From contig CBDBCF010000001.1 of the NCBI GenBank assembly GCA_965202985.1, positions 1,248,001 to 1,312,000 of the forward strand: DNA of 64,000 nucleotides, in the 5' to 3' direction. The notes below the pieces were generated by a model. The model had not been told where the DNA came from. It was given only the letters and a program-made list of their open reading frames with translations, and searched no databases. Source of the DNA: Longimicrobiales bacterium. Lineage in GTDB: Bacteria > Gemmatimonadota > Gemmatimonadetes > Longimicrobiales > Gaopeijiaceae. A program made the position numbers and the translations under genes. This document shows positions 1 through 64,000 of the stretch, one piece after another (position 1 is the first letter of the stretch; each line of letters starts with the position of its first letter).

Positions 1-945
1 CTCGGTGGCGGGGACTTGGCCGATCAGGTTGATCATCGCAGAGGCGGCGGCCACGGGCTGCGGGTCCGCCAGGGGCAGGCCGGCGACCGCGCGCACGTGG
101 TTTTCGAACTGGCTGGTGGCGGCCCCGTCCAGGGTCCAGTGTCCCGAGTTGTGGACGCGGGGAGCCATTTCGTTGGCCAGGAAGCCGTCGTCGGTTTGGA
201 AGAGCTCGACGGCCAGCACGCCCACGTAGCCGAGGTGGTCCAGGAGGCGGCCGATTAGGGCCTCGGCTTCGGCTTGCAAGGCGGGGGCGAGGCCCGGGGC
301 GGGGGCGTAGCTGACGCGCAGGATGCCGTCGCGGTGATGGTTCTCGGTCAGCGGATAGAAGATGCGGGAGCCGTCGCGGGCGGCCGCGGCGACGATGCTG
401 AGCTCGCGTCGGAAGGGAACGAACCCCTCGGCGATCAGATCGGCGGGGCCCAGCTTGGCCACGGCGGCGGCGGCTTCTTGGGCCGTTTCGGCCATGGCTT
501 GGCCCTTCCCGTCGTAGCCCATCCGCCGGGTCTTGATCACGACGGGCAGGCCGGTGACCTCCAGCGCGGCCTCCAAGTCGCTGGGCGCATTCACGGGGTG
601 GAAGGGCGCGGTCCGAATCGCGACTTGGCGGAAGAGGCGTTTCTCGGCCAAGCGGTCTTGGGACGCCTCCAGCGCGGCCGGAGGCGGCAGCACCGAAAGC
701 CGCGACTGAAGGAAGGCGGCGCTGGCGGCGGGGACGTTTTCGAATTCGAAGGTGGCCACGTCGCAGGAGTCCGCTAGCCGGGCCAAGCCGGCTTGGTCGT
801 CGTAGGGCGCGCGCACGACGTCCCCGGCGACGGCGGCCGGCGGATCGGCACCGGGCTCCAGGAACGCGAATCGGCACCCCAGGGGGATGCCCTCCAGCGC
901 CATCATCCGGGCGAGCTGGCCGCCGCCCAGGACGCCGATCCTCAC
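1..945 (-). CDS. purK: N5-carboxyaminoimidazole ribonucleotide synthase (runs off window start)
   Basis: Manual translation from GTG 945: [19 protein letters not shown]...[13 protein letters not shown] overlap with purE stop. Confidence 0.93.
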
Positions 946-1532
946 GAAGACGGCTTGGTTCGGCTCGCCGCTTCCGTCGGCTGGGCAGGTTGCGTCGGCT
1001 GGGCAGGTCGCGGCAGCCGGGCCGGGCTCGGCGGTGGAGTCGTCGGGTCCAGGTCCGCCAGGACGGCTTCGGTCCGGCTACGAGCATAGGCGCGCACCGC
1101 CTCTCGGATCGCGGGATCGTCCTGGCCCAGGATTCGCCCGGCCAGGAGGGCCGCGTTGGCGGCGCCCGCTTCGCCGATCGCCAGCGTCCCCACGGGCACG
1201 CCCCCCGGCATCTGGACGATCGACAGCAGCGAGTCCAGCCCCTTGAGCGCCCGCGACTGGATCGGGACCCCCAGCACCGGCAGCACCGTCTTGGCGGCGA
1301 TCATCCCCGGCAGGTGGGCGGCCCCTCCGGCCCCGGCGACGATCACCCGGAGCCCGCGCGCTTCGGCGCCCGAGGCGTACTCGAAGAGCAGGTCCGGCGT
1401 CCGGTGGGCCGACACCACCTGCACTTCGCGCGGAATGCCCAGGGCGTCCAGCGTGTCGGCGGCGTGCTTCATGGTCGGCCAGTCGCTCCGGGAGCCCATG
1501 ACCACGCCCACTAGCGGCGGATTCATGGTCAT
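942..1532 (-). CDS. purE: N5-CAIR mutase
   Basis: [33 protein letters not shown] motifs; Pro/Gln-rich C-terminal tail. Confidence 0.97.
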
Positions 1533-1617
1533 AACCTATCGCGGCGCGCAAGCTGTGGGCCGCGATGCGCAGGCGGCTGGCCGAGGCGCCCCGGCATCCG
1601 CCCCGAGCCGCCCGGAC

Positions 1618-2895
1618 CTACTCAACTTCCACCACGAAGAAGCGCTTCTTGCCCACGCGCACGACCACGAAGCGGCCTTCAATGGCGTCGGCGGCGCCCA
1701 GCACGGCCGCGGCATCGTTCGCCCGGACGCCGTTCACGTAGACGCCGCCCCCCCGCACCAAGCGACGTGCTTCGCCCTTCGAAGACGCCATGCCCCCTTC
1801 GGCCATGACGGCGATCAGCTCGACGCCGTCTCCCTCCAGGCGCGCGCGGGCAAGCCTCGTGGACGGCACGTCGGCGAAGATCTCGGCAACGTCGTCGGCG
1901 CCCAGCCCCTCCAAGCTGCCGCCGAAGAGCACCTGCGACGCTCGGACGGCCCGGTCCAGCCCTTCCGATCCGTGGACGGTTCGCGTCACTTCGGCCGCCA
2001 GCCGTCGCTGGGCTTCGCGCCGGTGGGGAGCGTCCCGCGCGGCCATGGACAGTTCCCCTACCTCTGATTCGTCGAGGAGAGTGAACCGCTTCAGGTGCCC
2101 GATCACGTCGGCGTCGGCGGTGTTCAGCCAGAATTGGTAGAAGCGGTAGGGCGACGTGCGCTCCGGGTCCAGCCACACGGTACCCGCTTCGGTCTTGCCG
2201 AACTTGACTCCGTCCGCCGACTCCAGGAGCGGGAACACTACGCCGTGGCAACGAGGGCCGCCCATGCGGCGCACTAGGTCGATTCCCGCCGTGATGTTGC
2301 CCCACTGGTCCGAGCCGCCCATCTGCAACGTGCAGTCGAAGCGCACGGCCAGCTCGCGGAAGTCGTACGCCTGCAACAGCTGATAGGCGAACTCGGTGAA
2401 CGAAATGCCGGCTTCGTCGTCGGCCAGGCGCCGCCGCACCGATTCCTTGCGCAACATGGCGTTCACGGAGAAGTGCTTGCCTACGTCGCGCAGGAAGTCG
2501 ACCAGCCCCAGGCCGTCCAGCCAATCCAGGTTGTTGGCCATGCGCGCCGGGTTGTCGCGACAGTCGAAGTCCAGGAACGACGCCAGCTGCCGGCGGATGC
2601 TCTCGGCGTTTTCTTGTGCGCGGCTTCGGTCCAGCAGGGCGCGTTCCGACGCCTTGCCCGACGGATCGCCGATCAGGCCGGTGCCGCCGCCCACCAGCAC
2701 AATGGGGACGTGGCCGGCGCGCTGCAAATGCACAAGTCCCATGATCGGCACCAGCGAGCCCACATGCAGCGACGGCGCCGTGGGGTCGAAGCCGATGTAG
2801 CCGGCCGTGCGGCCCTGTCGCAAGGCGTCCGCGGCGTGTTCCGTGGCGTCGGCGAACAGGCCTCGCCAGCGCAGTTCGTGCAGAAAGTCGCTCAT
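1618..2895 (-). CDS. tyrS: Tyrosine--tRNA ligase
   Basis: GFDPTAPSLHVG (HIGH-like), QMGGSDQWGN, KFGKT (KMSKS-like), C-terminal S4 domain. Confidence 0.97.
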   Translation of the reverse strand: MSDFLHELRWRGLFADATEHAADALRQGRTAGYIGFDPTAPSLHVGSLVPIMGLVHLQRAGHVPIVLVGGGTGLIGDPSGKASERALLDRSRAQENAESIRRQLASFLDFDCRDNPARMANNLDWLDGLGLVDFLRDVGKHFSVNAMLRKESVRRRLADDEAGISFTEFAYQLLQAYDFRELAVRFDCTLQMGGSDQWGNITAGIDLVRRMGGPRCHGVVFPLLESADGVKFGKTEAGTVWLDPERTSPYRFYQFWLNTADADVIGHLKRFTLLDESEVGELSMAARDAPHRREAQRRLAAEVTRTVHGSEGLDRAVRASQVLFGGSLEGLGADDVAEIFADVPSTRLARARLEGDGVELIAVMAEGGMASSKGEARRLVRGGGVYVNGVRANDAAAVLGAADAIEGRFVVVRVGKKRFFVVEVE

Positions 2896-4421
2896 GTCGA
2901 TCCGAGGTTTGCGCCGAACCGCTCGGCCACTTGCGCGCGCATCACCTTTCCCGTTTGCGTGCGCGGCAGGGCGTCAACCACGCGGATCCGAGATGGGCAG
3001 CGGCCTCGGACCAGCCGGGCGCGGCAATGGCGGTCTACGCCTTCGGGCGCCACGTCGCCGTCGGCCGCTTCCACCACGGCCGCGACGACCTGGCCCCAAT
3101 CCGCGTCCGGCACGCCGAACACCACGGCCTCGCCCACGCCGGGCATCGCTTCGATCACGCGCTCCACTTCGCGGGGCGCCACGTTCAGCCCCCCGGTCGT
3201 GATGACGTCGTCGGCGCGCCCTTCGACATGGACGTTCCCGTCGGCGTCCAGGCGGCCCGCGTCCGGCGTGCGGAACCAGCCGTCGGCGTCCAGCGGCAGC
3301 GGCTCCGGCTGGGCGTCGGGCGCGCCCACCACGGCGGCGGCAAGGGTGGGGCCTCGCACGTGCAGCCTGCCCGCGGCGTCGGCGCGGACTTCCAGGTCGG
3401 GCAGCGGCGGCCCGGCGGTTCCGGGCAGGCGACGGGCCAAGTCGGGCGGTGCCGTGGCGATCTGGGACGAGGTCTCGGTCATGCCCCAGGTGGGGGCTGC
3501 GGGCACTCCCGCCCGCCAAGCCCGCTCCAGCAAGGGGCGGGACGCGGCCGCACCGCCCGTCAGCACGCACTGGAGGCTGGCCGGCGCCTTTCGCGGGCCC
3601 AGCGCGTCCAGAAGGCGTCGGAGCATGACGGGCACCACCGAGAGGTGCGTGACTTGGCCCGCCAACACGGCGTCGGCCACCGTCCTGGCGTCGAACGTCG
3701 GCCAGCAGCGAACTGCAGCGCCGGTCGCGATCGCGCGGAGCAGGAGCGACAGGCCGCCCACGTGTCCTAGGGACAAGCAGAGCCCCCAGCAGGCGCCCGG
3801 CCGGAGCGACAGGCGGCGCACAGCCCCGGCGACCGAAGCCGCAAGCGACCGCGTGGTCAGCCCCACGGCCTTGGGCGCGCCGGAAGAGCCCGAGGTCAGC
3901 AGCACCGCCGACACCTCGGGAAAGTCGGCAAAGGAGAGCGCGCGACCGGCGGGGCGGAATGGAGCCGGCTCGCCCCGGTCGTCCAGCCGCAGGGCGGGGC
4001 GAAGGAGCCGCAGGGCGTAGTCCGTCTCGTCGGTGGACAGTCGCTCGTGGAGGGGCGCGGCCACGAACCCCGCCTTCCAGAGGCCGAAGAGAGCCGTCGC
4101 GGCCTGGGGTCCCGGCGGAAGGGAGAGGGCGGCGACGGCGTGGGACCTTGGCGCTGTGAGGGCCGGGGCGCGAGGCTTGGGCGCCATGTGCCGCGCGGCG
4201 ACGGCGCGGGAGCCCGGCGCTGCGGGGGACGCGGCCTGGGCGGGCGACTTGCCGGTGCGCCGACCAGCCTCGCGGAAGTTGGCCGCTGCGGCTTCGGCGG
4301 CTTGGTCCAGCTCGCGGCAGGACAGTTGCCCGTCGTCCCAGACAAGCGCTGGGGCGTCCGGCGCGCGGGCGGCGGCGCGTTCCAGCCACGTGGCGGGCGT
4401 TGCCACAGGCGGCGGCGTCAC
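2892..4421 (-). CDS. menE: o-succinylbenzoate--CoA ligase (AMP-binding)
   Basis: TSGSSGAPK, WGMTET, GRADD..TGG motifs; start set at GTG 4421 (GTGA overlap with menA stop); men context. Confidence 0.85.
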   Translation of the reverse strand: MTPPPVATPATWLERAAARAPDAPALVWDDGQLSCRELDQAAEAAAANFREAGRRTGKSPAQAASPAAPGSRAVAARHMAPKPRAPALTAPRSHAVAALSLPPGPQAATALFGLWKAGFVAAPLHERLSTDETDYALRLLRPALRLDDRGEPAPFRPAGRALSFADFPEVSAVLLTSGSSGAPKAVGLTTRSLAASVAGAVRRLSLRPGACWGLCLSLGHVGGLSLLLRAIATGAAVRCWPTFDARTVADAVLAGQVTHLSVVPVMLRRLLDALGPRKAPASLQCVLTGGAAASRPLLERAWRAGVPAAPTWGMTETSSQIATAPPDLARRLPGTAGPPLPDLEVRADAAGRLHVRGPTLAAAVVGAPDAQPEPLPLDADGWFRTPDAGRLDADGNVHVEGRADDVITTGGLNVAPREVERVIEAMPGVGEAVVFGVPDADWGQVVAAVVEAADGDVAPEGVDRHCRARLVRGRCPSRIRVVDALPRTQTGKVMRAQVAERFGANLGST

Positions 4422-5356
4422 AGCCACCACATCGCGAACCCTACTCCCAGCCCGGCGCCGTAGAACCCGACCCCGCGCGCAGTCCTGCCCAGGACCGGGA
4501 TCAGCGCTTCCCGCCCGGGACGAGCCTCCGCACCTGCCGCCTCGCCGCCCCCCGCCCGCAGCGCCCCGGCAAACTGCAACACGACGACGACGGCCCGGAC
4601 GCACGTTGCCGCGCCCGCCAGCGCCGCGAGCGTCCAGATCGGCCACCCGAGCCAGAAGTACCCGATCGGCGGGACGGCGGCGGCCACCACCAAGCAGGTC
4701 GCGTACTGAACGGCGGCCGGGAGCGCACCCACACGCACCGCCAAGGTTCGCTTGCCCGCCGCCGCGTCGGTTTCCATGTCCCGCAGGTTGTTCGCCCCGA
4801 GGACCGCCATGCTGAACACGCCCAGGCCGGTGCCCGCCAGCAGGGAGTGCGGGGACAGCGACAGCGCTTGGACGTAGTACGTGCCCATGACCGCGACGGG
4901 GCCGAAGAAGACGAAGACGAAGGCTTCGCCCAGGCCGCGGTAGGCCAGCGGGAACGGGCCCGACGTGTAGGCGAAGGCGCAGAGCAGCGACGCCGCGCCG
5001 ACCGCCGCCACGGGCCAGCCGGCCGCGCCCAGCAGGTAGCCCCCGGCGAAGAAGGCGAGGAGCAGGAACGCGAAGATGCCGCGACCCACGCTTTGCGGCG
5101 TCAACAGTCCGGCCTGGACCACGCGCACGGGACCGACGCGCTCCTCCGTGTCGGCCCCCTTCACGAAGTCGAAGTAGTCGTTGGCCAAGTTCGCGATGAT
5201 CTGGATGCACACGGCGCCTGCCAGCGCGGCGGTCGCCACCTCCGGGACGGCCACGCCGTCGGCCAGGGCCAGTCCCGTTCCCGCCAGCACGGGCGCAATC
5301 GACACCGTCAAGGTCCGAGGACGGATCGCCAGGAACCAGGCGCGCCAACGGCTCAT
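4418..5356 (-). CDS. menA: 1,4-dihydroxy-2-naphthoate prenyltransferase
   Basis: RPRTL, NDYFDFVKGAD, NNLRDMETD..GKRTLAVR UbiA/MenA motifs; hydrophobic. Confidence 0.95.
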   Translation of the reverse strand: MSRWRAWFLAIRPRTLTVSIAPVLAGTGLALADGVAVPEVATAALAGAVCIQIIANLANDYFDFVKGADTEERVGPVRVVQAGLLTPQSVGRGIFAFLLLAFFAGGYLLGAAGWPVAAVGAASLLCAFAYTSGPFPLAYRGLGEAFVFVFFGPVAVMGTYYVQALSLSPHSLLAGTGLGVFSMAVLGANNLRDMETDAAAGKRTLAVRVGALPAAVQYATCLVVAAAVPPIGYFWLGWPIWTLAALAGAATCVRAVVVVLQFAGALRAGGGEAAGAEARPGREALIPVLGRTARGVGFYGAGLGVGFAMWWL

Positions 5357-5393
5357 GGGGCCGCTGCGCCGGGGACGCGCGGCTTGCCGGCAG

Positions 5394-6206
5394 CTACCAC
5401 GGCAGCCACGGGTACTTGCGGAAGTCGGGCTTGCGCTTCTGCAGGTAGGCGTCGCGGCCCTCTTGGCCCTGCTCGGTCATGTAGAAGAGCAGGGTGGCGT
5501 TCCCGGCCAGCTCCTGGAGGCCCGCCTGGCCGTCCACGTCGGCGTTGAAGGCCGACTTGAGCAGGCGGATCGCCAGCGGACTGTGGGACAGGATGCGCTG
5601 GGCCCATTCGCGGCCCTCGTCCTCCAGCCGCTCCACGGGCACGACCTTGTTCACCAGACCCATCTCCAGGGCCTCCTGGGCGCCGTACTGGCGACACAGG
5701 TACCAGATCTCGCGCGCCTTCTTCTGGCCGACGATGCGCGCCAGGTACGACGAACCGAAGCCGCCGTCGAAGCTGCCCACCTTGGGCCCAGTCTGGCCGA
5801 AGACGGCGTTGTCCGCGGCGATCGTCAGGTCGCACACGACGTGGAGCACGTGGCCGCCGCCGATCGCGTAGCCGGCCACCAGGGCGATCACCGGCTTGGG
5901 CATGGTGCGGATCAGCCGTTGGAGGACGAGTACGTTCAGACGGGGCACGCCGTCGCGTCCCACGTAGCCCGCGTCGCCGCGGACGCGCTGGTCGCCGCCG
6001 GAGCAGAAGGCGTACTTGCCGTCCTTGGCCGGGCCTTCGCCGGTCAGCAGGACGACGCCCACGGACGGGTCCTCGTTGGCGTCCTCGAAGGCGTTCAGGA
6101 GTTCGAAGAGGGTCTCGGGGCGGAAGGCGTTTCGGACTTCGGGCCGGTTGATGGCGATCCGGGCGACGCCGTCGTGCTTGCGGTAGGTGATGTCCTCGTA
6201 GGTCAT
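5394..6206 (-). CDS. menB: 1,4-dihydroxy-2-naphthoyl-CoA synthase
   Basis: [22 protein letters not shown]; start ATG 6206 (MTYEDITY). Confidence 0.97.
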
Positions 6207-6232
6207 GGCGCGTATTGGGGAAGGGTTCGGGT

Positions 6233-8167
6233 TTAGGCGAGAGTTCGGGCTAGGCAACGGGCCACCTGCTCGCGGGCGGCCTCGTGTCGGCGGCGGTTGG
6301 TCTCTTTGCAGGTGCGGATGCGGACGATCTCGGTGCCGGGCCGGCAGATCGCGGCCGAAACGGCGTCCGTCAGCGCTTCGGGCGTGGCGACGTCTTGGAG
6401 CGGGACGCCGTAGAGGTTGGCGGCGTGGCGGAAGTCCAGTCCGTGGGGGGTGGCGAAGTACGGGGTGAAGGCAGGCTCGAACGCCCGGATCGGCAACATG
6501 TGGAAGATGCCGCCCCCGTCGTTGTCCACCAAGACGAACACGGCGTTGAGTTCGCGGTCTCGGGCGGCCAGCAGGCCGTTCATGTCGTGAACGAAGGCCA
6601 GGTCGCCCAGCAGGCCCGCGACGGGGCCGGGACCGCCGGCGGCGCACCCCAGCACCGAGGACACGATGCCGTCGATGCCGCTGGCGCCTCGGTTGCCCAG
6701 GACGCGGACGCGCCGCGGGCCCGGGCGGCCGTAGGCGTCCAGGTCGCGGACGGGCATGGAGCTCGAGACGAAGAGGGTCGATTCGGGGGGAAGCGCGTTC
6801 AGGGCCGCGGCGGCGTATGCGCCCTCGTTGTCGGGGTCGCGGACGGCGTCTTCCAGGGCCAGCCAGGCGGCGGACTCGGCGCGAGCCCAGGCGGCCGGCC
6901 AGGAGGGATCGGGGGGGCGGCGGGCGGGCGGCGGGGACGCGACCGGGGCCGGGGCCGGGCGGGCGGCGGCCGCACGGGGCAGAAGCGTCGCGGGAGACGC
7001 CTTCACGTAGTCGCGCGCCAAACCTTGATGGTCCTTCGGGCAGCTCCCCGCGTCGATCGCGACTTGCACGGCGTCCTTCCAGTGCTCCAGGGCCGCTTCC
7101 AGCGCGGCGGAGGTGGGCGTGCGCCCCGTGCGGAGGATCAGGTCGGGCGCCAGACGGCGCACCAGGGTCGGGACGCGCAGGAAGTGGTCGTAGGCACCGC
7201 AGACTACGGCCGATTGGGGGTCCGGGTCGTCCGGGGCCGGGGTCGCGCCGTCGGGATCGGGGACCGGGCGGTCGGGATCGGGGACTGCGCCGCAGAAACG
7301 GGCGCCGGAGAGCGGGTCCGCCAGGAGGGGAATCCCGCCTAGGGCGGCGAACTGGACCAGGGCGGGGCCGTCGGCGTCGGGGTCGCTGGACGGGCCGGCG
7401 ACCAGGAGGGGGCGCTGGGCGGAGGCGAGCCGCCGGGCCAGGGCGGAAGAGACGTCCGCGACCGAGTCCGGGGCTTGGGCCGGCACGACGGCGACGGGTT
7501 CGTGGACTGCGGAGACGTCCGATCGTCGCCGCCAGCGTGGGACTTCACTCGCTGTTGCTGCGGCGCCGGGTTCGTGAACCGCTTCCCGTCCAAAGCTCGC
7601 CCGCCGGCCCCAGACCGCGTCCGGCGAGCGCGGCTGCAACGGCTTCTCGAAGGGCACGTTCAGGTGGACGGGGCCTGCCGGAGGACCCGTTGCGCGCTGG
7701 GCCGCCACGTCCGCCAGCGCTGCCGCCTCCTCCAGCCCCGCCTCCGACGGGACGGGCAGGTCCGCCTCGAAGCGCACCCTGGCGGCCCCGAAGATGCCGA
7801 CCTGGTCGATCGTCTGGTTGGCGTCGGCGCCTCGCAGACGGGGCGGCCGGTCGGCGGTGATCAGGATCATCGGCACGTCCGACGCGGCGGCCTCCACGAC
7901 CGCGGGCAACAGGTTGGCCACGGCCGTTCCCGAGGTGGTCACCACGGCGGCGGGACGGCGGGTTCGTCGGCCGTATCCCAGGGCGAAGAACGCCGCCGAG
8001 CGCTCGTCCAAGTGGGTCCGCGCCTTGATCTCGGGGAACAAGTGGAGCGCCAGCACCAGCGGCGCCGAGCGCGACCCCGGCGCCACCTCCACCTCCGACA
8101 AGCCCCGGTTAGCGAGTGCGCCGACGATCTGCCGGGCCCAGGCCAGGTTCAGGCTGCCCGCGCGCAA
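6233..8167 (-). CDS. menD: SEPHCHC synthase (ThDP-dependent)
   Basis: [52 protein letters not shown]. Confidence 0.95.
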
Positions 8168-8174
8168 GCCGGCC

Positions 8175-9836
8175 CTAGGGCAGCGGGGGGCGTCTCGCGT
8201 GCCAGTCCGTTTCCCGCTGGAAGGCGTGAGCCGCGGCCAGGAGCTTGGCGTCGGCGAACAGCGCGCCGATCAGGGTCGTGGTCAGCGGCATCTCCGTGGG
8301 ACTCTCGTCGTCGGGGTTGCGAACACCGAAGCCGTAAGGCACGACGACGGCCGGATGGCCCGTCTGGTTCGTCAGCCTCACCAGCCCCGACCCGCTCGCG
8401 AACATGTCGAAACCCTCCATGGCTTCGCCCATCCGCTTCATGAGAATGTGACGCCGACGCTGGGACTGCACGAAATCCAACGCCTGCACGTTCCGGCCGC
8501 CGCGAAATCGGCCCCGGCGGCGGCGCTGGGCATCGTCCAGGTCCTGAGGCAGCGGCTCGGGCTCGCCGTCCTTGGCCACGTGAAAGTCGAACGCGGCGGC
8601 GGATTCGACGGTCAGCGCGTTGGAGCCGCCCTCGGGGATCTCGGGCATGGGGCGAAGCTCGGCCCCCATCGACCGCAACTGATCCAGGAACGACTCGGGA
8701 GCGTCCTCCGCGTAGCCGATGCGCAGGTCCGCCAGCCCGTGCGCCGGGTCGAAGTGGAACGGCGCGGTCAGCGACGCCGGGTCCTTCTCGTCGGCGCCGT
8801 GGATTGCGTCGAAGACCAGGGCGCAGTCCAGGGCGCTTCGGCACATCGGTCCCACCTTGTCCATGCTCCACGCCAGCACCATGCCGCCGTGGCGGCTGAC
8901 GCGCCCGAAGGTGGGGCGGAGCGCCGTGAGCCCGCACCGGCGCGAGGGCGAAACAATGGAGCCTTGGGTCTCCGTGCCGATGGCGAACGCCACGCACCCC
9001 GCCGCCGTGGCCGAGCCCGGCCCGGCCGAGGAGCCGCTGGACCCTTCGTCCAGGTTCCACGGGTTCAAGGTGCGCCCCCGGTACCAGCGGTCGCCCCGGG
9101 CGAACTCGCCGGTCGCCAGCTTGGCCACGAGCACGGCGCCCGCGTTGCGCAGCCGAACCGCCACCTCCGAGTCCCGGCGGGTGAACTGCGTTCGGAAGTC
9201 GTCGGCACCCCACGTGGTGCGCGTCCCGGACACCGCGAAGAGGTCCTTGAGGCCGTACGGAACGCCATGCAGGGGACCGCGCCACCGCCCGTCGCGGATC
9301 TCGGCGCCGGCTTGACGGGCTTCTTCCCGGGCGCGGCCTTCCAGGATCGTCACGGCGCACAGCAGCACCGGGTCCAGTCGCTTGAGCCGATTCAGGTAGA
9401 CCTCGGTCAGCTCCTCGGGGGAGACGTGCCGGTCGCGCAGCAAGGCAGCCAGCCGATGGACGGGCAGAAAGGCCAGCTCCTCTTCCGACGAGGGCGCGGG
9501 GCCCGTCCACCGTGCGATCTCGATCTCGGCGCGATCGAAGGGCCGCCCGTCCGTTTCGCGCCAGAACCGCTCCATGAGCGCGCCGGTGCCGCCCGGATAC
9601 GCCTGGAACTGGAACGCCGGCGGCTCTGCGTTGCCCAGCGGGATCGGGACGTCTTGGAGCGTCGGGACGGACGGGACGGCGCCGGCGGACGCGGAATCGT
9701 CCAACGGAGAGGTCGGCTTCAGGGCTGCGTCGGGCTCCGCGGCAGCGCTGGGCTCAAGGGCGGCGCCGGTCCCCAGCGCGCCCGCGGCCGCTGCCGTCGC
9801 GGTGGTCTTGAGAAATCGCCGCCGTTCCAGAGTCAT
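8175..9836 (-). CDS. Amidase-signature family enzyme, Tat-exported
   Basis: ERRRFLK Tat motif; KDL, GSSGSSAG, GTETQGSI amidase signature. Confidence 0.9.
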   Translation of the reverse strand: MTLERRRFLKTTATAAAAGALGTGAALEPSAAAEPDAALKPTSPLDDSASAGAVPSVPTLQDVPIPLGNAEPPAFQFQAYPGGTGALMERFWRETDGRPFDRAEIEIARWTGPAPSSEEELAFLPVHRLAALLRDRHVSPEELTEVYLNRLKRLDPVLLCAVTILEGRAREEARQAGAEIRDGRWRGPLHGVPYGLKDLFAVSGTRTTWGADDFRTQFTRRDSEVAVRLRNAGAVLVAKLATGEFARGDRWYRGRTLNPWNLDEGSSGSSAGPGSATAAGCVAFAIGTETQGSIVSPSRRCGLTALRPTFGRVSRHGGMVLAWSMDKVGPMCRSALDCALVFDAIHGADEKDPASLTAPFHFDPAHGLADLRIGYAEDAPESFLDQLRSMGAELRPMPEIPEGGSNALTVESAAAFDFHVAKDGEPEPLPQDLDDAQRRRRGRFRGGRNVQALDFVQSQRRRHILMKRMGEAMEGFDMFASGSGLVRLTNQTGHPAVVVPYGFGVRNPDDESPTEMPLTTTLIGALFADAKLLAAAHAFQRETDWHARRPPLP

Positions 9837-9841
9837 GGTTC

Positions 9842-10120
9842 CTATCCTCCCGTGACCGCCTGCATGAACAGTACCTTGTCTCCATCCTTCACCGCCGGGT
9901 CCCGTCCGTCCAGCCAGCGCGTGTTCGTGCCGTTGTGGAAGCAGAGGACGTGAGGCCGCAAGTCGCCCGATTCGTCGAAGAGGTGCGGCTTCAACCGGGG
10001 CTCTTGCGCCAGCAGGTCCGCGAAGACTTCCCGCAACGTTTCCCCCGACGCCGACAGTTCCCGCGCCCCGCCCGCCACGGACTCCAGCAGCGAAGGCAGC
10101 GCAACTTGCACGCGCGCCAT
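9842..10120 (-). CDS. MoaD/ThiS family ubiquitin-like protein
   Basis: 92 aa, beta-grasp-like pattern, C-terminal VTGG. Confidence 0.9.
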   Translation of the reverse strand: MARVQVALPSLLESVAGGARELSASGETLREVFADLLAQEPRLKPHLFDESGDLRPHVLCFHNGTNTRWLDGRDPAVKDGDKVLFMQAVTGG

Positions 10121-10172
10121 CAGAGGACCGCCCCGACCAGCCGCCGCGCCCCCGGAAGCGTGGCCGTCGACG

Positions 10173-11261
10173 TCACTCCGCCCATGCCGACACGTGAAGG
10201 ATGCGGGGAAGCGCGACGGGGAGGTTCGTCCAGCTCTCTCCCAGGTCGCGACTGACGTGAACGCTGCCGGACGTGGTGCCGAAGTAGACGCCCGCCGGTT
10301 CGAGGGAGTCCACGGCCATGGCGCCGCGCAGCACGGTGCCGTAGGCGTGGTGGTCGGGCAGCCCTCGCGAGGCGGGCCGCCAGGAGTCGCCGCCGTCGGT
10401 GCTGCGGAAGACTTGAAGGACGCCTCCGGCGGGGACTCGGTGCTCGTCGCTCTCCTGGGGCGCCGCGAAGAGGGCCTTGCCGCCGTCGTCGACCGCGATG
10501 GGGAAGCCGAAGCCCGAGGGCAGGCCGTCCTCGTTCCGCTCCCAGCTGTCGCCCCCGTCCAAGGTCCGGTACATGCCCGAATGGTCCTGGCGGTAGATGC
10601 GGTTCGGGTCCGCCGGGTCCTGGGCCAGCCCGTGCACGCATCGGCCGATCTCCTTGTGCTTCTTGTCCTCCAGGACCGTGGTCACGCCCCGGTTCTTCGG
10701 AATCCACGTGGCGCCGCCGTCGTCGGTGCGGAAAACGCCCACCGCCGAAATGCCGCACCACATTCGCTTGGGGTCGGAGGCGCTGAAGAGCACGGCGTGG
10801 CAGCACAGGCCGCCGGCGCCGGGCAGCCAGCCCTCCCGCGTCTCGTGTTCGTTGAGCCCGGAGACCGGTTCCCAGGACCGCCCTCCGTCGTCGCTGCGGA
10901 ACAGGCCGGCGTCCTGCACTCCGGCGTAGAGGACGCCCCGGTTCTCCGCCAGCGTCCACACCTGACGCAACCGACGCTCGCCGCCGTCCGGGTAGGAAGG
11001 GCCGCGCGGGACCTGCTCCCACGCTTGCGCATCCGGCGCGTCCGCGTCCAGGGAACCGTCCGCGCCCTTCGACAGGTGAAGCGCCGGGCCGTACACGTGG
11101 CTGGCCGTCGCCGCCATGAAGCGCCCGTCGGCCAGTCGGAGGCCCGCCGTCACCTTCCAACCCTTGAAGAACGGCCCCGACACCTCCCAGCGCCGCCGAT
11201 CCGGGCTGCTGCGCATCCAGAAGCCGCCCTTCTCCGTGCCCACCAAGACCCGCACGCCCAT
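10173..11261 (-). CDS. BNR/Asp-box repeat beta-propeller (sialidase-like) protein
   Basis: Start ATG 11261 (MGVRVLVGTEKG); repeated S/T-x-D-G-G-x-S/T-W Asp boxes; no signal peptide evident. Confidence 0.88.
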   Translation of the reverse strand: MGVRVLVGTEKGGFWMRSSPDRRRWEVSGPFFKGWKVTAGLRLADGRFMAATASHVYGPALHLSKGADGSLDADAPDAQAWEQVPRGPSYPDGGERRLRQVWTLAENRGVLYAGVQDAGLFRSDDGGRSWEPVSGLNEHETREGWLPGAGGLCCHAVLFSASDPKRMWCGISAVGVFRTDDGGATWIPKNRGVTTVLEDKKHKEIGRCVHGLAQDPADPNRIYRQDHSGMYRTLDGGDSWERNEDGLPSGFGFPIAVDDGGKALFAAPQESDEHRVPAGGVLQVFRSTDGGDSWRPASRGLPDHHAYGTVLRGAMAVDSLEPAGVYFGTTSGSVHVSRDLGESWTNLPVALPRILHVSAWAE

Positions 11262-11367
11262 TTCACCGCCCCCCGTTCTCGTGTTGCGCGACCGCGCAGC
11301 CGCGAATCCGACGCCCTCACTCCGCGACCGCGCCCCTGCGCCCTCGCCAACCGCCGGAAAGATACGC

Positions 11368-12546
11368 CTACCGCGACGCCTGCTCCATGGTCCGCCGAAT
11401 GGCCGAGCAGGCCTTGACGATCTGCTCCTCCGTAATCGTCGGGTGAACCAGGAAGACCAGGCTCGTCTCGCCCAGCTTGCGGGCGTTGGGCAGGCGCACG
11501 GCCGGCTGCCAGTCGGTGTCGTCGAACGCCTCCTCTTGGTAGACCTCTGGGCAGATCCCCTCGTGGTAGCAGGGCACCCCTTGTGCGCAGACGGCGGCGA
11601 CGATGCGGTTCCGGTCCCAGCCCGGCGCCAGCCGTTCCGGTCGGACAAAGGCGTAGAAGCGGTACCAGGCGTGGCGAAGATGGCGCGGGACCGGCGGCAC
11701 ACGCAGCGCGGTGAAGGCCCGGCACGCGCGGGCGATGGCCAGGGCGTTGCGGCGGCGAGCGGCGGTCCAGGCATTGATTCGCCCGAGCTGGACGCGGCCA
11801 ATCGCGGCCTGCATCTCGGTCATGCGCGCATTGGTGCCGAACGACTCGTGGACCCAGCGGAACCCCGGCGGGTGTTCGCGTTCGTAGACGGCGTTCCAGG
11901 ACTTGCCGTGGTCCTTGTACGACCAAGCCGCCTCCCAGATCGCGGGGTCGTCGGTGGTGACCATGCCGCCTTCGCCGCCGGTCGTCATGATCTTGTCCTG
12001 GCAGAACGACCACGCCCCCACATGGCCCAGCCCGCCCACGCTCCGCCCCTTGTACCGGGCGCCGTGGGCCTGCGCGCAGTCCTCCACGACGGCGAATCCG
12101 CGCTCCTTGGCCAACGCCAGTATCGGGTCCATCTCGCAGGGCCGCCCGGCAAGGTGCACGCAGATCACGGCCCGCGTCCGGGGCGTGAGGACGGCCTCGA
12201 TCGTCTTGGCGGTCACGTTCTGCGAGTCCCGGTCCACGTCAGCGAAGACCGGCCGCGCCCCAGCGGCCACGACCGCACTGGCCGACGCCACGAAGGTCCT
12301 AGGCGTCACCACCACGTCGGCCCCCGGCCCCACCCCCGTCGCGCGCAGCGCCGCGTCCAGAGCCACGGTGCCGTTGGCCACCGCCACGGCATGACGGGTC
12401 TCGGCGAACGCGGCGAACTCCTTCTCGAAGGCGCGGCCCTCGCCGCCGGTCCAGTAGTTTGTTCGGTTGGACGACAGGACGCGCTTCACGGCCGCCGCCT
12501 CTTCCCTGGTGTGCGACGGCCAAGGAGCGAAAGGCGTGTTCAGCAT
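11368..12546 (-). CDS. DegT/DnrJ/EryC1/StrS PLP-dependent sugar aminotransferase
   Basis: EDCAQAHGA, SFCQDKIMTTGGEGG; start ATG 12546. Confidence 0.93.
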   Translation of the reverse strand: MLNTPFAPWPSHTREEAAAVKRVLSSNRTNYWTGGEGRAFEKEFAAFAETRHAVAVANGTVALDAALRATGVGPGADVVVTPRTFVASASAVVAAGARPVFADVDRDSQNVTAKTIEAVLTPRTRAVICVHLAGRPCEMDPILALAKERGFAVVEDCAQAHGARYKGRSVGGLGHVGAWSFCQDKIMTTGGEGGMVTTDDPAIWEAAWSYKDHGKSWNAVYEREHPPGFRWVHESFGTNARMTEMQAAIGRVQLGRINAWTAARRRNALAIARACRAFTALRVPPVPRHLRHAWYRFYAFVRPERLAPGWDRNRIVAAVCAQGVPCYHEGICPEVYQEEAFDDTDWQPAVRLPNARKLGETSLVFLVHPTITEEQIVKACSAIRRTMEQASR

Positions 12547-12548
12547 CG

Positions 12549-13235
12549 GTGGAGAACCGCTCCTTGAACGACAACGGACCTGCGCTGGACGACGGACCTG
12601 CGCCGGACAGCGGACTTGCGCCCGACAGCCAACCCGCGCCCGACGGCCAGCCCGCGCCCGACGACCGCGCCGTGATCCTCTTCGACGGCGCCTGCAACTT
12701 GTGCAACGCCATGGTCCGCTGGGCCGGGCCGCGGGACCCGAACGGTCGGTTCCGCTTCGCGCAGCTCCAGTCCGACGAGGCCGCTCGGCTGCTTGCGCGG
12801 GCCGGCGCGACGGCAGGCGATTCTGCCTGGGCACGGGGCAGCGCCGCGAGCAACTGCGCCGATCCCGGGACCGTCCACGCGTTCCAAGGGTTGGGTGCGG
12901 GTTCCATTGCCCTCGTTCAGGGCCGCAAGGTCCACTTCCGGTCGGGCGCCGTTCTGCGCATTGCACTGCGCCTCAAGTTCCCCTATCCGTTGCTGGCCGC
13001 CGGCCTCTTGGCGCCCCGCCCACTCCGCGACGCCGCCTACGACTGGGTCGCCCGCAACCGCTACAAGTGGTTCGGCCGGGCCGCGGCCTGCCCCCTTCCG
13101 ACGACTCCGCAGGCGCAATCGGGCGCCGGCCCAGCCACGAACGCCAGCGCGGGGCCGACCGACGGCGCGCGACCGACCGACGGGCCGCCGGAGCCCCCGA
13201 ACCAGGGCGACTCCGGCGGCCGGCTCCGCGACTAG
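12549..13235 (+). CDS. DCC1-like (DUF393) thiol-disulfide oxidoreductase; start uncertain (GTG 12549 or 12672)
   Basis: FDGACNLC (DxxCxxC), YDWVARNRYKWFG. Confidence 0.85.
   Translation: MENRSLNDNGPALDDGPAPDSGLAPDSQPAPDGQPAPDDRAVILFDGACNLCNAMVRWAGPRDPNGRFRFAQLQSDEAARLLARAGATAGDSAWARGSAASNCADPGTVHAFQGLGAGSIALVQGRKVHFRSGAVLRIALRLKFPYPLLAAGLLAPRPLRDAAYDWVARNRYKWFGRAAACPLPTTPQAQSGAGPATNASAGPTDGARPTDGPPEPPNQGDSGGRLRD
12570..12671. repeat. Degenerate 18-bp tandem repeat, about 5.5 units
   Basis: gacaacggacctgcgctg / gacgacggacctgcgccg / gacagcggacttgcgccc / gacagccaacccgcgccc / gacggccagcccgcgccc. Confidence 0.9.
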
Positions 13236-14569
13236 GACTGGTTGCAGTACGCGTTCCCCTGCACGTTGGAGTTCGCGCTGCACTCGGCTTGGCTGGGCGG
13301 GAAGCAGCTGTGGCGGCCCTGCATGAACGCCACCGCCCACGGGCTGGTCCCTTCCGCCGAGAAGCGGGCGTTGTCCTTCAGCCTGCGCGCCTCCAGCCAC
13401 AGCTCGAAGTTCCGCTCCCTGTCCAGGGCCAGCCACGCCTCCGAGTCGGTGGAGGCGGACACGAGCGGCACGCCCACCCGCTCCCGCACGTAGTTGATCT
13501 TGTCCACGGCGCCGTCCCGGTCGCCTTGCCGCAACAAGACCTCGGCCTCGATCAGGCGCATCTCGTGACCTTTGGCCAAGGGGATGTCGTCGCCCTTCGT
13601 CAGGTACTTGAGCTGGCGGTAGAAGGGCTTGACGCCGCCGCCCGAGGTCTGGTTCATGTCGCGCCACGGCACGCGCGGGTCGGCGTCAGGGCCGATGCTG
13701 TCGTTGTACATGCTCCAGACCGTGATCTGCTTCTGGTTCTCGTTGGTGAACTGCCAGATCGAGTTCTCTTCGCGGCCGCTGTTCGCCGACCGACGCGCCA
13801 CCCACACGAAGTCGTCGGGCACTTGGGCCGCTTCCGACATGGCCTGCGAGTAGTTGCCCAGCATCAAGTGGGCTTGGGCCATTCCCGCGGTGGAGGCCGT
13901 CACGATTGAGTCCAAGCCCGCGCCTGACGCGCGCGTCCGCGCCGTCTCGAACCGCTCCAGAGCCCTGGCGTAGTGTTCGTTCACTTCGCCTGCCGCCCCG
14001 GGGTCGGGGTTGCCGTCGCCGTCCGCGTCTTCGCCGCCGAACACGGCGATGCATGCGTTGTCACCCAGGATTCGGTTGGCCCAGCCGGCCCACATGTAGG
14101 CCGCGGTGACCCATTGGTTGGTCGCGGCGTCGCTCTGGCTCTCGCCCAGCCGCGCAATGCCGGCCGCGGCGCCCCAGCGCGCCAGCTGCATGGGGTGCCA
14201 GCTGTTGTTCGCGTTGGTGACCGTCAGCCGCCCTTCGCCGGCGTCCTGAAGCCAGGGCTGCGTGGCGTCCGCATCCAAGTCGGTCGAAGCCGGTCCGCCC
14301 AGCCACGCCATGGCGTCCAGAGCCACTTCCACGTCCGCGGCCACGCCGATCAGCACCGTCTTGCCGGCCGACTCCTCGTTCAGCGCCGAGTCGATGATCG
14401 GCCCCGGGTTCACCACGTCGAAGAGGTCGCACGCGGAGACGAGCAGCACAGCCAGTCCGGCGCTCGCCAAGCGTGCGGGCAGAGTCCGGCGCGTCTGCCG
14501 AGTCCGGCGGGCCTGTGCGATCCGGCGCGCGCGGTCCAGGAGCGTGCTTCCGTTGTTGGCGTTTCTCAT
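13232..14569 (-). CDS. RagB/SusD family outer-membrane lipoprotein
   Basis: Lipobox VSAC; EMRLIEAE, INYVRER, ERNFELWLEARRLKD; directly downstream of SusC. Confidence 0.9.
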   Translation of the reverse strand: MRNANNGSTLLDRARRIAQARRTRQTRRTLPARLASAGLAVLLVSACDLFDVVNPGPIIDSALNEESAGKTVLIGVAADVEVALDAMAWLGGPASTDLDADATQPWLQDAGEGRLTVTNANNSWHPMQLARWGAAAGIARLGESQSDAATNQWVTAAYMWAGWANRILGDNACIAVFGGEDADGDGNPDPGAAGEVNEHYARALERFETARTRASGAGLDSIVTASTAGMAQAHLMLGNYSQAMSEAAQVPDDFVWVARRSANSGREENSIWQFTNENQKQITVWSMYNDSIGPDADPRVPWRDMNQTSGGGVKPFYRQLKYLTKGDDIPLAKGHEMRLIEAEVLLRQGDRDGAVDKINYVRERVGVPLVSASTDSEAWLALDRERNFELWLEARRLKDNARFSAEGTSPWAVAFMQGRHSCFPPSQAECSANSNVQGNAYCNQS

Positions 14570-14594
14570 GCGTTGATCTCCTTTCTGCGCCGAG

Positions 14595-17500
14595 CTAGAA
14601 GTTGGCCCGAAGGCTCAGGGAGAACATGACGGGCGCCGGCAGCTGGTAGTACTCGTACCGGGCCGGGAAGGTGCCCACGCCGCCGCCGTAGCCCACGGTC
14701 AGCTCGGGGTCGATCCCCGCGCCGTTGGACCACTTGTACGGGTTCTGCAGGGTCGCCGTCAGCGTGGTGCCCGTGGCCCCCGGGATCAGGTTGTCGGGTA
14801 CCAGCAGCGACGCCGATATGGTGCGGATCTTGAAGAAGTTCGACGGCCGCATCCAGAAGTCGAAGTTGGGCGTCGGCAGCTGGCACCGGGCCCTCCAAAT
14901 CGCCGTCGCCGCACCCCACGCCGCCGCGTCGTCGGGGTCGTCCAGTCCGCGGTCGTTGCACTCGGGCCACAGCCCGCGCCGCACCTGCTGCCAGGGCATG
15001 ATGTTGAACTGGTACTGGCCCCCGTGGTACTCGCCCAAAGCGTAGATCGTGAGACGCTTGAACAGGTTGAGCGACATCGTGCCGCTGAGCACGTGCGTCG
15101 GGTAGACGGGACCGTAGTAGTGGTCGTTCTCGACGACCGGATCGGCCACCTCGTTCGGGTTTGACACGCTCTCGCCCCAGAGCGACACGATCGGGTACCC
15201 GACTCGCACCCACTGGCCCAGCAGCGACCCCCATCCCAGGAAGAACTCGGGGGCGCCGCCCAAGTCCAGCACTTCGCTGGACACGGTGGACACGCGGCCG
15301 GTGATCTCCCAGCGCACGTTCTCCAGCGCCACGGGCACGCCCGTCAACGACATCTCCAACCCCGTGTTCTTGAACTCGCCCACGTTCTTGAGCTGCGAGT
15401 TCAGGAAGCCGTCGGACGGAGGCGCGGTCACGGGCATCAGCGCGTCGCTGGTGACGCTGTTGTACCAGCTGAAGTCGAAGCCGATGCGGTCGTCGAGCAT
15501 CCCGCCCTCGAAGCCCAACTCCAGCTCGGTGGAGCGCTCGGGCCCCAGGTCCGGGTTGCCCAAGTTGGCCGGCGTCACGCCCGCTTGGCCTTCGTAGCCC
15601 GCTACGGGTGTCCACGTTCGCACGGCGTCGAAGGCTCCGGGCGCCTTGCCGGACTGGCCCCACGCCGCTCGCAGCTTCATCGTCGGCCACCAGTCGCCGG
15701 GCCAGAAGTCCATGTCGGAGATCACGTAGGACGCGCTCACCTTCGGATACACCTGCAACCCCAGGTCCTCGCCGAAGGCGCTGTTGCCGTCCACGCGCAC
15801 GCCGCCGGTCAGGAACAGGTTGTCGTTGATCCCCACCACTTCCTGCGCGAAGAAGCCCGCGTTGACCACGCGCAACAGGTCTTCGCTGGACTGCGTGGCC
15901 GCGCCCGAGGACAAGGTCTTGTCGCCGGGGCCGCCGAAGTCTTCCGAGATGCCGTAGACGGTGTGGTCCCAGTCGCTGAAGATCTGGCCGCCCAGCGACA
16001 GCGACGACGTGATGTTGTCGGCGAAGTCGGCGTCCCAGGTGGAGCCCAGATCGAAGGTGATCGTCCGGTGCTCCCATTCGTTAAGGTTGCGTTCGCCCTT
16101 GGGCTTGAGCACGTGGTCGAAGGGGAAGTTGCGCTGGTTGAACGCCGTAGTGTAGTCCAGCCCGATCGTGAGGCGCGTGGTGAGGCCCAGTCCCTCGGCC
16201 GAATGGATGGTGGTGAGGCCGCCCACGAAGTGCTCGACTCGACCGCTGTTGGTGATGTCGAACAGGATCTGGTCGGGGTCGCCCTGGTAGTTGTCCCTGT
16301 CCACGGCGGCGTTGGTGTAGTCCTGCGTGCCGCGGAGCACGTTGAGCATGAAGCCCGTGGCGTTGTCGCCCATCTCCATGTAGTTCGTGTTCTTGTGGCT
16401 GTACGACGTGTTCAGGCTGACGTTGAGCGACGGCGCCGGCTGGAGCCCGAAGTTGCCCCGGACGCCGTACGAGCGCTGGTCGTTGTTGTCCACGACGCCG
16501 TCGTCGTACCCCACGGCTCCGGACAGGTAGTAGCTGACGGTGTTGGTGCCGCCCGAGACCGACAGCTTGGCCTCGCCCAGGGGCGCGTTGGAGTACCACG
16601 GCTTGGTGAAGCCCCAATCCGCCGTCTTGCCCAAGATCGGGCCCATGGAGTTGCCGGTCATGAAGCGCGCGCCGCCGGTGAACTCGGCCGTCCACGCGGC
16701 GCGCTGTCCGGCGCGGCCCTTCTTGGTGAAGATCTGGATCACGCCGCCCGCGGCCTCGGTGCCGTACAACGTGGTTGCGGCGGCGCCGCGCACGATCTGC
16801 ACATCCTCGATGTTGTACGGATCGATCAAGTCGAGCGGATTGGGCGACGTTTGTGCGCCGGCGGGCCCCGGGTTGATGCTCTGCCGGTTGTTGTACACGC
16901 CCTGGTTGTTGTTCATGCGCACGCCGTCCACGTAGATGAGCGGCTGCACGTCCTGGCTGATGCTGTTGACGCCGCGGAGCATGATCTTGGAGCCGCCGCC
17001 GACCTGGCCCTCGTTCCGCCACTGCTGGATGCCCGTGGTCTGGCCGTTGAGGATCTCGGTCAGCGACTGCGACGGCGTGTTCTCGAGCGACGCGGCGTCG
17101 ACGCTGGCCACGCTGTTGCCGATCTCGCGACGCGACGCGGCCCCCGGCGCCCCGGTGACCACGATCTCGTCGAGCTCGAGCGCCGTTTCGCTCATGCGGA
17201 ACTCGACGAAGGCGGCCTGGCCCGCCGACACCTGCACGGTCTGGGTTTCGGTGCCGTAGCCGATGCGCTGGGCCGACACCTCGTGGACGCCGGCCGGCAC
17301 CTCCAGGATCAGGAAGCGCCCGTCCTGCGAAGCGATCCCGCCCAGCCCCGTTTCGCCCACGGAGATCTGCGCGACGGCGATCGGCGTGTTGTTGGCGGCG
17401 TTCAAGACCCTGCCCGTGATCCTGCCGTTCTGCGCCGAGAGGGCGGCCGGCACAAGGACCGCGACGGCAAGCAGGGCGGCCGCGGCCAGTGCGGGCACGT

Positions 17501-17612
17501 TGGCGATAGCGACGCGCGCCGATGCGGTTCGGATCGGGGCGCTTGCGAGCGTGGCGAGTCGGCCGGACCGGGGTGGGCCGGCGGTCGCGCCGTGGTGGGT
17601 TCCCACGTTCAT
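14595..17612 (-). CDS. SusC/RagA family TonB-dependent receptor
   Basis: Carboxypeptidase-regulatory-like N-domain; plug PLIYVDGV, GAAATTLYGTEAAGGVIQIFTKKG; LGNPDLGPERS; terminal Phe. Confidence 0.93.
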   Translation of the reverse strand: MNVGTHHGATAGPPRSGRLATLASAPIRTASARVAIANVPALAAAALLAVAVLVPAALSAQNGRITGRVLNAANNTPIAVAQISVGETGLGGIASQDGRFLILEVPAGVHEVSAQRIGYGTETQTVQVSAGQAAFVEFRMSETALELDEIVVTGAPGAASRREIGNSVASVDAASLENTPSQSLTEILNGQTTGIQQWRNEGQVGGGSKIMLRGVNSISQDVQPLIYVDGVRMNNNQGVYNNRQSINPGPAGAQTSPNPLDLIDPYNIEDVQIVRGAAATTLYGTEAAGGVIQIFTKKGRAGQRAAWTAEFTGGARFMTGNSMGPILGKTADWGFTKPWYSNAPLGEAKLSVSGGTNTVSYYLSGAVGYDDGVVDNNDQRSYGVRGNFGLQPAPSLNVSLNTSYSHKNTNYMEMGDNATGFMLNVLRGTQDYTNAAVDRDNYQGDPDQILFDITNSGRVEHFVGGLTTIHSAEGLGLTTRLTIGLDYTTAFNQRNFPFDHVLKPKGERNLNEWEHRTITFDLGSTWDADFADNITSSLSLGGQIFSDWDHTVYGISEDFGGPGDKTLSSGAATQSSEDLLRVVNAGFFAQEVVGINDNLFLTGGVRVDGNSAFGEDLGLQVYPKVSASYVISDMDFWPGDWWPTMKLRAAWGQSGKAPGAFDAVRTWTPVAGYEGQAGVTPANLGNPDLGPERSTELELGFEGGMLDDRIGFDFSWYNSVTSDALMPVTAPPSDGFLNSQLKNVGEFKNTGLEMSLTGVPVALENVRWEITGRVSTVSSEVLDLGGAPEFFLGWGSLLGQWVRVGYPIVSLWGESVSNPNEVADPVVENDHYYGPVYPTHVLSGTMSLNLFKRLTIYALGEYHGGQYQFNIMPWQQVRRGLWPECNDRGLDDPDDAAAWGAATAIWRARCQLPTPNFDFWMRPSNFFKIRTISASLLVPDNLIPGATGTTLTATLQNPYKWSNGAGIDPELTVGYGGGVGTFPARYEYYQLPAPVMFSLSLRANF

Positions 17613-17825
17613 GGAGGACCTCCTGGGTCGGAGCTGCGGTTGTGGGAAGGCGAGCTAAGCGCGTCAGCGTAGGGCGCGGGCGCGGACGGCGCAAGGTCGG
17701 GCGGCGGGGCGCAACGTGGTTCGGTCCGCGTCGGCACGGTCGAAGCGGGGCGCGAAGTTAGCTTGCGGTTGTCCGGAATTCGCATGGCGGCCACGCCGTT
17801 TTTCTGGCAGGAGGGTGAAGAAAAG

Positions 17826-19061
17826 ATGTTGGCTGAGGGCTGGGCGTTCGTCGTCGGCAATCCTCGATTCGCTCGGGACGACGTGAAGCCGTGGGCGCTG
17901 GCGGCGATTCTCTGCTTGGGTTGCACCGGCGAGATTGCGGCACAGGAGAAGTTGCTCGAGGCGCCGGCGTTGTTCTCGTCCTCCGACGATGTGGAGCGGG
18001 TCCGGTCTTCGGTGGAGTTCGACACGCTGTGGGTGTTCGGCGGCCCGTCGGACACCTTGCTGGCCGCTCCGCGGCTGCCGCGTCCCGACGGCGCACAAGA
18101 GGTGGTCTTCTTCGACGTGCAGAACCAGGCGGCCTACCGGCTTGGAGGGGACGGCGAGTTGTTGTGGTCCTGGGGGCGCAAGGGCGAAGGGCCGGGCGAA
18201 CTGCGGAACGTTCGGGCATTGGACGTTGCGACGGACGGATCGGTAGTGCTCGTCGACTCCGGCAATCGGCGCGTGGTGCGGTTGAGTGCGGACGGGCGGT
18301 TGCTTGAAGAGGCGCCGGTGCCGGCCCGCAGCGGCTTCGTGACATCGGTGGCCGCGTTGCAGGGCGGCCGGTTTGCGGTCGATGGAGGCGTGGGAGGGTC
18401 TTTTCTTGCGCTGTGGGACGGGGACGACGCGGTCGCGGTGGAGTCGCCGACCGGTCTGGGCAAGGCTTACGCCCTGCTGCAGCAGGGAACAATGGTCAGG
18501 TGGGGCGACGACGGTTGGGTGTTCGGGTTTTTCTACGGCGACGGATGGGCGACGTTCCGGGAAGCCCAGCTGCTGGGCGTCTTTCCTTACGTCGAACACT
18601 TCGACTTTCCGAGGGCGCGACAGGTGCGGCGGGGGAACGGCGTGTCCACGCGGATGGTTCGCAGACCCGCCGAAACCGGGCGGTCGTTGTCCGTGGTCGG
18701 CGACACGCTGTTCGTGCTGTTCGGCGGCGAGAAGGTGGCAGGATGGGCACTGGACAAGTTCGATCTGCGGAGCGGGGCGTACCTGGAAACCGAAGTTCTT
18801 CCCCACTTTGCGAACTCGGCGGTCGTCGGCGAAGACAGAGTCTTCACCATCGAGGCTTGGGACGTGTATCCGCGCATCGTGGCGCTGGCGCGACGGGCGG
18901 CGCAGGCCCCTCGGGTTACCCGTCGGCGCCCACGAGCGGCACAAAGCGCACGGCCCCGAGCGCTTCTCGGACGAAGGCGCCGTCGGGACCCTTCTGCTCC
19001 ACCACCATTGTCTGACAGGCGGCGCTGCCCACGGGCATCACCAAGCGGCCCCCGACCTTGA
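17826..19061 (+). CDS. 6-bladed beta-propeller (NHL-like) lipoprotein
   Basis: RBS ggaggg before ATG 17826; CLGC lipobox-like; GRKGEGPGEL motif; 3' end overlaps pcm. Confidence 0.75.
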   Translation: MLAEGWAFVVGNPRFARDDVKPWALAAILCLGCTGEIAAQEKLLEAPALFSSSDDVERVRSSVEFDTLWVFGGPSDTLLAAPRLPRPDGAQEVVFFDVQNQAAYRLGGDGELLWSWGRKGEGPGELRNVRALDVATDGSVVLVDSGNRRVVRLSADGRLLEEAPVPARSGFVTSVAALQGGRFAVDGGVGGSFLALWDGDDAVAVESPTGLGKAYALLQQGTMVRWGDDGWVFGFFYGDGWATFREAQLLGVFPYVEHFDFPRARQVRRGNGVSTRMVRRPAETGRSLSVVGDTLFVLFGGEKVAGWALDKFDLRSGAYLETEVLPHFANSAVVGEDRVFTIEAWDVYPRIVALARRAAQAPRVTRRRPRAAQSARPRALLGRRRRRDPSAPPPLSDRRRCPRASPSGPRP

Positions 19062-19578
19062 GCTGGTCGCGCAGCGGGGCGGGAACCCGAGAGCCGCCGG
19101 CCGCAACGGAGACGGCGTCGAAGGGGGCGTGCTCGGGCCAGCCCAGGCTGCCGTCCCCGACGCGGATGTGCACGTTGCTGAAGCGCAGGGCCGCTAGGCG
19201 AGTTCGTGCTTGGGCCGCCAGTGCGCCGCGCCGCTCCACGGTGAAAACGCTGCCGGCAAGTCGCGACAGCACGGCGGCTCCGTAGCCCGATCCCGTACCC
19301 ACTTCCAGCACGCGGTCGCCGGTGGACAACTGCAGGAGATCGGCCATCCAAGCCACAACGAACGGCTGCGACGCGGTTTGGCCCTCGCCGATCGGAACCG
19401 GGCCGTCGGCGTAGGCCAGCGAGGCGGCCGACGGGGGCACGAAGCGCTCTCGCGGGACCGCTTCCATGGCTGCGAGGACCCTGGGGTCCGCGATCCCCCG
19501 GCGGGCGATCTGCCGACGCACCATCCGACGGCGTTCGCGCAGGCGATCTCGGGGCTGGCGAGCGCCGGCCGGCGTCAA
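18916..19578 (-). CDS. pcm: Protein-L-isoaspartate O-methyltransferase
   Basis: VPRERFV, AYAD, GQTASQP, VLEVGTGSGY, GDGSLGW, VRFVPL; start about TTG 19578. Confidence 0.93.
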   Translation of the reverse strand: MTPAGARQPRDRLRERRRMVRRQIARRGIADPRVLAAMEAVPRERFVPPSAASLAYADGPVPIGEGQTASQPFVVAWMADLLQLSTGDRVLEVGTGSGYGAAVLSRLAGSVFTVERRGALAAQARTRLAALRFSNVHIRVGDGSLGWPEHAPFDAVSVAAGGSRVPAPLRDQLKVGGRLVMPVGSAACQTMVVEQKGPDGAFVREALGAVRFVPLVGADG

Positions 19579-20726
19579 GGAGCCGGCGGGCCCGGCCAGA
19601 AGTCGATGCCTCCGGGCTGGTGCTCCAGCTCCAACGTCGCGACCACCTCCAGCGCCTCCAGGTCGATCACGTCCAGGGTTCCGCGCACCGAACCCACCGA
19701 CTCGTTCGTGACGAAGGCCCAGCGGCCGTCGGGGCTGGCCACCACGCCGTGCGTCACCGGGCGGGACGTGGGCAGGCGACGCAGAAGCGCACCGGCTTCC
19801 AGGTCGAACACAGCCACGGCCTGCTCCCCCTTCAGCGTGGCGATCAGGAGACGCCCCCCGGCCACGGCCTCCAGGTTGTACGGCCCGGCGCCCGTGGCGA
19901 ACCGCCGCGACACGCGCCACGCCTCGGTGTCCACCTCCAGCACCTCGCGGTTCTTGTTGCACGCCACGTAGACGAACCGGTTTGCGCGCGCGCCCGAGGC
20001 CGGCTCCACCCACGTGGGACTGCATACGGCGGCCGGCTCCGAGTGCGCCGCGGGCTCGTGGGCGTCGGCCAGCAACGCTTCGTGCCCCGGCGCCAGGCCG
20101 AAGCGCGCGCTGGGCTGGAAGGTCTCGACGTCGATCTCGACCAGCTGCTCGGAGTGCATGCACACGGAGTACTGCTTGGTCCCGGCGGCGTCGACGCGGC
20201 TCCCGTGCGGCATCAGGCACGTCGTGATCTTGGCGATCTCCAGCATGTCGGGGGCGTACACCACCGAAATGCTGGACGGTTCCATGTCGCCGTGCAGGTT
20301 GAAGTTGGCCGCCAGCAGGAACTGGCCGTCGGGCGTGAGTCCCATCGTCGCGGGGAAGCGTCCCAGGCGGGTCCGCGCCACCAAGGTGTCGGGGCCGGCG
20401 TGGAACTTCCACACGTAGCCGAAGGGCGTGCCGTGGGCGATGCTCACGTACCAGTGGCGGCCGTCGGGCGACACGCTAAGGCCGTGGGCGCCGTCGTTGT
20501 CGCCGGGCATGATCCCGACGGGGATGTTCTTCTCCAGGACGGCGCCTTGTCCGGGCGCAAAGGCGACGCGGCTCACCAAGTCCGACGACTCGTTGGCCAC
20601 GTACACGCGGTAGACGGGAGAGTCCCGCACGGCCTCTTGGCCAAGGGCTGGAGCCGGCGTCGGCAAAGCCGCAAGCGATGCCAACAGGGCCAGCCCCGCG
20701 ACCGCCGCCTTGTGCGCCCCGCTCAC
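19575..20726 (-). CDS. YncE/YVTN-family beta-propeller, secreted
   Basis: Signal peptide from GTG 20726; VYVANES, HGLSVSPDG, HGVVASPDG..FVTNE repeats. Confidence 0.85.
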   Translation of the reverse strand: MSGAHKAAVAGLALLASLAALPTPAPALGQEAVRDSPVYRVYVANESSDLVSRVAFAPGQGAVLEKNIPVGIMPGDNDGAHGLSVSPDGRHWYVSIAHGTPFGYVWKFHAGPDTLVARTRLGRFPATMGLTPDGQFLLAANFNLHGDMEPSSISVVYAPDMLEIAKITTCLMPHGSRVDAAGTKQYSVCMHSEQLVEIDVETFQPSARFGLAPGHEALLADAHEPAAHSEPAAVCSPTWVEPASGARANRFVYVACNKNREVLEVDTEAWRVSRRFATGAGPYNLEAVAGGRLLIATLKGEQAVAVFDLEAGALLRRLPTSRPVTHGVVASPDGRWAFVTNESVGSVRGTLDVIDLEALEVVATLELEHQPGGIDFWPGPPAP

Positions 20727-23065
20727 GACACCGGCGCCTTGTCGGCGGGCTCCACGCGCAGAACCCACAATCCCGAGTTCAAGTCCGACACGAACACGTG
20801 ACCCTTGAACAGCTGGGGTCCCCACGCCATCGGCGAGTTGGCCACGTGCCCGTCGGGCGTGCCCGTCGGGAACCACGCGATCTCGCGGCCCTGGCGGTAC
20901 AGGTCCCCTCGCAGCTCGCCGGACACGTCCACCACGCGAAGCCCCGCCTGGTAGTAGGCCACGTACATCTTGTCGTCCTCGATCCACAGGTTGTGCGCGC
21001 CGGCCTCGGGCACCTCGTAGCGCGCGACCTCGCGCATCTTCTCGGGGTCCTCCATGTCCAGCACGTGCACGAACCCCCGGGAGCCGTCCCCCGGGTGTCC
21101 GTTGCGCGAAACGCAGTCCTCGCAGCCGAAGATCTCGTCGCCCACGAACAGGTAGCGATGTCCGTCCGCGTTTGTGTACGGGAACGCCACGTGCGTGTTG
21201 CCCTCCGGGTAGGCGTAGCTGCCGACCTCGACCGGCGCGCGCGGAGTGCCGCCCCAGCGGCCGTCGCCGGCGTCCAAGACGTACACGCCGTCGTGCCAGT
21301 ACGACACGTAGGCCATGCCGTCCGACACCCAGATGTCGTGCAGGTACTTGCCCGGCACGTCGATGCCCCAGCGGCCCGCCTCCTCGATGTCGCCGGGGTC
21401 GGACACGTCCAGCACGTGGACTTCGGCGGTGCCGTTGTGAACCGCATACAGGACGTCGCCGTTGAAGAAAACGTTGTGCACGCCGCCGGTGAGCTCCTTG
21501 TCGTAGGTGTCCGCGACCACCGGGTGGCCCGGGTCGGAGATGTCCAGGAGCACGACGCCGTTCTTGCGGTCCGAAGCGCCTTCGCGTGTGATCGCGGCCA
21601 ACGTGGCGTCGGCGTTCACCTTCACGTCGTTCACGACCCGCGCGTCCACTTCCACGAAGTCGGTCAGCACCGGGTTGGCAGGGTTCGTCACGTCCCAAGC
21701 GAGCATTCTTTGGCCCCCGGCGTGCGTGCCGGTGTACACGTAGTCCCGGCCGTCGGCCCCCGTGAACGCCCACAGGTCCGAAGTGGGACGGTCCGCCACC
21801 AAGCCGCGGCCCACCACCGTCGCGCGGTGCTCCATGCCCCGCTCCACGACCTCGATCAGCGCCTGACCCGAGCCGACGCCGGCGGACGCCACGACGCGGT
21901 AGAGTCCGGGCCGCTCCGCCACGAACGCACCGTCGGCGAAGATCGACGCGCCCAAAGCCGTCCGGGTCTGGAACGACGCCACCGAGAACTCCACCAGCGC
22001 GCCCTCCACCGGTTCGTCGGCCTCGTCCTTGGCAACAGCCGAGAAGCGCACCACGTCTCCCGTTCTGGCCCGCGAGCGGCCCACGACCTCCACCGTCGCC
22101 ACGGGGTTGGCCTCGACTTCGAGGTCGATGCTGGCCTCCACGCCTTCCGCCGCGGCCGTGACCTTCAAGGCGCCGGGCCGGAGCGCCCGCAGAAAGCCCC
22201 GTTCGTCCACGGTGGCCAACCGCCGGCGGTTGCTTGCCCAATCGACCTGCACGGCGCTCCGGGGAGACCCGTCCGCCGTCAGTGCCTGGGCCTGAAGCTG
22301 CAGAACCGTGCCGACGAGCAGGCGGACGCCGGGGTCCGCGATCTCCACCGTAGCGACGGGCGGACCCGCCACTACGACGGGCGACGAGAAGGTTCGGACG
22401 ATCGGCGGGCCGGTTCCGCTGGGCGGCGGCGCCCGAATCGCCATGCGCAGTTCGGCTTCGCCCTCCGACAGGCCCTTGATGCGGCCGTCCTCCAGGACCG
22501 CGTGGCGCGACTCGAGGTTGGCCAGGATGCGGACGCCGTGGACAGGCGCGCCGGCGTCGTCGTAGGCGACCATCTTCACGTCGCCGTCGATCGCCATGGA
22601 GACGGAATCGCCCACTTGGACGCGGATCTCCGCCGGCTCGGTCCGCACCACGGCCACGCGCGCGCCGATGCGGACGGCTGCGGAGTATTCGCGTGCCGAC
22701 GGGGGCGGAGGCGGGGCGGCGGCGTTTGCGGCGGCGGAAGCCGGGTCCGCGGGGGGCGCGGATTGGTCGGTGGGCGGGGTGTTTTCGTTCGCGGGCGGCG
22801 CAGCTTGGTCCGTAGGGATCGGCGCCGGGTCCGCGGGGGGTGCGGCAGGGGGCTCGGCTTCGTCGGGCGGGGGCGCGGCGGCCTGGACTTCGTCCGGGGA
22901 CGGCGGGGGCTCGGGAGCCGGCTGGGGCTGGGGTTCCGCCTCCGGCGCTTCCTGAGGTTCGGCGACGGGGGGCGGCAACGGGTCAAGCGTCGCCCTGGAC
23001 GGCGTTCCCGGCGCGCAAGCCGCGACAACGGCGAAAACCAGTACTGCGATTGCGTGTCTCTTCAT
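20723..23065 (-). CDS. LVIVD-repeat lipoprotein with Ig-like domains and Pro/Ala-rich N-terminal linker
   Basis: VVAAC lipobox; Big_2-like WASN..LATVDERG; xxxD(V/I)SDP repeats, HN/HD motifs. Confidence 0.82.
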   Translation of the reverse strand: MKRHAIAVLVFAVVAACAPGTPSRATLDPLPPPVAEPQEAPEAEPQPQPAPEPPPSPDEVQAAAPPPDEAEPPAAPPADPAPIPTDQAAPPANENTPPTDQSAPPADPASAAANAAAPPPPPSAREYSAAVRIGARVAVVRTEPAEIRVQVGDSVSMAIDGDVKMVAYDDAGAPVHGVRILANLESRHAVLEDGRIKGLSEGEAELRMAIRAPPPSGTGPPIVRTFSSPVVVAGPPVATVEIADPGVRLLVGTVLQLQAQALTADGSPRSAVQVDWASNRRRLATVDERGFLRALRPGALKVTAAAEGVEASIDLEVEANPVATVEVVGRSRARTGDVVRFSAVAKDEADEPVEGALVEFSVASFQTRTALGASIFADGAFVAERPGLYRVVASAGVGSGQALIEVVERGMEHRATVVGRGLVADRPTSDLWAFTGADGRDYVYTGTHAGGQRMLAWDVTNPANPVLTDFVEVDARVVNDVKVNADATLAAITREGASDRKNGVVLLDISDPGHPVVADTYDKELTGGVHNVFFNGDVLYAVHNGTAEVHVLDVSDPGDIEEAGRWGIDVPGKYLHDIWVSDGMAYVSYWHDGVYVLDAGDGRWGGTPRAPVEVGSYAYPEGNTHVAFPYTNADGHRYLFVGDEIFGCEDCVSRNGHPGDGSRGFVHVLDMEDPEKMREVARYEVPEAGAHNLWIEDDKMYVAYYQAGLRVVDVSGELRGDLYRQGREIAWFPTGTPDGHVANSPMAWGPQLFKGHVFVSDLNSGLWVLRVEPADKAPVS

Positions 23066-23169
23066 CGTGCTCTCCGCGTTTCAAGAACCGAGCTTGTTAT
23101 CAATATGACGGCGCGCGGCGTCCGAAAAGATGGCGGGCGGTGCGGCGCGCCGGTAGCTTGAAGCCCCTT

Positions 23170-23484
23170 ATGACCGCCTTTTCCGAGCAAGTCTACGCGT
23201 GGGTCAGGAGGATCCCGCCGGGCCGGATCATCAACTACGGAGGCGTGGCCGCGCTGGCCGGCAAGCCCCGGGCCGCGCGCGGGGTCGGGTACGCCTTGAG
23301 CCACCTGCCGCCCGAGACCGACGTGCCTTGGTGGCGCGTGGTGAACCGACGCGGCGCCATCTCGACCTCCCGAGTTGCCGGAACGGCCCAGCGCCAACGG
23401 GCGTTGCTGGAACTAGAAGGGGTCGAGTTCGACGACAAGGGGGAAGCCTCGTGGAAGCGGTTCGGATGGGACCCGTACGAATAG
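23170..23484 (+). CDS. Alkyltransferase-like (ATL/MGMT family) protein
   Basis: IPPGRIINYG, ARGVG, VPWWRVVN (Trp replaces catalytic Cys of PCHR). Confidence 0.9.
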   Translation: MTAFSEQVYAWVRRIPPGRIINYGGVAALAGKPRAARGVGYALSHLPPETDVPWWRVVNRRGAISTSRVAGTAQRQRALLELEGVEFDDKGEASWKRFGWDPYE

Positions 23485-23558
23485 CCGGGCGGGCGGGCGG
23501 TCTTGCCGGCTTGGCGACCGGCGCTCGGCTGGCGGCTGGCGCTCGGCTGGCGGCGGCG

Positions 23559-25745
23559 ATGCGGCTGGCGGTGGGGGCCGCGCTGGCAGCGGCACCGACC
23601 TTGGTCGGCTGCTCCGATCCCGCCTCGGATGCGCTCAGATCGGGGGCGCCCGCCGCCTTTCACCGGGCGTACGCGGAGATCGTTGCCGAAGAGGACGCCC
23701 GCGGGCGGGAGGGGCTGACGCAGGTGCTCCTTTACCTGGAGGGATCCGAGCCGGCGGTGCGGGCCGTAGCCGCGAGGGCGCTGGGGCGGCTGGAAGACCC
23801 TCGACACCTGCCGCGGCTGCAGTCGCCGGCGGCCGATCCCGACCCTGCGGTGCGGGTCGCCGCCGCGCACGCGACGGCCCAGATGGTATTCGGACGCGAT
23901 CCCGGATCGGCGTTGCCGGCGCTGCTGGAGAGGCTCCAAGAAGAGGAAAATCCGGCGGTCCTGGGAGCGCTGGCGAGCGCATTGGGCCGCATCGAGACCC
24001 GAACGCCGGATGCTCGGGAGGCGGCCGCAGCGGGACTGGGGCTGGTCGCCAAGCGCCTGCTGCAACCGGCCGACGGAGGCCCGTTGCCGGACCCGGAGTT
24101 GGCGGGCCGCACTGGCTTGGCGCGGGGCCTGGAGGCGTTCGCGCGACAGGGCGGGCCGCCCTTGGCTGCATGGACGGCGGCGGCCCGGTCGCTGGCCGTC
24201 CTGGCCGACTCGACGCGAGAGCGGGACGCGGCCCGGATCCGGCGGTTGGCCTTGGCGGCCCTGGCGCGCGCCGGAGCCTTGCCGCCCGAGTTGGCGCTGT
24301 CGGGCGCGGCGAGCTCCGACTGGGGCGTCCGGCGACAGGTCTTGGTCGCGGCAGCTCGTTCGGACCCGGACCGGCTGGAGCCCGCGTTGGCCCAGGCCGT
24401 GAACACGGGCTTGGTCGATCCCGATCCGCGAGTCAGGGTGGAAGCGTTGCGGGCCTACGATCGGCATCTGCGCCCTCAGGACGGGTGCGGCCCCATCTTC
24501 AATGCGCTCGCCGACCCGAACCCTCACGTCTCGGCCACCGCCGCCGGTCTTGCGGCCCGCCCTTGCCCGAACGTCGAGGGTCAGCGGGCCGCGCTGCGCG
24601 AACGACTGGCCGGGCTGGACCGTTCGCGTGCGGACTGGCGCGGTCCGGCGCAGGCCCTCGCCGCGCTTGCAGCCTTGGCGCCCGAAACCCCCCAGACGGC
24701 CCAGGGCATCGCACGCCTCGAGTCCCACGAATCGCCGTTCGCACGTGCGTGGGCAGCCCGCGCCGCCGCCTTGGTCCGCGATCAAGCGACGCTCCGCCGG
24801 CTGGCCGGCGACCGGGACTTCAACGTGCGCACGGCGGCTTTGGAGGGATTGGGCGCCGTGGCCGGCAGTGCGGCTTGGGACGTCTATGCGGCCCAGTTGG
24901 ACGCCCCCGACCCGCTGCTGGTCATGACGGCCGTACGCCTGTTGACGGAACACGTCCCGCCCGCCGAAGCCGCGCCCCCGGGAGCCGCGCCGCCCGAGGA
25001 CGATGCCGCGCCGACTTCCTTGCCCGCCCAGACCGCGACGCCCGCCATGCTGGCCGCGCTGGATCGCTTCACCGCCACGGGCCGAGAGACCGTGCGGGAC
25101 GTGCGCCTTGCGCTCCTTGACGGCATCGACGCGGCAGGCGGCGCTCCTCGGATCGCCCTGGAGCCCTACTTGACCGACTTCGACTCTGCGGTGGCGGCAC
25201 GTGCCGCAGCGCTGGTCGGCCCCGACGCAACGCCCCGGCCCCGACCGCTGTCCCGCGCCGCGACGCCGGACGCCGCTCGTCTGGCTTGGCTGGAAGGCGC
25301 CTCGGTGGTGCTGCGCATGGAGGGGCTGGGCGACATCGTGATCGCGCTCCGACCGGACTTGGCCGCCACAAACGCGCATCGCTTCGCCCGTCTGGTCGAA
25401 GAAGGCTACTTCGACGGCCTGACCTTTCACCGCGTGGAGCCCAACTTCGTGATCCAGGGGGGCAGCCCCCACGCCAACGAGTACGCCGGCGACGGCCCCT
25501 ACACGCGGGACGAGATCAGCGCGCAACCCCACTGGAGAGGCACGGTGGGCCTTTCCACGCGCGGCAGGGACACCGGCGACGCCCAGATATTCGTCAACTT
25601 GGTGGACAACGTTCGGCTGGACTTCAACTACACCATCTTCGGCGAGGTCGTGGAGGGCATGGACATCGTGGACGCCGGTCAAGAGGGGGCAGTGATCCTG
25701 GAGGCCCGCTTGGCGGTCGGGGCCGGCGGAGAGACTGCTCGGTGA
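23559..25745 (+). CDS. HEAT-repeat + cyclophilin-type peptidyl-prolyl isomerase lipoprotein
   Basis: LVGC lipobox; DPDPxVR HEAT repeats; FHRVEPNFVIQGG, YTIFGEVVEG. Confidence 0.9.
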   Translation: MRLAVGAALAAAPTLVGCSDPASDALRSGAPAAFHRAYAEIVAEEDARGREGLTQVLLYLEGSEPAVRAVAARALGRLEDPRHLPRLQSPAADPDPAVRVAAAHATAQMVFGRDPGSALPALLERLQEEENPAVLGALASALGRIETRTPDAREAAAAGLGLVAKRLLQPADGGPLPDPELAGRTGLARGLEAFARQGGPPLAAWTAAARSLAVLADSTRERDAARIRRLALAALARAGALPPELALSGAASSDWGVRRQVLVAAARSDPDRLEPALAQAVNTGLVDPDPRVRVEALRAYDRHLRPQDGCGPIFNALADPNPHVSATAAGLAARPCPNVEGQRAALRERLAGLDRSRADWRGPAQALAALAALAPETPQTAQGIARLESHESPFARAWAARAAALVRDQATLRRLAGDRDFNVRTAALEGLGAVAGSAAWDVYAAQLDAPDPLLVMTAVRLLTEHVPPAEAAPPGAAPPEDDAAPTSLPAQTATPAMLAALDRFTATGRETVRDVRLALLDGIDAAGGAPRIALEPYLTDFDSAVAARAAALVGPDATPRPRPLSRAATPDAARLAWLEGASVVLRMEGLGDIVIALRPDLAATNAHRFARLVEEGYFDGLTFHRVEPNFVIQGGSPHANEYAGDGPYTRDEISAQPHWRGTVGLSTRGRDTGDAQIFVNLVDNVRLDFNYTIFGEVVEGMDIVDAGQEGAVILEARLAVGAGGETAR

Positions 25746-28700
25746 AGACTCCGACGACGAGGCCGACAAGGAAGGTCTTGGCCCGGAGCAGACAGTCGGC
25801 GCCTCCGGCGAGAGTGGTCGTGGTTGCGGCGGGACCGGCGGCATCCCCGGCGGGAGTGGTGGCGCTTCCGGCGGGAGCGGCGGCGCCTCTGGCGGGACCG
25901 GCCGTCGCCACGGCGCTTGCGCTGGTCCTGCTGGCGGGGTTTGGCACGGCTCGGCCTGTCGCGGGTCAGGACGGGGAGGTCCCGGATTTCGACTTGGCGT
26001 CGCTGTTCGTCCACGCGCCCGGCGAGGGCAACGGCAACCTGCTGCTGGACGAGAACGAGGACGGCGTGCCCGACCGCCTGGGCGTCGCCTTCGTGATGGC
26101 CGCGGAGCCGTCCGGCGCGGAGAGCATGGCGGCGGCGGAGATCGCGGCCCGCCTGGGCTTCGAGACGATGGCGCTGGACCTGCCGTTGGCGCGGATCGTC
26201 GGCGCGCGGCCAGGGGGCGAGGGCGAGCGGATGCTGGATGCTGGAAGCGAAGGCGGGGGCGAGCGCGGAGCCGGGACGGGGGCGGACGAACTTGGCGTCA
26301 GGATCGTGATCGGGCGGCGCGCCTTGACGGAAGCGGGGCTGGCGTGGACCGCGTTCGGGGCGCCCGAACCCGCACCGGGCGAAGGCGCAGTGGCGACGCT
26401 GACCACTGGCGGAGTTCGTTGGCTGGCCGTGGCCGGCGGGAACGACGACGGCCTCCTTCGCGCAGCGAGGACGCTGGCGGGCGCGCTGCCGTGGGTCGGC
26501 GACCCGTCGGGACCGTCTCTTGAAGAGATCGGCGACGAGCTGGTCGGTTGGCTGGAGGGCGATCCGGACGCCGACCCCGAGTCGGCCGGGGATGTCCAAA
26601 CGGAGGCCGGGGCAGGCTCGGAGGCTGAGGCCGCTGAGGCTGAGGCTGCATCGGCCAGCCCGGCCTTTGCCTGGGCCGTGGCGGACGTGGACGGCAACCT
26701 GCTGTTGGGCGCCCGGTTGGAGTTCCCTGTCCCAACCGACGCCGACGACGCCTTTCAGCGGCTGGAGCGCTTGGCGGCGTCACGAACCGCGCCCGGAAGC
26801 CCGCCGCACGAGGCCGACTCCCTGGTGCTGCGGTTCGCGGGCGTGTCGTCCGTGGTCCTGTCGAGCGGAGACCGGGAGGTGTCGCTTCCGACCCTGGCTT
26901 CGCCCCCGCCTCCGGGGCCGATTGCAGGCCGTCCGGGCTCGGGCGCAAAGTCCGAGATGGACCTGTCCAACGTCTATTCGACGGCCGGGTTCCTGGCCGA
27001 CTCCGACGGCAACGAGATCCCCGACCGCATCGACGTGCTGCTCGTCCCCGACGCGGGTGCCCGCGGGGTCGTGGAGCTGGCGGCGCGCCTGGGCTTGGAG
27101 TCGACCGGGCTGACAGTGCCCCTGCTCAAACGCCCGGACGAGATCGAGTCCCCCGCCGGCGAGCCCACCACCGTGCTGCTTGGCACGCCCGAGGCGCATC
27201 CCTTGATCGCCCGGCTGGCCGACAGCGGCAGCATCTCTCTGGACGGTCTGGCACCGGGTCAGGGCCTAATCGAACTGGTGCCGCGCGCGTTCGGCGACAA
27301 GCCCAGCCTGGTAGCGACAGGAGCGGACCGCGCCGGCGCAACGCGAGCGACGCGCCAGCTGGCGGCAGTCTTCCCTTACGTGGACCGGCTCGGCCGTCGG
27401 ACGGAACTCGACCGCGTCCCCACGTTCGACCAGATCGAGCGCGACCTCTGGGGTGCGCTTTCGGGGCGGACGCCGGCGGGCCAAGCCGCGATCGGTCTCT
27501 ACAAGCTGGACCGGATCGCGGCCTCGTTGGCAGGTGAAGGGATCGCTCGGGCGGAAGTGCTGGTGTCGCTGGAGAAGCCGGACGACAGCATCTCGGGCGA
27601 CAGCGCTTCAGGCGGGGCGTACGCGGCGCTCGTGCGCGAGCGGGCGGCGGCAATTGGCGCGGACAGCTTGGTCGTGTCCATAGACGACCGGGACGTGCAG
27701 GCGGCCGGGACGATCTTCGAGGACGTCTTCGAGGCGCCGTCGGAGGTGGACCGGTTCTGGACCGTCTTCGAGGAGCGCGTCGAGGGCATGGCACCGCCCG
27801 GTGCGCCGGTGTGGATGAAGGCTCGACTGTCGGAGCCGCCGGAGGTCCGCCGGGCAATCGCCCAGGAAGCACGCCGACGGCTGTTGGAAGCGGGGGCCGA
27901 CCCGGAGGCCACGCAGGTCCAGGTCCTGTCCGCGTTCAAGCAGGGGTTCTCGTGGCTGCGCGAATCGGTGGGGCCTCGGCTCGCCGATGCCGGCGCGGGT
28001 GCGCATCCGGACCAGATCGTGATCGAGTTTCTGCGGAACGAACCGCCCGCCCAGTGGCCCCAGCAGGCCATTCACACGCCCCTCCGCTGGCTTCACGAGA
28101 TCTTCCCCATCGACGAGGTGCTGGCCCAGGACTTGGGGCTGGAAGCGGGGCAGGTGCGCTTCGAGATGGTGGATTCCGGTCCCGCGTACCGAGTTCGCGC
28201 ATTGGCGTCGGACGGACGGACGCTGCTGGAAGACGTGTTCGAGCCCAAATGGGTGCTGCGCCCGTACTTCGATCGCTTCCGCGACTACGAGCAGGTTCGG
28301 GTCACCACCGGCTGGATCACCGCCGTGGCGGGCGACGGCGCGCAGGCGGACACGCTGGCGGACGAGCGCATCGTCACGGACCCGGAGTGGTTCTGGGATC
28401 GGTACCAATCGCGCACGCTGCCGGCAGTCTACGACTACGTCATGGATCGCCACCAAGGGAACCCTCGGGGCGGCGCCGCCGACGCCCCCTTCTTCGGCAC
28501 GCTCACGGTGGAGCTGGAGATGAGCGAGCCCGACTACAGGCTGGGCGTGGACAACGAGATCGTTTCGCCCATGGACGCGCTCCACGAAGAGGTCTACTTC
28601 GGGACGATCGAGTTCTTCCACTTGATCGGCCGAAACGCCCGTGGGCAGGACCTGACCTATCCGGGACGGATCGTTCCGATCATGCGCCCCAGGAGCACGG

Positions 28701-30475
28701 GCGGCGACCCTGGCGGCAACTCGAACCCGGGTGCGATCAGCCTTGCCGACGCCGGCGGGCCGATCCATGGCCGGATCCGTCTGACCGGCTTCGCCACCAG
28801 CCGCCCCGCGGTCGTCGTGCGCTACGAAACCAGGGACGGCCGCAAGGGCGAACGTCGGCTCGACATACCCAGGATCGACATGGAGCGGCCCAGCTTGCGA
28901 CGGGCGGTCCTGGCGCCCGGCAACGCGGCGGCGAACGATACACGGCCGAACGACGGGCGGGCGGCGGACGCACTGGCAGACGACGCCCCGGCAGACAGTG
29001 CTCCGAGGGACGACGCACCGGCCCTTTCCCGTCTCGACTTCCGTGTGCGGGTGGATTCGGAGATGGATGAACGGGACGCTCTGCTTCAGTTGGCGCGTCC
29101 CGAGCAAGTGGACGAGCGCATGATCTCGGCCCAGCAGGTGGCCGCCACCATGGCCAACCTGGCGACCCTGCGACGGGCGGGCGTCCACGCCGGCGCGCTG
29201 GCCTACGCACACGTCGGCGAGATCGGAGTCTGGGCGGAATGGACGCACGAGCAGGACCCGGAGGCCCGCACCGTGGCCGTGCTGCCCGCCAACGGCGCTC
29301 CCGAACAGTCGCCGGTCTGGTCCGACCTGCTGCCCGACGGATGGACATGGGACGGTAGCCGCATCGTGCAGTGGGACACGCCGATTCCGCCGGACGAAGG
29401 CCACCAGATGCTGGCCAAGATGAGCGCCGCCTTCGAACACGCGACGATGTATCGCATCGGCGAGAGCTACCTGGGCCGCACCACCTGGGCCGCCGACCTG
29501 ATGCCGCCCGTCGCCGCCACGCATTGGTCCCGGGCCAAAGCCACCACCTTCAAGCCCACGGTCGTCTACTCGGCGCGGCAGCACGCCAACGAGGTCTCGT
29601 CCACCAGTCACGTGCTCCGCCACGCCGAACTGCTCCTCACCGACGCGGTCCAGCGCCGCAAGCTGAACAAGGTCAACGTGATCGTGCACCCCTTCACCAA
29701 CCCCGACGGCGCCCAGCTGGCCTACAACCTGTATCGGATCACGCCCGACTTCATCCTTCATGCGGGTTACCTGGGCGCGCTGGGCATGGACGCCACCTCC
29801 GGATCGGGCCAGGACTTTCCCCTCTACCCCGAGGCTCGCGTCCGACCGCGCATTTGGGAAGCGTGGCTGCCCGACATCTTCCTCAACCCGCACGGCTATC
29901 CCAGCCATCAAGTCGTCCAGCTCTTCTCCGAATACTCGGGACTGGTTCGGCGCGGGCGCGTCACGGAGCGCAACTGGGGCTTCAACAAGGGCTGGTTCAT
30001 GCCCGGATTCGGCTACGTGGACGACCCCGAATTTCCGCGCCACAAGGACGCCGCCTTCAAGATCCGCGAGTACATTACGCGGGCGATCAACGCCAACCGC
30101 GACGTCTTCGAGATGAACCAGCGCAACTACGACCGCTATCGACGGTACGGCGCCGCGTTCGACCCGGAGGTCTTCCGCTTGCCGATGACCGACAGCGTGC
30201 TGATCGAGATGCCGCTCAAGGGTTCGCGGGGCGGGGACCAGGGCCGCGGCGGCTTCAACCCCAAGGTCACGATCTGGAGCGGGATCACCGAGGCCCCCGA
30301 CGAGACCGCCCACGGTCCATGGATGGAGCTGGTGGCAAAGGCCGGTCTATCGTGGGACCAAGCGATCCTGGACTACTTGCACGACGGCGCCCACCGCGTG
30401 GAGCGCACGGGCACGCGGTTCTTCGGAGGCACAACCATGAAGATGGCGCGCGACCGCCCGCCGAAGCCGGAATGA
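25742..30475 (+). CDS. Large secreted M14 zinc carboxypeptidase-domain protein
   Basis: RQHANE (HxxE), NPDG, NPHG; start about GTG 25742 overlapping upstream stop. Confidence 0.82.
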
Positions 30476-30822
30476 CGCAAGACACCATCTTCGCAAGGAT
30501 CGTGAAGGGCGAGATCCCTGCCGACATCGTGTATCAGGACGACTTGGTCACGGCGTTTCGCGACATTGCGCCGCAAGCGCCGACCCACGTCCTCGTCGTG
30601 CCCAACAAATCGCTGCCCACCGTGGCCGACGCCGCGCAGGACGACGAGGCGGTGCTGGGCCGCATGGTGCGCGTGGCCGCCAAGGTCGCCGAAAGCGAGG
30701 GGATCGCCCGAGACGGCTATCGCCTCATGATCAACTGTCGCGACCACGGAGGCCAAGAAGTCTACCACCTGCACCTGCATCTACTGGGCGGCCGTCCGTT
30801 GGGGCCTATGCTCGCCAAGTAG
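30472..30822 (+). CDS. HIT family nucleotide-binding protein (HinT-like)
   Basis: MTQDTIF..., [14 protein letters not shown] histidine triad. Confidence 0.95.
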
Positions 30823-32059
30823 AGCGGAACCGGGACGGCGAAAACGGCGAGAGGTCCACCTCCGAGCGCCCCTCCAGCATCTCTTGCGCCAGCGCCCAGC
30901 CCGTGCTCGGCGCCAGCGTCACGCCCGACATCTGGTGGCCGGTGTTCACGTACACGTTGGTGCGCGCGGACAACCGACCGACCACCGGCAGCGTGTCGGG
31001 CGCCATGGGCCGCATGCCCACCCACTCCGCGCCGCCGGTCGCGGCCTCGGGAACGTCCACCCACCGCGCCACGCCCCGGCGAACCGCCCTCAACCGCCGG
31101 GGGTCCATCCGACAGTTGACGCCGGACAGCTCCATGGTGCCGCCGAATCGCAGTGCGCCGGCGAACGGCGTCATCACGATCTTGTCTTCTCCCAGCAGCA
31201 AGGGCTGGCGCAACTGCTTGCGCGGCTCGTCGATGGTCACCGAATAGCCCTTCCCGGCGGTCAAGGGAATAGCCTGACCGGCCGCCCGCGCCAAAGAACC
31301 GGTCTCGGCCCCCGCGGCCAGCACCACGGCGTCGGCCTCCATGGGACCCTCGCTGGTGACCAACGCCCGCACCGTGTCGTCCGCTGTCGCAAAGCCAAAG
31401 ACCGACACGCCCTCGTGCAGCTCCACGCCGGCGTCGCGCAGCCCCTGGGCCAGCCCCGCCGTGAGACTTTCGGGACGCGCGTGCGCATCCGAGTCCACGA
31501 AGAGGCCCCCGCTGAACCCCGGCCGCAGCAACGGTTCCCGCTCGTACAAGTCGTCGCGGCCCAGCACCGCGCAACGGGCGACTCCCAACGCTGCCGCGGC
31601 TTCCACTTCGGACCGAGCGGCCGCCGCCTTTGCCGGGCTTCGGTAGGCCATCAGAATGCCGGAGCGCGCGAATTCGAACGCCACGCCGTCGTCGGCCAGC
31701 TCGTCGTAGCGCTCCATGGTGTGCATGTTGAGCGACGCCATGGCACGAAGGCCGTGGTCGAACGCCGCCTTTGTGCAGTGGGCGCGAAAGCGGAGCAGCC
31801 AAGGCGCCAAGCGGGGCAGCGCGGCGGGCCGGATGTACAAGGGACTGCCCGGCCGCAGCAGCCGAAGAAGCGACCCCACGGTCAACGCCGGCGAGGCCAC
31901 CGGCGACGAGATCGAAGGGCAGACCCAGCCGCCGTTGCCCCAGGAGCAGCCGCTGCCCGCCGTCCGCGATTCGACGACGAACGGATCGGCGCCCAGGCGC
32001 TTCAAGTACCAGGCGGTCGCCAAGCCGACGACGCCTCCGCCCACGACGCCTACGCGCAT
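30806..32059 (-). CDS. D-amino acid dehydrogenase-like FAD oxidoreductase (DadA family)
   Basis: [35 protein letters not shown]. Confidence 0.87.
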
Positions 32060-32140
32060 CGTCGGTCCACGCAGCGCACGGACGGCCTCGGCCTCTCGAC
32101 GGCCTCGGTGCCCCAACGGCCTCAGCGCGCCGCGACGGCC

Positions 32141-34084
32141 TCAGCGCGTTGGAAGATAGCCGGGTCCGCGCACGATCCGTCCGGGCTTCGCTCCCGTGTG
32201 CTCGCCGTTGCGCAACACGTGCACGCCGTTCACGAAGACCTGCTCGACGCCCACCGACAGCTGGTGCGGCTCTTGGTAGGTGGCCCGGTCGCCCACGACC
32301 GCCGGATCGAAGACGACCACATCGGCATACATGCCCCGCCGCAACAGGCCTCGATCCGATATCGACAACCTTGTCGCTACCGCCGAACTCATCTTGCGCA
32401 CGGCGTCTTCCACGGGGATCACGCCTTCGTCGCGCACGTACCTGCCCAGGATGCGCGGATACGTGCCGTAGGAACGCGGATGAACCATGCCGCTCGACCG
32501 TTCCGGATCGTAGCCCGAGGCGTCGGTGCCGATCTTGATCCAGGGCTGCTGCAACTGAAGGCGCACGTTGTCTTCCGACATCATGAAGATCACCATTCCG
32601 GCCGCGCTCCGCGTCATCAGAACCAACTCGATCGCCGCGTCCACCCAGTCCACGCCCATGTCGCTGGCCACCTCCGACAGGCGCATCCCCGCGTACTTGG
32701 CGGCGCCCGTGGGCTCGCCGTCGCGACGCGTCGCAGCCACCGACGTGATCAGGACGCCCTCCGCCGTGGCCAGTGCGCCGAAGTTCTCCCAGTCGCCTTC
32801 GTCGCCCATCACCTCGTCGTGGATGCGCTGCCGCATTGCCGGGTCTTCCAGGTTGCGCAGAAGCCTGCCCCCTTCGGACGCCCAGGGCGGCAACAGCGCG
32901 GCCAGCCCCGTGCCGCCGGCCGTGTAGGGGTACATGTTGGCCTGCACGTCCATCCCCGCGGCCCGCGCCGAATCGATCTTGGCGATCGCATGCGCCGCCT
33001 TGTGGTGGTTGCGGATGCCGGCCGCCTTGAGGTGGTAGATCTCGACGGGCACGCCGCCGCGCACGCCGATCTCGATGGCTTCGTCCATGGCCTCCAACAG
33101 GCGATCCGCCTCGGAGCGCAAGTGCGTGATGTACACGCCGCCGTAGGGCGCGGTCGCCGCCACGACTTCGACGAGCTCGTCCGTGGACGCAAAGGCGGCG
33201 GGCGGATATACCAGGGCGCTGCCCACGCCGAAGGCGCCGTCCTCCATGGCCCAGCGCGCCACCGCTCGCATGGTGTCCAACTCGGCCTCCGTGGCCGGTC
33301 CTGCGGCTTCGCCCTTTGCATAGATGCGAATCGTGGTCGCGCCCACGAACGAACCGAAGTTGGACGACGCGCCGTTGTCCTTCATGGCCCGCAACCAAGC
33401 GTCGAAGCCGCGACGACCGGAGAAGTCGGGCCGGTCGCGGTTTTCCTCGCTGTTGCGGTCGATCCCCAGCGCGCGGTCCGTTTTCTCGTTGGACGGCGCG
33501 TTGGTGGAGCTCTCGCCCATGATCTCGGTGGTGATGCCTTGCGTGATCTTCCCCACTAAGCGCCCGTCGCCGTTCAGAAGCGGCGCCCGCGCGTGCGACA
33601 GAATGTCGATGAACCCGGGCGACACGATCTTGCCCGCGGCGTCGATCCGCGCGCCCGCCTGCACGTCCGCCAGCCCCCCGGCCGGGACGACCGCCGCAAT
33701 CCTGTCGCCCTCGATGCCCAGGTCGCCGTAGAACCAAGCGGCCCCCGTACCGTCCACGATCCGCCCGTTCTCGATGATCACATCCATGGCTGAACGGGAC
33801 GCTTGGGCCGCCGCGTCCGCGCCGCCCAGTCCGCCCGCGCCGTCCGCTGTCGCGACAACGCCGGCCTCCGAAGCACCCGTCGCAACGCCTGCCGCGTGGT
33901 CCGCGTCGCGCACTTCGTCCTCTCTGCCGGCTCCCAGGTCGCCGCATCCGCACAGGACCAGCGCCAGTGCGGCCGCAGCTGTCCTGCTTGCCACTGCCGC
34001 CGACTTGCCCGCTGCCGCCGACCGGCCCGCCCTCGTCGCCCTGCTCGTCGCCGTCGTGCCGCCCGCCGCTGTCACCCTGCCCAT
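32141..34084 (-). CDS. N-acyl-D-amino-acid deacylase (D-aminoacylase), lipoprotein
   Basis: PGFIDILSH, THLRSE, HPRSYGTYPR, ADVVVFDP; LCGC lipobox; start about ATG 34084. Confidence 0.88.
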   Translation of the reverse strand: MGRVTAAGGTTATSRATRAGRSAAAGKSAAVASRTAAAALALVLCGCGDLGAGREDEVRDADHAAGVATGASEAGVVATADGAGGLGGADAAAQASRSAMDVIIENGRIVDGTGAAWFYGDLGIEGDRIAAVVPAGGLADVQAGARIDAAGKIVSPGFIDILSHARAPLLNGDGRLVGKITQGITTEIMGESSTNAPSNEKTDRALGIDRNSEENRDRPDFSGRRGFDAWLRAMKDNGASSNFGSFVGATTIRIYAKGEAAGPATEAELDTMRAVARWAMEDGAFGVGSALVYPPAAFASTDELVEVVAATAPYGGVYITHLRSEADRLLEAMDEAIEIGVRGGVPVEIYHLKAAGIRNHHKAAHAIAKIDSARAAGMDVQANMYPYTAGGTGLAALLPPWASEGGRLLRNLEDPAMRQRIHDEVMGDEGDWENFGALATAEGVLITSVAATRRDGEPTGAAKYAGMRLSEVASDMGVDWVDAAIELVLMTRSAAGMVIFMMSEDNVRLQLQQPWIKIGTDASGYDPERSSGMVHPRSYGTYPRILGRYVRDEGVIPVEDAVRKMSSAVATRLSISDRGLLRRGMYADVVVFDPAVVGDRATYQEPHQLSVGVEQVFVNGVHVLRNGEHTGAKPGRIVRGPGYLPTR

Positions 34085-35307
34085 ATCTCCCCCAGTACGC
34101 GTTGGAAGTTGCCCCCCAAGATGCCTTGAATGTGATTGTCGGAGTACCCGCGCCGGATCAACGCCTCCGTCAAGTCGAACATGCGCTTGGGATGGTCCAC
34201 GCCCTCGATGTCGATCTTGTCGCGAAAGGCGTAGGAGTCCTTGTAGTTCGCCTTGAGCGCCTCGTATTCGTCCTTGGGCATGTCGTCGTAGCCGTGCAGG
34301 TCCACGTCGCTGCCCACGCCCAGGTGCTCGACGCCCACCAAGTCTCGCACGTGGTCGAAGTGATCGATGTAGTCCTCGATCGTGGTGGGCTCCCTGTCCT
34401 TGACGAACATGCGCACGCCCGTGATTCCCATCACGCCGCCCGTGGCCGCCACGGCCCGAATGGCTTCGTCGGTCTTGGTGCGCGGGTGGCCCCCCGACAA
34501 GACGCGACTGTTCGAGTGCGTGAGCAACACCGGCTGAGACGAGAGCTCGCAGGCGTCCAGCGTGGTCCGATCGCCGCAGTGGGACACGTCCACGGCCATG
34601 CCGACATCGTTCATCCGCGCCACGATCGCCGCGCCGAAGTCCGAGATGCCGCCGTCGATCCGCTCCGTGGCCCCGTTGCCGATCAAGTTGCGCGAGTTGT
34701 ACGTCAGCTGCGACACGCGCTGGCCCAGGCCGTGAAAGAGGTCCACGTCGTCGGGCGTTTGGAAGTGCGACGAGGTCTGCGTGCCGATCAGGATGCCCGC
34801 GCGCCCCGAGCCGTGAACGGCCGCCAAGTCCTCCGCCGAGTCGATGCGCACGAACAGCTCCGGCCGCTCCGCAACCAGCGCGTTGTACCCCGCCACGAAG
34901 ACGAGCGTGTTGCGGTAGTGCTCGGCGAAGTCGCGCCCGCCGACCCCGACCGCGATGTGAAACACGTCGATCTCCGAGTCGCGGAAGTCCTGTTCCTCGG
35001 CGGCGGTCATGCCCATCAGGCCCGGACCCCACCTCTGCCGCACGGACGGGGAAATGACCAGCGGCGACAGCATGTCGATCACCAGCGATCCCTGCACCAG
35101 GTCGATGCAGCGCGCCGAGTACTCCTGCGTGCTCCATCCGAACAGCCGGTACCGGCCCCGGTTCAGGAACGGAGCGCCCAAGGCGGCGGCCGGCGTTGCG
35201 ATCGCCACGGCCAGCGAGCCGGCGGCGACTTTGAGGACAGCCCGGCGGGACGGTGCGGAGCGTTCGTGAGCCATGCGGCGAGAGGGCCCGGAGCGTTCGC
35301 GAGTCAT
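34072..35307 (-). CDS. Membrane dipeptidase (peptidase M19), Tat-exported
   Basis: SRRAVLK; QLTYN, VDVSH, THSN, GVGSD. Confidence 0.9.
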   Translation of the reverse strand: MTRERSGPSRRMAHERSAPSRRAVLKVAAGSLAVAIATPAAALGAPFLNRGRYRLFGWSTQEYSARCIDLVQGSLVIDMLSPLVISPSVRQRWGPGLMGMTAAEEQDFRDSEIDVFHIAVGVGGRDFAEHYRNTLVFVAGYNALVAERPELFVRIDSAEDLAAVHGSGRAGILIGTQTSSHFQTPDDVDLFHGLGQRVSQLTYNSRNLIGNGATERIDGGISDFGAAIVARMNDVGMAVDVSHCGDRTTLDACELSSQPVLLTHSNSRVLSGGHPRTKTDEAIRAVAATGGVMGITGVRMFVKDREPTTIEDYIDHFDHVRDLVGVEHLGVGSDVDLHGYDDMPKDEYEALKANYKDSYAFRDKIDIEGVDHPKRMFDLTEALIRRGYSDNHIQGILGGNFQRVLGEIWAG

Positions 35308-37511
35308 GTTCTGGGCGCCTCCTCCGCGTCATACTTGGCGAACCAGCCCAGGATGTACATGATCTTCTGCATGAAGTGGCTGGGGCGAACGCGGATGCCG
35401 TGGGGCTCGCCCGGCACCTTGACCAGCGTCGCTTCGACGCCGCGCAGCTTGAGGGCTTGGTAGTACTGGTCGGACTCCGACATCGGCGTGCGATAGTCCT
35501 CTACGCCGGTCATGACCATCGTGGGCGTGGTCACGGCGCCCACCAGCGAGATCGGCGAGCGCGACATGTAGTGGTCCGGGTCCTCCCACGGCATCGCCCG
35601 AAACCAGTACTTGGCGACCGTGATGGGAATGTCCGACGACACCGCGAAGCTGTACCAGTTGATCACCGGGTACAGAACGGCAGCAGCCTTGTAGCGATCG
35701 GTCTTGCCGATCGTCCACGAAGACAGGACGCCGCCCCCGCTGCCGCCGGTGATGAACAGCCGGTCGGGGTCCACGTAGCCCTGCGCCAGCACCGCGTCCA
35801 CGCCCGAGTCCAGGTCGTAGTAGTCGTTCTCGGGGTAGACGTGATGGATCAAGTTGCCGAACTCTTCGCCGTAGGACGTGCTGCCGCGCGGATTCGTGTA
35901 CAGCACGACGTAGCCTTCCGACGCCATCGCTTGCTTCTCCACGTCGAACCGGTCGCCGTAGTTGGCGAAGGGACCGCCGTGAATCTCGAGGATCAGCGGA
36001 TATCGGCGCGACGGATCGAAGTCCGGCGGCTTGATGATCCAGCCTTGAATCTCGCGGCCGTCGTGCGACGAGGGCCAACGAATCTCCTCCACCGCGCCCA
36101 GAGTCTTGTGCGCCAGCACGTCTTCGTTGACGGCCGTCAGCAGGCGGGGCTGTCCCGGGCCCGCGCCGTTGTTCGCGTCGCCGCCTACGGCCAGCTCGCT
36201 CAAGACCGACGGCGTGGAGTACGTGTACGCGAACACGCCGCCAGGCCCGACCGAAAAGCTGCCGCCTCCATACGCCGAGCCGGTGCCGCCCATGTTGTGC
36301 GCCACGACGTGCACGGCGTCGCCGCCGCGCCCCGGTTCCACGTAGGCCACCTTGGTGTTGCCGTGGTCCGCATAGCTGAAGTACAGGCGCCCCGAGTCCG
36401 GCGACCATGCCAGTCCCCCGACGCTCCGATCCAGCTGCGCGGCCACGGCGCGCGCCCCGGACCCGTCGCGGTTCGCCACCCACAGGCCGGTCACCTGATA
36501 GCCTTGGTAGCGGTCGTCGAAGCCCGCGTAGGCGATCCAGCGCCCGTCGGGAGAGGCGGCGACGCCTCCGTCCGGCCCCTTTCGGCTGGTGAGCGCCCGG
36601 ATGCCGCCGTCCAGCGACACCTCGTAGACCTCGGTGTTGCGGTTCTCCAGCTCCCAGTCCGGGTGGCGGTTCGCACTGATCAACACCGACCGGCCGTCCG
36701 CCGACCACGCCGGCCGTCCGCTACCCGCGCGCCCCACGTAGCCGCCGTGGTGGAAGTCCCCGCTCGTGATCTGGCGCGGCGTTCCGCCCGTCGAGGGCGC
36801 CACGAACAAGTGCGTGTACCCGTGCTCCAAGTCGCCGGTGCCGTCGAAGCGATGCACAAGTCGGTCGATCACTCGGGCGGGCTCGGCCCACTGGGCGCCC
36901 TCGGGCGGGCTGGGCATCGAGATCAGCTGCGGCCCGGCGGACGGGACGAACGCGGCGAAGACGATCTGCGATCCGTCGGGCGACCACGCCGGCACGCGGG
37001 GACCGTGGGTCGAGTTGGTGATGCGGGTCGTCTGGCCGCTGTCGGTCCAGCGCACGTGAAGCTGCGGCGGCCCGTCGGATGCGCCCGCGTCCGACAGGTA
37101 GAGCAGCCGTTCGCCGTCGGGGGACCAGCGAGGCCAGCTGTCGCGCCGCTTGCCCGTGGTCAGAGGCCGAGGCTCCCCGCCGGTTGCGCGAACCAGCCAC
37201 AGGTTGGAGTAGCGCCGGTCCGTGTTCACGTCCGACCACCCGCGGACGAACACGATCTGCGATCCGTCGGGCGAGAGCTGCGGGTCGCTGACGTACTCCA
37301 GGTCGAAGACGTCGTGCGCGGTGAGGAGGTCGCGGGCGGGCGGGGCGTCGGTGGCGGCCTGCGGGGCTTGCCGGGCGGTCGCGGATGGAGTCGCGGACAG
37401 GCCGGAGATCGGGCCGAGCGCGGCGACGGGGGCCAAGGCGGCGAACGCCGCGGCGAGTGCGATTGCAAGCACGGCGGCTCGCGGGGATCGGGCGGGTGTC
37501 CTGGTCTTCAT
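35304..37511 (-). CDS. S9 family peptidase with WD40/PD40 propeller
   Basis: WSPDG repeats; IHGGP, GGSGGG nucleophile, DYR, EPHG; start ATG 37511. Confidence 0.92.
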   Translation of the reverse strand: MKTRTPARSPRAAVLAIALAAAFAALAPVAALGPISGLSATPSATARQAPQAATDAPPARDLLTAHDVFDLEYVSDPQLSPDGSQIVFVRGWSDVNTDRRYSNLWLVRATGGEPRPLTTGKRRDSWPRWSPDGERLLYLSDAGASDGPPQLHVRWTDSGQTTRITNSTHGPRVPAWSPDGSQIVFAAFVPSAGPQLISMPSPPEGAQWAEPARVIDRLVHRFDGTGDLEHGYTHLFVAPSTGGTPRQITSGDFHHGGYVGRAGSGRPAWSADGRSVLISANRHPDWELENRNTEVYEVSLDGGIRALTSRKGPDGGVAASPDGRWIAYAGFDDRYQGYQVTGLWVANRDGSGARAVAAQLDRSVGGLAWSPDSGRLYFSYADHGNTKVAYVEPGRGGDAVHVVAHNMGGTGSAYGGGSFSVGPGGVFAYTYSTPSVLSELAVGGDANNGAGPGQPRLLTAVNEDVLAHKTLGAVEEIRWPSSHDGREIQGWIIKPPDFDPSRRYPLILEIHGGPFANYGDRFDVEKQAMASEGYVVLYTNPRGSTSYGEEFGNLIHHVYPENDYYDLDSGVDAVLAQGYVDPDRLFITGGSGGGVLSSWTIGKTDRYKAAAVLYPVINWYSFAVSSDIPITVAKYWFRAMPWEDPDHYMSRSPISLVGAVTTPTMVMTGVEDYRTPMSESDQYYQALKLRGVEATLVKVPGEPHGIRVRPSHFMQKIMYILGWFAKYDAEEAPRT

Positions 37512-38326
37512 CTCGACGATTGCTCCTGCATGGGGGACGATGCGCATTGGACGGCTGTTGGACTGGGGGCAACAATGTACTTCGACTGCTCGGCGCCGGG
37601 AACGAAGCCGACGACCTCGTGGCCGCTGGACAGAAGGCGCACAAACGCTCGGCGCGTAGATGCACGCCAGCCCCGGGCCTCTTCGACCGAACCGCGTTCG
37701 ACGGCCTCGATGTCGGCTGGAATCGGTACTTCGACCGCATCCGGCGGCGGCGGCGTAGGGACGGGCGCGTGGCCGGCTTCCTCTCGCAGCGTCCATTCGA
37801 CCACGAATCGGTCGGTGCCCAGCTGGTGCAGTTCGCTGTTCGACGCCCCGTACATGTCGGGAACGTACTCGGCGACCCGAGCGCCCAGCCGGTTCAGGTT
37901 CAAGTGAGCGTTGCGCGAGACCAGCGGGTCGAACGTCCAGTACATGGTCTCGACGCCCAGCGCCAAGAGCATCTCCTTCTGCCGCATCTTGAGCCGCCGC
38001 CCGACGCCCAAGTTTCGCGCCTCGGGCCGCACCGCCAGCATGTGCGACCAGTGCGCCGGCCTCCCGTGCCGAAACCCCGAAATGCCGTACACCAGGCCCA
38101 CCAACCCGCCCTCCCCGTTGAAGGCGCCCACCGCGACGCCCCCCATCTTCGCCGTAATCTGCAACATGCTCGCCGGCACCACCTCCGAGAACGCCTCTCC
38201 CCAGGTCCTGCGCTGGAGCTCGACGCATGCGTCCATGTCGGCCCGGCTCTCGACGGGCCGAATCGTGATCTCGGGGGCGGGCGTTGCGCCGCGAGTGGGC
38301 CGGATCGTTGAGCTGGACTCGGTCAT
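37508..38326 (-). CDS. GNAT acyltransferase (D-amino-acid N-succinyltransferase-like)
   Basis: SHMLAV..R..GVG..LK, WTFDPL..RNA.LN..LGA, DMYG, TDRF. Confidence 0.8.
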   Translation of the reverse strand: MTESSSTIRPTRGATPAPEITIRPVESRADMDACVELQRRTWGEAFSEVVPASMLQITAKMGGVAVGAFNGEGGLVGLVYGISGFRHGRPAHWSHMLAVRPEARNLGVGRRLKMRQKEMLLALGVETMYWTFDPLVSRNAHLNLNRLGARVAEYVPDMYGASNSELHQLGTDRFVVEWTLREEAGHAPVPTPPPPDAVEVPIPADIEAVERGSVEEARGWRASTRRAFVRLLSSGHEVVGFVPGAEQSKYIVAPSPTAVQCASSPMQEQSSR

Positions 38327-38336
38327 GAAGTCGATC

Positions 38337-40871
38337 CTACGGCGCGGGACGCTGCTCGGCAAGTCGGGCCTGCTGCGGTGCTGTGAGATCTGCCGCCAAG
38401 CGCTCGATTTCCTGCAAGATGTCGTCTGCCACCTCCATTACCTCCACTGGGGCACGCACCGACTGTCCGGCACGTCTCCGTAACGCGACTATCAAAGGCC
38501 GCAGCGCCTGCGATTTGTCTCGGTCGGTATCCAACTCGTCCGCGAGAACACCCGGCGAAACGCCGGCAGCGACGAGGCCAACTGCCAACCTATGCAGGTC
38601 TGACAGCGCCGGCTCCTGATCAGATTCGAGCATCGCGTACAGCGCCCTGAACCCTTCGCGTCCGTGGTCGTCCATTCTGGCGTCGTAGTAGGTGAGCGTT
38701 CTTCCCCAGCTGGCTTGCCACCGCCAAGTCAATCCGTTGTCGTCCACGATGTCGCCGAATCGATTATCCAGGTCGCGATAGGACTCAAGAGCGTCATCCA
38801 TTCGCCCAAGTCTGCGCTGGGCCGAGCCTTTCACAAAGAGCGCGTATGCAACGCGCTTTCGCACATCGTCTTTGTCGTTGTCTTCAACATACGCTGCTGC
38901 TTCGTCGCATGTCGCTATGGCCTCTTTCGCGAGACCGCGCGTCATCTGAAGCGCCCCGATTTTGCTGTAGGCCGTTGCTACGTGTGGGCGTACCAGCGGA
39001 TCAACGGAACCGCGGAATCGGTCGACCAGTCCTCGCCAAGTCTTGAGGCTCGACTTCCATCTATCGTGATTCATGGCTTGCAATGTGCCTTTGTGAAGCA
39101 TCGCTTCCGCTACATGCTTGGCCAGAAAAGGCCGTTCGTCGCAACCATAGCGTCTGACTATGTCCTCAAACGACTCACGCGCTTCGACGCGACATCGGCC
39201 TAGTCGCACATGCAGGCCTGCTCGGTTGATAATCGCCGCCAGGACGACATCGAGCATTTCTGGATCACATTCGTACGTGGCAACAACCTCATCGTATATA
39301 GCGATTGCTTCCTTAGTATTGTTCAGTTTTTGCATGGCCGGTCCTTTGTTGAACAAAGCGATTGCTACCGCATCTCGTGCCTCTGGAGCAGCTTCCTTAG
39401 CGAAGGAATCGATGATGTCCTGATATACTTTCATCGCGGTCTTGTACCTGCCTAGATGATGGAGCGCCACTCCCTTCCTCAGCATTAGACGGGCCTTCTG
39501 GGGAAGTCCGATATTCCCATCATGTATTCCCCGGTCACAGGCGGCAACAGCGGCTTTGGGCGCAGATTTCAGAATGGCAGGATCACCTAGCACTGCACGG
39601 ATCATGCCTTCGCGAATCATTGGGTCGTGCCCGATTTCGGCGACCAACTTGGCAATCATGTCGGAGCGATGCGCCGTGCTGTAAAAGATTGCCATGAACC
39701 GGATCAACATCTGTACCACGGCAGCCTTGTCGCGCTTGCGGCGGATCTTGTAGTACAAGCAGTAGAGACGCTCCGCGGCCGCATACCGTCTCTTCCTGTT
39801 TCCACCTGTTGCCACTAGCGCCCCTCGTTCCACAAGGCGTCCGAGCATCGAAGACGCAAGCCGGACGTCCATGCGCGCCCGAGCTGCGATCTCCGACGTG
39901 CTGGAGGGTTGCCAAAGACTGATTGCGGCAACGTAGACGCGGCGCTCCGTCTTCGGAAGCCCTTCAAGGTGGTTGCGAAAGTACTCGGTGTGGTCGTCTA
40001 CAAGAGCCACCAGGCGTTCCATCAACCAACGAACGGACTGGTGTCGTCCAAGCTCCGCGACGATCGTCAACAGTCGGGGGCTCCCGCCGGTCAGAATCTC
40101 TAGGGGTCGCATGTCGCGACGTTCAACCGGCTCGCCGGAAACGACCTCCCACAGGCGCTTGCAGGCGTCGGTATCAAGCGGGTCCAAGCCAATCGTCATG
40201 AAGAGTTCGAAGAACGGTTCTCTTGCGTCGTCCAGCGCCTTGAAGCGACTCGTGGCCGTCGCCAGCAGCATGACGGCGGGCTCCATTTGGAGAGACTCGC
40301 GGAGTTGCCAGCCAAAGTCCGCGTCAACGTCGTCGCAAAGGTCCTGAAGGTTCTCGACCATGAGGACGAGCTGCTTGCCGAGCTGGTCCGCCGCCGTCAA
40401 CACGGTGGCCCGAACTCGGTCGGCATAATCTCGGTCTCGCCAAGCGCTCGACAGATCCGCATGCGCGGCTTCCAGTTCGTTGGCGAGATCGGGCGCGGTA
40501 GAGGCACACTCCTTGGCGAGGTAGAACAAAGTTTCGAGCCAGAAGTCGCCTATGCACGAGACTTCGTGACTTTCCTCCATGAAGCGAACGGGCATTAGGC
40601 GTTCCGAGTAGGCGGCGTGGGCACGCAGTTCCGCAGCCACTCTGGCCAGGAGCATGGTTTTCCCCCGGCCGCGCGGTGCTACTACAAGGAGATGCTGGCA
40701 AGCAGGCGCCCCGATGTTTTCGCGCAACACCTCCAACACAGCCTGCAGTTCGTGTTGTCGCACGACGAACTGACGGACCAGGTCGTCGTCAGACTGAAAC
40801 ACGCCCGGATTGAACTTCCGGACCACGGAGTCGGACGATGATTCCAGTTTAGAAGCCAATTCTCTGCTCAT
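38337..40871 (-). CDS. STAND-like P-loop ATPase + winged helix + TPR-like repeats
   Basis: APRGRGKT Walker A, LMVENL Walker B-like, TGGSPR GxP, HTH-like SEIAARARM..LGRLVERG, repeated A.ALFNKG/AMLHKG/ALFVKG helices. Confidence 0.82.
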   Translation of the reverse strand: MSRELASKLESSSDSVVRKFNPGVFQSDDDLVRQFVVRQHELQAVLEVLRENIGAPACQHLLVVAPRGRGKTMLLARVAAELRAHAAYSERLMPVRFMEESHEVSCIGDFWLETLFYLAKECASTAPDLANELEAAHADLSSAWRDRDYADRVRATVLTAADQLGKQLVLMVENLQDLCDDVDADFGWQLRESLQMEPAVMLLATATSRFKALDDAREPFFELFMTIGLDPLDTDACKRLWEVVSGEPVERRDMRPLEILTGGSPRLLTIVAELGRHQSVRWLMERLVALVDDHTEYFRNHLEGLPKTERRVYVAAISLWQPSSTSEIAARARMDVRLASSMLGRLVERGALVATGGNRKRRYAAAERLYCLYYKIRRKRDKAAVVQMLIRFMAIFYSTAHRSDMIAKLVAEIGHDPMIREGMIRAVLGDPAILKSAPKAAVAACDRGIHDGNIGLPQKARLMLRKGVALHHLGRYKTAMKVYQDIIDSFAKEAAPEARDAVAIALFNKGPAMQKLNNTKEAIAIYDEVVATYECDPEMLDVVLAAIINRAGLHVRLGRCRVEARESFEDIVRRYGCDERPFLAKHVAEAMLHKGTLQAMNHDRWKSSLKTWRGLVDRFRGSVDPLVRPHVATAYSKIGALQMTRGLAKEAIATCDEAAAYVEDNDKDDVRKRVAYALFVKGSAQRRLGRMDDALESYRDLDNRFGDIVDDNGLTWRWQASWGRTLTYYDARMDDHGREGFRALYAMLESDQEPALSDLHRLAVGLVAAGVSPGVLADELDTDRDKSQALRPLIVALRRRAGQSVRAPVEVMEVADDILQEIERLAADLTAPQQARLAEQRPAP

Positions 40872-42106
40872 CGAGCTCCCTGAGTCGGCATGCTTTCCAA
40901 AGGCACGGTGTGGCTTCCCGATCGCTTATACCACCAATCCTTCAGCCATTGGGAGCAAAAGCGGTATGCGTCGCCGTCAGGCTCCAAGTAGCCGTCATGG
41001 ACCAGTATGTCGATGATCGTCGTGATGCGCTTGTTCGCTTGTTCAGGGGAGCCAGCGTACGCGCGTTTCAACGCGGTTCGGGCGGCAGGCGAGAAGCTGC
41101 CTTGGATCGCCGCCTCCCCGAGGATCCGACAGGCAATCTCGTGGTCGAGACCGTCTCCGACGGCATCCTTCAGTCGTGTGTCGTAGTGCAACAAGTCCGT
41201 CTGGCCGACGGGTCCAAGCATTTCGGTTTGGTAGATGCACTCCACGTCTTCGGTTCTGATTTTGCCGGCGCCTCGCACCTCGGGCGATTGCCGCAGGCGT
41301 GCGAAGAAGCACTGGATGTGCTGGGGAATACCGATGCCGAGCCGGTTGTAGACGGCACCGGCAACTCCTTGCTCTAGCTCAAGACCATAGTGGGCGGCAA
41401 GGCGTCGGAAGCACTCTTCGCTGTCGGCGCGGTTCCACGGTCCCAGACGGAAGGGGTGTAGGTAGTTGATTCGATCCGGCAACCGGAGGCGCTGTACGAG
41501 CGGGACAAGGCCGATGCTTCCTGAGACCAGCAGGACCGGCGAAGGACCGACGACTTTCTGGAACGCTCCACGCAGCCAACTCAGGAACACGTCGACACGG
41601 TGGGCGCCCTTGTTTTGGCGGAGCAGACGAGTCAGGAATATGGGCAGCTCGTCGATGACCAGCAGGACAGGACTGTCGTGGTGGGCGCAAAGCGCGATCA
41701 GGTCGTCGCCTCGACTTTGCCAAGTCCCCTCGGTTAGGCTGGCGCGGAACTTGATTCGAAAGTCGTAAGCTCCGATTTCTTCAACCTTGCCGAACATCTG
41801 GCCGAGCCATCGCCCGGACGACTCGACAAGGCGTTTGCGGATGGATGTGCACGGGTAGACGGCCTCTGCGACCCTTGCGATCACGTCTTCCTCGGATTCG
41901 GCCCCCTCGACATCCGTGAACAGGCAGGTCCATCCTTGCTGCAACCGCTCCCCAAGCATCTGGGCCAGGCTGGTCTTTCCCATTCGGCGCTGGCCGGTGA
42001 GCAGAACGTGGTTGCCGTCGCGCACGAGCTGCTCCAGGCGCTCCAGCTCGTCGGTTCGGTCGAAGAAGTTGTCGCCGCTTACCCAGCGACCGGTAGATGA
42101 TTGCAT
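40868..42106 (-). CDS. STAND/archaeal-ATPase-like P-loop NTPase with C-terminal winged helix
   Basis: FFDR..E, GQRRMGKTS, LLVIDELP, SGSIG, GIP; ATGA overlap with downstream gene; start ATG 42106 (frame open to 42328). Confidence 0.85.
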   Translation of the reverse strand: MQSSTGRWVSGDNFFDRTDELERLEQLVRDGNHVLLTGQRRMGKTSLAQMLGERLQQGWTCLFTDVEGAESEEDVIARVAEAVYPCTSIRKRLVESSGRWLGQMFGKVEEIGAYDFRIKFRASLTEGTWQSRGDDLIALCAHHDSPVLLVIDELPIFLTRLLRQNKGAHRVDVFLSWLRGAFQKVVGPSPVLLVSGSIGLVPLVQRLRLPDRINYLHPFRLGPWNRADSEECFRRLAAHYGLELEQGVAGAVYNRLGIGIPQHIQCFFARLRQSPEVRGAGKIRTEDVECIYQTEMLGPVGQTDLLHYDTRLKDAVGDGLDHEIACRILGEAAIQGSFSPAARTALKRAYAGSPEQANKRITTIIDILVHDGYLEPDGDAYRFCSQWLKDWWYKRSGSHTVPLESMPTQGAR

Positions 42107-42184
42107 GCTGGCAGTCCTCTCGTGTTCGGCGTTGTACGAGCATCCGCGGTGGCCGGACATCCGGCTCGTTCTCCGGGTCGTTGA

Positions 42185-42213
42185 AGGATAGCGGTCAGCA
42201 AGCTCGCTGTCAA
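42185..42213 (-). promoter_or_regulatory. Sigma70-type promoter for the ATPase pair
   Basis: Minus strand TTGACA-N17-TATCCT, about 80 bp upstream of ATG 42106. Confidence 0.7.
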
Positions 42214-42257
42214 CAATCTTGCTGTCAGCAGTTTTGCTGTCATCGGATTCGCTGAAT
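42191..42257. repeat. 15-bp-period direct repeats of GCTGTCA (TGACAGC on minus)
   Basis: gcggtca 42191, gctgtca 42206, 42221, 42236, degenerate gctgaat 42251. Confidence 0.85.
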
Positions 42258-42360
42258 CTGCGGAGGCCAAGGGAGATCGGAGCCACCGTCGCCGACTGGC
42301 CCCGTTCGTCCCCGGTGACGCCGGTCATTCGCCCCTGGCGGGCCAGTCGCCAGGCGGCTC

Positions 42361-42400
42361 TGACAGATTCTTTGACAGATTCTACCCATTATCTGTCAAA
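42361..42400. promoter_or_regulatory. Inverted repeat TTTGACAGAT-N10-ATCTGTCAAA plus extra direct copy TGACAGAT; putative operator
   Basis: Perfect 10-bp arms 42371-42380 and 42391-42400; AT-rich patch in GC-rich DNA. Confidence 0.65.
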
Positions 42401-42603
42401 CGGACACCGGCACGGCACGCTCGGATCGCGGAGGCGTTCGTGCCGCTTCGTGGCCAACAAGTTCGGCGCGGCCGGGGGCCGGGCAGCTGTCGGGCGTGAT
42501 CGGTGGGCTTGCGCGAACGCGACCAGCCGGATGCGGCGGCGGACGCCGTCATCGGGTGCGACACGGTCGCGGAGTCGCTGGCCCGGACTCGCGAACTAGC
42601 CGA

Positions 42604-45600
42604 CTAGCCGCCCGCCCTCCATGTGGCCGACAGCTTGATCCGGCGGCCTCGGGCGCTGTGCGTGAAGGCGTCGAAAGCGTGTTCCCAGGCCACGAACGGC
42701 GCGGGAGTGTCCAGCACGTTGGCGACGGCGAGGGCGATGTCGAAGCCTCGGCCGGTGCGCCGCAACAGGCTCGCGTCCCAGGTGACGACGCGCGGGATCG
42801 TCTCCCACCGGGTGCCGACGAACTCCTCGTTGGTGTAGGACGAGACGGCGCTGATCCAGTTGACGAAGCTGTAGTCGCCTCGGTGAATCCCGGCCGAGAA
42901 CCGTGTCTTCCATTGCGGCAACGGCGGTGCCACCGGGTTGAACCAGTTCAGACGCCCCTCCGCCGACTGCGCGGCGAAGAGCTCGGCGCCGTTCACCTGC
43001 AGCGCCTTGACGCGGTAACGGCGCGTGTAGGTCCCGTCCGTGCCCAGAGAAACGACGCCCTGCCCTGCGGGAAGCCGCGCGCTCACGTGCCAATCGACCC
43101 CCGATGTGCTGGCGCCGGGCCAGTTCACGAGCCCCACTCGTATTCGCTCGATGTCCGTGGATGCGCACGTGCCGGTGCCCTGTCCATCCGGGCAGCTGAC
43201 GAACTCCTTGACGGCGTCCCGCAAGACGCCCCCGGCGTGGTACAACCTTGTCACTCCGGCGTAGGGCAGCACGTCGATCAGGTTGCGAAAGTCGTAGCTC
43301 CAGTAGTCCACGGCGGCCCGCATTCGAGACGACTGAACGCTGACGCCGACGTTGTACGTGAACGCCTGCTCGGGCGCTAGATCGGGGTTGCCGAAGTTGT
43401 CGGTGGCCCGCCACGCCTCGGCCTCGGGCACGTACACGGTCGCCGTGTTCTGGTGCTCGTTCACGTCGTCCACCGAAGGCGCACGAAAGGTCGTCTGCAC
43501 CGACGCGCGCAACGCCAGCGCATCGAACAGCTGCACGCGCAGCGCCAGCCTGGGGTCGAAGCTGCCGGCCAAGTCGTGGAACTCGTAGTTGGCGGCCGCC
43601 TGGGCGCTGATCCTGTCGCCGAACGTCAAGGGAACTTCGGCGAAGAACCGATGCACGGTCTGTGACGCGTCGTCCGGATAGAAGCCGTTGATGAGGCTGA
43701 ACGGGCCGATCTTTTCGCTGCAGCTCTGGTCGCCCAGCACGGGACACGGGTTGATCGACAGGTTGCCTGCGTCGTTGGGTTGCGCGGAGACGCCGAACCA
43801 GCGGAACTGGTATCCGGCCGCAAAGTTGGCCACGTCCTCCGCAAGTGTGCCTCTCACCATGGCGTCGGCAACCGCCAAGTTGGTCTTGCTCCGCAGATCG
43901 ACCTCGTCGAAGAGCCACGTCCGCAACTCGGGCGGGTTGGCCAGCGACGCCACGTAGCCTGGGTTCGCCCGCGTCTCGAACGGCGCTCCGGGTTGTTGCG
44001 AGTATTGGACGGCGCTGCTGAAGGGGTTGTAGTACATGCATCCGCCTTGCCCCGCCACCGCTCCGTTCAGCGGCCCCAACGCCATGCCGGAAGGGCTCGA
44101 CGCGTCCGGTACGACGAGCACGCCGCACTCCGGGCCGCCGAAGCCCCGAAACGCCAGGAACCGCCGGTGGGCGTACTCGGCGGGTAGGCTCACGTTGCCG
44201 GTGGCCCGCGAGTAGCCGACCGCCGCTTCGAGCACCAAGTCGTCTCCGGCCAAGGTGCCCGCGGTCCGACTGGCGGAAGCCGCGACGCGCAACGCCTGCG
44301 ACCCGCGCGACACCACGCGGGCGGGACCGCTGTTGCCGATCGTGCGCCCGTAGAAGTACCAGTCGCCTTCCAGGCACTCGGCGGTGGACGCGAATCCGGC
44401 GACGGCGGCTTCGTTGTTGCAGAAGTGCCGGCGTCCGGGGTTGCCCGGCGCCACTAGGTGCGCGCCGTCGTACTGGTAGATGGGCGCGAACGAGGGCGTG
44501 GTGGACCACTTCGGCGTCGCCGTTCGGGCGAACAGCGCCTCCAGGTGATAGTCTCCGCCGTCTCCCCATGCGCCGTTGAGTTCGCCGAAAGCCCGAACGT
44601 ATCTGGACGCCTGCTGCAAGTCGTCCCAGGCCTGATAGCGCATCCGGCAGGTCTCTTCTTCGAGATGGCCCCCGAAGTCTTGGCAAGCCGGGTCCACGAA
44701 CACGCGACCGCCGAACTGCGCCTTGCGCAGGGCTGCCGCAAACTCCTTGGGGGACTCGTCGCCGCCGAGCTCCGGGAAGAGGAACGCGCCCGGATTGCCC
44801 ACGAACGACCAGCCGCCGGCGCCGGAGACGAAGGGCGCAAGAGCGAACTCACGATCCCGAACCTTCAGGTATTGCGTCTGCAACGCTTCCGCAGAGACCA
44901 CGACGTGAGCGTTCTCGCCCAGCGGCCGGCCCCAGATGCCAGCGATGCTCGTGGCGCCGGAAGCGGCGTAGTATTCGTGCGCGGCGACGAACTCCACGCC
45001 TTCGAAATCGCTCCGCGTGAGAAAATTGGTCACGCCCGCCACGGCGTCGGAGCCGTACACAGCGGACGCGCCTTCCTTCAGGACTTCGATCCGGTCGAGC
45101 GAAATCGACGGAAACGAGTTCACGTCCACGAACCGGCCCCCGTACATCCGCACCGGCACGTAGGTGTGCCGTCGGCCGTTGAGCAGCACGAGCGTGCGCG
45201 AAGGCCCAAGGCCGCGAAGGTTCACGCTGGCGATCGTCTCGGGCACGGCGGCGGGCTGGGCCGTGTTGGCGAAGCTGTGCCGTTCGCCCAACGCGCCGTG
45301 GCTGGCGCTCAGGTTCTTGAAGAAGTCGGTGGCCTGGGGCGACCCCTGTTCGGCCAAGGTTCGGCGGCTGGAAACCGCGACCGAGTACGGCAAGGTGACC
45401 GGCGACTCCTCGAAGGCCGTGCCCGTCACCACGATCTCGACCAGTTCCAGCGCCGTGGAGTGGAGCCGCACGTCGACGGCAACGGTCTCGCCCGCCACGA
45501 CGATCACGGTTCGGACCACGCTCGCGAACCCGATCAGCTCCACATGGAGCTCCCGCGTGCCTGCCCCGACGCCGGGCAGCACGAACCGACCGCCTTCCCT

Positions 45601-45825
45601 GGACAGCACTCCGGTTCCCAGGACCGGGACGTGCACCTGGGCCGACGACAGCGGCGCGCCGGTGCCTGCGTCGGAAACCGTGCCGACAATGGTTCCGGTT
45701 TGGGCGCGCGCCTGCGAAGTCGCGGTTCCCAACGCCGCAGTGGAAGCAACGGAAGCAACCACCGAAAGGAGCAGCCGCTTGGCCGAAAGAGCCGGCCGCG
45801 GAGCTTTGCGCCCAGGCATTCGCAT
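42604..45825 (-). CDS. TonB-dependent receptor, no SusD partner
   Basis: VNLRGLG..RTLVLLNGRR, RIEVLKEGASAVYGSDAVAGVTNF, GNPDLAPE. Confidence 0.93.
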   Translation of the reverse strand: MRMPGRKAPRPALSAKRLLLSVVASVASTAALGTATSQARAQTGTIVGTVSDAGTGAPLSSAQVHVPVLGTGVLSREGGRFVLPGVGAGTRELHVELIGFASVVRTVIVVAGETVAVDVRLHSTALELVEIVVTGTAFEESPVTLPYSVAVSSRRTLAEQGSPQATDFFKNLSASHGALGERHSFANTAQPAAVPETIASVNLRGLGPSRTLVLLNGRRHTYVPVRMYGGRFVDVNSFPSISLDRIEVLKEGASAVYGSDAVAGVTNFLTRSDFEGVEFVAAHEYYAASGATSIAGIWGRPLGENAHVVVSAEALQTQYLKVRDREFALAPFVSGAGGWSFVGNPGAFLFPELGGDESPKEFAAALRKAQFGGRVFVDPACQDFGGHLEEETCRMRYQAWDDLQQASRYVRAFGELNGAWGDGGDYHLEALFARTATPKWSTTPSFAPIYQYDGAHLVAPGNPGRRHFCNNEAAVAGFASTAECLEGDWYFYGRTIGNSGPARVVSRGSQALRVAASASRTAGTLAGDDLVLEAAVGYSRATGNVSLPAEYAHRRFLAFRGFGGPECGVLVVPDASSPSGMALGPLNGAVAGQGGCMYYNPFSSAVQYSQQPGAPFETRANPGYVASLANPPELRTWLFDEVDLRSKTNLAVADAMVRGTLAEDVANFAAGYQFRWFGVSAQPNDAGNLSINPCPVLGDQSCSEKIGPFSLINGFYPDDASQTVHRFFAEVPLTFGDRISAQAAANYEFHDLAGSFDPRLALRVQLFDALALRASVQTTFRAPSVDDVNEHQNTATVYVPEAEAWRATDNFGNPDLAPEQAFTYNVGVSVQSSRMRAAVDYWSYDFRNLIDVLPYAGVTRLYHAGGVLRDAVKEFVSCPDGQGTGTCASTDIERIRVGLVNWPGASTSGVDWHVSARLPAGQGVVSLGTDGTYTRRYRVKALQVNGAELFAAQSAEGRLNWFNPVAPPLPQWKTRFSAGIHRGDYSFVNWISAVSSYTNEEFVGTRWETIPRVVTWDASLLRRTGRGFDIALAVANVLDTPAPFVAWEHAFDAFTHSARGRRIKLSATWRAGG

Positions 45826-45908
45826 AGACGGCTCCCTTTGGTCTCCGGCACACCGGCCCGATGGGGCGGGGAAAGGCGGCGCGCCTTGCGCTTCGCCGGT
45901 TCACTGGG

Positions 45909-45970
45909 ATTGTAGCGCCGTCGCAAAGCAAGCGTCAACGTTGACGGGAGCGGCCGGAACACCGTACGGT
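45909..45970. promoter_or_regulatory. Back-to-back sigma70 promoters sharing palindrome CGTCAACGTTGACG
   Basis: Minus: TTGACG-N18-TACAAT (45938-45909); plus: TTGACG-N18-TACGGT (45941-45970). Confidence 0.65.
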
Positions 45971-45978
45971 TTTCTCCG

Positions 45979-48900
45979 ATGAACGCCCGCTTCTTCGAAC
46001 AGCCCGTCCTCAACTCGCCCTACTCGGCGCCGGACCGCCACTGGCGCCTGGACGGCGACGGGCAACCCACCCACGAGATCGTCGCCAGCCGACGGCCCGC
46101 CGACTTCGCGACGCCCGTTCCCAAGCCGCGCCGCGCCGGCAGGGGCACCACGGGCACGGTCGTGGGCTCGGATCAGGCGATGCTGGTGCTGGACGAAGGG
46201 CGGGGCCTCTCCACCGCCGACCAGCAGTACCAGAAGGACGTGATCAACCGCGTGCGCGACCACGTGACCCGCTGGCGGGCCATCCCGGACCCCAACGACT
46301 GGCGCGTCACGCCCGAGACGGCGCGCATCCTGCGCCACTGGCGGTCGCACCGGTTCAGCGGCGTCCGCCCGTTCTTCTGCCAAGTAGAGGCCGCCGAGAC
46401 GGTCGTGTGGTTCACGGAGGTGGCGCAGCGAACCAAGGCGGGGCGCGAACTGCTCCAACACATGGAAGACGCCAGCCGCGACGCCAACCCGGACCTCTCC
46501 CGACTGGCGCTCAAGCTGGCGACCGGCGCTGGCAAGACCACGGTCATGGCCATGCTCGTCGCGTGGCAGACGATCAACGCCGTGCGCCATCCCGGCAGCC
46601 CGCGGTTCACGCGAGGGTTCCTGGTCGTCGCACCGGGCATCACGATCCGCGACCGCCTGCGCGTGCTGCTTCCCCACGACCCGAACAGCTACTACAAGTC
46701 CCGCGAACTGGTGCCGGCCGACATGCAGCGCGACCTGGACCGCGCCAAGATCGTGATCACCAACTGGCACGCCTTCATCCAGCGCGAGAAGATGAAGCTG
46801 TCGAGGGGCGGGCGGGCGCTCCTGCAAGGAAGGGGCAAGGGGCCGGCGATCCGCACTACGGAAACCGAAGGCCAGATGCTCCAGCGCGTGATGCCCGAAC
46901 TGATGGGCATGAAGCGCGTCATGGTCTTCAACGACGAGGGGCACCACTGCTACCGGGAGAGGCCGCCGGAAGCCAGCGAGGAGGGCCGTCTCCAGGGCGA
47001 CGACCTGCAGGAGGCCAAGAGAAACAAGGAAGCGGCCCGCGTTTGGATTTCGGGCCTGGAGGCGGTGCAGCGCAAGCTGGGCGTCCTGCGCGTCGTGGAC
47101 CTGTCGGCGACGCCGTTCTTCCTGCGCGGATCGGGCTACGCCGAAGGCACCCTCTTCCCATGGACGATGAGCGACTTCTCGCTCATGGACGCCATCGAGT
47201 CCGGCATCGTCAAGCTGCCCCGAGTGCCGATCGCCGACAACATTCCCGGCGGCGACATGCCCAAGTTCCGCAACCTGTGGGAGCACATCGGCAAGAAGAT
47301 GCCCAAGAAGGGACGAGGCAAGAACGCCTCCCCTTTGGACCCCCGCAATCTGCCCGTGCAACTCCAGACTGCCCTGGACGCCCTCTACGGCAACTACGAG
47401 AAGGTCTTCGAGCTGTGGAAGCAGGCCGATACCGAGGTGCCGCCCTGCTTCATCATCGTGTGCAACAATACGTCCACGTCGAAGCTCGTGTTCGACTACG
47501 TCTCCGGCTTCCTTATGCCGGACTCGGACAAGGGCGGCCAGCGGCTGCACAACGGCCGTCTCCCCCTCTTCCGGAACTTCGACGAGAACGGCGTTCGCTA
47601 CTCCCGCCCCCGCACGCTGCTCATCGACAGCGAGCAACTCGAGTCCGGCGAAGCATTGGACACCAGCTTCCGCAAGGCCGCCTCCTCCGAGATCGAGCAG
47701 TTCCGGCGCGAGATCGTCCAGCGCACCGGCGATCGTCGGCAAGCCGAGAACCTGTCCGACTCCGACATCCTGCGCGAGGTCATGAATACGGTCGGCAAGG
47801 CGGGCCGGCTGGGCGGCGGCATCCGCTGCGTGGTGTCGGTGTCGATGCTCACCGAGGGCTGGGACGCCAACAACGTCACGCACGTGCTGGGCGTCCGCGC
47901 CTTCGGAACCCAGCTGCTGTGCGAGCAGGTCGTGGGCCGGGCGCTCCGGCGGCAGTCCTACGACCTGAACGACGACGACCGATTCAACGTCGAGTACGCC
48001 GACGTGCTGGGCATCCCCTTCGACTTCACCGCCGAGCCCGTGGTAGCGCCGCCCCAGCCGCCCCGGGAGACGGTCGAAGTGCGGGCAGTGGTTCCCGAGC
48101 GCAACGCCTGCGAACTCCGCTTTCCCCGAGTGCAGGGCTATCGCGTGGAGCTTCCCGAGGAGCAGCTGTCCGCCACCTTCGACGACCACTCGACCTTGGA
48201 ACTCACGCCTGAGCTGGTCGGCCCTACGCGAACCCACAACCAGGGCATCATCGGCAAGGGCGTGGACCTGACGTTGGAAGGGTTGGAGAACGTGCGCACG
48301 AACACGCTCGCGTACGAACTCACCTGGCGGCTGCTCGAGACCAAGTGGCGGGACGCCGACGAGGAGCCCAAGCTGTACCTGTTCGGCCAGCTAAAGCAGA
48401 TCACCCGTCGCTGGTTGGACAGCCATCTGGAGTGCACCGGCGGCACCTTCCCAGCCCAGCTCATGTACCAGGAGCTGGCCGACAGGGCCTGCGAACTCAT
48501 TCACCAGGGCATCGTGTCGCGCCACGAGGGCGACAGCCCGGTCAAGGCGATGCTGGACCCCTACAACCCCTGGGGCTCCACCGCCACCGTGCGCTTCACC
48601 ACGTCCAAGACCCGTCGCTGGAAGACCGCCGCCGACCTCTGCCACGTGAACTGGGCCGTCTGCGACAGCGACTGGGAGCTGGAGTTCTGCCGCGTGGCCG
48701 AGGCCGACCCCCGCGTCCGCGCCTACGTGAAGAACCAGGGACTGGGCCTGGAGGTCCCCTACCGCGACGGCTCGGTGTCGCGCATCTACGTTCCCGATTT
48801 TATCTTGCGGGTGGACGACGGCCGCGGCGCCGACGACCTTCTGAACCTGATCGTCGAGATCAAGGGCCGTCGCCGAGAGGACGCCAACGCCAAGAGGAAC

Positions 48901-49032
48901 GCCATGAACGCCTATTGGGTACCTGGGGTGAACAACCTGGGCGGCTTCGGCCGCTGGGCGTTCGCCGAGATCACGGAGGCGGGGACGATGGGAGAAGCGC
49001 TGGACGCGGCGATTGCGGGAGGGCTCGGATGA
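45979..49032 (+). CDS. res: Type III-like restriction endonuclease/helicase subunit (BPTD_3080-like)
   Basis: LATGAGKT, DEGHH, SATP, MLTEGWD, EQVVGRALRR; C-terminal PDF...EIKG PD-(D/E)xK. Confidence 0.9.
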   Translation: MNARFFEQPVLNSPYSAPDRHWRLDGDGQPTHEIVASRRPADFATPVPKPRRAGRGTTGTVVGSDQAMLVLDEGRGLSTADQQYQKDVINRVRDHVTRWRAIPDPNDWRVTPETARILRHWRSHRFSGVRPFFCQVEAAETVVWFTEVAQRTKAGRELLQHMEDASRDANPDLSRLALKLATGAGKTTVMAMLVAWQTINAVRHPGSPRFTRGFLVVAPGITIRDRLRVLLPHDPNSYYKSRELVPADMQRDLDRAKIVITNWHAFIQREKMKLSRGGRALLQGRGKGPAIRTTETEGQMLQRVMPELMGMKRVMVFNDEGHHCYRERPPEASEEGRLQGDDLQEAKRNKEAARVWISGLEAVQRKLGVLRVVDLSATPFFLRGSGYAEGTLFPWTMSDFSLMDAIESGIVKLPRVPIADNIPGGDMPKFRNLWEHIGKKMPKKGRGKNASPLDPRNLPVQLQTALDALYGNYEKVFELWKQADTEVPPCFIIVCNNTSTSKLVFDYVSGFLMPDSDKGGQRLHNGRLPLFRNFDENGVRYSRPRTLLIDSEQLESGEALDTSFRKAASSEIEQFRREIVQRTGDRRQAENLSDSDILREVMNTVGKAGRLGGGIRCVVSVSMLTEGWDANNVTHVLGVRAFGTQLLCEQVVGRALRRQSYDLNDDDRFNVEYADVLGIPFDFTAEPVVAPPQPPRETVEVRAVVPERNACELRFPRVQGYRVELPEEQLSATFDDHSTLELTPELVGPTRTHNQGIIGKGVDLTLEGLENVRTNTLAYELTWRLLETKWRDADEEPKLYLFGQLKQITRRWLDSHLECTGGTFPAQLMYQELADRACELIHQGIVSRHEGDSPVKAMLDPYNPWGSTATVRFTTSKTRRWKTAADLCHVNWAVCDSDWELEFCRVAEADPRVRAYVKNQGLGLEVPYRDGSVSRIYVPDFILRVDDGRGADDLLNLIVEIKGRRREDANAKRNAMNAYWVPGVNNLGGFGRWAFAEITEAGTMGEALDAAIAGGLG

Positions 49033-49658
49033 CGAGAGACGACATCGTGTTGGCCGGTATGGCCGCCGCCGGGCCAAGCACCAAGTTCGATGCGGTGCAG
49101 CTGCAAAAGCTCTTCTTTCTCATCGATCGGGAGATACCGCAGCTGATTGGAGGCCCGCACTTCGACTTCAGGCCCTATCACTACGGCCCTTTCGACAGAG
49201 CCGTCTACGACGTACTCGACGGCCTGCTGGAATCTGGCGATGCGTCCGTTGACACTTCCTCCCGATATCCTCGGTATTCCCTAACCGCTCCTGGCGCGCA
49301 ACGGGGCGTCCGCTTCCTCGAGGAGATGCACGACAGCGCGTCCCACTACATGAACGAGGCTAGCAACTGGGTAGTGGCCACACCTTTCCAGCCTTTGCTG
49401 GCCGCCATCTATCGGCAGTACCCCGACATGGCGCGAAACAGCGTCGTTCCCCACTTGGCCAAGCCACACGCTCGGGCCACATTCCGCTATCCAACGCCTT
49501 CGTTCGCGTCTGGAATGGCGAGGGCAATCGATCTCTTCGGCACGCTAGACGACCTCGAGACCACGATCGGTGATCCAGAGATTGACGCGTTGGCGACGTA
49601 CAACGATTGGCGTGCCGTCGGCGAAGACATCGAGGCCGCGATGGGCCGGACAGATTAG
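49029..49658 (+). CDS. SocA/Panacea/YwgA-like winged-helix protein with extra C-terminal module
   Basis: ATG 49029 overlaps res stop; LQKLFFL...F.PYHYGPF motif. Confidence 0.65.
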   Translation: MTRDDIVLAGMAAAGPSTKFDAVQLQKLFFLIDREIPQLIGGPHFDFRPYHYGPFDRAVYDVLDGLLESGDASVDTSSRYPRYSLTAPGAQRGVRFLEEMHDSASHYMNEASNWVVATPFQPLLAAIYRQYPDMARNSVVPHLAKPHARATFRYPTPSFASGMARAIDLFGTLDDLETTIGDPEIDALATYNDWRAVGEDIEAAMGRTD

Positions 49659-49660
49659 CC

Positions 49661-50129
49661 GTGGCCAGGCGACTCTACACCGACGCCGAGTTGGACGCCC
49701 TGCGAACGATGCGGAAGCGTGTCACGAATCCCGGAGCACGCTGGGTCCCCAAGCCCAAGAAAGAAACCTGGTCACCGCCAGCGAATCTTTCGTGCCTCGG
49801 CAGTCGACGAGGATCTGGAGTTCTTGATCTTCCAGAGGGAAGGCCTCATGGACAAGCTTGATTTTTCCTGTGGACTTGTCTGCGTTTCACGTGGCGACCG
49901 GCTGATACTGGCACGATACAATGGCCCGGGACATGAGCATGGCGACATCACGTTTCGTCCGCACATTCATCGTGCTACCGAACAAGCTATCGCTGACGGC
50001 TTACGACCGGATTCCCATGCGCAAGAAACCCATCGCTTTGACTCACTTCAGGGTGCTCTCGCCTGCTTGACCGTCGACTGCGCCGTAAGTGGTCTGCATG
50101 CACCGTCTGATCAACCCTCGTTGTTCTGA
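49661..50129 (+). pseudogene. Frameshifted conserved hypothetical (DUF6978-like, His-rich HEH...PHIH)
   Basis: GTG 49661 frame MARRLYTDAEL...WVPKPKK; continues in +1 frame KPGHRQRIFR...LARYNGPGHEH..PHIH; break near 49760. Confidence 0.65.
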
Positions 50130-50130
50130 T

Positions 50131-50909
50131 ATGACCTTCGATATTGTCGCGCTAGAAAAGCTACTCTGCGAGCGTCTATGTCACGAAGTCAAGGTTATCG
50201 AACGCTTGACGGTGCTCTGATGATCCGTACACATTTTCGGTTCCCAGACGGCGATAACTTCCCCATTCATCTTGCGGCTTCGTCTTCCGGTGGATTGACG
50301 TTGTCCGACCGAGGACATACAATGATGCACATGAGTTACGAGCACGATGTTGATTCTTTTTTGGAAGGTACTCGCGGCATGCTACTGGAGCGAATAATGA
50401 CAGAATCAGGTTTGCAATGGGATGGTGGTGCCCTAAGTCTTGATACATCTCCTGAGCAATTGTCCGAAGCCGTCTTTGTGTTTGGTCAGACGCTGACGAG
50501 GATTTACGACCTTACTATGCTGTCGCGGTCGAACGTCGGGTCCACTTTCTACGACGATCTGGCAGATGTTCTGAGCGATCTAGTTGATGAATCGAAGCTT
50601 CAGAAAGATTATGAACCATCAGTGCCAAACTCGGCTGCATATCCGGTGGATTATCTGATCAACGGTAGGAACGACAACCGAATCTTCCTATATGGCGTGC
50701 CCAATCGAGACAAGGCACGACTGACGACGATTATGTTATCGCATTTTCATCGAAACAATCTCACCTTCGATTCCATCATCGTCTTTGAGAACCAAATCGA
50801 GATTCCCAGACTTGATCTCGCCCGACTGACGGATGTTGCAGGAGACATGATCTCGTCTCTTGCGGCAAAAGACGACCTGATGCGGAAGCTCCGGCGGCGA
50901 GTAGCCTGA
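50131..50909 (+). pseudogene. Frameshifted DUF1828(/DUF1829)-like protein
   Basis: ATG 50131 gives MTFDIVALEKLLCERLCHEVKVIER then stop at 50220; -1 frame continues DGALMIRTHFRFPDGD...LSDRGHT. Confidence 0.7.
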
Positions 50910-50911
50910 TA

Positions 50912-53872
50912 ATGAGCGAACGACGCCGTCCGCCGAAGCAGGTCGAGACCCTCACCCACGACGAGGCGTCCCGCAAGAACATCCCGACAGCCGAGCACCA
51001 GCCCGTCATGTCCGAAGGCGACCGTACGGCCATCCAAGTCGCCTACGAGCGTCGCAACCCCGACCTCGACCCCCAGCTGGTGTGGCGCGGCAAGGACATG
51101 CAGGACTGGTCCGACTTGGTCGTGCCCGCCCCGCCGCTGTTCATCCAGGAAAAGGTTCATCCGAAGGTCCTGATCGACGACCTTCTTCGGCAGAGCCGGG
51201 CATCGGAGGGTGCGGACGACCAGTTGCCAGACCTTTTCGCCGACTTCAACGGCCTGCCCGAGGACGACGCCAAGACCGAGTTCTACGAGCACGACGCCAA
51301 CTGGTCCAACCGGATGATCCTGGGCGACAGCCTCCAGGTGATGGCTTCCGTTGCCGAGCGCGAAGGCCTTCGCGGCAAGGTCCAGTGCATCTACATCGAT
51401 CCTCCCTACGGCATCAAGTTCAACTCGAACTTCATGTGGTCCACCACCAGCCGAGATGTTCGCGACGGCAAGCCAGAGCATATCACCCGAGAACCGGAAC
51501 AGGTGAAGGCGTTTCGGGATACTTGGCGAGACGGCATTCATTCGTATCTGACGTACTTGCGGGACCGACTGACTGTGGCTCGCGACCTGTTGACCGACAG
51601 CGGTTCGATCTTCGTGCAGATAGGAGATGAGAACGTCCACCGGGTGAGGGCGTTGATGGACGAAGTATTTGGGAAAGAAAACTACATAGTAACCATAAAA
51701 TTCTCCAAGACATCGACCTTGGGTGGCAATTTTATTGATGAAACTGTCGACTATATTGTATGGTACGGACGAAGCAAGGCGCATCTGAAATTTCGTCGTC
51801 CGTATCTCCAACGCGTTGTAGGCGGTGCCGGAGCGACGCAATACAAGTACGTCATGCACCACGGCGTCGTCAAGACACTGAAGACACCATCTCGCGACGG
51901 GCGCGGGCAGGAACGATTGTTTTCTCACGACAACCTCACTTCTCAGACAGGCAATCAGACGACAGTTTTTGGTTTTGGTTTGCTAGGACACAGGATTCCT
52001 ACTCCCAGAAAAGGCGGATGGAAAACGAACAGACAGGGTATGCAACGATTGATCAGGGCTGATCGAATCGTACGGTTCGGCAATACACCACGTTACGTAA
52101 GGTATTTTGACGATGCACCCTATTGGCCGCTTGGATCTGCCTGGCATGATACGAACATCAGCGGGTTCGGTGATGACAAGGTATACGTAGTGCAGACTCT
52201 GCGGAGAGTCGTCGAGCGTTGTCTCCTCCTAACCACCGACCCCGGCGACCTCGTCCTCGACCCCACCTGCGGCTCTGGCACCACTGCCTACGTCGCCGAG
52301 CAATGGGGCCGTCGCTGGATCACCATCGATACCTCTCGGGTCGCCCTTGCCTTGGCTCGGGCCCGCGTGATGGGGGCTCGCTATCCGTACTACCTACTCG
52401 CGGATTCGAGCGAAGGGCTGGCGAAGGAAGCACAGCTGGCCAGTACAACGCCCGACGACACCAAGGCGACCCACGGCGACATCCGCCAGGGCTTCGTGTA
52501 CGAGCGCGTGCCGCACATCACGCTCAAGTCGATCGCGAACAACGCCGAGATCGACGAGATATGGGAGGAGCATCGGCCCGCGTTGGATCGACTTCGAGCG
52601 AGAATCAACGAGGCACGCGACGAGGAGTGGGAGGAATGGCAGGTCCCACGCTACCCGGAAGAGCCTTGGGAGGATCAGGCATCGATACTCTTCGCGCGTC
52701 TCGAGAAGGAGTCACGCAAGACGAAGCCCAACACCTCCACTGTTCGCCGACTTCTCGACGAACTGAACGCGATCCTAGGGCGAAGCTACACGCTGGAATC
52801 GCTACCCGAGCGGCCTGCGGACCCGTGGCCGGAGGAGGATCATCAGGCGCTCCATGCCGAGTGGTGGAAGGGTCGAATCGCCCGGCAGAAGGAGATCGAC
52901 GCATCGATCGCAGCGAAGGCCAACTACGAGTACCTGTACGACAAGCCCTACGAGGACAAGCGCAAGGTTCGAGTGTCCGGCCCGTTCACGGTGGAGAGCC
53001 TGTCCCCGCATCGGGAACTGGGCGTGGACGAGAACGACGACCTTGTGGACCAAGTGGCCGAGCCCAGGCACGGCTACGGTCGCGAGCGGGATTTCGTGTC
53101 GGTCGTGCTCGACCACCTGCGCACGGCCGGCGTTCAGCAGGTCCACAAAGAAGACAAGATCTCGTTTTCTTCGTTGACGGCGTGGCCGGGCGACCTGGTG
53201 TGCGCGGAAGGCCGATTCGTCAAGAACGGGGGACGGGCGGAGCAACGAGCCGCAATCTTCGTCGGTCCGGAGTTCGGTACGGTCACGCGGCCCGACTTGG
53301 CGCGCGCCGCCCGAGAGGCCGCCGAGGCCGGGTTCGACCTGTTGATCGCCTGCGCCTTCAACTTCGGCCCCCACGCGACCGATTTCAACAAGCTGGGCCG
53401 CATTCGCGTGTTGAAGCCACGGATCAACGCCGACCTTCACATGGCCGACAACCTCAAGAACACGGGCAAGGGCAACCTGTTCGTGATCTTTGGGGAGCCC
53501 GACATAGACATCATTCCGGTCGGCGACGACGGGTCCGAAGACGACAGGGTTCAGGTCAAGATTCGAGGCGTGGACGTCTTCCATCCGGGCAGCGGCGAGA
53601 TACGCAGCGACGATGCCGACGGCATCGCCTGTTGGTTCATCGACACGGACTACAACGAAGAGAGCTTCTTCGTTCGTCACGCCTACTTCCTTGGCGCGAG
53701 CGACCCCTACAAGTCCCTCAAGACCAGCCTGAAGGCCGAGATCAACCCCGACGCCTGGGCCACGCTCCGTAGCGACACCTCTCGTCCCTTCCCCCGACCC
53801 AAGACGGGTCGCATCGCGGTCAAGGTGATCAACCACCTGGGCGATGAGGTCATGAAGGTGTTTCGGGCGTGA
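50912..53872 (+). CDS. mod: Type III-like amino-methyltransferase (Mod, beta class)
   Basis: GDSLQVM, IYIDPPY (motif IV), low-GC TRD, VLDPTCGSGTT (motif I), IAVKVINHLG. Confidence 0.92.
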   Translation: MSERRRPPKQVETLTHDEASRKNIPTAEHQPVMSEGDRTAIQVAYERRNPDLDPQLVWRGKDMQDWSDLVVPAPPLFIQEKVHPKVLIDDLLRQSRASEGADDQLPDLFADFNGLPEDDAKTEFYEHDANWSNRMILGDSLQVMASVAEREGLRGKVQCIYIDPPYGIKFNSNFMWSTTSRDVRDGKPEHITREPEQVKAFRDTWRDGIHSYLTYLRDRLTVARDLLTDSGSIFVQIGDENVHRVRALMDEVFGKENYIVTIKFSKTSTLGGNFIDETVDYIVWYGRSKAHLKFRRPYLQRVVGGAGATQYKYVMHHGVVKTLKTPSRDGRGQERLFSHDNLTSQTGNQTTVFGFGLLGHRIPTPRKGGWKTNRQGMQRLIRADRIVRFGNTPRYVRYFDDAPYWPLGSAWHDTNISGFGDDKVYVVQTLRRVVERCLLLTTDPGDLVLDPTCGSGTTAYVAEQWGRRWITIDTSRVALALARARVMGARYPYYLLADSSEGLAKEAQLASTTPDDTKATHGDIRQGFVYERVPHITLKSIANNAEIDEIWEEHRPALDRLRARINEARDEEWEEWQVPRYPEEPWEDQASILFARLEKESRKTKPNTSTVRRLLDELNAILGRSYTLESLPERPADPWPEEDHQALHAEWWKGRIARQKEIDASIAAKANYEYLYDKPYEDKRKVRVSGPFTVESLSPHRELGVDENDDLVDQVAEPRHGYGRERDFVSVVLDHLRTAGVQQVHKEDKISFSSLTAWPGDLVCAEGRFVKNGGRAEQRAAIFVGPEFGTVTRPDLARAAREAAEAGFDLLIACAFNFGPHATDFNKLGRIRVLKPRINADLHMADNLKNTGKGNLFVIFGEPDIDIIPVGDDGSEDDRVQVKIRGVDVFHPGSGEIRSDDADGIACWFIDTDYNEESFFVRHAYFLGASDPYKSLKTSLKAEINPDAWATLRSDTSRPFPRPKTGRIAVKVINHLGDEVMKVFRA

Positions 53873-54237
53873 GTGCCGTTCCGCCGCCTTCGCCCACGCG
53901 CACCGGGATGACCCGCAACGACGTCCTCGACTTCCTGCGTGCTCACAAGGCCGAGGTGGCACGCCGGTTCGGTGTCGGGGATATTGCTCTCTTTGGATCG
54001 TTTAGCCGCGACGAGGCCAAGGAGGACATCGACATCGACATCGACATCTTGGTCCGATTCGACCGCCCGGCGACGATCAGGTCGTTCTTCGGCGCCCAGT
54101 TCTATCTGGAGGACAGGCTGGGACGGCGAGTCGACCTGGTTACACACAGGGCCTTGCGGTCGGAGTTCCGACCCTACGTGGAGGCAGAGGCGATCCACGT
54201 GGTCGAGCACATGGACGGGGAAGAGGGCGAACCGTGA
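53869..54237 (+). CDS. Minimal nucleotidyltransferase (MNT/MntA-like)
   Basis: LFGSFSRDE..DID, LGRRVDLVT; alternative start ATG 53908. Confidence 0.88.
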   Translation: MSAVPPPSPTRTGMTRNDVLDFLRAHKAEVARRFGVGDIALFGSFSRDEAKEDIDIDIDILVRFDRPATIRSFFGAQFYLEDRLGRRVDLVTHRALRSEFRPYVEAEAIHVVEHMDGEEGEP

Positions 54238-55565
54238 AGCTGGACGCCTTTCGCCTGGAAGACGTGCGGTGCTTCGCCGGACCGCAGACGGTTCGCATTC
54301 GGCCCCTGACTTTTTTGGTCGGCGAGAACAGCACCGGCAAGTCCACTGTTCTTGGGTGCATGCAGGCAGTGGCGGACTACATGGCCGACACGGACATGGA
54401 GGTGGATCTCAATCGTCATCCTTACGAGATGGGGTCTTTTCGGGAGGTCGTGCGCAGGAGCCGGCCGCTCGTCCAGTCGTTCAAGCTAGGGGTGGAGTGG
54501 CGCGGGGACGACGAAGGAGAGGTTGCAAGCTATACGCTTGAGCTGCATGAGCGTGAAGGAGGAGCACGGGCGACTGTGCGCGAGGCCGTCTGGCGCTTGC
54601 CGGATGTCGAGTTTCGGATGCGCCTAGGTCGCCCTGGGAGACTCTCTCCGAGGAGGTTTACGAGAGCAAAGACCGGCGGCGGCGGATTGTCCGTGGTGTT
54701 CGACGTCCCGCAACCGTGGTTCTACCGGTTCCAGGCACGCCCTTGGAGGTGGTCTTTCATGCTTGATTCTCGGGTGAAAGGTGCTAAGCCCGTGAACAGG
54801 GCAGTTCGGTCTGTTGTCGCCAAGTACGCCAACCAGTTCCGAAGCCTCCAGTTCGGACTGTCGCCAGCAAGGAGCATTGCTCCGGTTCGGTCGAAGCCCG
54901 AGCGAACATACAATCCGTTCTCGGACGTGCCTGATCCCGAGGGCTCGGATGTCCCGGCAGACCTCGCCGGCATTGCGAGAAGGGGAGGCCGCAAGTGGGA
55001 CGATCTGAAGGCCGGGCTCGAGCGCTTTGGTCGCGAGTCTGGGCTGTTTTCCGAGCTTGCCGTAAGGCGGCTCGGAAAATCCGGTAGCGACCCGTTTCAG
55101 TTGCAGGTCAGGGCACGCGGTCCAAAAGCCAACATCAAGGACGTCGGCTACGGCGTCAGTCAGATACTGCCGATCCTGGTTCGCCTTGTGCACCCAACGG
55201 AGAGGGCCGCTACCTTTCTTGTACAGCAGCCAGAGGTGCATCTGCATCCACGAGGCCAGGCCGCACTATCGTCCATAATGATCGGGCTCCTGGATTCCAA
55301 CAGCGAACATCGTCGCGGACTGCCTTTGCGTTTCGTGATCGAAACCCACAGCGACTACATGATCGACCGCGCCAGAATCGCGATTCGACGCAAGGAGATC
55401 TCGTCGGACGACGTATCGCTGGTTTATTTGGAGCCCAAGTCCCGCGGCGGAGTCGTCGTGCACAACATCTGCTTCGACGAAATGGGGAACATGACGGGGG
55501 TTCCGGCCGGCTATCGGGATTTCTTTCTGAAGGAGTCCGACGCTCTGCTCGGCTTTGGGGAGTAG
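54234..55565 (+). CDS. ABC-type ATPase (AAA_15/AAA_21, DUF3696-like tail)
   Basis: GENSTGKS, VGYGVSQILP signature, QQPEVHLHP, IETHSD. Confidence 0.88.
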   Translation: MKLDAFRLEDVRCFAGPQTVRIRPLTFLVGENSTGKSTVLGCMQAVADYMADTDMEVDLNRHPYEMGSFREVVRRSRPLVQSFKLGVEWRGDDEGEVASYTLELHEREGGARATVREAVWRLPDVEFRMRLGRPGRLSPRRFTRAKTGGGGLSVVFDVPQPWFYRFQARPWRWSFMLDSRVKGAKPVNRAVRSVVAKYANQFRSLQFGLSPARSIAPVRSKPERTYNPFSDVPDPEGSDVPADLAGIARRGGRKWDDLKAGLERFGRESGLFSELAVRRLGKSGSDPFQLQVRARGPKANIKDVGYGVSQILPILVRLVHPTERAATFLVQQPEVHLHPRGQAALSSIMIGLLDSNSEHRRGLPLRFVIETHSDYMIDRARIAIRRKEISSDDVSLVYLEPKSRGGVVVHNICFDEMGNMTGVPAGYRDFFLKESDALLGFGE

Positions 55566-55569
55566 AGCG

Positions 55570-55992
55570 GTGTGCATCATACTGGACGCCAACCTGTTCA
55601 GCGAGTACTTGCAGAACACGCCGGACATGGCACCCGTGCGGCAATGGCTGGAGGGTAGCAAGCGGAGGAGGGGCAAGCTTGCGTACTCGCCTACGGCCAA
55701 GTTTAGGGCCGAGGTCCGACGGCACCCGTTTCGGGACAAGCTCGTCGAACTTCGTCGTGCTGGATTGCTGAAGGAGATTCCGACGGCCAAGGTTGCCGAG
55801 GAAGAAGACAAGTTGCCCGATCTCAAGTCCGACGACCCTCATGTGGTCGCGTTGGCCGTCGCGGGACGTGTTTCGGTTCTCGTATCCAAGGACCGGGACT
55901 TGCACCAGGACTTCAAGGGAGTAGTAAAGGGAGGCAAGGTCTACCAAACCGCCAAGCATAGGCGTCTCTTGACCCCGGACCTGTGCAAGTGA
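55570..55992 (+). CDS. PIN-like domain protein
   Basis: CIILDAN, SDDPHVVALA, LVSKDRDL acidic PIN pattern; start GTG 55570 (or TTG 55555). Confidence 0.75.
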   Translation: MCIILDANLFSEYLQNTPDMAPVRQWLEGSKRRRGKLAYSPTAKFRAEVRRHPFRDKLVELRRAGLLKEIPTAKVAEEEDKLPDLKSDDPHVVALAVAGRVSVLVSKDRDLHQDFKGVVKGGKVYQTAKHRRLLTPDLCK

Positions 55993-56014
55993 CAGCGAAT
56001 GCGAAACAGCGTCG

Positions 56015-56467
56015 TTGGCGACGGCACCGAGAGGCAGCGTAGCCGCGATGCGCGACCCGTTGGCGCCGTTGGCGAAGATTGTACCGTGGGAGGCTTTTCG
56101 TCCGAGACTTGAAACGTATTGGCCGAAACCGGGCCAGCAGTCACGCCGGACGCGCTGGGATGCGGTGTTCATGTTCAAGATTTTGGTTTTCGGCGCACTT
56201 CACGACCTGTCGGATAGGGCAGTTGCCGACTTGGCGACGGACAGCCTGAGCCTCATGCGTTTCTTGGGGCTGCGCCCCGGAGATCCCACCCCAGACGCCA
56301 ACACGATTCGCCTGTATCGGAAGTACCTAACGAAGGCCGGCGTCACGAATCAGATGCTTGCGGAAGTGCGACGTCACCTCCAAGAGCACGGCTATCAAGC
56401 AGAAAAGAACATGTATCGACCGCTGCCTCTTCTGTCTGGCCATCTGAAGCGTCGCGGGCCGCGCTAG
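56015..56467 (+). mobile_element. IS5-family transposase N-terminal fragment (DUF772 part, no DDE domain)
   Basis: VPWEAFRP, MFKILV..LHDLSD, MRFLGL..PDANTI. Confidence 0.8.
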
Positions 56468-56761
56468 CAACGTGTGGAAAAAGGCGGCGAAACGGCGCGG
56501 GGCGTCAAAACCTCGCCGCCCCAACTCGTCCCAGCCTTCGTCCTTCAGAATCCGACGGTCGAGTTCGTAGTCCCAGTAGACCCGAAGTTCTTGCCCTTGT
56601 GCATCATCGTCGGCGCACGCCAAGTGCACGACTGGCGAGTCTCCGGGGCCGGACGGCTGCTCCACACGCTCCACGAGCCAACGACGGGAGCGGACCTGGA
56701 CCAGATCGCCGGGCTCGGGCGGGTGTTCGGGAAGGACGGTGGGTTCTAGCGGACTCTGCAC
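56468..56761 (-). pseudogene. drmD: N-terminal fragment of DISARM SNF2-like helicase
   Basis: PGDLVQVRSRRWLVE...LACADDDAQGQEL.VYWDYE...GFD.P..FAAFFHTL, then similarity ends at the IS5 junction. Confidence 0.72.
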
Positions 56762-56771
56762 GGTGTTCCCG

Positions 56772-58496
56772 TCAGTCCCCTTGCAACGCCGTGCCAACTA
56801 TATCTTTCACCCGACGGCGAATCAATTCGGATCGTTCATGCATCAAATCATCAACATTCTCGATCAAGAAGCGATTGGGCCAATCAGGTTCGTTAGGGTC
56901 GCCTGGTATCATGCAATCCGCTAGCCGTCGCCTAAGGTCCCCTATCGTTCCACCCGCCCGCGCCTTACTGGCGAGGTTGCCAAAGTAGTCATGAGGATAT
57001 CCTTCCCCGAGCGAACGGTTTGTGCGAGCAAGTACTGGTATGCGGTTACAGATCGAGTTTAATACATCTTTGTCTAGTCCATGCTTCTTGGTCGCATTGT
57101 ATGGATAGATGTGGTGATCGTCGAGATTCGATTCGGAAGTAATCATGTCACCGGTCAGCAAGTCCTGTCGCACCGTCATTGCAAAAATGTTCTGCAACAC
57201 CTTATACCTAACATCCGATGGCTTGAGTCTCTGGATATCATCTACACTCAATTCGGCAACGTCGCGAACTGACGGCGGAACGTCATCACATACGTACATC
57301 TTCAAAGCGCTGAAGAACCGGCCTATCTGGTAGTTGGATGCACGAGTCAAATATCCTTTTTGCAGAATTTGACTAAAGTACCATCTGCGTATGAAATCGT
57401 GATCTGCGAAAACCTCCGCATCTTGACTGTCTGAGTACAAAGCCTTCACAGCAGCGATGGCGACCAAAATTATCGGATTGGGTAGAGTGCCTGGGCCTCC
57501 AGACGAACTGGGACGCGCGCCTTGTGCCCTCGCCCATTCATATGTGCGTGCTAACATCCTTACTGACCGCTCCCAATTCTCTGCTAGTCGATCCCGCGGT
57601 AGTGCCAACAGTCTTCCTCGTGACAGCTCAGCAGGCCGGCCGTCCTGGGTAGCTATCACCAAGAACAAAACCTGCAACACTCTCTTCCCGTTGACTCCGA
57701 ACTGTCGCAATATAGGATAGTCCGCAAGTGTCTGGTCCCACAACTCTCGCAAGTCCGGGGTCGGGAAGAACCTAGCAACTGCTAGATCGAATGTGCTCAG
57801 CCTAGTGCCGGTGGTGTTGATCGTCTCGAACACCCTGCAAATCGCTTCAATGCCTCGGTTTTGCTCAAGTGTTACAACAGGGATTTCATATCTTCTCATG
57901 ATCTCAAAGATACCATTGATATCCGCAACTGCTCCCCATTTGCGGTGGCGATCGTAATCGGCAAAATCGGGCGAATTCTCAATGTATTCAGTGACATACA
58001 CACTGGCCTTCTTCTGGTCAAGCACTATGTCGGCACGCAGTAGTCTGTTGCCCTCAAGTCGATCAGGTCGGGTCTGTCTGCGCCTAGTCCTGATCCATTC
58101 AAGCGACTCCGAACCGAATTCTTCAAGAATGGCCTTCAAGTCAAAATAGTACGCCACCTTCAAGCCTGCATTCATGAATACACGAGCGAGGGACGTGATT
58201 CGTTGCTGTCCGTCAAGAATATAGGAGTCTGCATCTATCCCAGCCGAAGGATCAGCCGCGTCCAAGTCGTCCGCTTCGCGAAGCTCCGCCTCAATTCTGC
58301 GCGACGCGAGCTGTAGTTCTGGATTCTTTTCGAGAAGAAGCAGCGAGCCTACTGGATAGGATCGGGCTATCGAATCCACAAGGCGTCGTACAGCTGCTTC
58401 CTTCCAGATAAACTGCCGCTGGAATCTCGGTATCGTAAGCCGACCAGCCTGCACAGCGTCTAGCAGGCTACTCAGGCTATAGCTCGTAGTTTTCAT
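56772..58496 (-). CDS. DUF262 (ParB-like) + C-terminal HNH-like, GmrSD-type nuclease
   Basis: IPRFQRQFIW, ILDGQQR, FETINTTG; DDHHIYP...N...N; visibly low GC. Confidence 0.85.
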   Translation of the reverse strand: MKTTSYSLSSLLDAVQAGRLTIPRFQRQFIWKEAAVRRLVDSIARSYPVGSLLLLEKNPELQLASRRIEAELREADDLDAADPSAGIDADSYILDGQQRITSLARVFMNAGLKVAYYFDLKAILEEFGSESLEWIRTRRRQTRPDRLEGNRLLRADIVLDQKKASVYVTEYIENSPDFADYDRHRKWGAVADINGIFEIMRRYEIPVVTLEQNRGIEAICRVFETINTTGTRLSTFDLAVARFFPTPDLRELWDQTLADYPILRQFGVNGKRVLQVLFLVIATQDGRPAELSRGRLLALPRDRLAENWERSVRMLARTYEWARAQGARPSSSGGPGTLPNPIILVAIAAVKALYSDSQDAEVFADHDFIRRWYFSQILQKGYLTRASNYQIGRFFSALKMYVCDDVPPSVRDVAELSVDDIQRLKPSDVRYKVLQNIFAMTVRQDLLTGDMITSESNLDDHHIYPYNATKKHGLDKDVLNSICNRIPVLARTNRSLGEGYPHDYFGNLASKARAGGTIGDLRRRLADCMIPGDPNEPDWPNRFLIENVDDLMHERSELIRRRVKDIVGTALQGD

Positions 58497-58889
58497 GCCC
58501 TACCTCCCAATCCCATCGCCCGCGTGGACTTGCCGGTCACGGGCCGGTCCGCGGCGAGCGTGTCCAGTACGGCGATCTCCGCTGGGTACTCGGCCGGGCA
58601 CAGCGGCCTCGACCCGCCAGGGCCATGGGCACGCCTGGACCGAGTGTCGCCCAGGAGTCGGGCGTGGATGGGGTACTGGCTGTGGGGGCGCGCTATAACG
58701 GTCTCCTTGCGGGAGGAGGCTGATCTGACGGGTACCAAGCAACCTAAGGCGATTGGGCGGATCGGCCAAGAGGCGAGGAGTTGCCACTCGGGGAACGGGG
58801 CCGTTTGGACGAGGTAGTCGGCCAAGACGGCCCCAGTCCAAGTGCGTCGCGACCCGGGGGCTGAACTCGACCACAGTCCGCCGTCGCCA

Positions 58890-59430
58890 CTAGCTCATGT
58901 CCCCCACCGCAGCCAAGAACTCGTCGCCCGTCTCGCATTCGAGCACCAAGTCCGAGATGGCTTCCATCTGGTCCGGGTCGGCTTCCCTCTCCAGCACCGC
59001 TTCAAGTCGTCCGGCCACCGCGGACCCGAACTTCGTGCCGGCTAGGCGTACTATGAGCTGCCTCTGGCCTTCCCGGCGACCCTCCACCTGGCCCTCCCGG
59101 CGACCTTCTTCGCGACCCTCCATCTGACCCTCCCTTCGGCCCAGCCTGCGGCCCTTCCTGCTGCCCTCTCGGTGCCAGTCCCTCTCCCACTGCTTCATCG
59201 TCTCCACGATCATCGGCAATCCCTCCGTCAGGTCTTCCACGTTGTAAAGCGGCTCCACCGGCAAGCCCCGGTGCTGCAACAACCGTAGCACGCACGGTAG
59301 AACGCCCGCTTCAGAGCGTCGTCCTCGGGCTTCGGCAGGTCCTCGACGAGCTTCGAGAAGATCTCGACGAACGTTGCCCGCGTCCGCGTCCGCGCCCGCT
59401 CAAAGTGGCTCAGCGCTGCGCCCGCCTGGA
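58890..59430 (-). pseudogene. Rpn/YhgA-like (recombination-promoting nuclease) C-terminal remnant, frameshifted
   Basis: AALSHFER...LPKPEDDALKRAF, frameshift near 59292, then W.REG(R..EG)n repeats and KFG...LEC..EFL tail. Confidence 0.72.
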
Positions 59431-59478
59431 CAACCACCTGGGGCTGGGCCACGTGGACGTCTACCAGATCGCAAGGCG

Positions 59479-61149
59479 CTAAGGAGACGCCATCTCGGCG
59501 GCGCGCAGCAGGGCCCGGGCCTTGTTGAGCGTCTCCTGGTGTTCGGCCTCGGGGTCGGAGTCGGCCACGATCCCGGCGCCTGCCTGAACCTGGGCTTCGC
59601 CGTCCCGCACGACCATGGTGCGGATGGCGATCGCGGTGTCCATTTGGCGGCCTCCCCAGCCCAAGTGGCCCACGGCTCCGGCGTAGGGTCCCCTTGCCGT
59701 GGGTTCCAGCTCGTCGATGATCTGCATGGCGCGAACCTTGGGCGCGCCGGAAACGGTGCCGGCTGGAAAGCAGGCGCCCAGCACATCCAGTGCGGACAGA
59801 CCGGCGCGCACCCGACCCTGGACCCGGCTGCACAAGTGCATGACGTGGGAATAGCGTTCCACTTGCATGAGTTCGGGCACGGAGACGGTTCCGTACTCCG
59901 ATACGCGCCCCACGTCGTTTCTGCCCAGGTCGACCAGCATGCGGTGCTCCGCCAGCTCTTTTTCATCCTTGGCCAGCGCTTCGGCCAGCGCTTGGTCTTC
60001 CTCCGGCGTGCGGCCGCGCCGGCGCGTGCCTGCTATGGGGCGGACCGTCACCACGCCGCCCTCCAGTCGCACGAGCACTTCCGGCGACGAACCGACGATG
60101 CTGAAGTCGTCCAGGTCCAGGTGGTACAAGTAGGGCGACGGGTTGATGGTGCGAATGGCCCGGTAGAGGTTGAACGCCGGTCCATGGAAGGGCATGGCAA
60201 GCCGCTGGCTGAGCACGACTTGAAAGGCGTCACCGGCGGCGATGTACTCCTTGACGCGCCGAACCGCCTTGAGGAAGGCCTGCCGTCCGAAGTTGCTGGT
60301 CCGGTGGGGAGCGTGGGGCCGGTCCGGCGTGTCGGACGAGGAACAAGCGTCGGCCGCGGCAAGGGCGTCGGATGGTGCGAGGGTGTCCGGCGCGGCAAGG
60401 ACGTCGGGCGCTGCGAACACTTCGCCCGTCGGCTCGTTGGGCCGCAATTCGAGCGGGTCGGGCGCGCACCTTGAACGGAGCCGGCCCACCGTCTCCTCCA
60501 GGCGCTCCACGGCGGCTTGGTAGCGCCGGGTCAGCTCGGCCCGGTCGGCGGCGCCGATCGAGTCGCCCGCGACGCCCGGACCCGCGGCCACAGGAGACGC
60601 TTCGGCCCCGGCGTCGGCGCCCGTCTCCACCGTGGTGATCGCCTTGGCCCTACCCGTCAGGTTGTCTACGGCCACCACCACGTCCGAGAACAGGAGCAGC
60701 GCCTCGGGGAAGCCTTGGTCGTCCGGCGGCCCCGGGCCAAGCTTCTCCAGGCGTCGCACCAAGTCGTACCCGAAGTAGCCGACGGCCCCGCCCCAGAAGC
60801 GGGGCAGCCGGAGGTCGCGGCGGGGCGCGAGCGTGGTCAGGCGCGCCTGCAGGTCCGCCAGGGGGTCGCGGACGTCCACCGAGATCCAACCGTCGCGGGG
60901 GTTCCAAACGGACATGGCGCCGCCCTCCAGCTTCCAAGCACCCTGGGGACGGCTTCCCAGAAAGCTGTAGCGTGCCCATTGTTCGCCGCCCACGACCGAC
61001 TCCAACAGAAAGCCGTAGGGACCGTCCTTCAGCTTGTGATAGGCGGTGACGGCGGTGTCCGAGTCGAACAGGAACTCGCACCAAACCGGGACGCGGACAC
61101 CGGGCGCTGCGCCGGCCAGGAACGACTTCAGGGAGGGGCGGGGGTTCAC
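59479..61149 (-). CDS. trpE: Anthranilate synthase component I
   Basis: FLLESVVGG, GDAFQVVLSQR, NPSPY, SSPE, PIAGT, EHRMLVDLGRND, GTVSGAPKVRAM; start uncertain (GTG 61149 or ATG 61206). Confidence 0.92.
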   Translation of the reverse strand: MNPRPSLKSFLAGAAPGVRVPVWCEFLFDSDTAVTAYHKLKDGPYGFLLESVVGGEQWARYSFLGSRPQGAWKLEGGAMSVWNPRDGWISVDVRDPLADLQARLTTLAPRRDLRLPRFWGGAVGYFGYDLVRRLEKLGPGPPDDQGFPEALLLFSDVVVAVDNLTGRAKAITTVETGADAGAEASPVAAGPGVAGDSIGAADRAELTRRYQAAVERLEETVGRLRSRCAPDPLELRPNEPTGEVFAAPDVLAAPDTLAPSDALAAADACSSSDTPDRPHAPHRTSNFGRQAFLKAVRRVKEYIAAGDAFQVVLSQRLAMPFHGPAFNLYRAIRTINPSPYLYHLDLDDFSIVGSSPEVLVRLEGGVVTVRPIAGTRRRGRTPEEDQALAEALAKDEKELAEHRMLVDLGRNDVGRVSEYGTVSVPELMQVERYSHVMHLCSRVQGRVRAGLSALDVLGACFPAGTVSGAPKVRAMQIIDELEPTARGPYAGAVGHLGWGGRQMDTAIAIRTMVVRDGEAQVQAGAGIVADSDPEAEHQETLNKARALLRAAEMASP

Positions 61150-61204
61150 GTCGGGCGGGCCGGGTGCTTGAAAGGCGGGGGCAGGGCGAACAGCTTTCAC
61201 GAAC

Positions 61205-63223
61205 ATGATCGAAATGTCGAAGAAACAGAACTCGGCGTCCCCTCCGTCGGCGCCTGCGCCGGCCGTCGTCGCCGTGGACACCGGCGGAACGTTCACGGAC
61301 CTGCTGGTCTTGGACGCCGAGAGGCCCGCCGGCGGCGCCCCGCTCCGCAACCTCAAGGTCCCGTCTACGCCGTCCGATCCCAGCCGGGCGGTCTTGGACG
61401 GCATCCAGGCGCTCGGACTGGCGAAGGGGACGTTCGTGCTGCTGCACGGGACCACGGTGGCCACCAACGCCTTGCTGGAGCGGAGCGGCGCGCGCGTGGG
61501 GCTGATCACCAACCGCGGCTTCGAGGACGTGATCGAGATCGGGCGCCAGAACCGCCCGCAGCTCTATGCGCTGGTGGGGCGCCGCAAGCCGCCGCTGGTG
61601 AGCCGCGAGGACCGGACCGGGGTGACGGGGCGGCTGGACCCGCAGGGGGCCGAGCTGGAGCCCTTGGACCCGGACGAGCTGGCCAAGTTGCGGGAGTGGG
61701 CGGCGGACCGGGAGTCGCTGGCGGTATGCCTCCTGCACGCCTACGCCCAGCCCGCCCACGAAGAGGCGGTCGCGGCGGCGCTGGAGGGCTGCGGGGCGCC
61801 GGTGTCGGTGTCGTCGCGGCTCCTCCCCGAGTTCCGCGAGTACGAACGGACGTCGACGACGGTGGTGAACGCGTTCGTGGCGCCGTTGGTGTCGGGCTAC
61901 TTGGAGCGGCTGGAACGCAGCGGGGCGCGGCGCACGAGCATCATGGGGTCCAACGGTGGGACGGTGCCGCTCCGGCGGGCCGCCCGGGAGCCCGTCCGCA
62001 CCGTCCTTTCGGGGCCGGCCGGGGGCGTGGTGGCCGCGCTGCACTGGGGCCGTCTGGCCGGCTTCGACGACGTGATCACCTTCGACATGGGCGGGACCTC
62101 CACCGACGTGTCGCTTTGTCCCGGGCACCCCTTGCGGACTCGCGAGTTCGCGGTGGACGGACAGCCGGTCGCCGTGCCGGTGCTGGACATCCACACGGTG
62201 GGGGCAGGCGGCGGCAGCATCGCCCGGCTGGACGCCGGCGGGGCGCTCAAGGTGGGGCCCGAGAGCGCGGGCGCGGCGCCGGGACCCGTGTGCTACGGGC
62301 GCGGGGGAACCGCCCCGACCGTGACCGACGCGCACGTGTGGCTGGGGCGTCTGCCGGTCGCGGGCTTCCTGGGGGGGAGCGCCAAGCTGGACCGGGCAGC
62401 CGTGGAGCCAGCGCTGGCGGAGCTGGCCGAGCGCATGGGAACCGGCGCGGCCGCCGCGGCGGAAGGAATCCTTTCGGTGGCCGACAGCGCCATGGAGCGC
62501 GCCCTCCGCGTGATCTCGGTGGAGCGCGGCTACGACCCCAGGGAGTTCTGCGTGGTGGCGTTCGGCGGCGCCGGCGGACTGCACGTGGCCGGACTCGCCG
62601 AGCGGATCGGCGCCGAGCGGGCGCTGGTCCCCCCCGCGCCCGGCCTGTTGTCGGCCTTTGGAATGCTGGTGGCGCCGGTGACCCGCGAGACTTCGCGCAC
62701 GGTGCTGCTGCGCTCCCGCGAGGCGGCCCTGGCCCCGCTCTTCGACGAGCTCGAGGCGGAGGCGGTGCGGGCCTTGCTGGAAGAAGGCTGCGACCAGGCC
62801 GACATCGTGGTGCGCCGCTCGGTGGACGCGCGCTACGCCGGCCAGAGCTTCGAGCTTCGCGTGCCCGCCCATGACTGGGTCGAGGCGTTCCACGCCGCTC
62901 ACGAGCAGCGGTACGGATACGCGCGCCGCGACAATGCCGTCGAGGCCGTGACGCTGCGCGCCGTGGCCCAGGTCCCGTCGCCCGAGTTTCACGTCCCGGG
63001 CCCAGCCCGCCGAGAGCCGCCGTCGCCGGACGCGGCAACGGTATTGACCGCCGAAGGGTCCATTGAAGTGGAGTTGTACGCTCGGGCGCGCCTGGGAGCG
63101 GGCGCGCGCCTGGCTGGTCCTGCAATCGTCACCGAATACTCGGGAACCACTTGGGTCCCGGAACGCTGGGAGTGCACCGTGGTGGAATCCGGAAGCCTGT
63201 TGCTCGAGAGATCAGCGTCGTGA
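61205..63223 (+). CDS. Hydantoinase/oxoprolinase family, A subunit
   Basis: DTGGTFTD, HGTTVATNA, LSGPAGG, DMGGTSTD, GAGGGS, PTVTDA. Confidence 0.93.
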   Translation: MIEMSKKQNSASPPSAPAPAVVAVDTGGTFTDLLVLDAERPAGGAPLRNLKVPSTPSDPSRAVLDGIQALGLAKGTFVLLHGTTVATNALLERSGARVGLITNRGFEDVIEIGRQNRPQLYALVGRRKPPLVSREDRTGVTGRLDPQGAELEPLDPDELAKLREWAADRESLAVCLLHAYAQPAHEEAVAAALEGCGAPVSVSSRLLPEFREYERTSTTVVNAFVAPLVSGYLERLERSGARRTSIMGSNGGTVPLRRAAREPVRTVLSGPAGGVVAALHWGRLAGFDDVITFDMGGTSTDVSLCPGHPLRTREFAVDGQPVAVPVLDIHTVGAGGGSIARLDAGGALKVGPESAGAAPGPVCYGRGGTAPTVTDAHVWLGRLPVAGFLGGSAKLDRAAVEPALAELAERMGTGAAAAAEGILSVADSAMERALRVISVERGYDPREFCVVAFGGAGGLHVAGLAERIGAERALVPPAPGLLSAFGMLVAPVTRETSRTVLLRSREAALAPLFDELEAEAVRALLEEGCDQADIVVRRSVDARYAGQSFELRVPAHDWVEAFHAAHEQRYGYARRDNAVEAVTLRAVAQVPSPEFHVPGPARREPPSPDAATVLTAEGSIEVELYARARLGAGARLAGPAIVTEYSGTTWVPERWECTVVESGSLLLERSAS

Positions 63224-64000
63224 GCGGCGCGTCGGCTGGCCCCCGCCCCCCTTACGGCTGGGCCGCCCTGGCCGGGTCCGCGGTCGGCCTTCTCTACGTG
63301 ATCACGCTGTCTCCGACCACCGCTTTCTGGGACACCAGCGAGTACATCGCCACGGCGCACATCTTGGGCATCCCGCACCCGCCCGGGAACCCGCTCTTCG
63401 TGGTGCTGGCGCGCACGTGGGAGCTGCTCCTGGCCCCGTTCGGCCTGTCCACGGCGGTCCGCGTCAACCTCTTCTCCACGCTCATGAGCAGCTTGGCGCA
63501 CGGCCTCTGGTTCCTGGTCGTGCACCACGTGCTTCGCTACTTCTCGGAGGACCGGCGCTTCCGCTTGTGCGGCGCCTTCGTCGCGGTGCTGTGCAGCGCC
63601 ACCGCGTTCACGGTCTGGAACCAGTCCAACGTGAACGAAAAGGTCTACACGGTCTCGCTCTTCACGATCGCGCTGTTGTCCTGGCTTGCATTCCGGTGGC
63701 AGGAAACGCTGGACAAGGGCAGGCACGGCAATCTGCTGGTCCTGATGGCGTTCATCTTGGCGCTGTCGGTGGGCAACCACCTCATGGCCTTCCTGGCGGC
63801 GCCCGCGCTGTTGGTCTTCATCGCGATCGTTCGCCCGTCCACCTTCCTGCAGCCCCGCTTGTACGCGGCCGGGGCGGCGGCCTTGGTGCTGGGTCTGTCC
63901 ATTCACCTGTTCTTGCCGGTGCGTTCCGAGCTGCGGCCGATCATCAACGAGGCCCAGCCTACGTGCGAAGGCGTCGGCGACGCTTTGGGCGCCATCGTCA
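63220..64000 (+). CDS. DUF2723 / TMEM260-like membrane glycosyltransferase (runs off window end)
   Basis: Manual translation from GTG 63220: LSPTTAFWDTSEYIA...GIPHPPGNPLF...EKVY...GNH. Confidence 0.85.
   Translation, partial: MSGASAGPRPPYGWAALAGSAVGLLYVITLSPTTAFWDTSEYIATAHILGIPHPPGNPLFVVLARTWELLLAPFGLSTAVRVNLFSTLMSSLAHGLWFLVVHHVLRYFSEDRRFRLCGAFVAVLCSATAFTVWNQSNVNEKVYTVSLFTIALLSWLAFRWQETLDKGRHGNLLVLMAFILALSVGNHLMAFLAAPALLVFIAIVRPSTFLQPRLYAAGAAALVLGLSIHLFLPVRSELRPIINEAQPTCEGVGDALGAIV

Follow-up and report, generated by a model that had tools for sequence, protein, structure and literature searches.

Genes and features of the locus

The analyzed window of 64,000 nucleotides from a Longimicrobiales bacterium contains on its minus strand two P-loop ATPase genes, here named A and B, with a putative operator and promoter upstream of A. 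The following features were located:

38337..40871, minus strand: gene B, 844 aa, with ATPase (residues ~16-292), winged helix (~305-380), TPR array (~414-760) and a conserved helical C-terminal cap
39732..39959, minus strand: winged helix of B, the probable operator-binding domain (18 K/R against 5 D/E; the counterpart in A is charge-neutral)
40868..42106, minus strand: gene A, 412 aa, a free-standing AAA+ ATPase of the STAND/ORC-like kind, in which Walker A (GxRRxGKTS) and Walker B (DE) are both intact; it has a lid and a charge-neutral winged helix
42185..42213, minus strand: putative Sigma70-type promoter TTGACA-17-TATCCT, its -35 hexamer being the junction of two boxes
42195..42255, no strand: operator array of four imperfect palindromic boxes starting at 42195, 42210, 42225 and 42240 (15-bp period)
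42445..45825, minus strand: stretch between cassette and island, outside the system, with a dispersed 155-bp repeat and the gene of a TonB-dependent receptor
45979..53872, plus strand: type III restriction-modification island of Res, inserted genes and Mod (NF046055 1297 bits; PADLOC MTase_III 1327 bits)

As a sequence-only reading of the window had stated, both genes are joined by an ATGA (40868-40871), in which the start ATG of B overlaps the stop TGA of A. We placed the start of A at the ATG at 42106, where the homologue consensus MxSSTGRW begins; the open frame extends upstream to 42328. The motifs given by that reading were found in A (GQRRMGKT, LVIDE and G-I-P at residues 259-261) as well as in B (APRGRGKT, LMVEN and GGSPR). 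Its TPR-like helices in B were recovered as TPR Pfam matches spanning residues 440-699 and as helical repeats from ~414 to 776 in the AlphaFold model. Likewise, no effector was found in A, B or 15 B homologues: A yielded neither an effector domain nor a membrane segment (Pfam, hydropathy), the 15 homologues carried no effector Pfam domain, and the ATPase of B begins at residue 16. An Rfam search of positions 37000-47000 gave zero matches. Public contigs were identical to long stretches of A and B with zero mismatches; two of them, X1 and X2, represent one sample, possibly the source of the window.

In A the residues K44, D152 and E153 were invariant in close alignments, and in 85 distant representatives K44 and D152 were conserved in 100% and E153 in 99%. 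The solved sequences nearest to A are the archaeal ATPases 2qen and 2fna. Its assignment to the STAND/ORC core is based on sequence, the single-sequence model being poor (pLDDT 48.5); clamp-loader AAA+ matches returned by a fold search with this model were set aside. Homologues of A were ~400 aa long within the lengths searched.

B retains an intact Walker A, while its Walker B reads xVEN (Glu to Asn); E173 and N174 were invariant in close alignments. The best Foldseek match of B was PH0952 (6mfv; E 1.4e-6, TM 0.28), and Avs3 was also among the matches. The best non-TPR fold match was the archaeal Orc1/Cdc6 heterodimer on origin DNA (2qby; Z 17.6, rmsd 3.8, 256 residues), and the core also aligned to TnsC, MuB, MalT and ZAR1. 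The pair shows the NBD-helical domain-winged helix order, Walker A/B, the GxP and the post-strand-4 polar motif that define the STAND/ORC clade. No conserved arginine was seen at the usual finger position in an alignment read by eye. For the C-terminal cap an atlas search gave scores of 0.81 or less.

The winged helix of B gave weak TrmB and DUF7342 profile matches and a match to MarR 2fa5 (E 0.0034), with low model confidence (pLDDT <50). In 8 of 11 pairs no other part of B had a lower dN. The TPR part evolved faster than the ATPase part in 10/11 pairs, at a dN/dS of 0.19-0.37, i.e. without positive selection. Homologues of B ranged from 491 to 1177 aa, and a Segatella partner of A with 298 aa was devoid of any TPR array.

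The array region consists of 15-nt direct repeats and overlapping inverted repeats. Its boxes, which follow the family consensus CAACA-N4-TGTTG, scored 6.8, 17.0, 12.9 and 9.1 bits in order against the box profile. The motif was present upstream of A in all 60 non-redundant loci and was recovered in 22/22 further genomes, where the reversed pattern gave 0 matches. A spacer of 4 occurred at 167 sites compared to 7-16 sites at other spacers. In the 3.86-Mb genome only two strong tandem arrays were found, one at each of its two cassettes. The promoter pattern was found at 2 sites in 9.2 kb against 0.9 expected, so that the promoter call is weak alone; a TTGACA lay within 140 nt of the A start in 52/60 relatives.

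Boxes were also found upstream of diverged B-only genes, on plasmids of Agrobacterium and Sphingobium, and of the second B copies at four Latescibacterota loci, while one B-only locus (L126) was without a box. Since the boxes are retained before diverged B-only genes, B is probably the repressor. Judged from sequence, it probably combines the roles of sensor and DNA-binding repressor.

Inheritance, surroundings and decay of the cassette

The A-B pair belongs to a conserved mobile family of which thousands of homologues exist, and the same genome has another A-B cassette elsewhere. A B-type gene followed 54 of 56 intact A genes, the remaining two stopping at contig edges, so the co-occurrence on which the proposal of a pair depended was confirmed. 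The divergences of A and B were correlated (rho 0.94, 43 pairs). A and B are passed on together with the operator-promoter as a single mobile unit. Recent duplication as the origin of the two genes was ruled out, since a profile comparison of A with B aligned the P-loop only (probability 56%). A complex prediction for A and B residues 12-430 gave a score of 0.00, uninformative in either direction.

The position at the edge of a defence island, as formerly described, holds in so far as a type III restriction-modification island is nearby, but this island begins at 45979, 3.9 kb from A. The dispersed repeat lying between them has 8 further long copies in this genome, and the TonB-dependent receptor gene is found elsewhere in the genomes G001, G002 and G003. 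In the congener G003 the A-B pair directly adjoins the same restriction gene. Enrichment near methylase genes was found as well: an N6/N4 methylase gene lay within 15 kb of 9/17 cassettes (2.0 expected) and, with shared sites collapsed, of 6/12 (1.4 expected). At 10 kb the signal was weaker (4/17 against 1.4 expected, P 0.044), and related cassettes are not independent. Acquired genes of any kind tend toward such regions. Plasmid copies adjoin Pycsar, Qat, WYL and Iet-type genes, and 5 of 19 scanned neighbourhoods were without a defence or toxin-antitoxin gene. No constant transposase or integrase neighbour was found across loci. Viral contigs contained no relatives and phages one weak, unannotated match; PHROG matches were confined to the P-loop.

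The cassette is patchily distributed (24/301 genomes of the phylum, 4 genera). A survey of 300 genomes from the phylum gave 31 loci at which loss of either gene was scored. Both genes were intact at 11 loci, whereas at 15 loci A was broken or deleted and B was a single intact ORF. The rest comprised two loci with intact A and broken B, two with both genes broken and one at a contig edge; both genomes with intact A and broken B carry other B copies. A programmed frameshift near codon 34 of A, where three loci break, was rejected because the lesions differ (two frameshifts at different bases and one stop). Remnants of A had a dN/dS of 0.11-0.16, which suggests that the losses are recent and separate. 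Therefore the dN/dS of B without A cannot show stand-alone function; its medians with and without A were similar (0.13 and 0.17) and are uninformative on B function alone. The asymmetry of loss of A over B appears to be new. In a milder reading, a broken repressor B may lead to over-expression of A from a strong promoter, which would be costly without any toxicity of A.

Interpretation and alternative readings

The explanation we put forward, tentatively and at slightly less than even chances, is a self-repressed two-ATPase conflict cassette, probably anti-phage and of the abortive type, in which B would sense and restrain a costly ATPase A. Very likely the tandem palindromes that cover the -35 box are the binding site of B's winged helix, which would thereby hold the operon low. 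It is fairly probable, from what is known of STANDs, that B binds nucleotide and hydrolyses it poorly due to the altered Walker B, and that a foreign ligand is recognised by the variable TPR array and opens B so that repression is lifted and/or an oligomer with A is nucleated. Whether A constitutes the active, costly output we consider evenly balanced. As nuclease, NADase, protease and membrane domains are absent, two outputs would be the likeliest: an oligomer rich in A that turns over ATP, or an ORC-like assembly which forms on DNA or on a protein of the host and brings the infected cell to a halt.

The role of helper or executor ATPase suggested beforehand is thus kept in part: the preferential loss of A (15 against 2 loci) fits an executor, but the operator that makes B a probable repressor had been missed.

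Alternatively, B might be a ligand-sensing transcription regulator of the MalT/PH0952-like STAND type, acting on its own and neighbouring defence promoters with A as a dispensable co-factor ATPase. That B has stayed intact after the loss of A at 15 loci, and stands by itself on two plasmids, would agree with this, but the B-only loci are young and are thus no proof of stand-alone function. The best Foldseek match PH0952 is a predicted transcription factor, several cassettes stand in divergent orientation to restriction genes, and the Agrobacterium plasmid has three boxes in the interval that separates B from a divergent Pycsar operon. On the other hand, neighbour genes and their orientation vary freely between loci, and array scans of this and other genomes did not support a regulon beyond the cassette: this genome has no further array, and among 20 inspected stray arrays outside known cassettes in other genomes 4 adjoin A or B remnants and the others unrelated genes without a common target. 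We regard such a regulator as unlikely.

Gene overlap, autoregulatory palindromes, the patchy mobile spread with plasmid copies and a toxin-first loss pattern are equally features of a selfish addiction module, with A as toxin-like ATPase and B as antitoxin-repressor without invader sensing. But for a plain antitoxin, carrying a big TPR array of variable length would be a strange expense, A precedes B in the gene order, and no toxin fold was found; this reading is somewhat more doubtful still.

A host- or metabolite-sensing signalling module outside conflict, whose island position reflects horizontal traffic only, seems improbable. Some loci lie among metabolic genes, no effector was found, and 391 of 589 STAND clades are non-defensive in the available part of the classification of Lee et al.; against this stand the frequent decay, the missing regulon and a same-site replacement in congeners (identity of 65-66% in the cassette and 77-85% in the flanks). 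Hardly credible is a DNA-loading pair of the ORC/Cdc6 or TnsC kind, in which the repeats would be an origin of replication or the end of an element. The B ATPase and winged helix do align to 2qby, TnsC and MuB, but the boxes occur upstream only and over the promoter, and neither a constant transposase or integrase neighbour, nor relatives in viral contigs and annotated phages, nor a conserved arginine at the finger position were found.

In characterised antiviral STANDs the action comes from an enzyme or pore domain fused to them, in regulatory STANDs from an added helix-turn-helix. The proposed self-repressed conflict cassette could, though this is doubtful, represent a novel immune receptor pair, in which an NLR-like B would unite sensor, antitoxin and own repressor by means of the NOD winged helix and a bare ORC-like A would be an executor without added enzyme. 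If true, it would provide a prokaryotic test case for sensor-helper logic. With an operator sequence, a predicted binder and a predicted costly gene, the system is directly testable.

Comparison with known systems

In agreement with the sequence-only reading, which could name no system, none of the PADLOC, NCBIfam and nSTAND2 models fitted. PADLOC (model set dated 2023) and NCBIfam gave no full-length match and only P-loop-sized ones (PDC-S01, E 1e-4; DS8, E 0.0035), and 14 homologues compared with named-system models gave one generic TPR match. Literature searches found no paper describing the A-B pair, and the accessible part of a Streptococcus islands preprint contains no such system. Six homologue accessions were missing from 7 supplements of PMC13581612, the large clade tables not being among them; a search of 12 files of PMC8195603 for five accessions was likewise negative. 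A and B may sit unnamed within the 589 clades of PMC13581612.

According to the available text of Kaur et al. 2021 (PMC8195603), two-STAND operons have already been predicted for nSTAND2. These are mobile two-gene operons too, with a STAND-like NTPase in each gene, weakened NTP motifs in one and a predicted hetero-oligomer. There, the inactive partner is fused to an effector (GT4 or HEPN) and an arginine finger is present in each of the two, whereas the present pair is without effector, and B keeps Walker A and adds a wHTH and TPRs. PF20702 (nSTAND2) had no match at E 0.1 in A, B or the whole genome.

With Avs and bNACHT proteins, as described in the accessible parts of bioRxiv 10.64898/2026.01.04.697583 and PMC13581612, B shares the NTPase-WHD-TPR layout and a variable TPR sensor. 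Avs are there single genes with an N-terminal effector, while B begins at the ATPase and comes with a separate ATPase as partner and an operator of its own; the PADLOC Avs models gave no match. The PH0952/MalT-type regulators similarly combine a NOD with a TPR sensor and have a transcriptional role, but in the available text of PMC6468293 they bind DNA by a separate terminal HTH and act alone. The DNA binder proposed here from sequence would be the winged helix of the NOD itself.

The MNS proteins Npun2340/2341 are early-branching STAND-like ATPases. The pair, which showed only weak AAA_35 matches (E 0.012 in B; among atlas neighbours of A), may belong to this clade. Known members of it carry N-terminal effectors or WD40 repeats. 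Palindromic operators at defence loci are also known from the BrxR/CapW WYL proteins and RptR; as far as the available sources describe them, these have unrelated folds and regulate other systems, whereas the arrays here track the cassette itself.

The proposal of a paired-NLR-like system is supported in so far as the genes co-occur and co-diverge, but since the best non-TPR fold of B is Orc1/Cdc6 and not an NLR, the label is an analogy. Archaeal Orc1/Cdc6 and the MJ-type 'archaeal ATPases' (PF01637) share with the pair the AAA+ and winged helix core, two paralogues and tandem DNA sites. In contrast, the pair has a TPR array, promoter-overlapping boxes and an accessory, decaying bacterial distribution, in 24 of 301 genomes and often broken, other than that of a core-genome initiator. 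If our interpretation is true, the operator-binding core winged helix and the bare ATPase partner would link the DNA-binding ORC/Cdc6 ATPases to NLR-type receptors.

Composition and inheritance of the gene pair

The analyzed cassette consists of two genes and an operator-promoter, located in the window as follows.

38337-40871, minus strand: gene B (844 aa), ATPase with winged helix and TPR array
40868-42106, minus strand: gene A (412 aa), STAND/ORC-like AAA+ ATPase
42195-42255: operator array of four boxes, a junction of boxes forming the -35 hexamer

The sequence-only reading had described coupled ATPases joined by an ATGA overlap and lacking an effector. The overlap was confirmed in the window sequence, and domain searches agreed on the second point, as neither an effector nor a membrane segment was found. 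Third-position GC was 0.73 in A and 0.66 in B and higher in the flanks (0.84-0.91). Pfam matches of the pair to AAA_16, AAA_22 and ATPase_2 were sub-threshold or borderline; TPRs were matched in B.

The motif GxRRxGKTS and the DE were kept by A in 85 distant representatives, and its homologues (best 120) were 405-426 aa long. In B, Walker A was kept and Walker B was EN or DN in all 57 aligned rows of the TPR type, DE being found among B-type partners solely in a short Segatella protein. From established AAA+ chemistry, B is predicted to retain ATP binding with poor hydrolysis. The Segatella plasmid carries a minimal form (L038:8974-11021) located behind a WYL gene, in which the partner of A is an ATPase-winged-helix protein of 298 aa that keeps an intact Walker B but lacks TPRs.

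The structure model of B (mean pLDDT 80.9, low at residues 287-373) had PH0952 as top Foldseek match and, outside the TPRs, aligned best to the DNA-bound Orc1/Cdc6 heterodimer (Z 17.6, rmsd 3.8, 256 residues). ATPase and winged helix were strongly conserved, as was the helical C-terminal cap; the TPR part varied in sequence and length.

Among 8000 candidates scored, 1760 were homologues of A and, among 8000, 2964 of the B ATPase region; an A profile search gave 581 clusters (50% identity, E up to 1e-30). Hosts among named records included Gemmatimonadota, Alpha- and Gammaproteobacteria, Latescibacterota, Binatia and Acidobacteriota, with plasmid-borne relatives in Clostridium, Moraxella and Segatella. 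A second, distant copy in the window's genome (C1:2548921-2551796; 35% and 40% identity for A and B) adjoins a type I restriction gene.

The proposed pairing was upheld: a B-type gene immediately followed A in 54 of 56 intact-A loci, which are partly redundant and include the weakly scoring Segatella partner, and the other two stopped at contig edges. Pairwise identities of A and B correlated with rho 0.94 (43 pairs) and 0.71 (32 closest pairs), values reached by 0 of 2000 permutations, which demonstrates co-inheritance rather than contact. The pair is real and conserved and, on this sequence evidence, co-inherited. A different paired family, with tandem weakly A-like ATPases encoded by a short gene and a long gene with a C-terminal ATPase, was seen at L106, L109, L117 and L120-L124.

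The operator and its predicted binder

Regions upstream of A were dominated by six-mers of CAACA/TGTTG. The palindromic box CAACA-N4-TGTTG (up to 2 mismatches) was present in 60/60 non-redundant regions and in at least two copies in 55; the motif was derived from these very regions, a set that excluded four distant loci on plasmids and the window itself. Consecutive boxes were exactly 15 bp apart in 73 cases; a spacer of 4 gave 167 sites and other spacers 7-16. Independently, boxes were found at 26 of 28 newly found B-anchored loci and in 22/22 genomes (reversed pattern, 0 matches). Distant loci had altered palindromes of the same geometry, e.g. CTATA-N4-TATAG in Moraxella. Within the window's genome strong tandem arrays were restricted to its two cassettes (32.9 and 31.6 bits; next best 16.1).

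Boxes also preceded B without A directly in front on two alphaproteobacterial plasmids (37% identity; plasmid sequences only), as well as second B copies downstream of the pair at four related Latescibacterota loci (L025, L027, L031, L032); the B gene of L126 had no box. Since boxes precede B genes lacking A in front and the winged helix of B is basic, this points to B as the predicted binder. Boxes surviving simple deletion of A were not counted as independent evidence here. Arrays off intact cassettes (L206-L225) are probably promoter relics; next to them lay remnants of the cassette, YhgA-like transposases, abiEi or a vapBC pair.

Unequal loss of A and B

Searches of 301 genomes with each protein matched B in 24 and A in 16 (4 of 127 genera). 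Both genes were intact at 11 of 31 loci outside the window's genome. At 15, A was broken or deleted and B remained one uninterrupted ORF reaching from the ATPase through the C-terminal cap; the reverse, intact A with broken B, occurred at 2, both were broken at 2, and 1 was truncated by a contig end. Random damage should strike B twice as often as A (nominal binomial P 4e-6, inflated by kin). Twelve of the 15 cases involve deletions, and three are lone frameshifts and possible assembly errors. The losses of A appear recent and repeated, because the lesions differ between loci and dN/dS is still 0.11-0.16 in the remnants of A from four related loci. A was damaged in the same way at loci of other phyla. 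At L025 an insertion sequence interrupts A, and at L032 A is almost wholly deleted.

The asymmetry fits a costly A that would be held back by B; a simple derepression cost fits as well. The sequences themselves show the co-inheritance, the operator and the biased loss. From them we infer that B most likely represses the operon through predicted DNA binding, that its TPRs would sense a foreign ligand, and that A, putatively toxic and in presumed contact with B, would give the output once released.

Genomic setting and comparison with known systems

The position at a defence-island edge, as read from the sequence, is the ancestral setting. In the congener G003, GNAT is followed by B, A and the restriction gene; G001 carries its cassette at this position too, and G002 retains there a B tail, one box and restriction fragments only. 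The TonB gene now lying between pair and island is located elsewhere in all three.

Cassettes were enriched near methylase genes. Of 17 cassettes, 4, 9, 9 and 10 were within 10, 15, 20 and 30 kb of methylase genes (expected 1.4, 2.0, 2.7 and 3.8), based on genome-wide methylase positions in 13 genomes and a uniform null, with G061 left out and 12 weak methylase matches unlisted. With shared sites collapsed, 6 of 12 lay within 15 kb (expected 1.4). Nineteen scanned neighbourhoods contained restriction genes (6), other defence-type or toxin-antitoxin genes (8) or neither (5), counts that carry no background rate; a second set of 20 held restriction, nuclease and toxin-antitoxin genes and many transposase genes. 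On two alphaproteobacterial plasmids (L033:8811-8971, Agrobacterium, and L034) B-only genes adjoin Pycsar systems, in one case divergently, with three boxes in the gap between them, and in the other convergently; the ATSRF motif has been lost from both B genes.

Further features of the window were:

42358-42400: inverted repeat of 10 bp without mismatches, TTTGACAGAT-N10-ATCTGTCAAA, plus one more direct copy; the genome has two partial look-alikes at other positions
42445-42601: dispersed repeat (~155 bp) of which the genome has 8 other long copies (81-85% identity) and G001 many, often clustered; no Rfam match or unusual fold
49029-50909: insertion of three genes separating type III res from mod; their products are a PDC-M19A/DarG-like protein (209 aa), a protein of 136 aa that had no matches and a DUF1828 (PDC-M24B-like) protein
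54234-58496: ABC-type ATPase (NsnB/PDC-M55A-like), small PIN-like ORF (by sequence reading) and 574-aa PDC-M55C/HEC-05-like protein, possibly a further defence system

PADLOC and NCBIfam gave P-loop or TPR fragments only for A and B, in agreement with the earlier failure to assign a named system. No description of the pair was found in the literature covered, and its ATPases may be listed without a name among the clades of a published table; the pair is apparently undescribed. As a candidate in function, it widens the range of paired STAND systems. The cassette resembles a sensor-executor STAND pair with autoregulation in the style of toxin-antitoxin systems; it differs from nSTAND2 and, since it carries no effector, from Avs.
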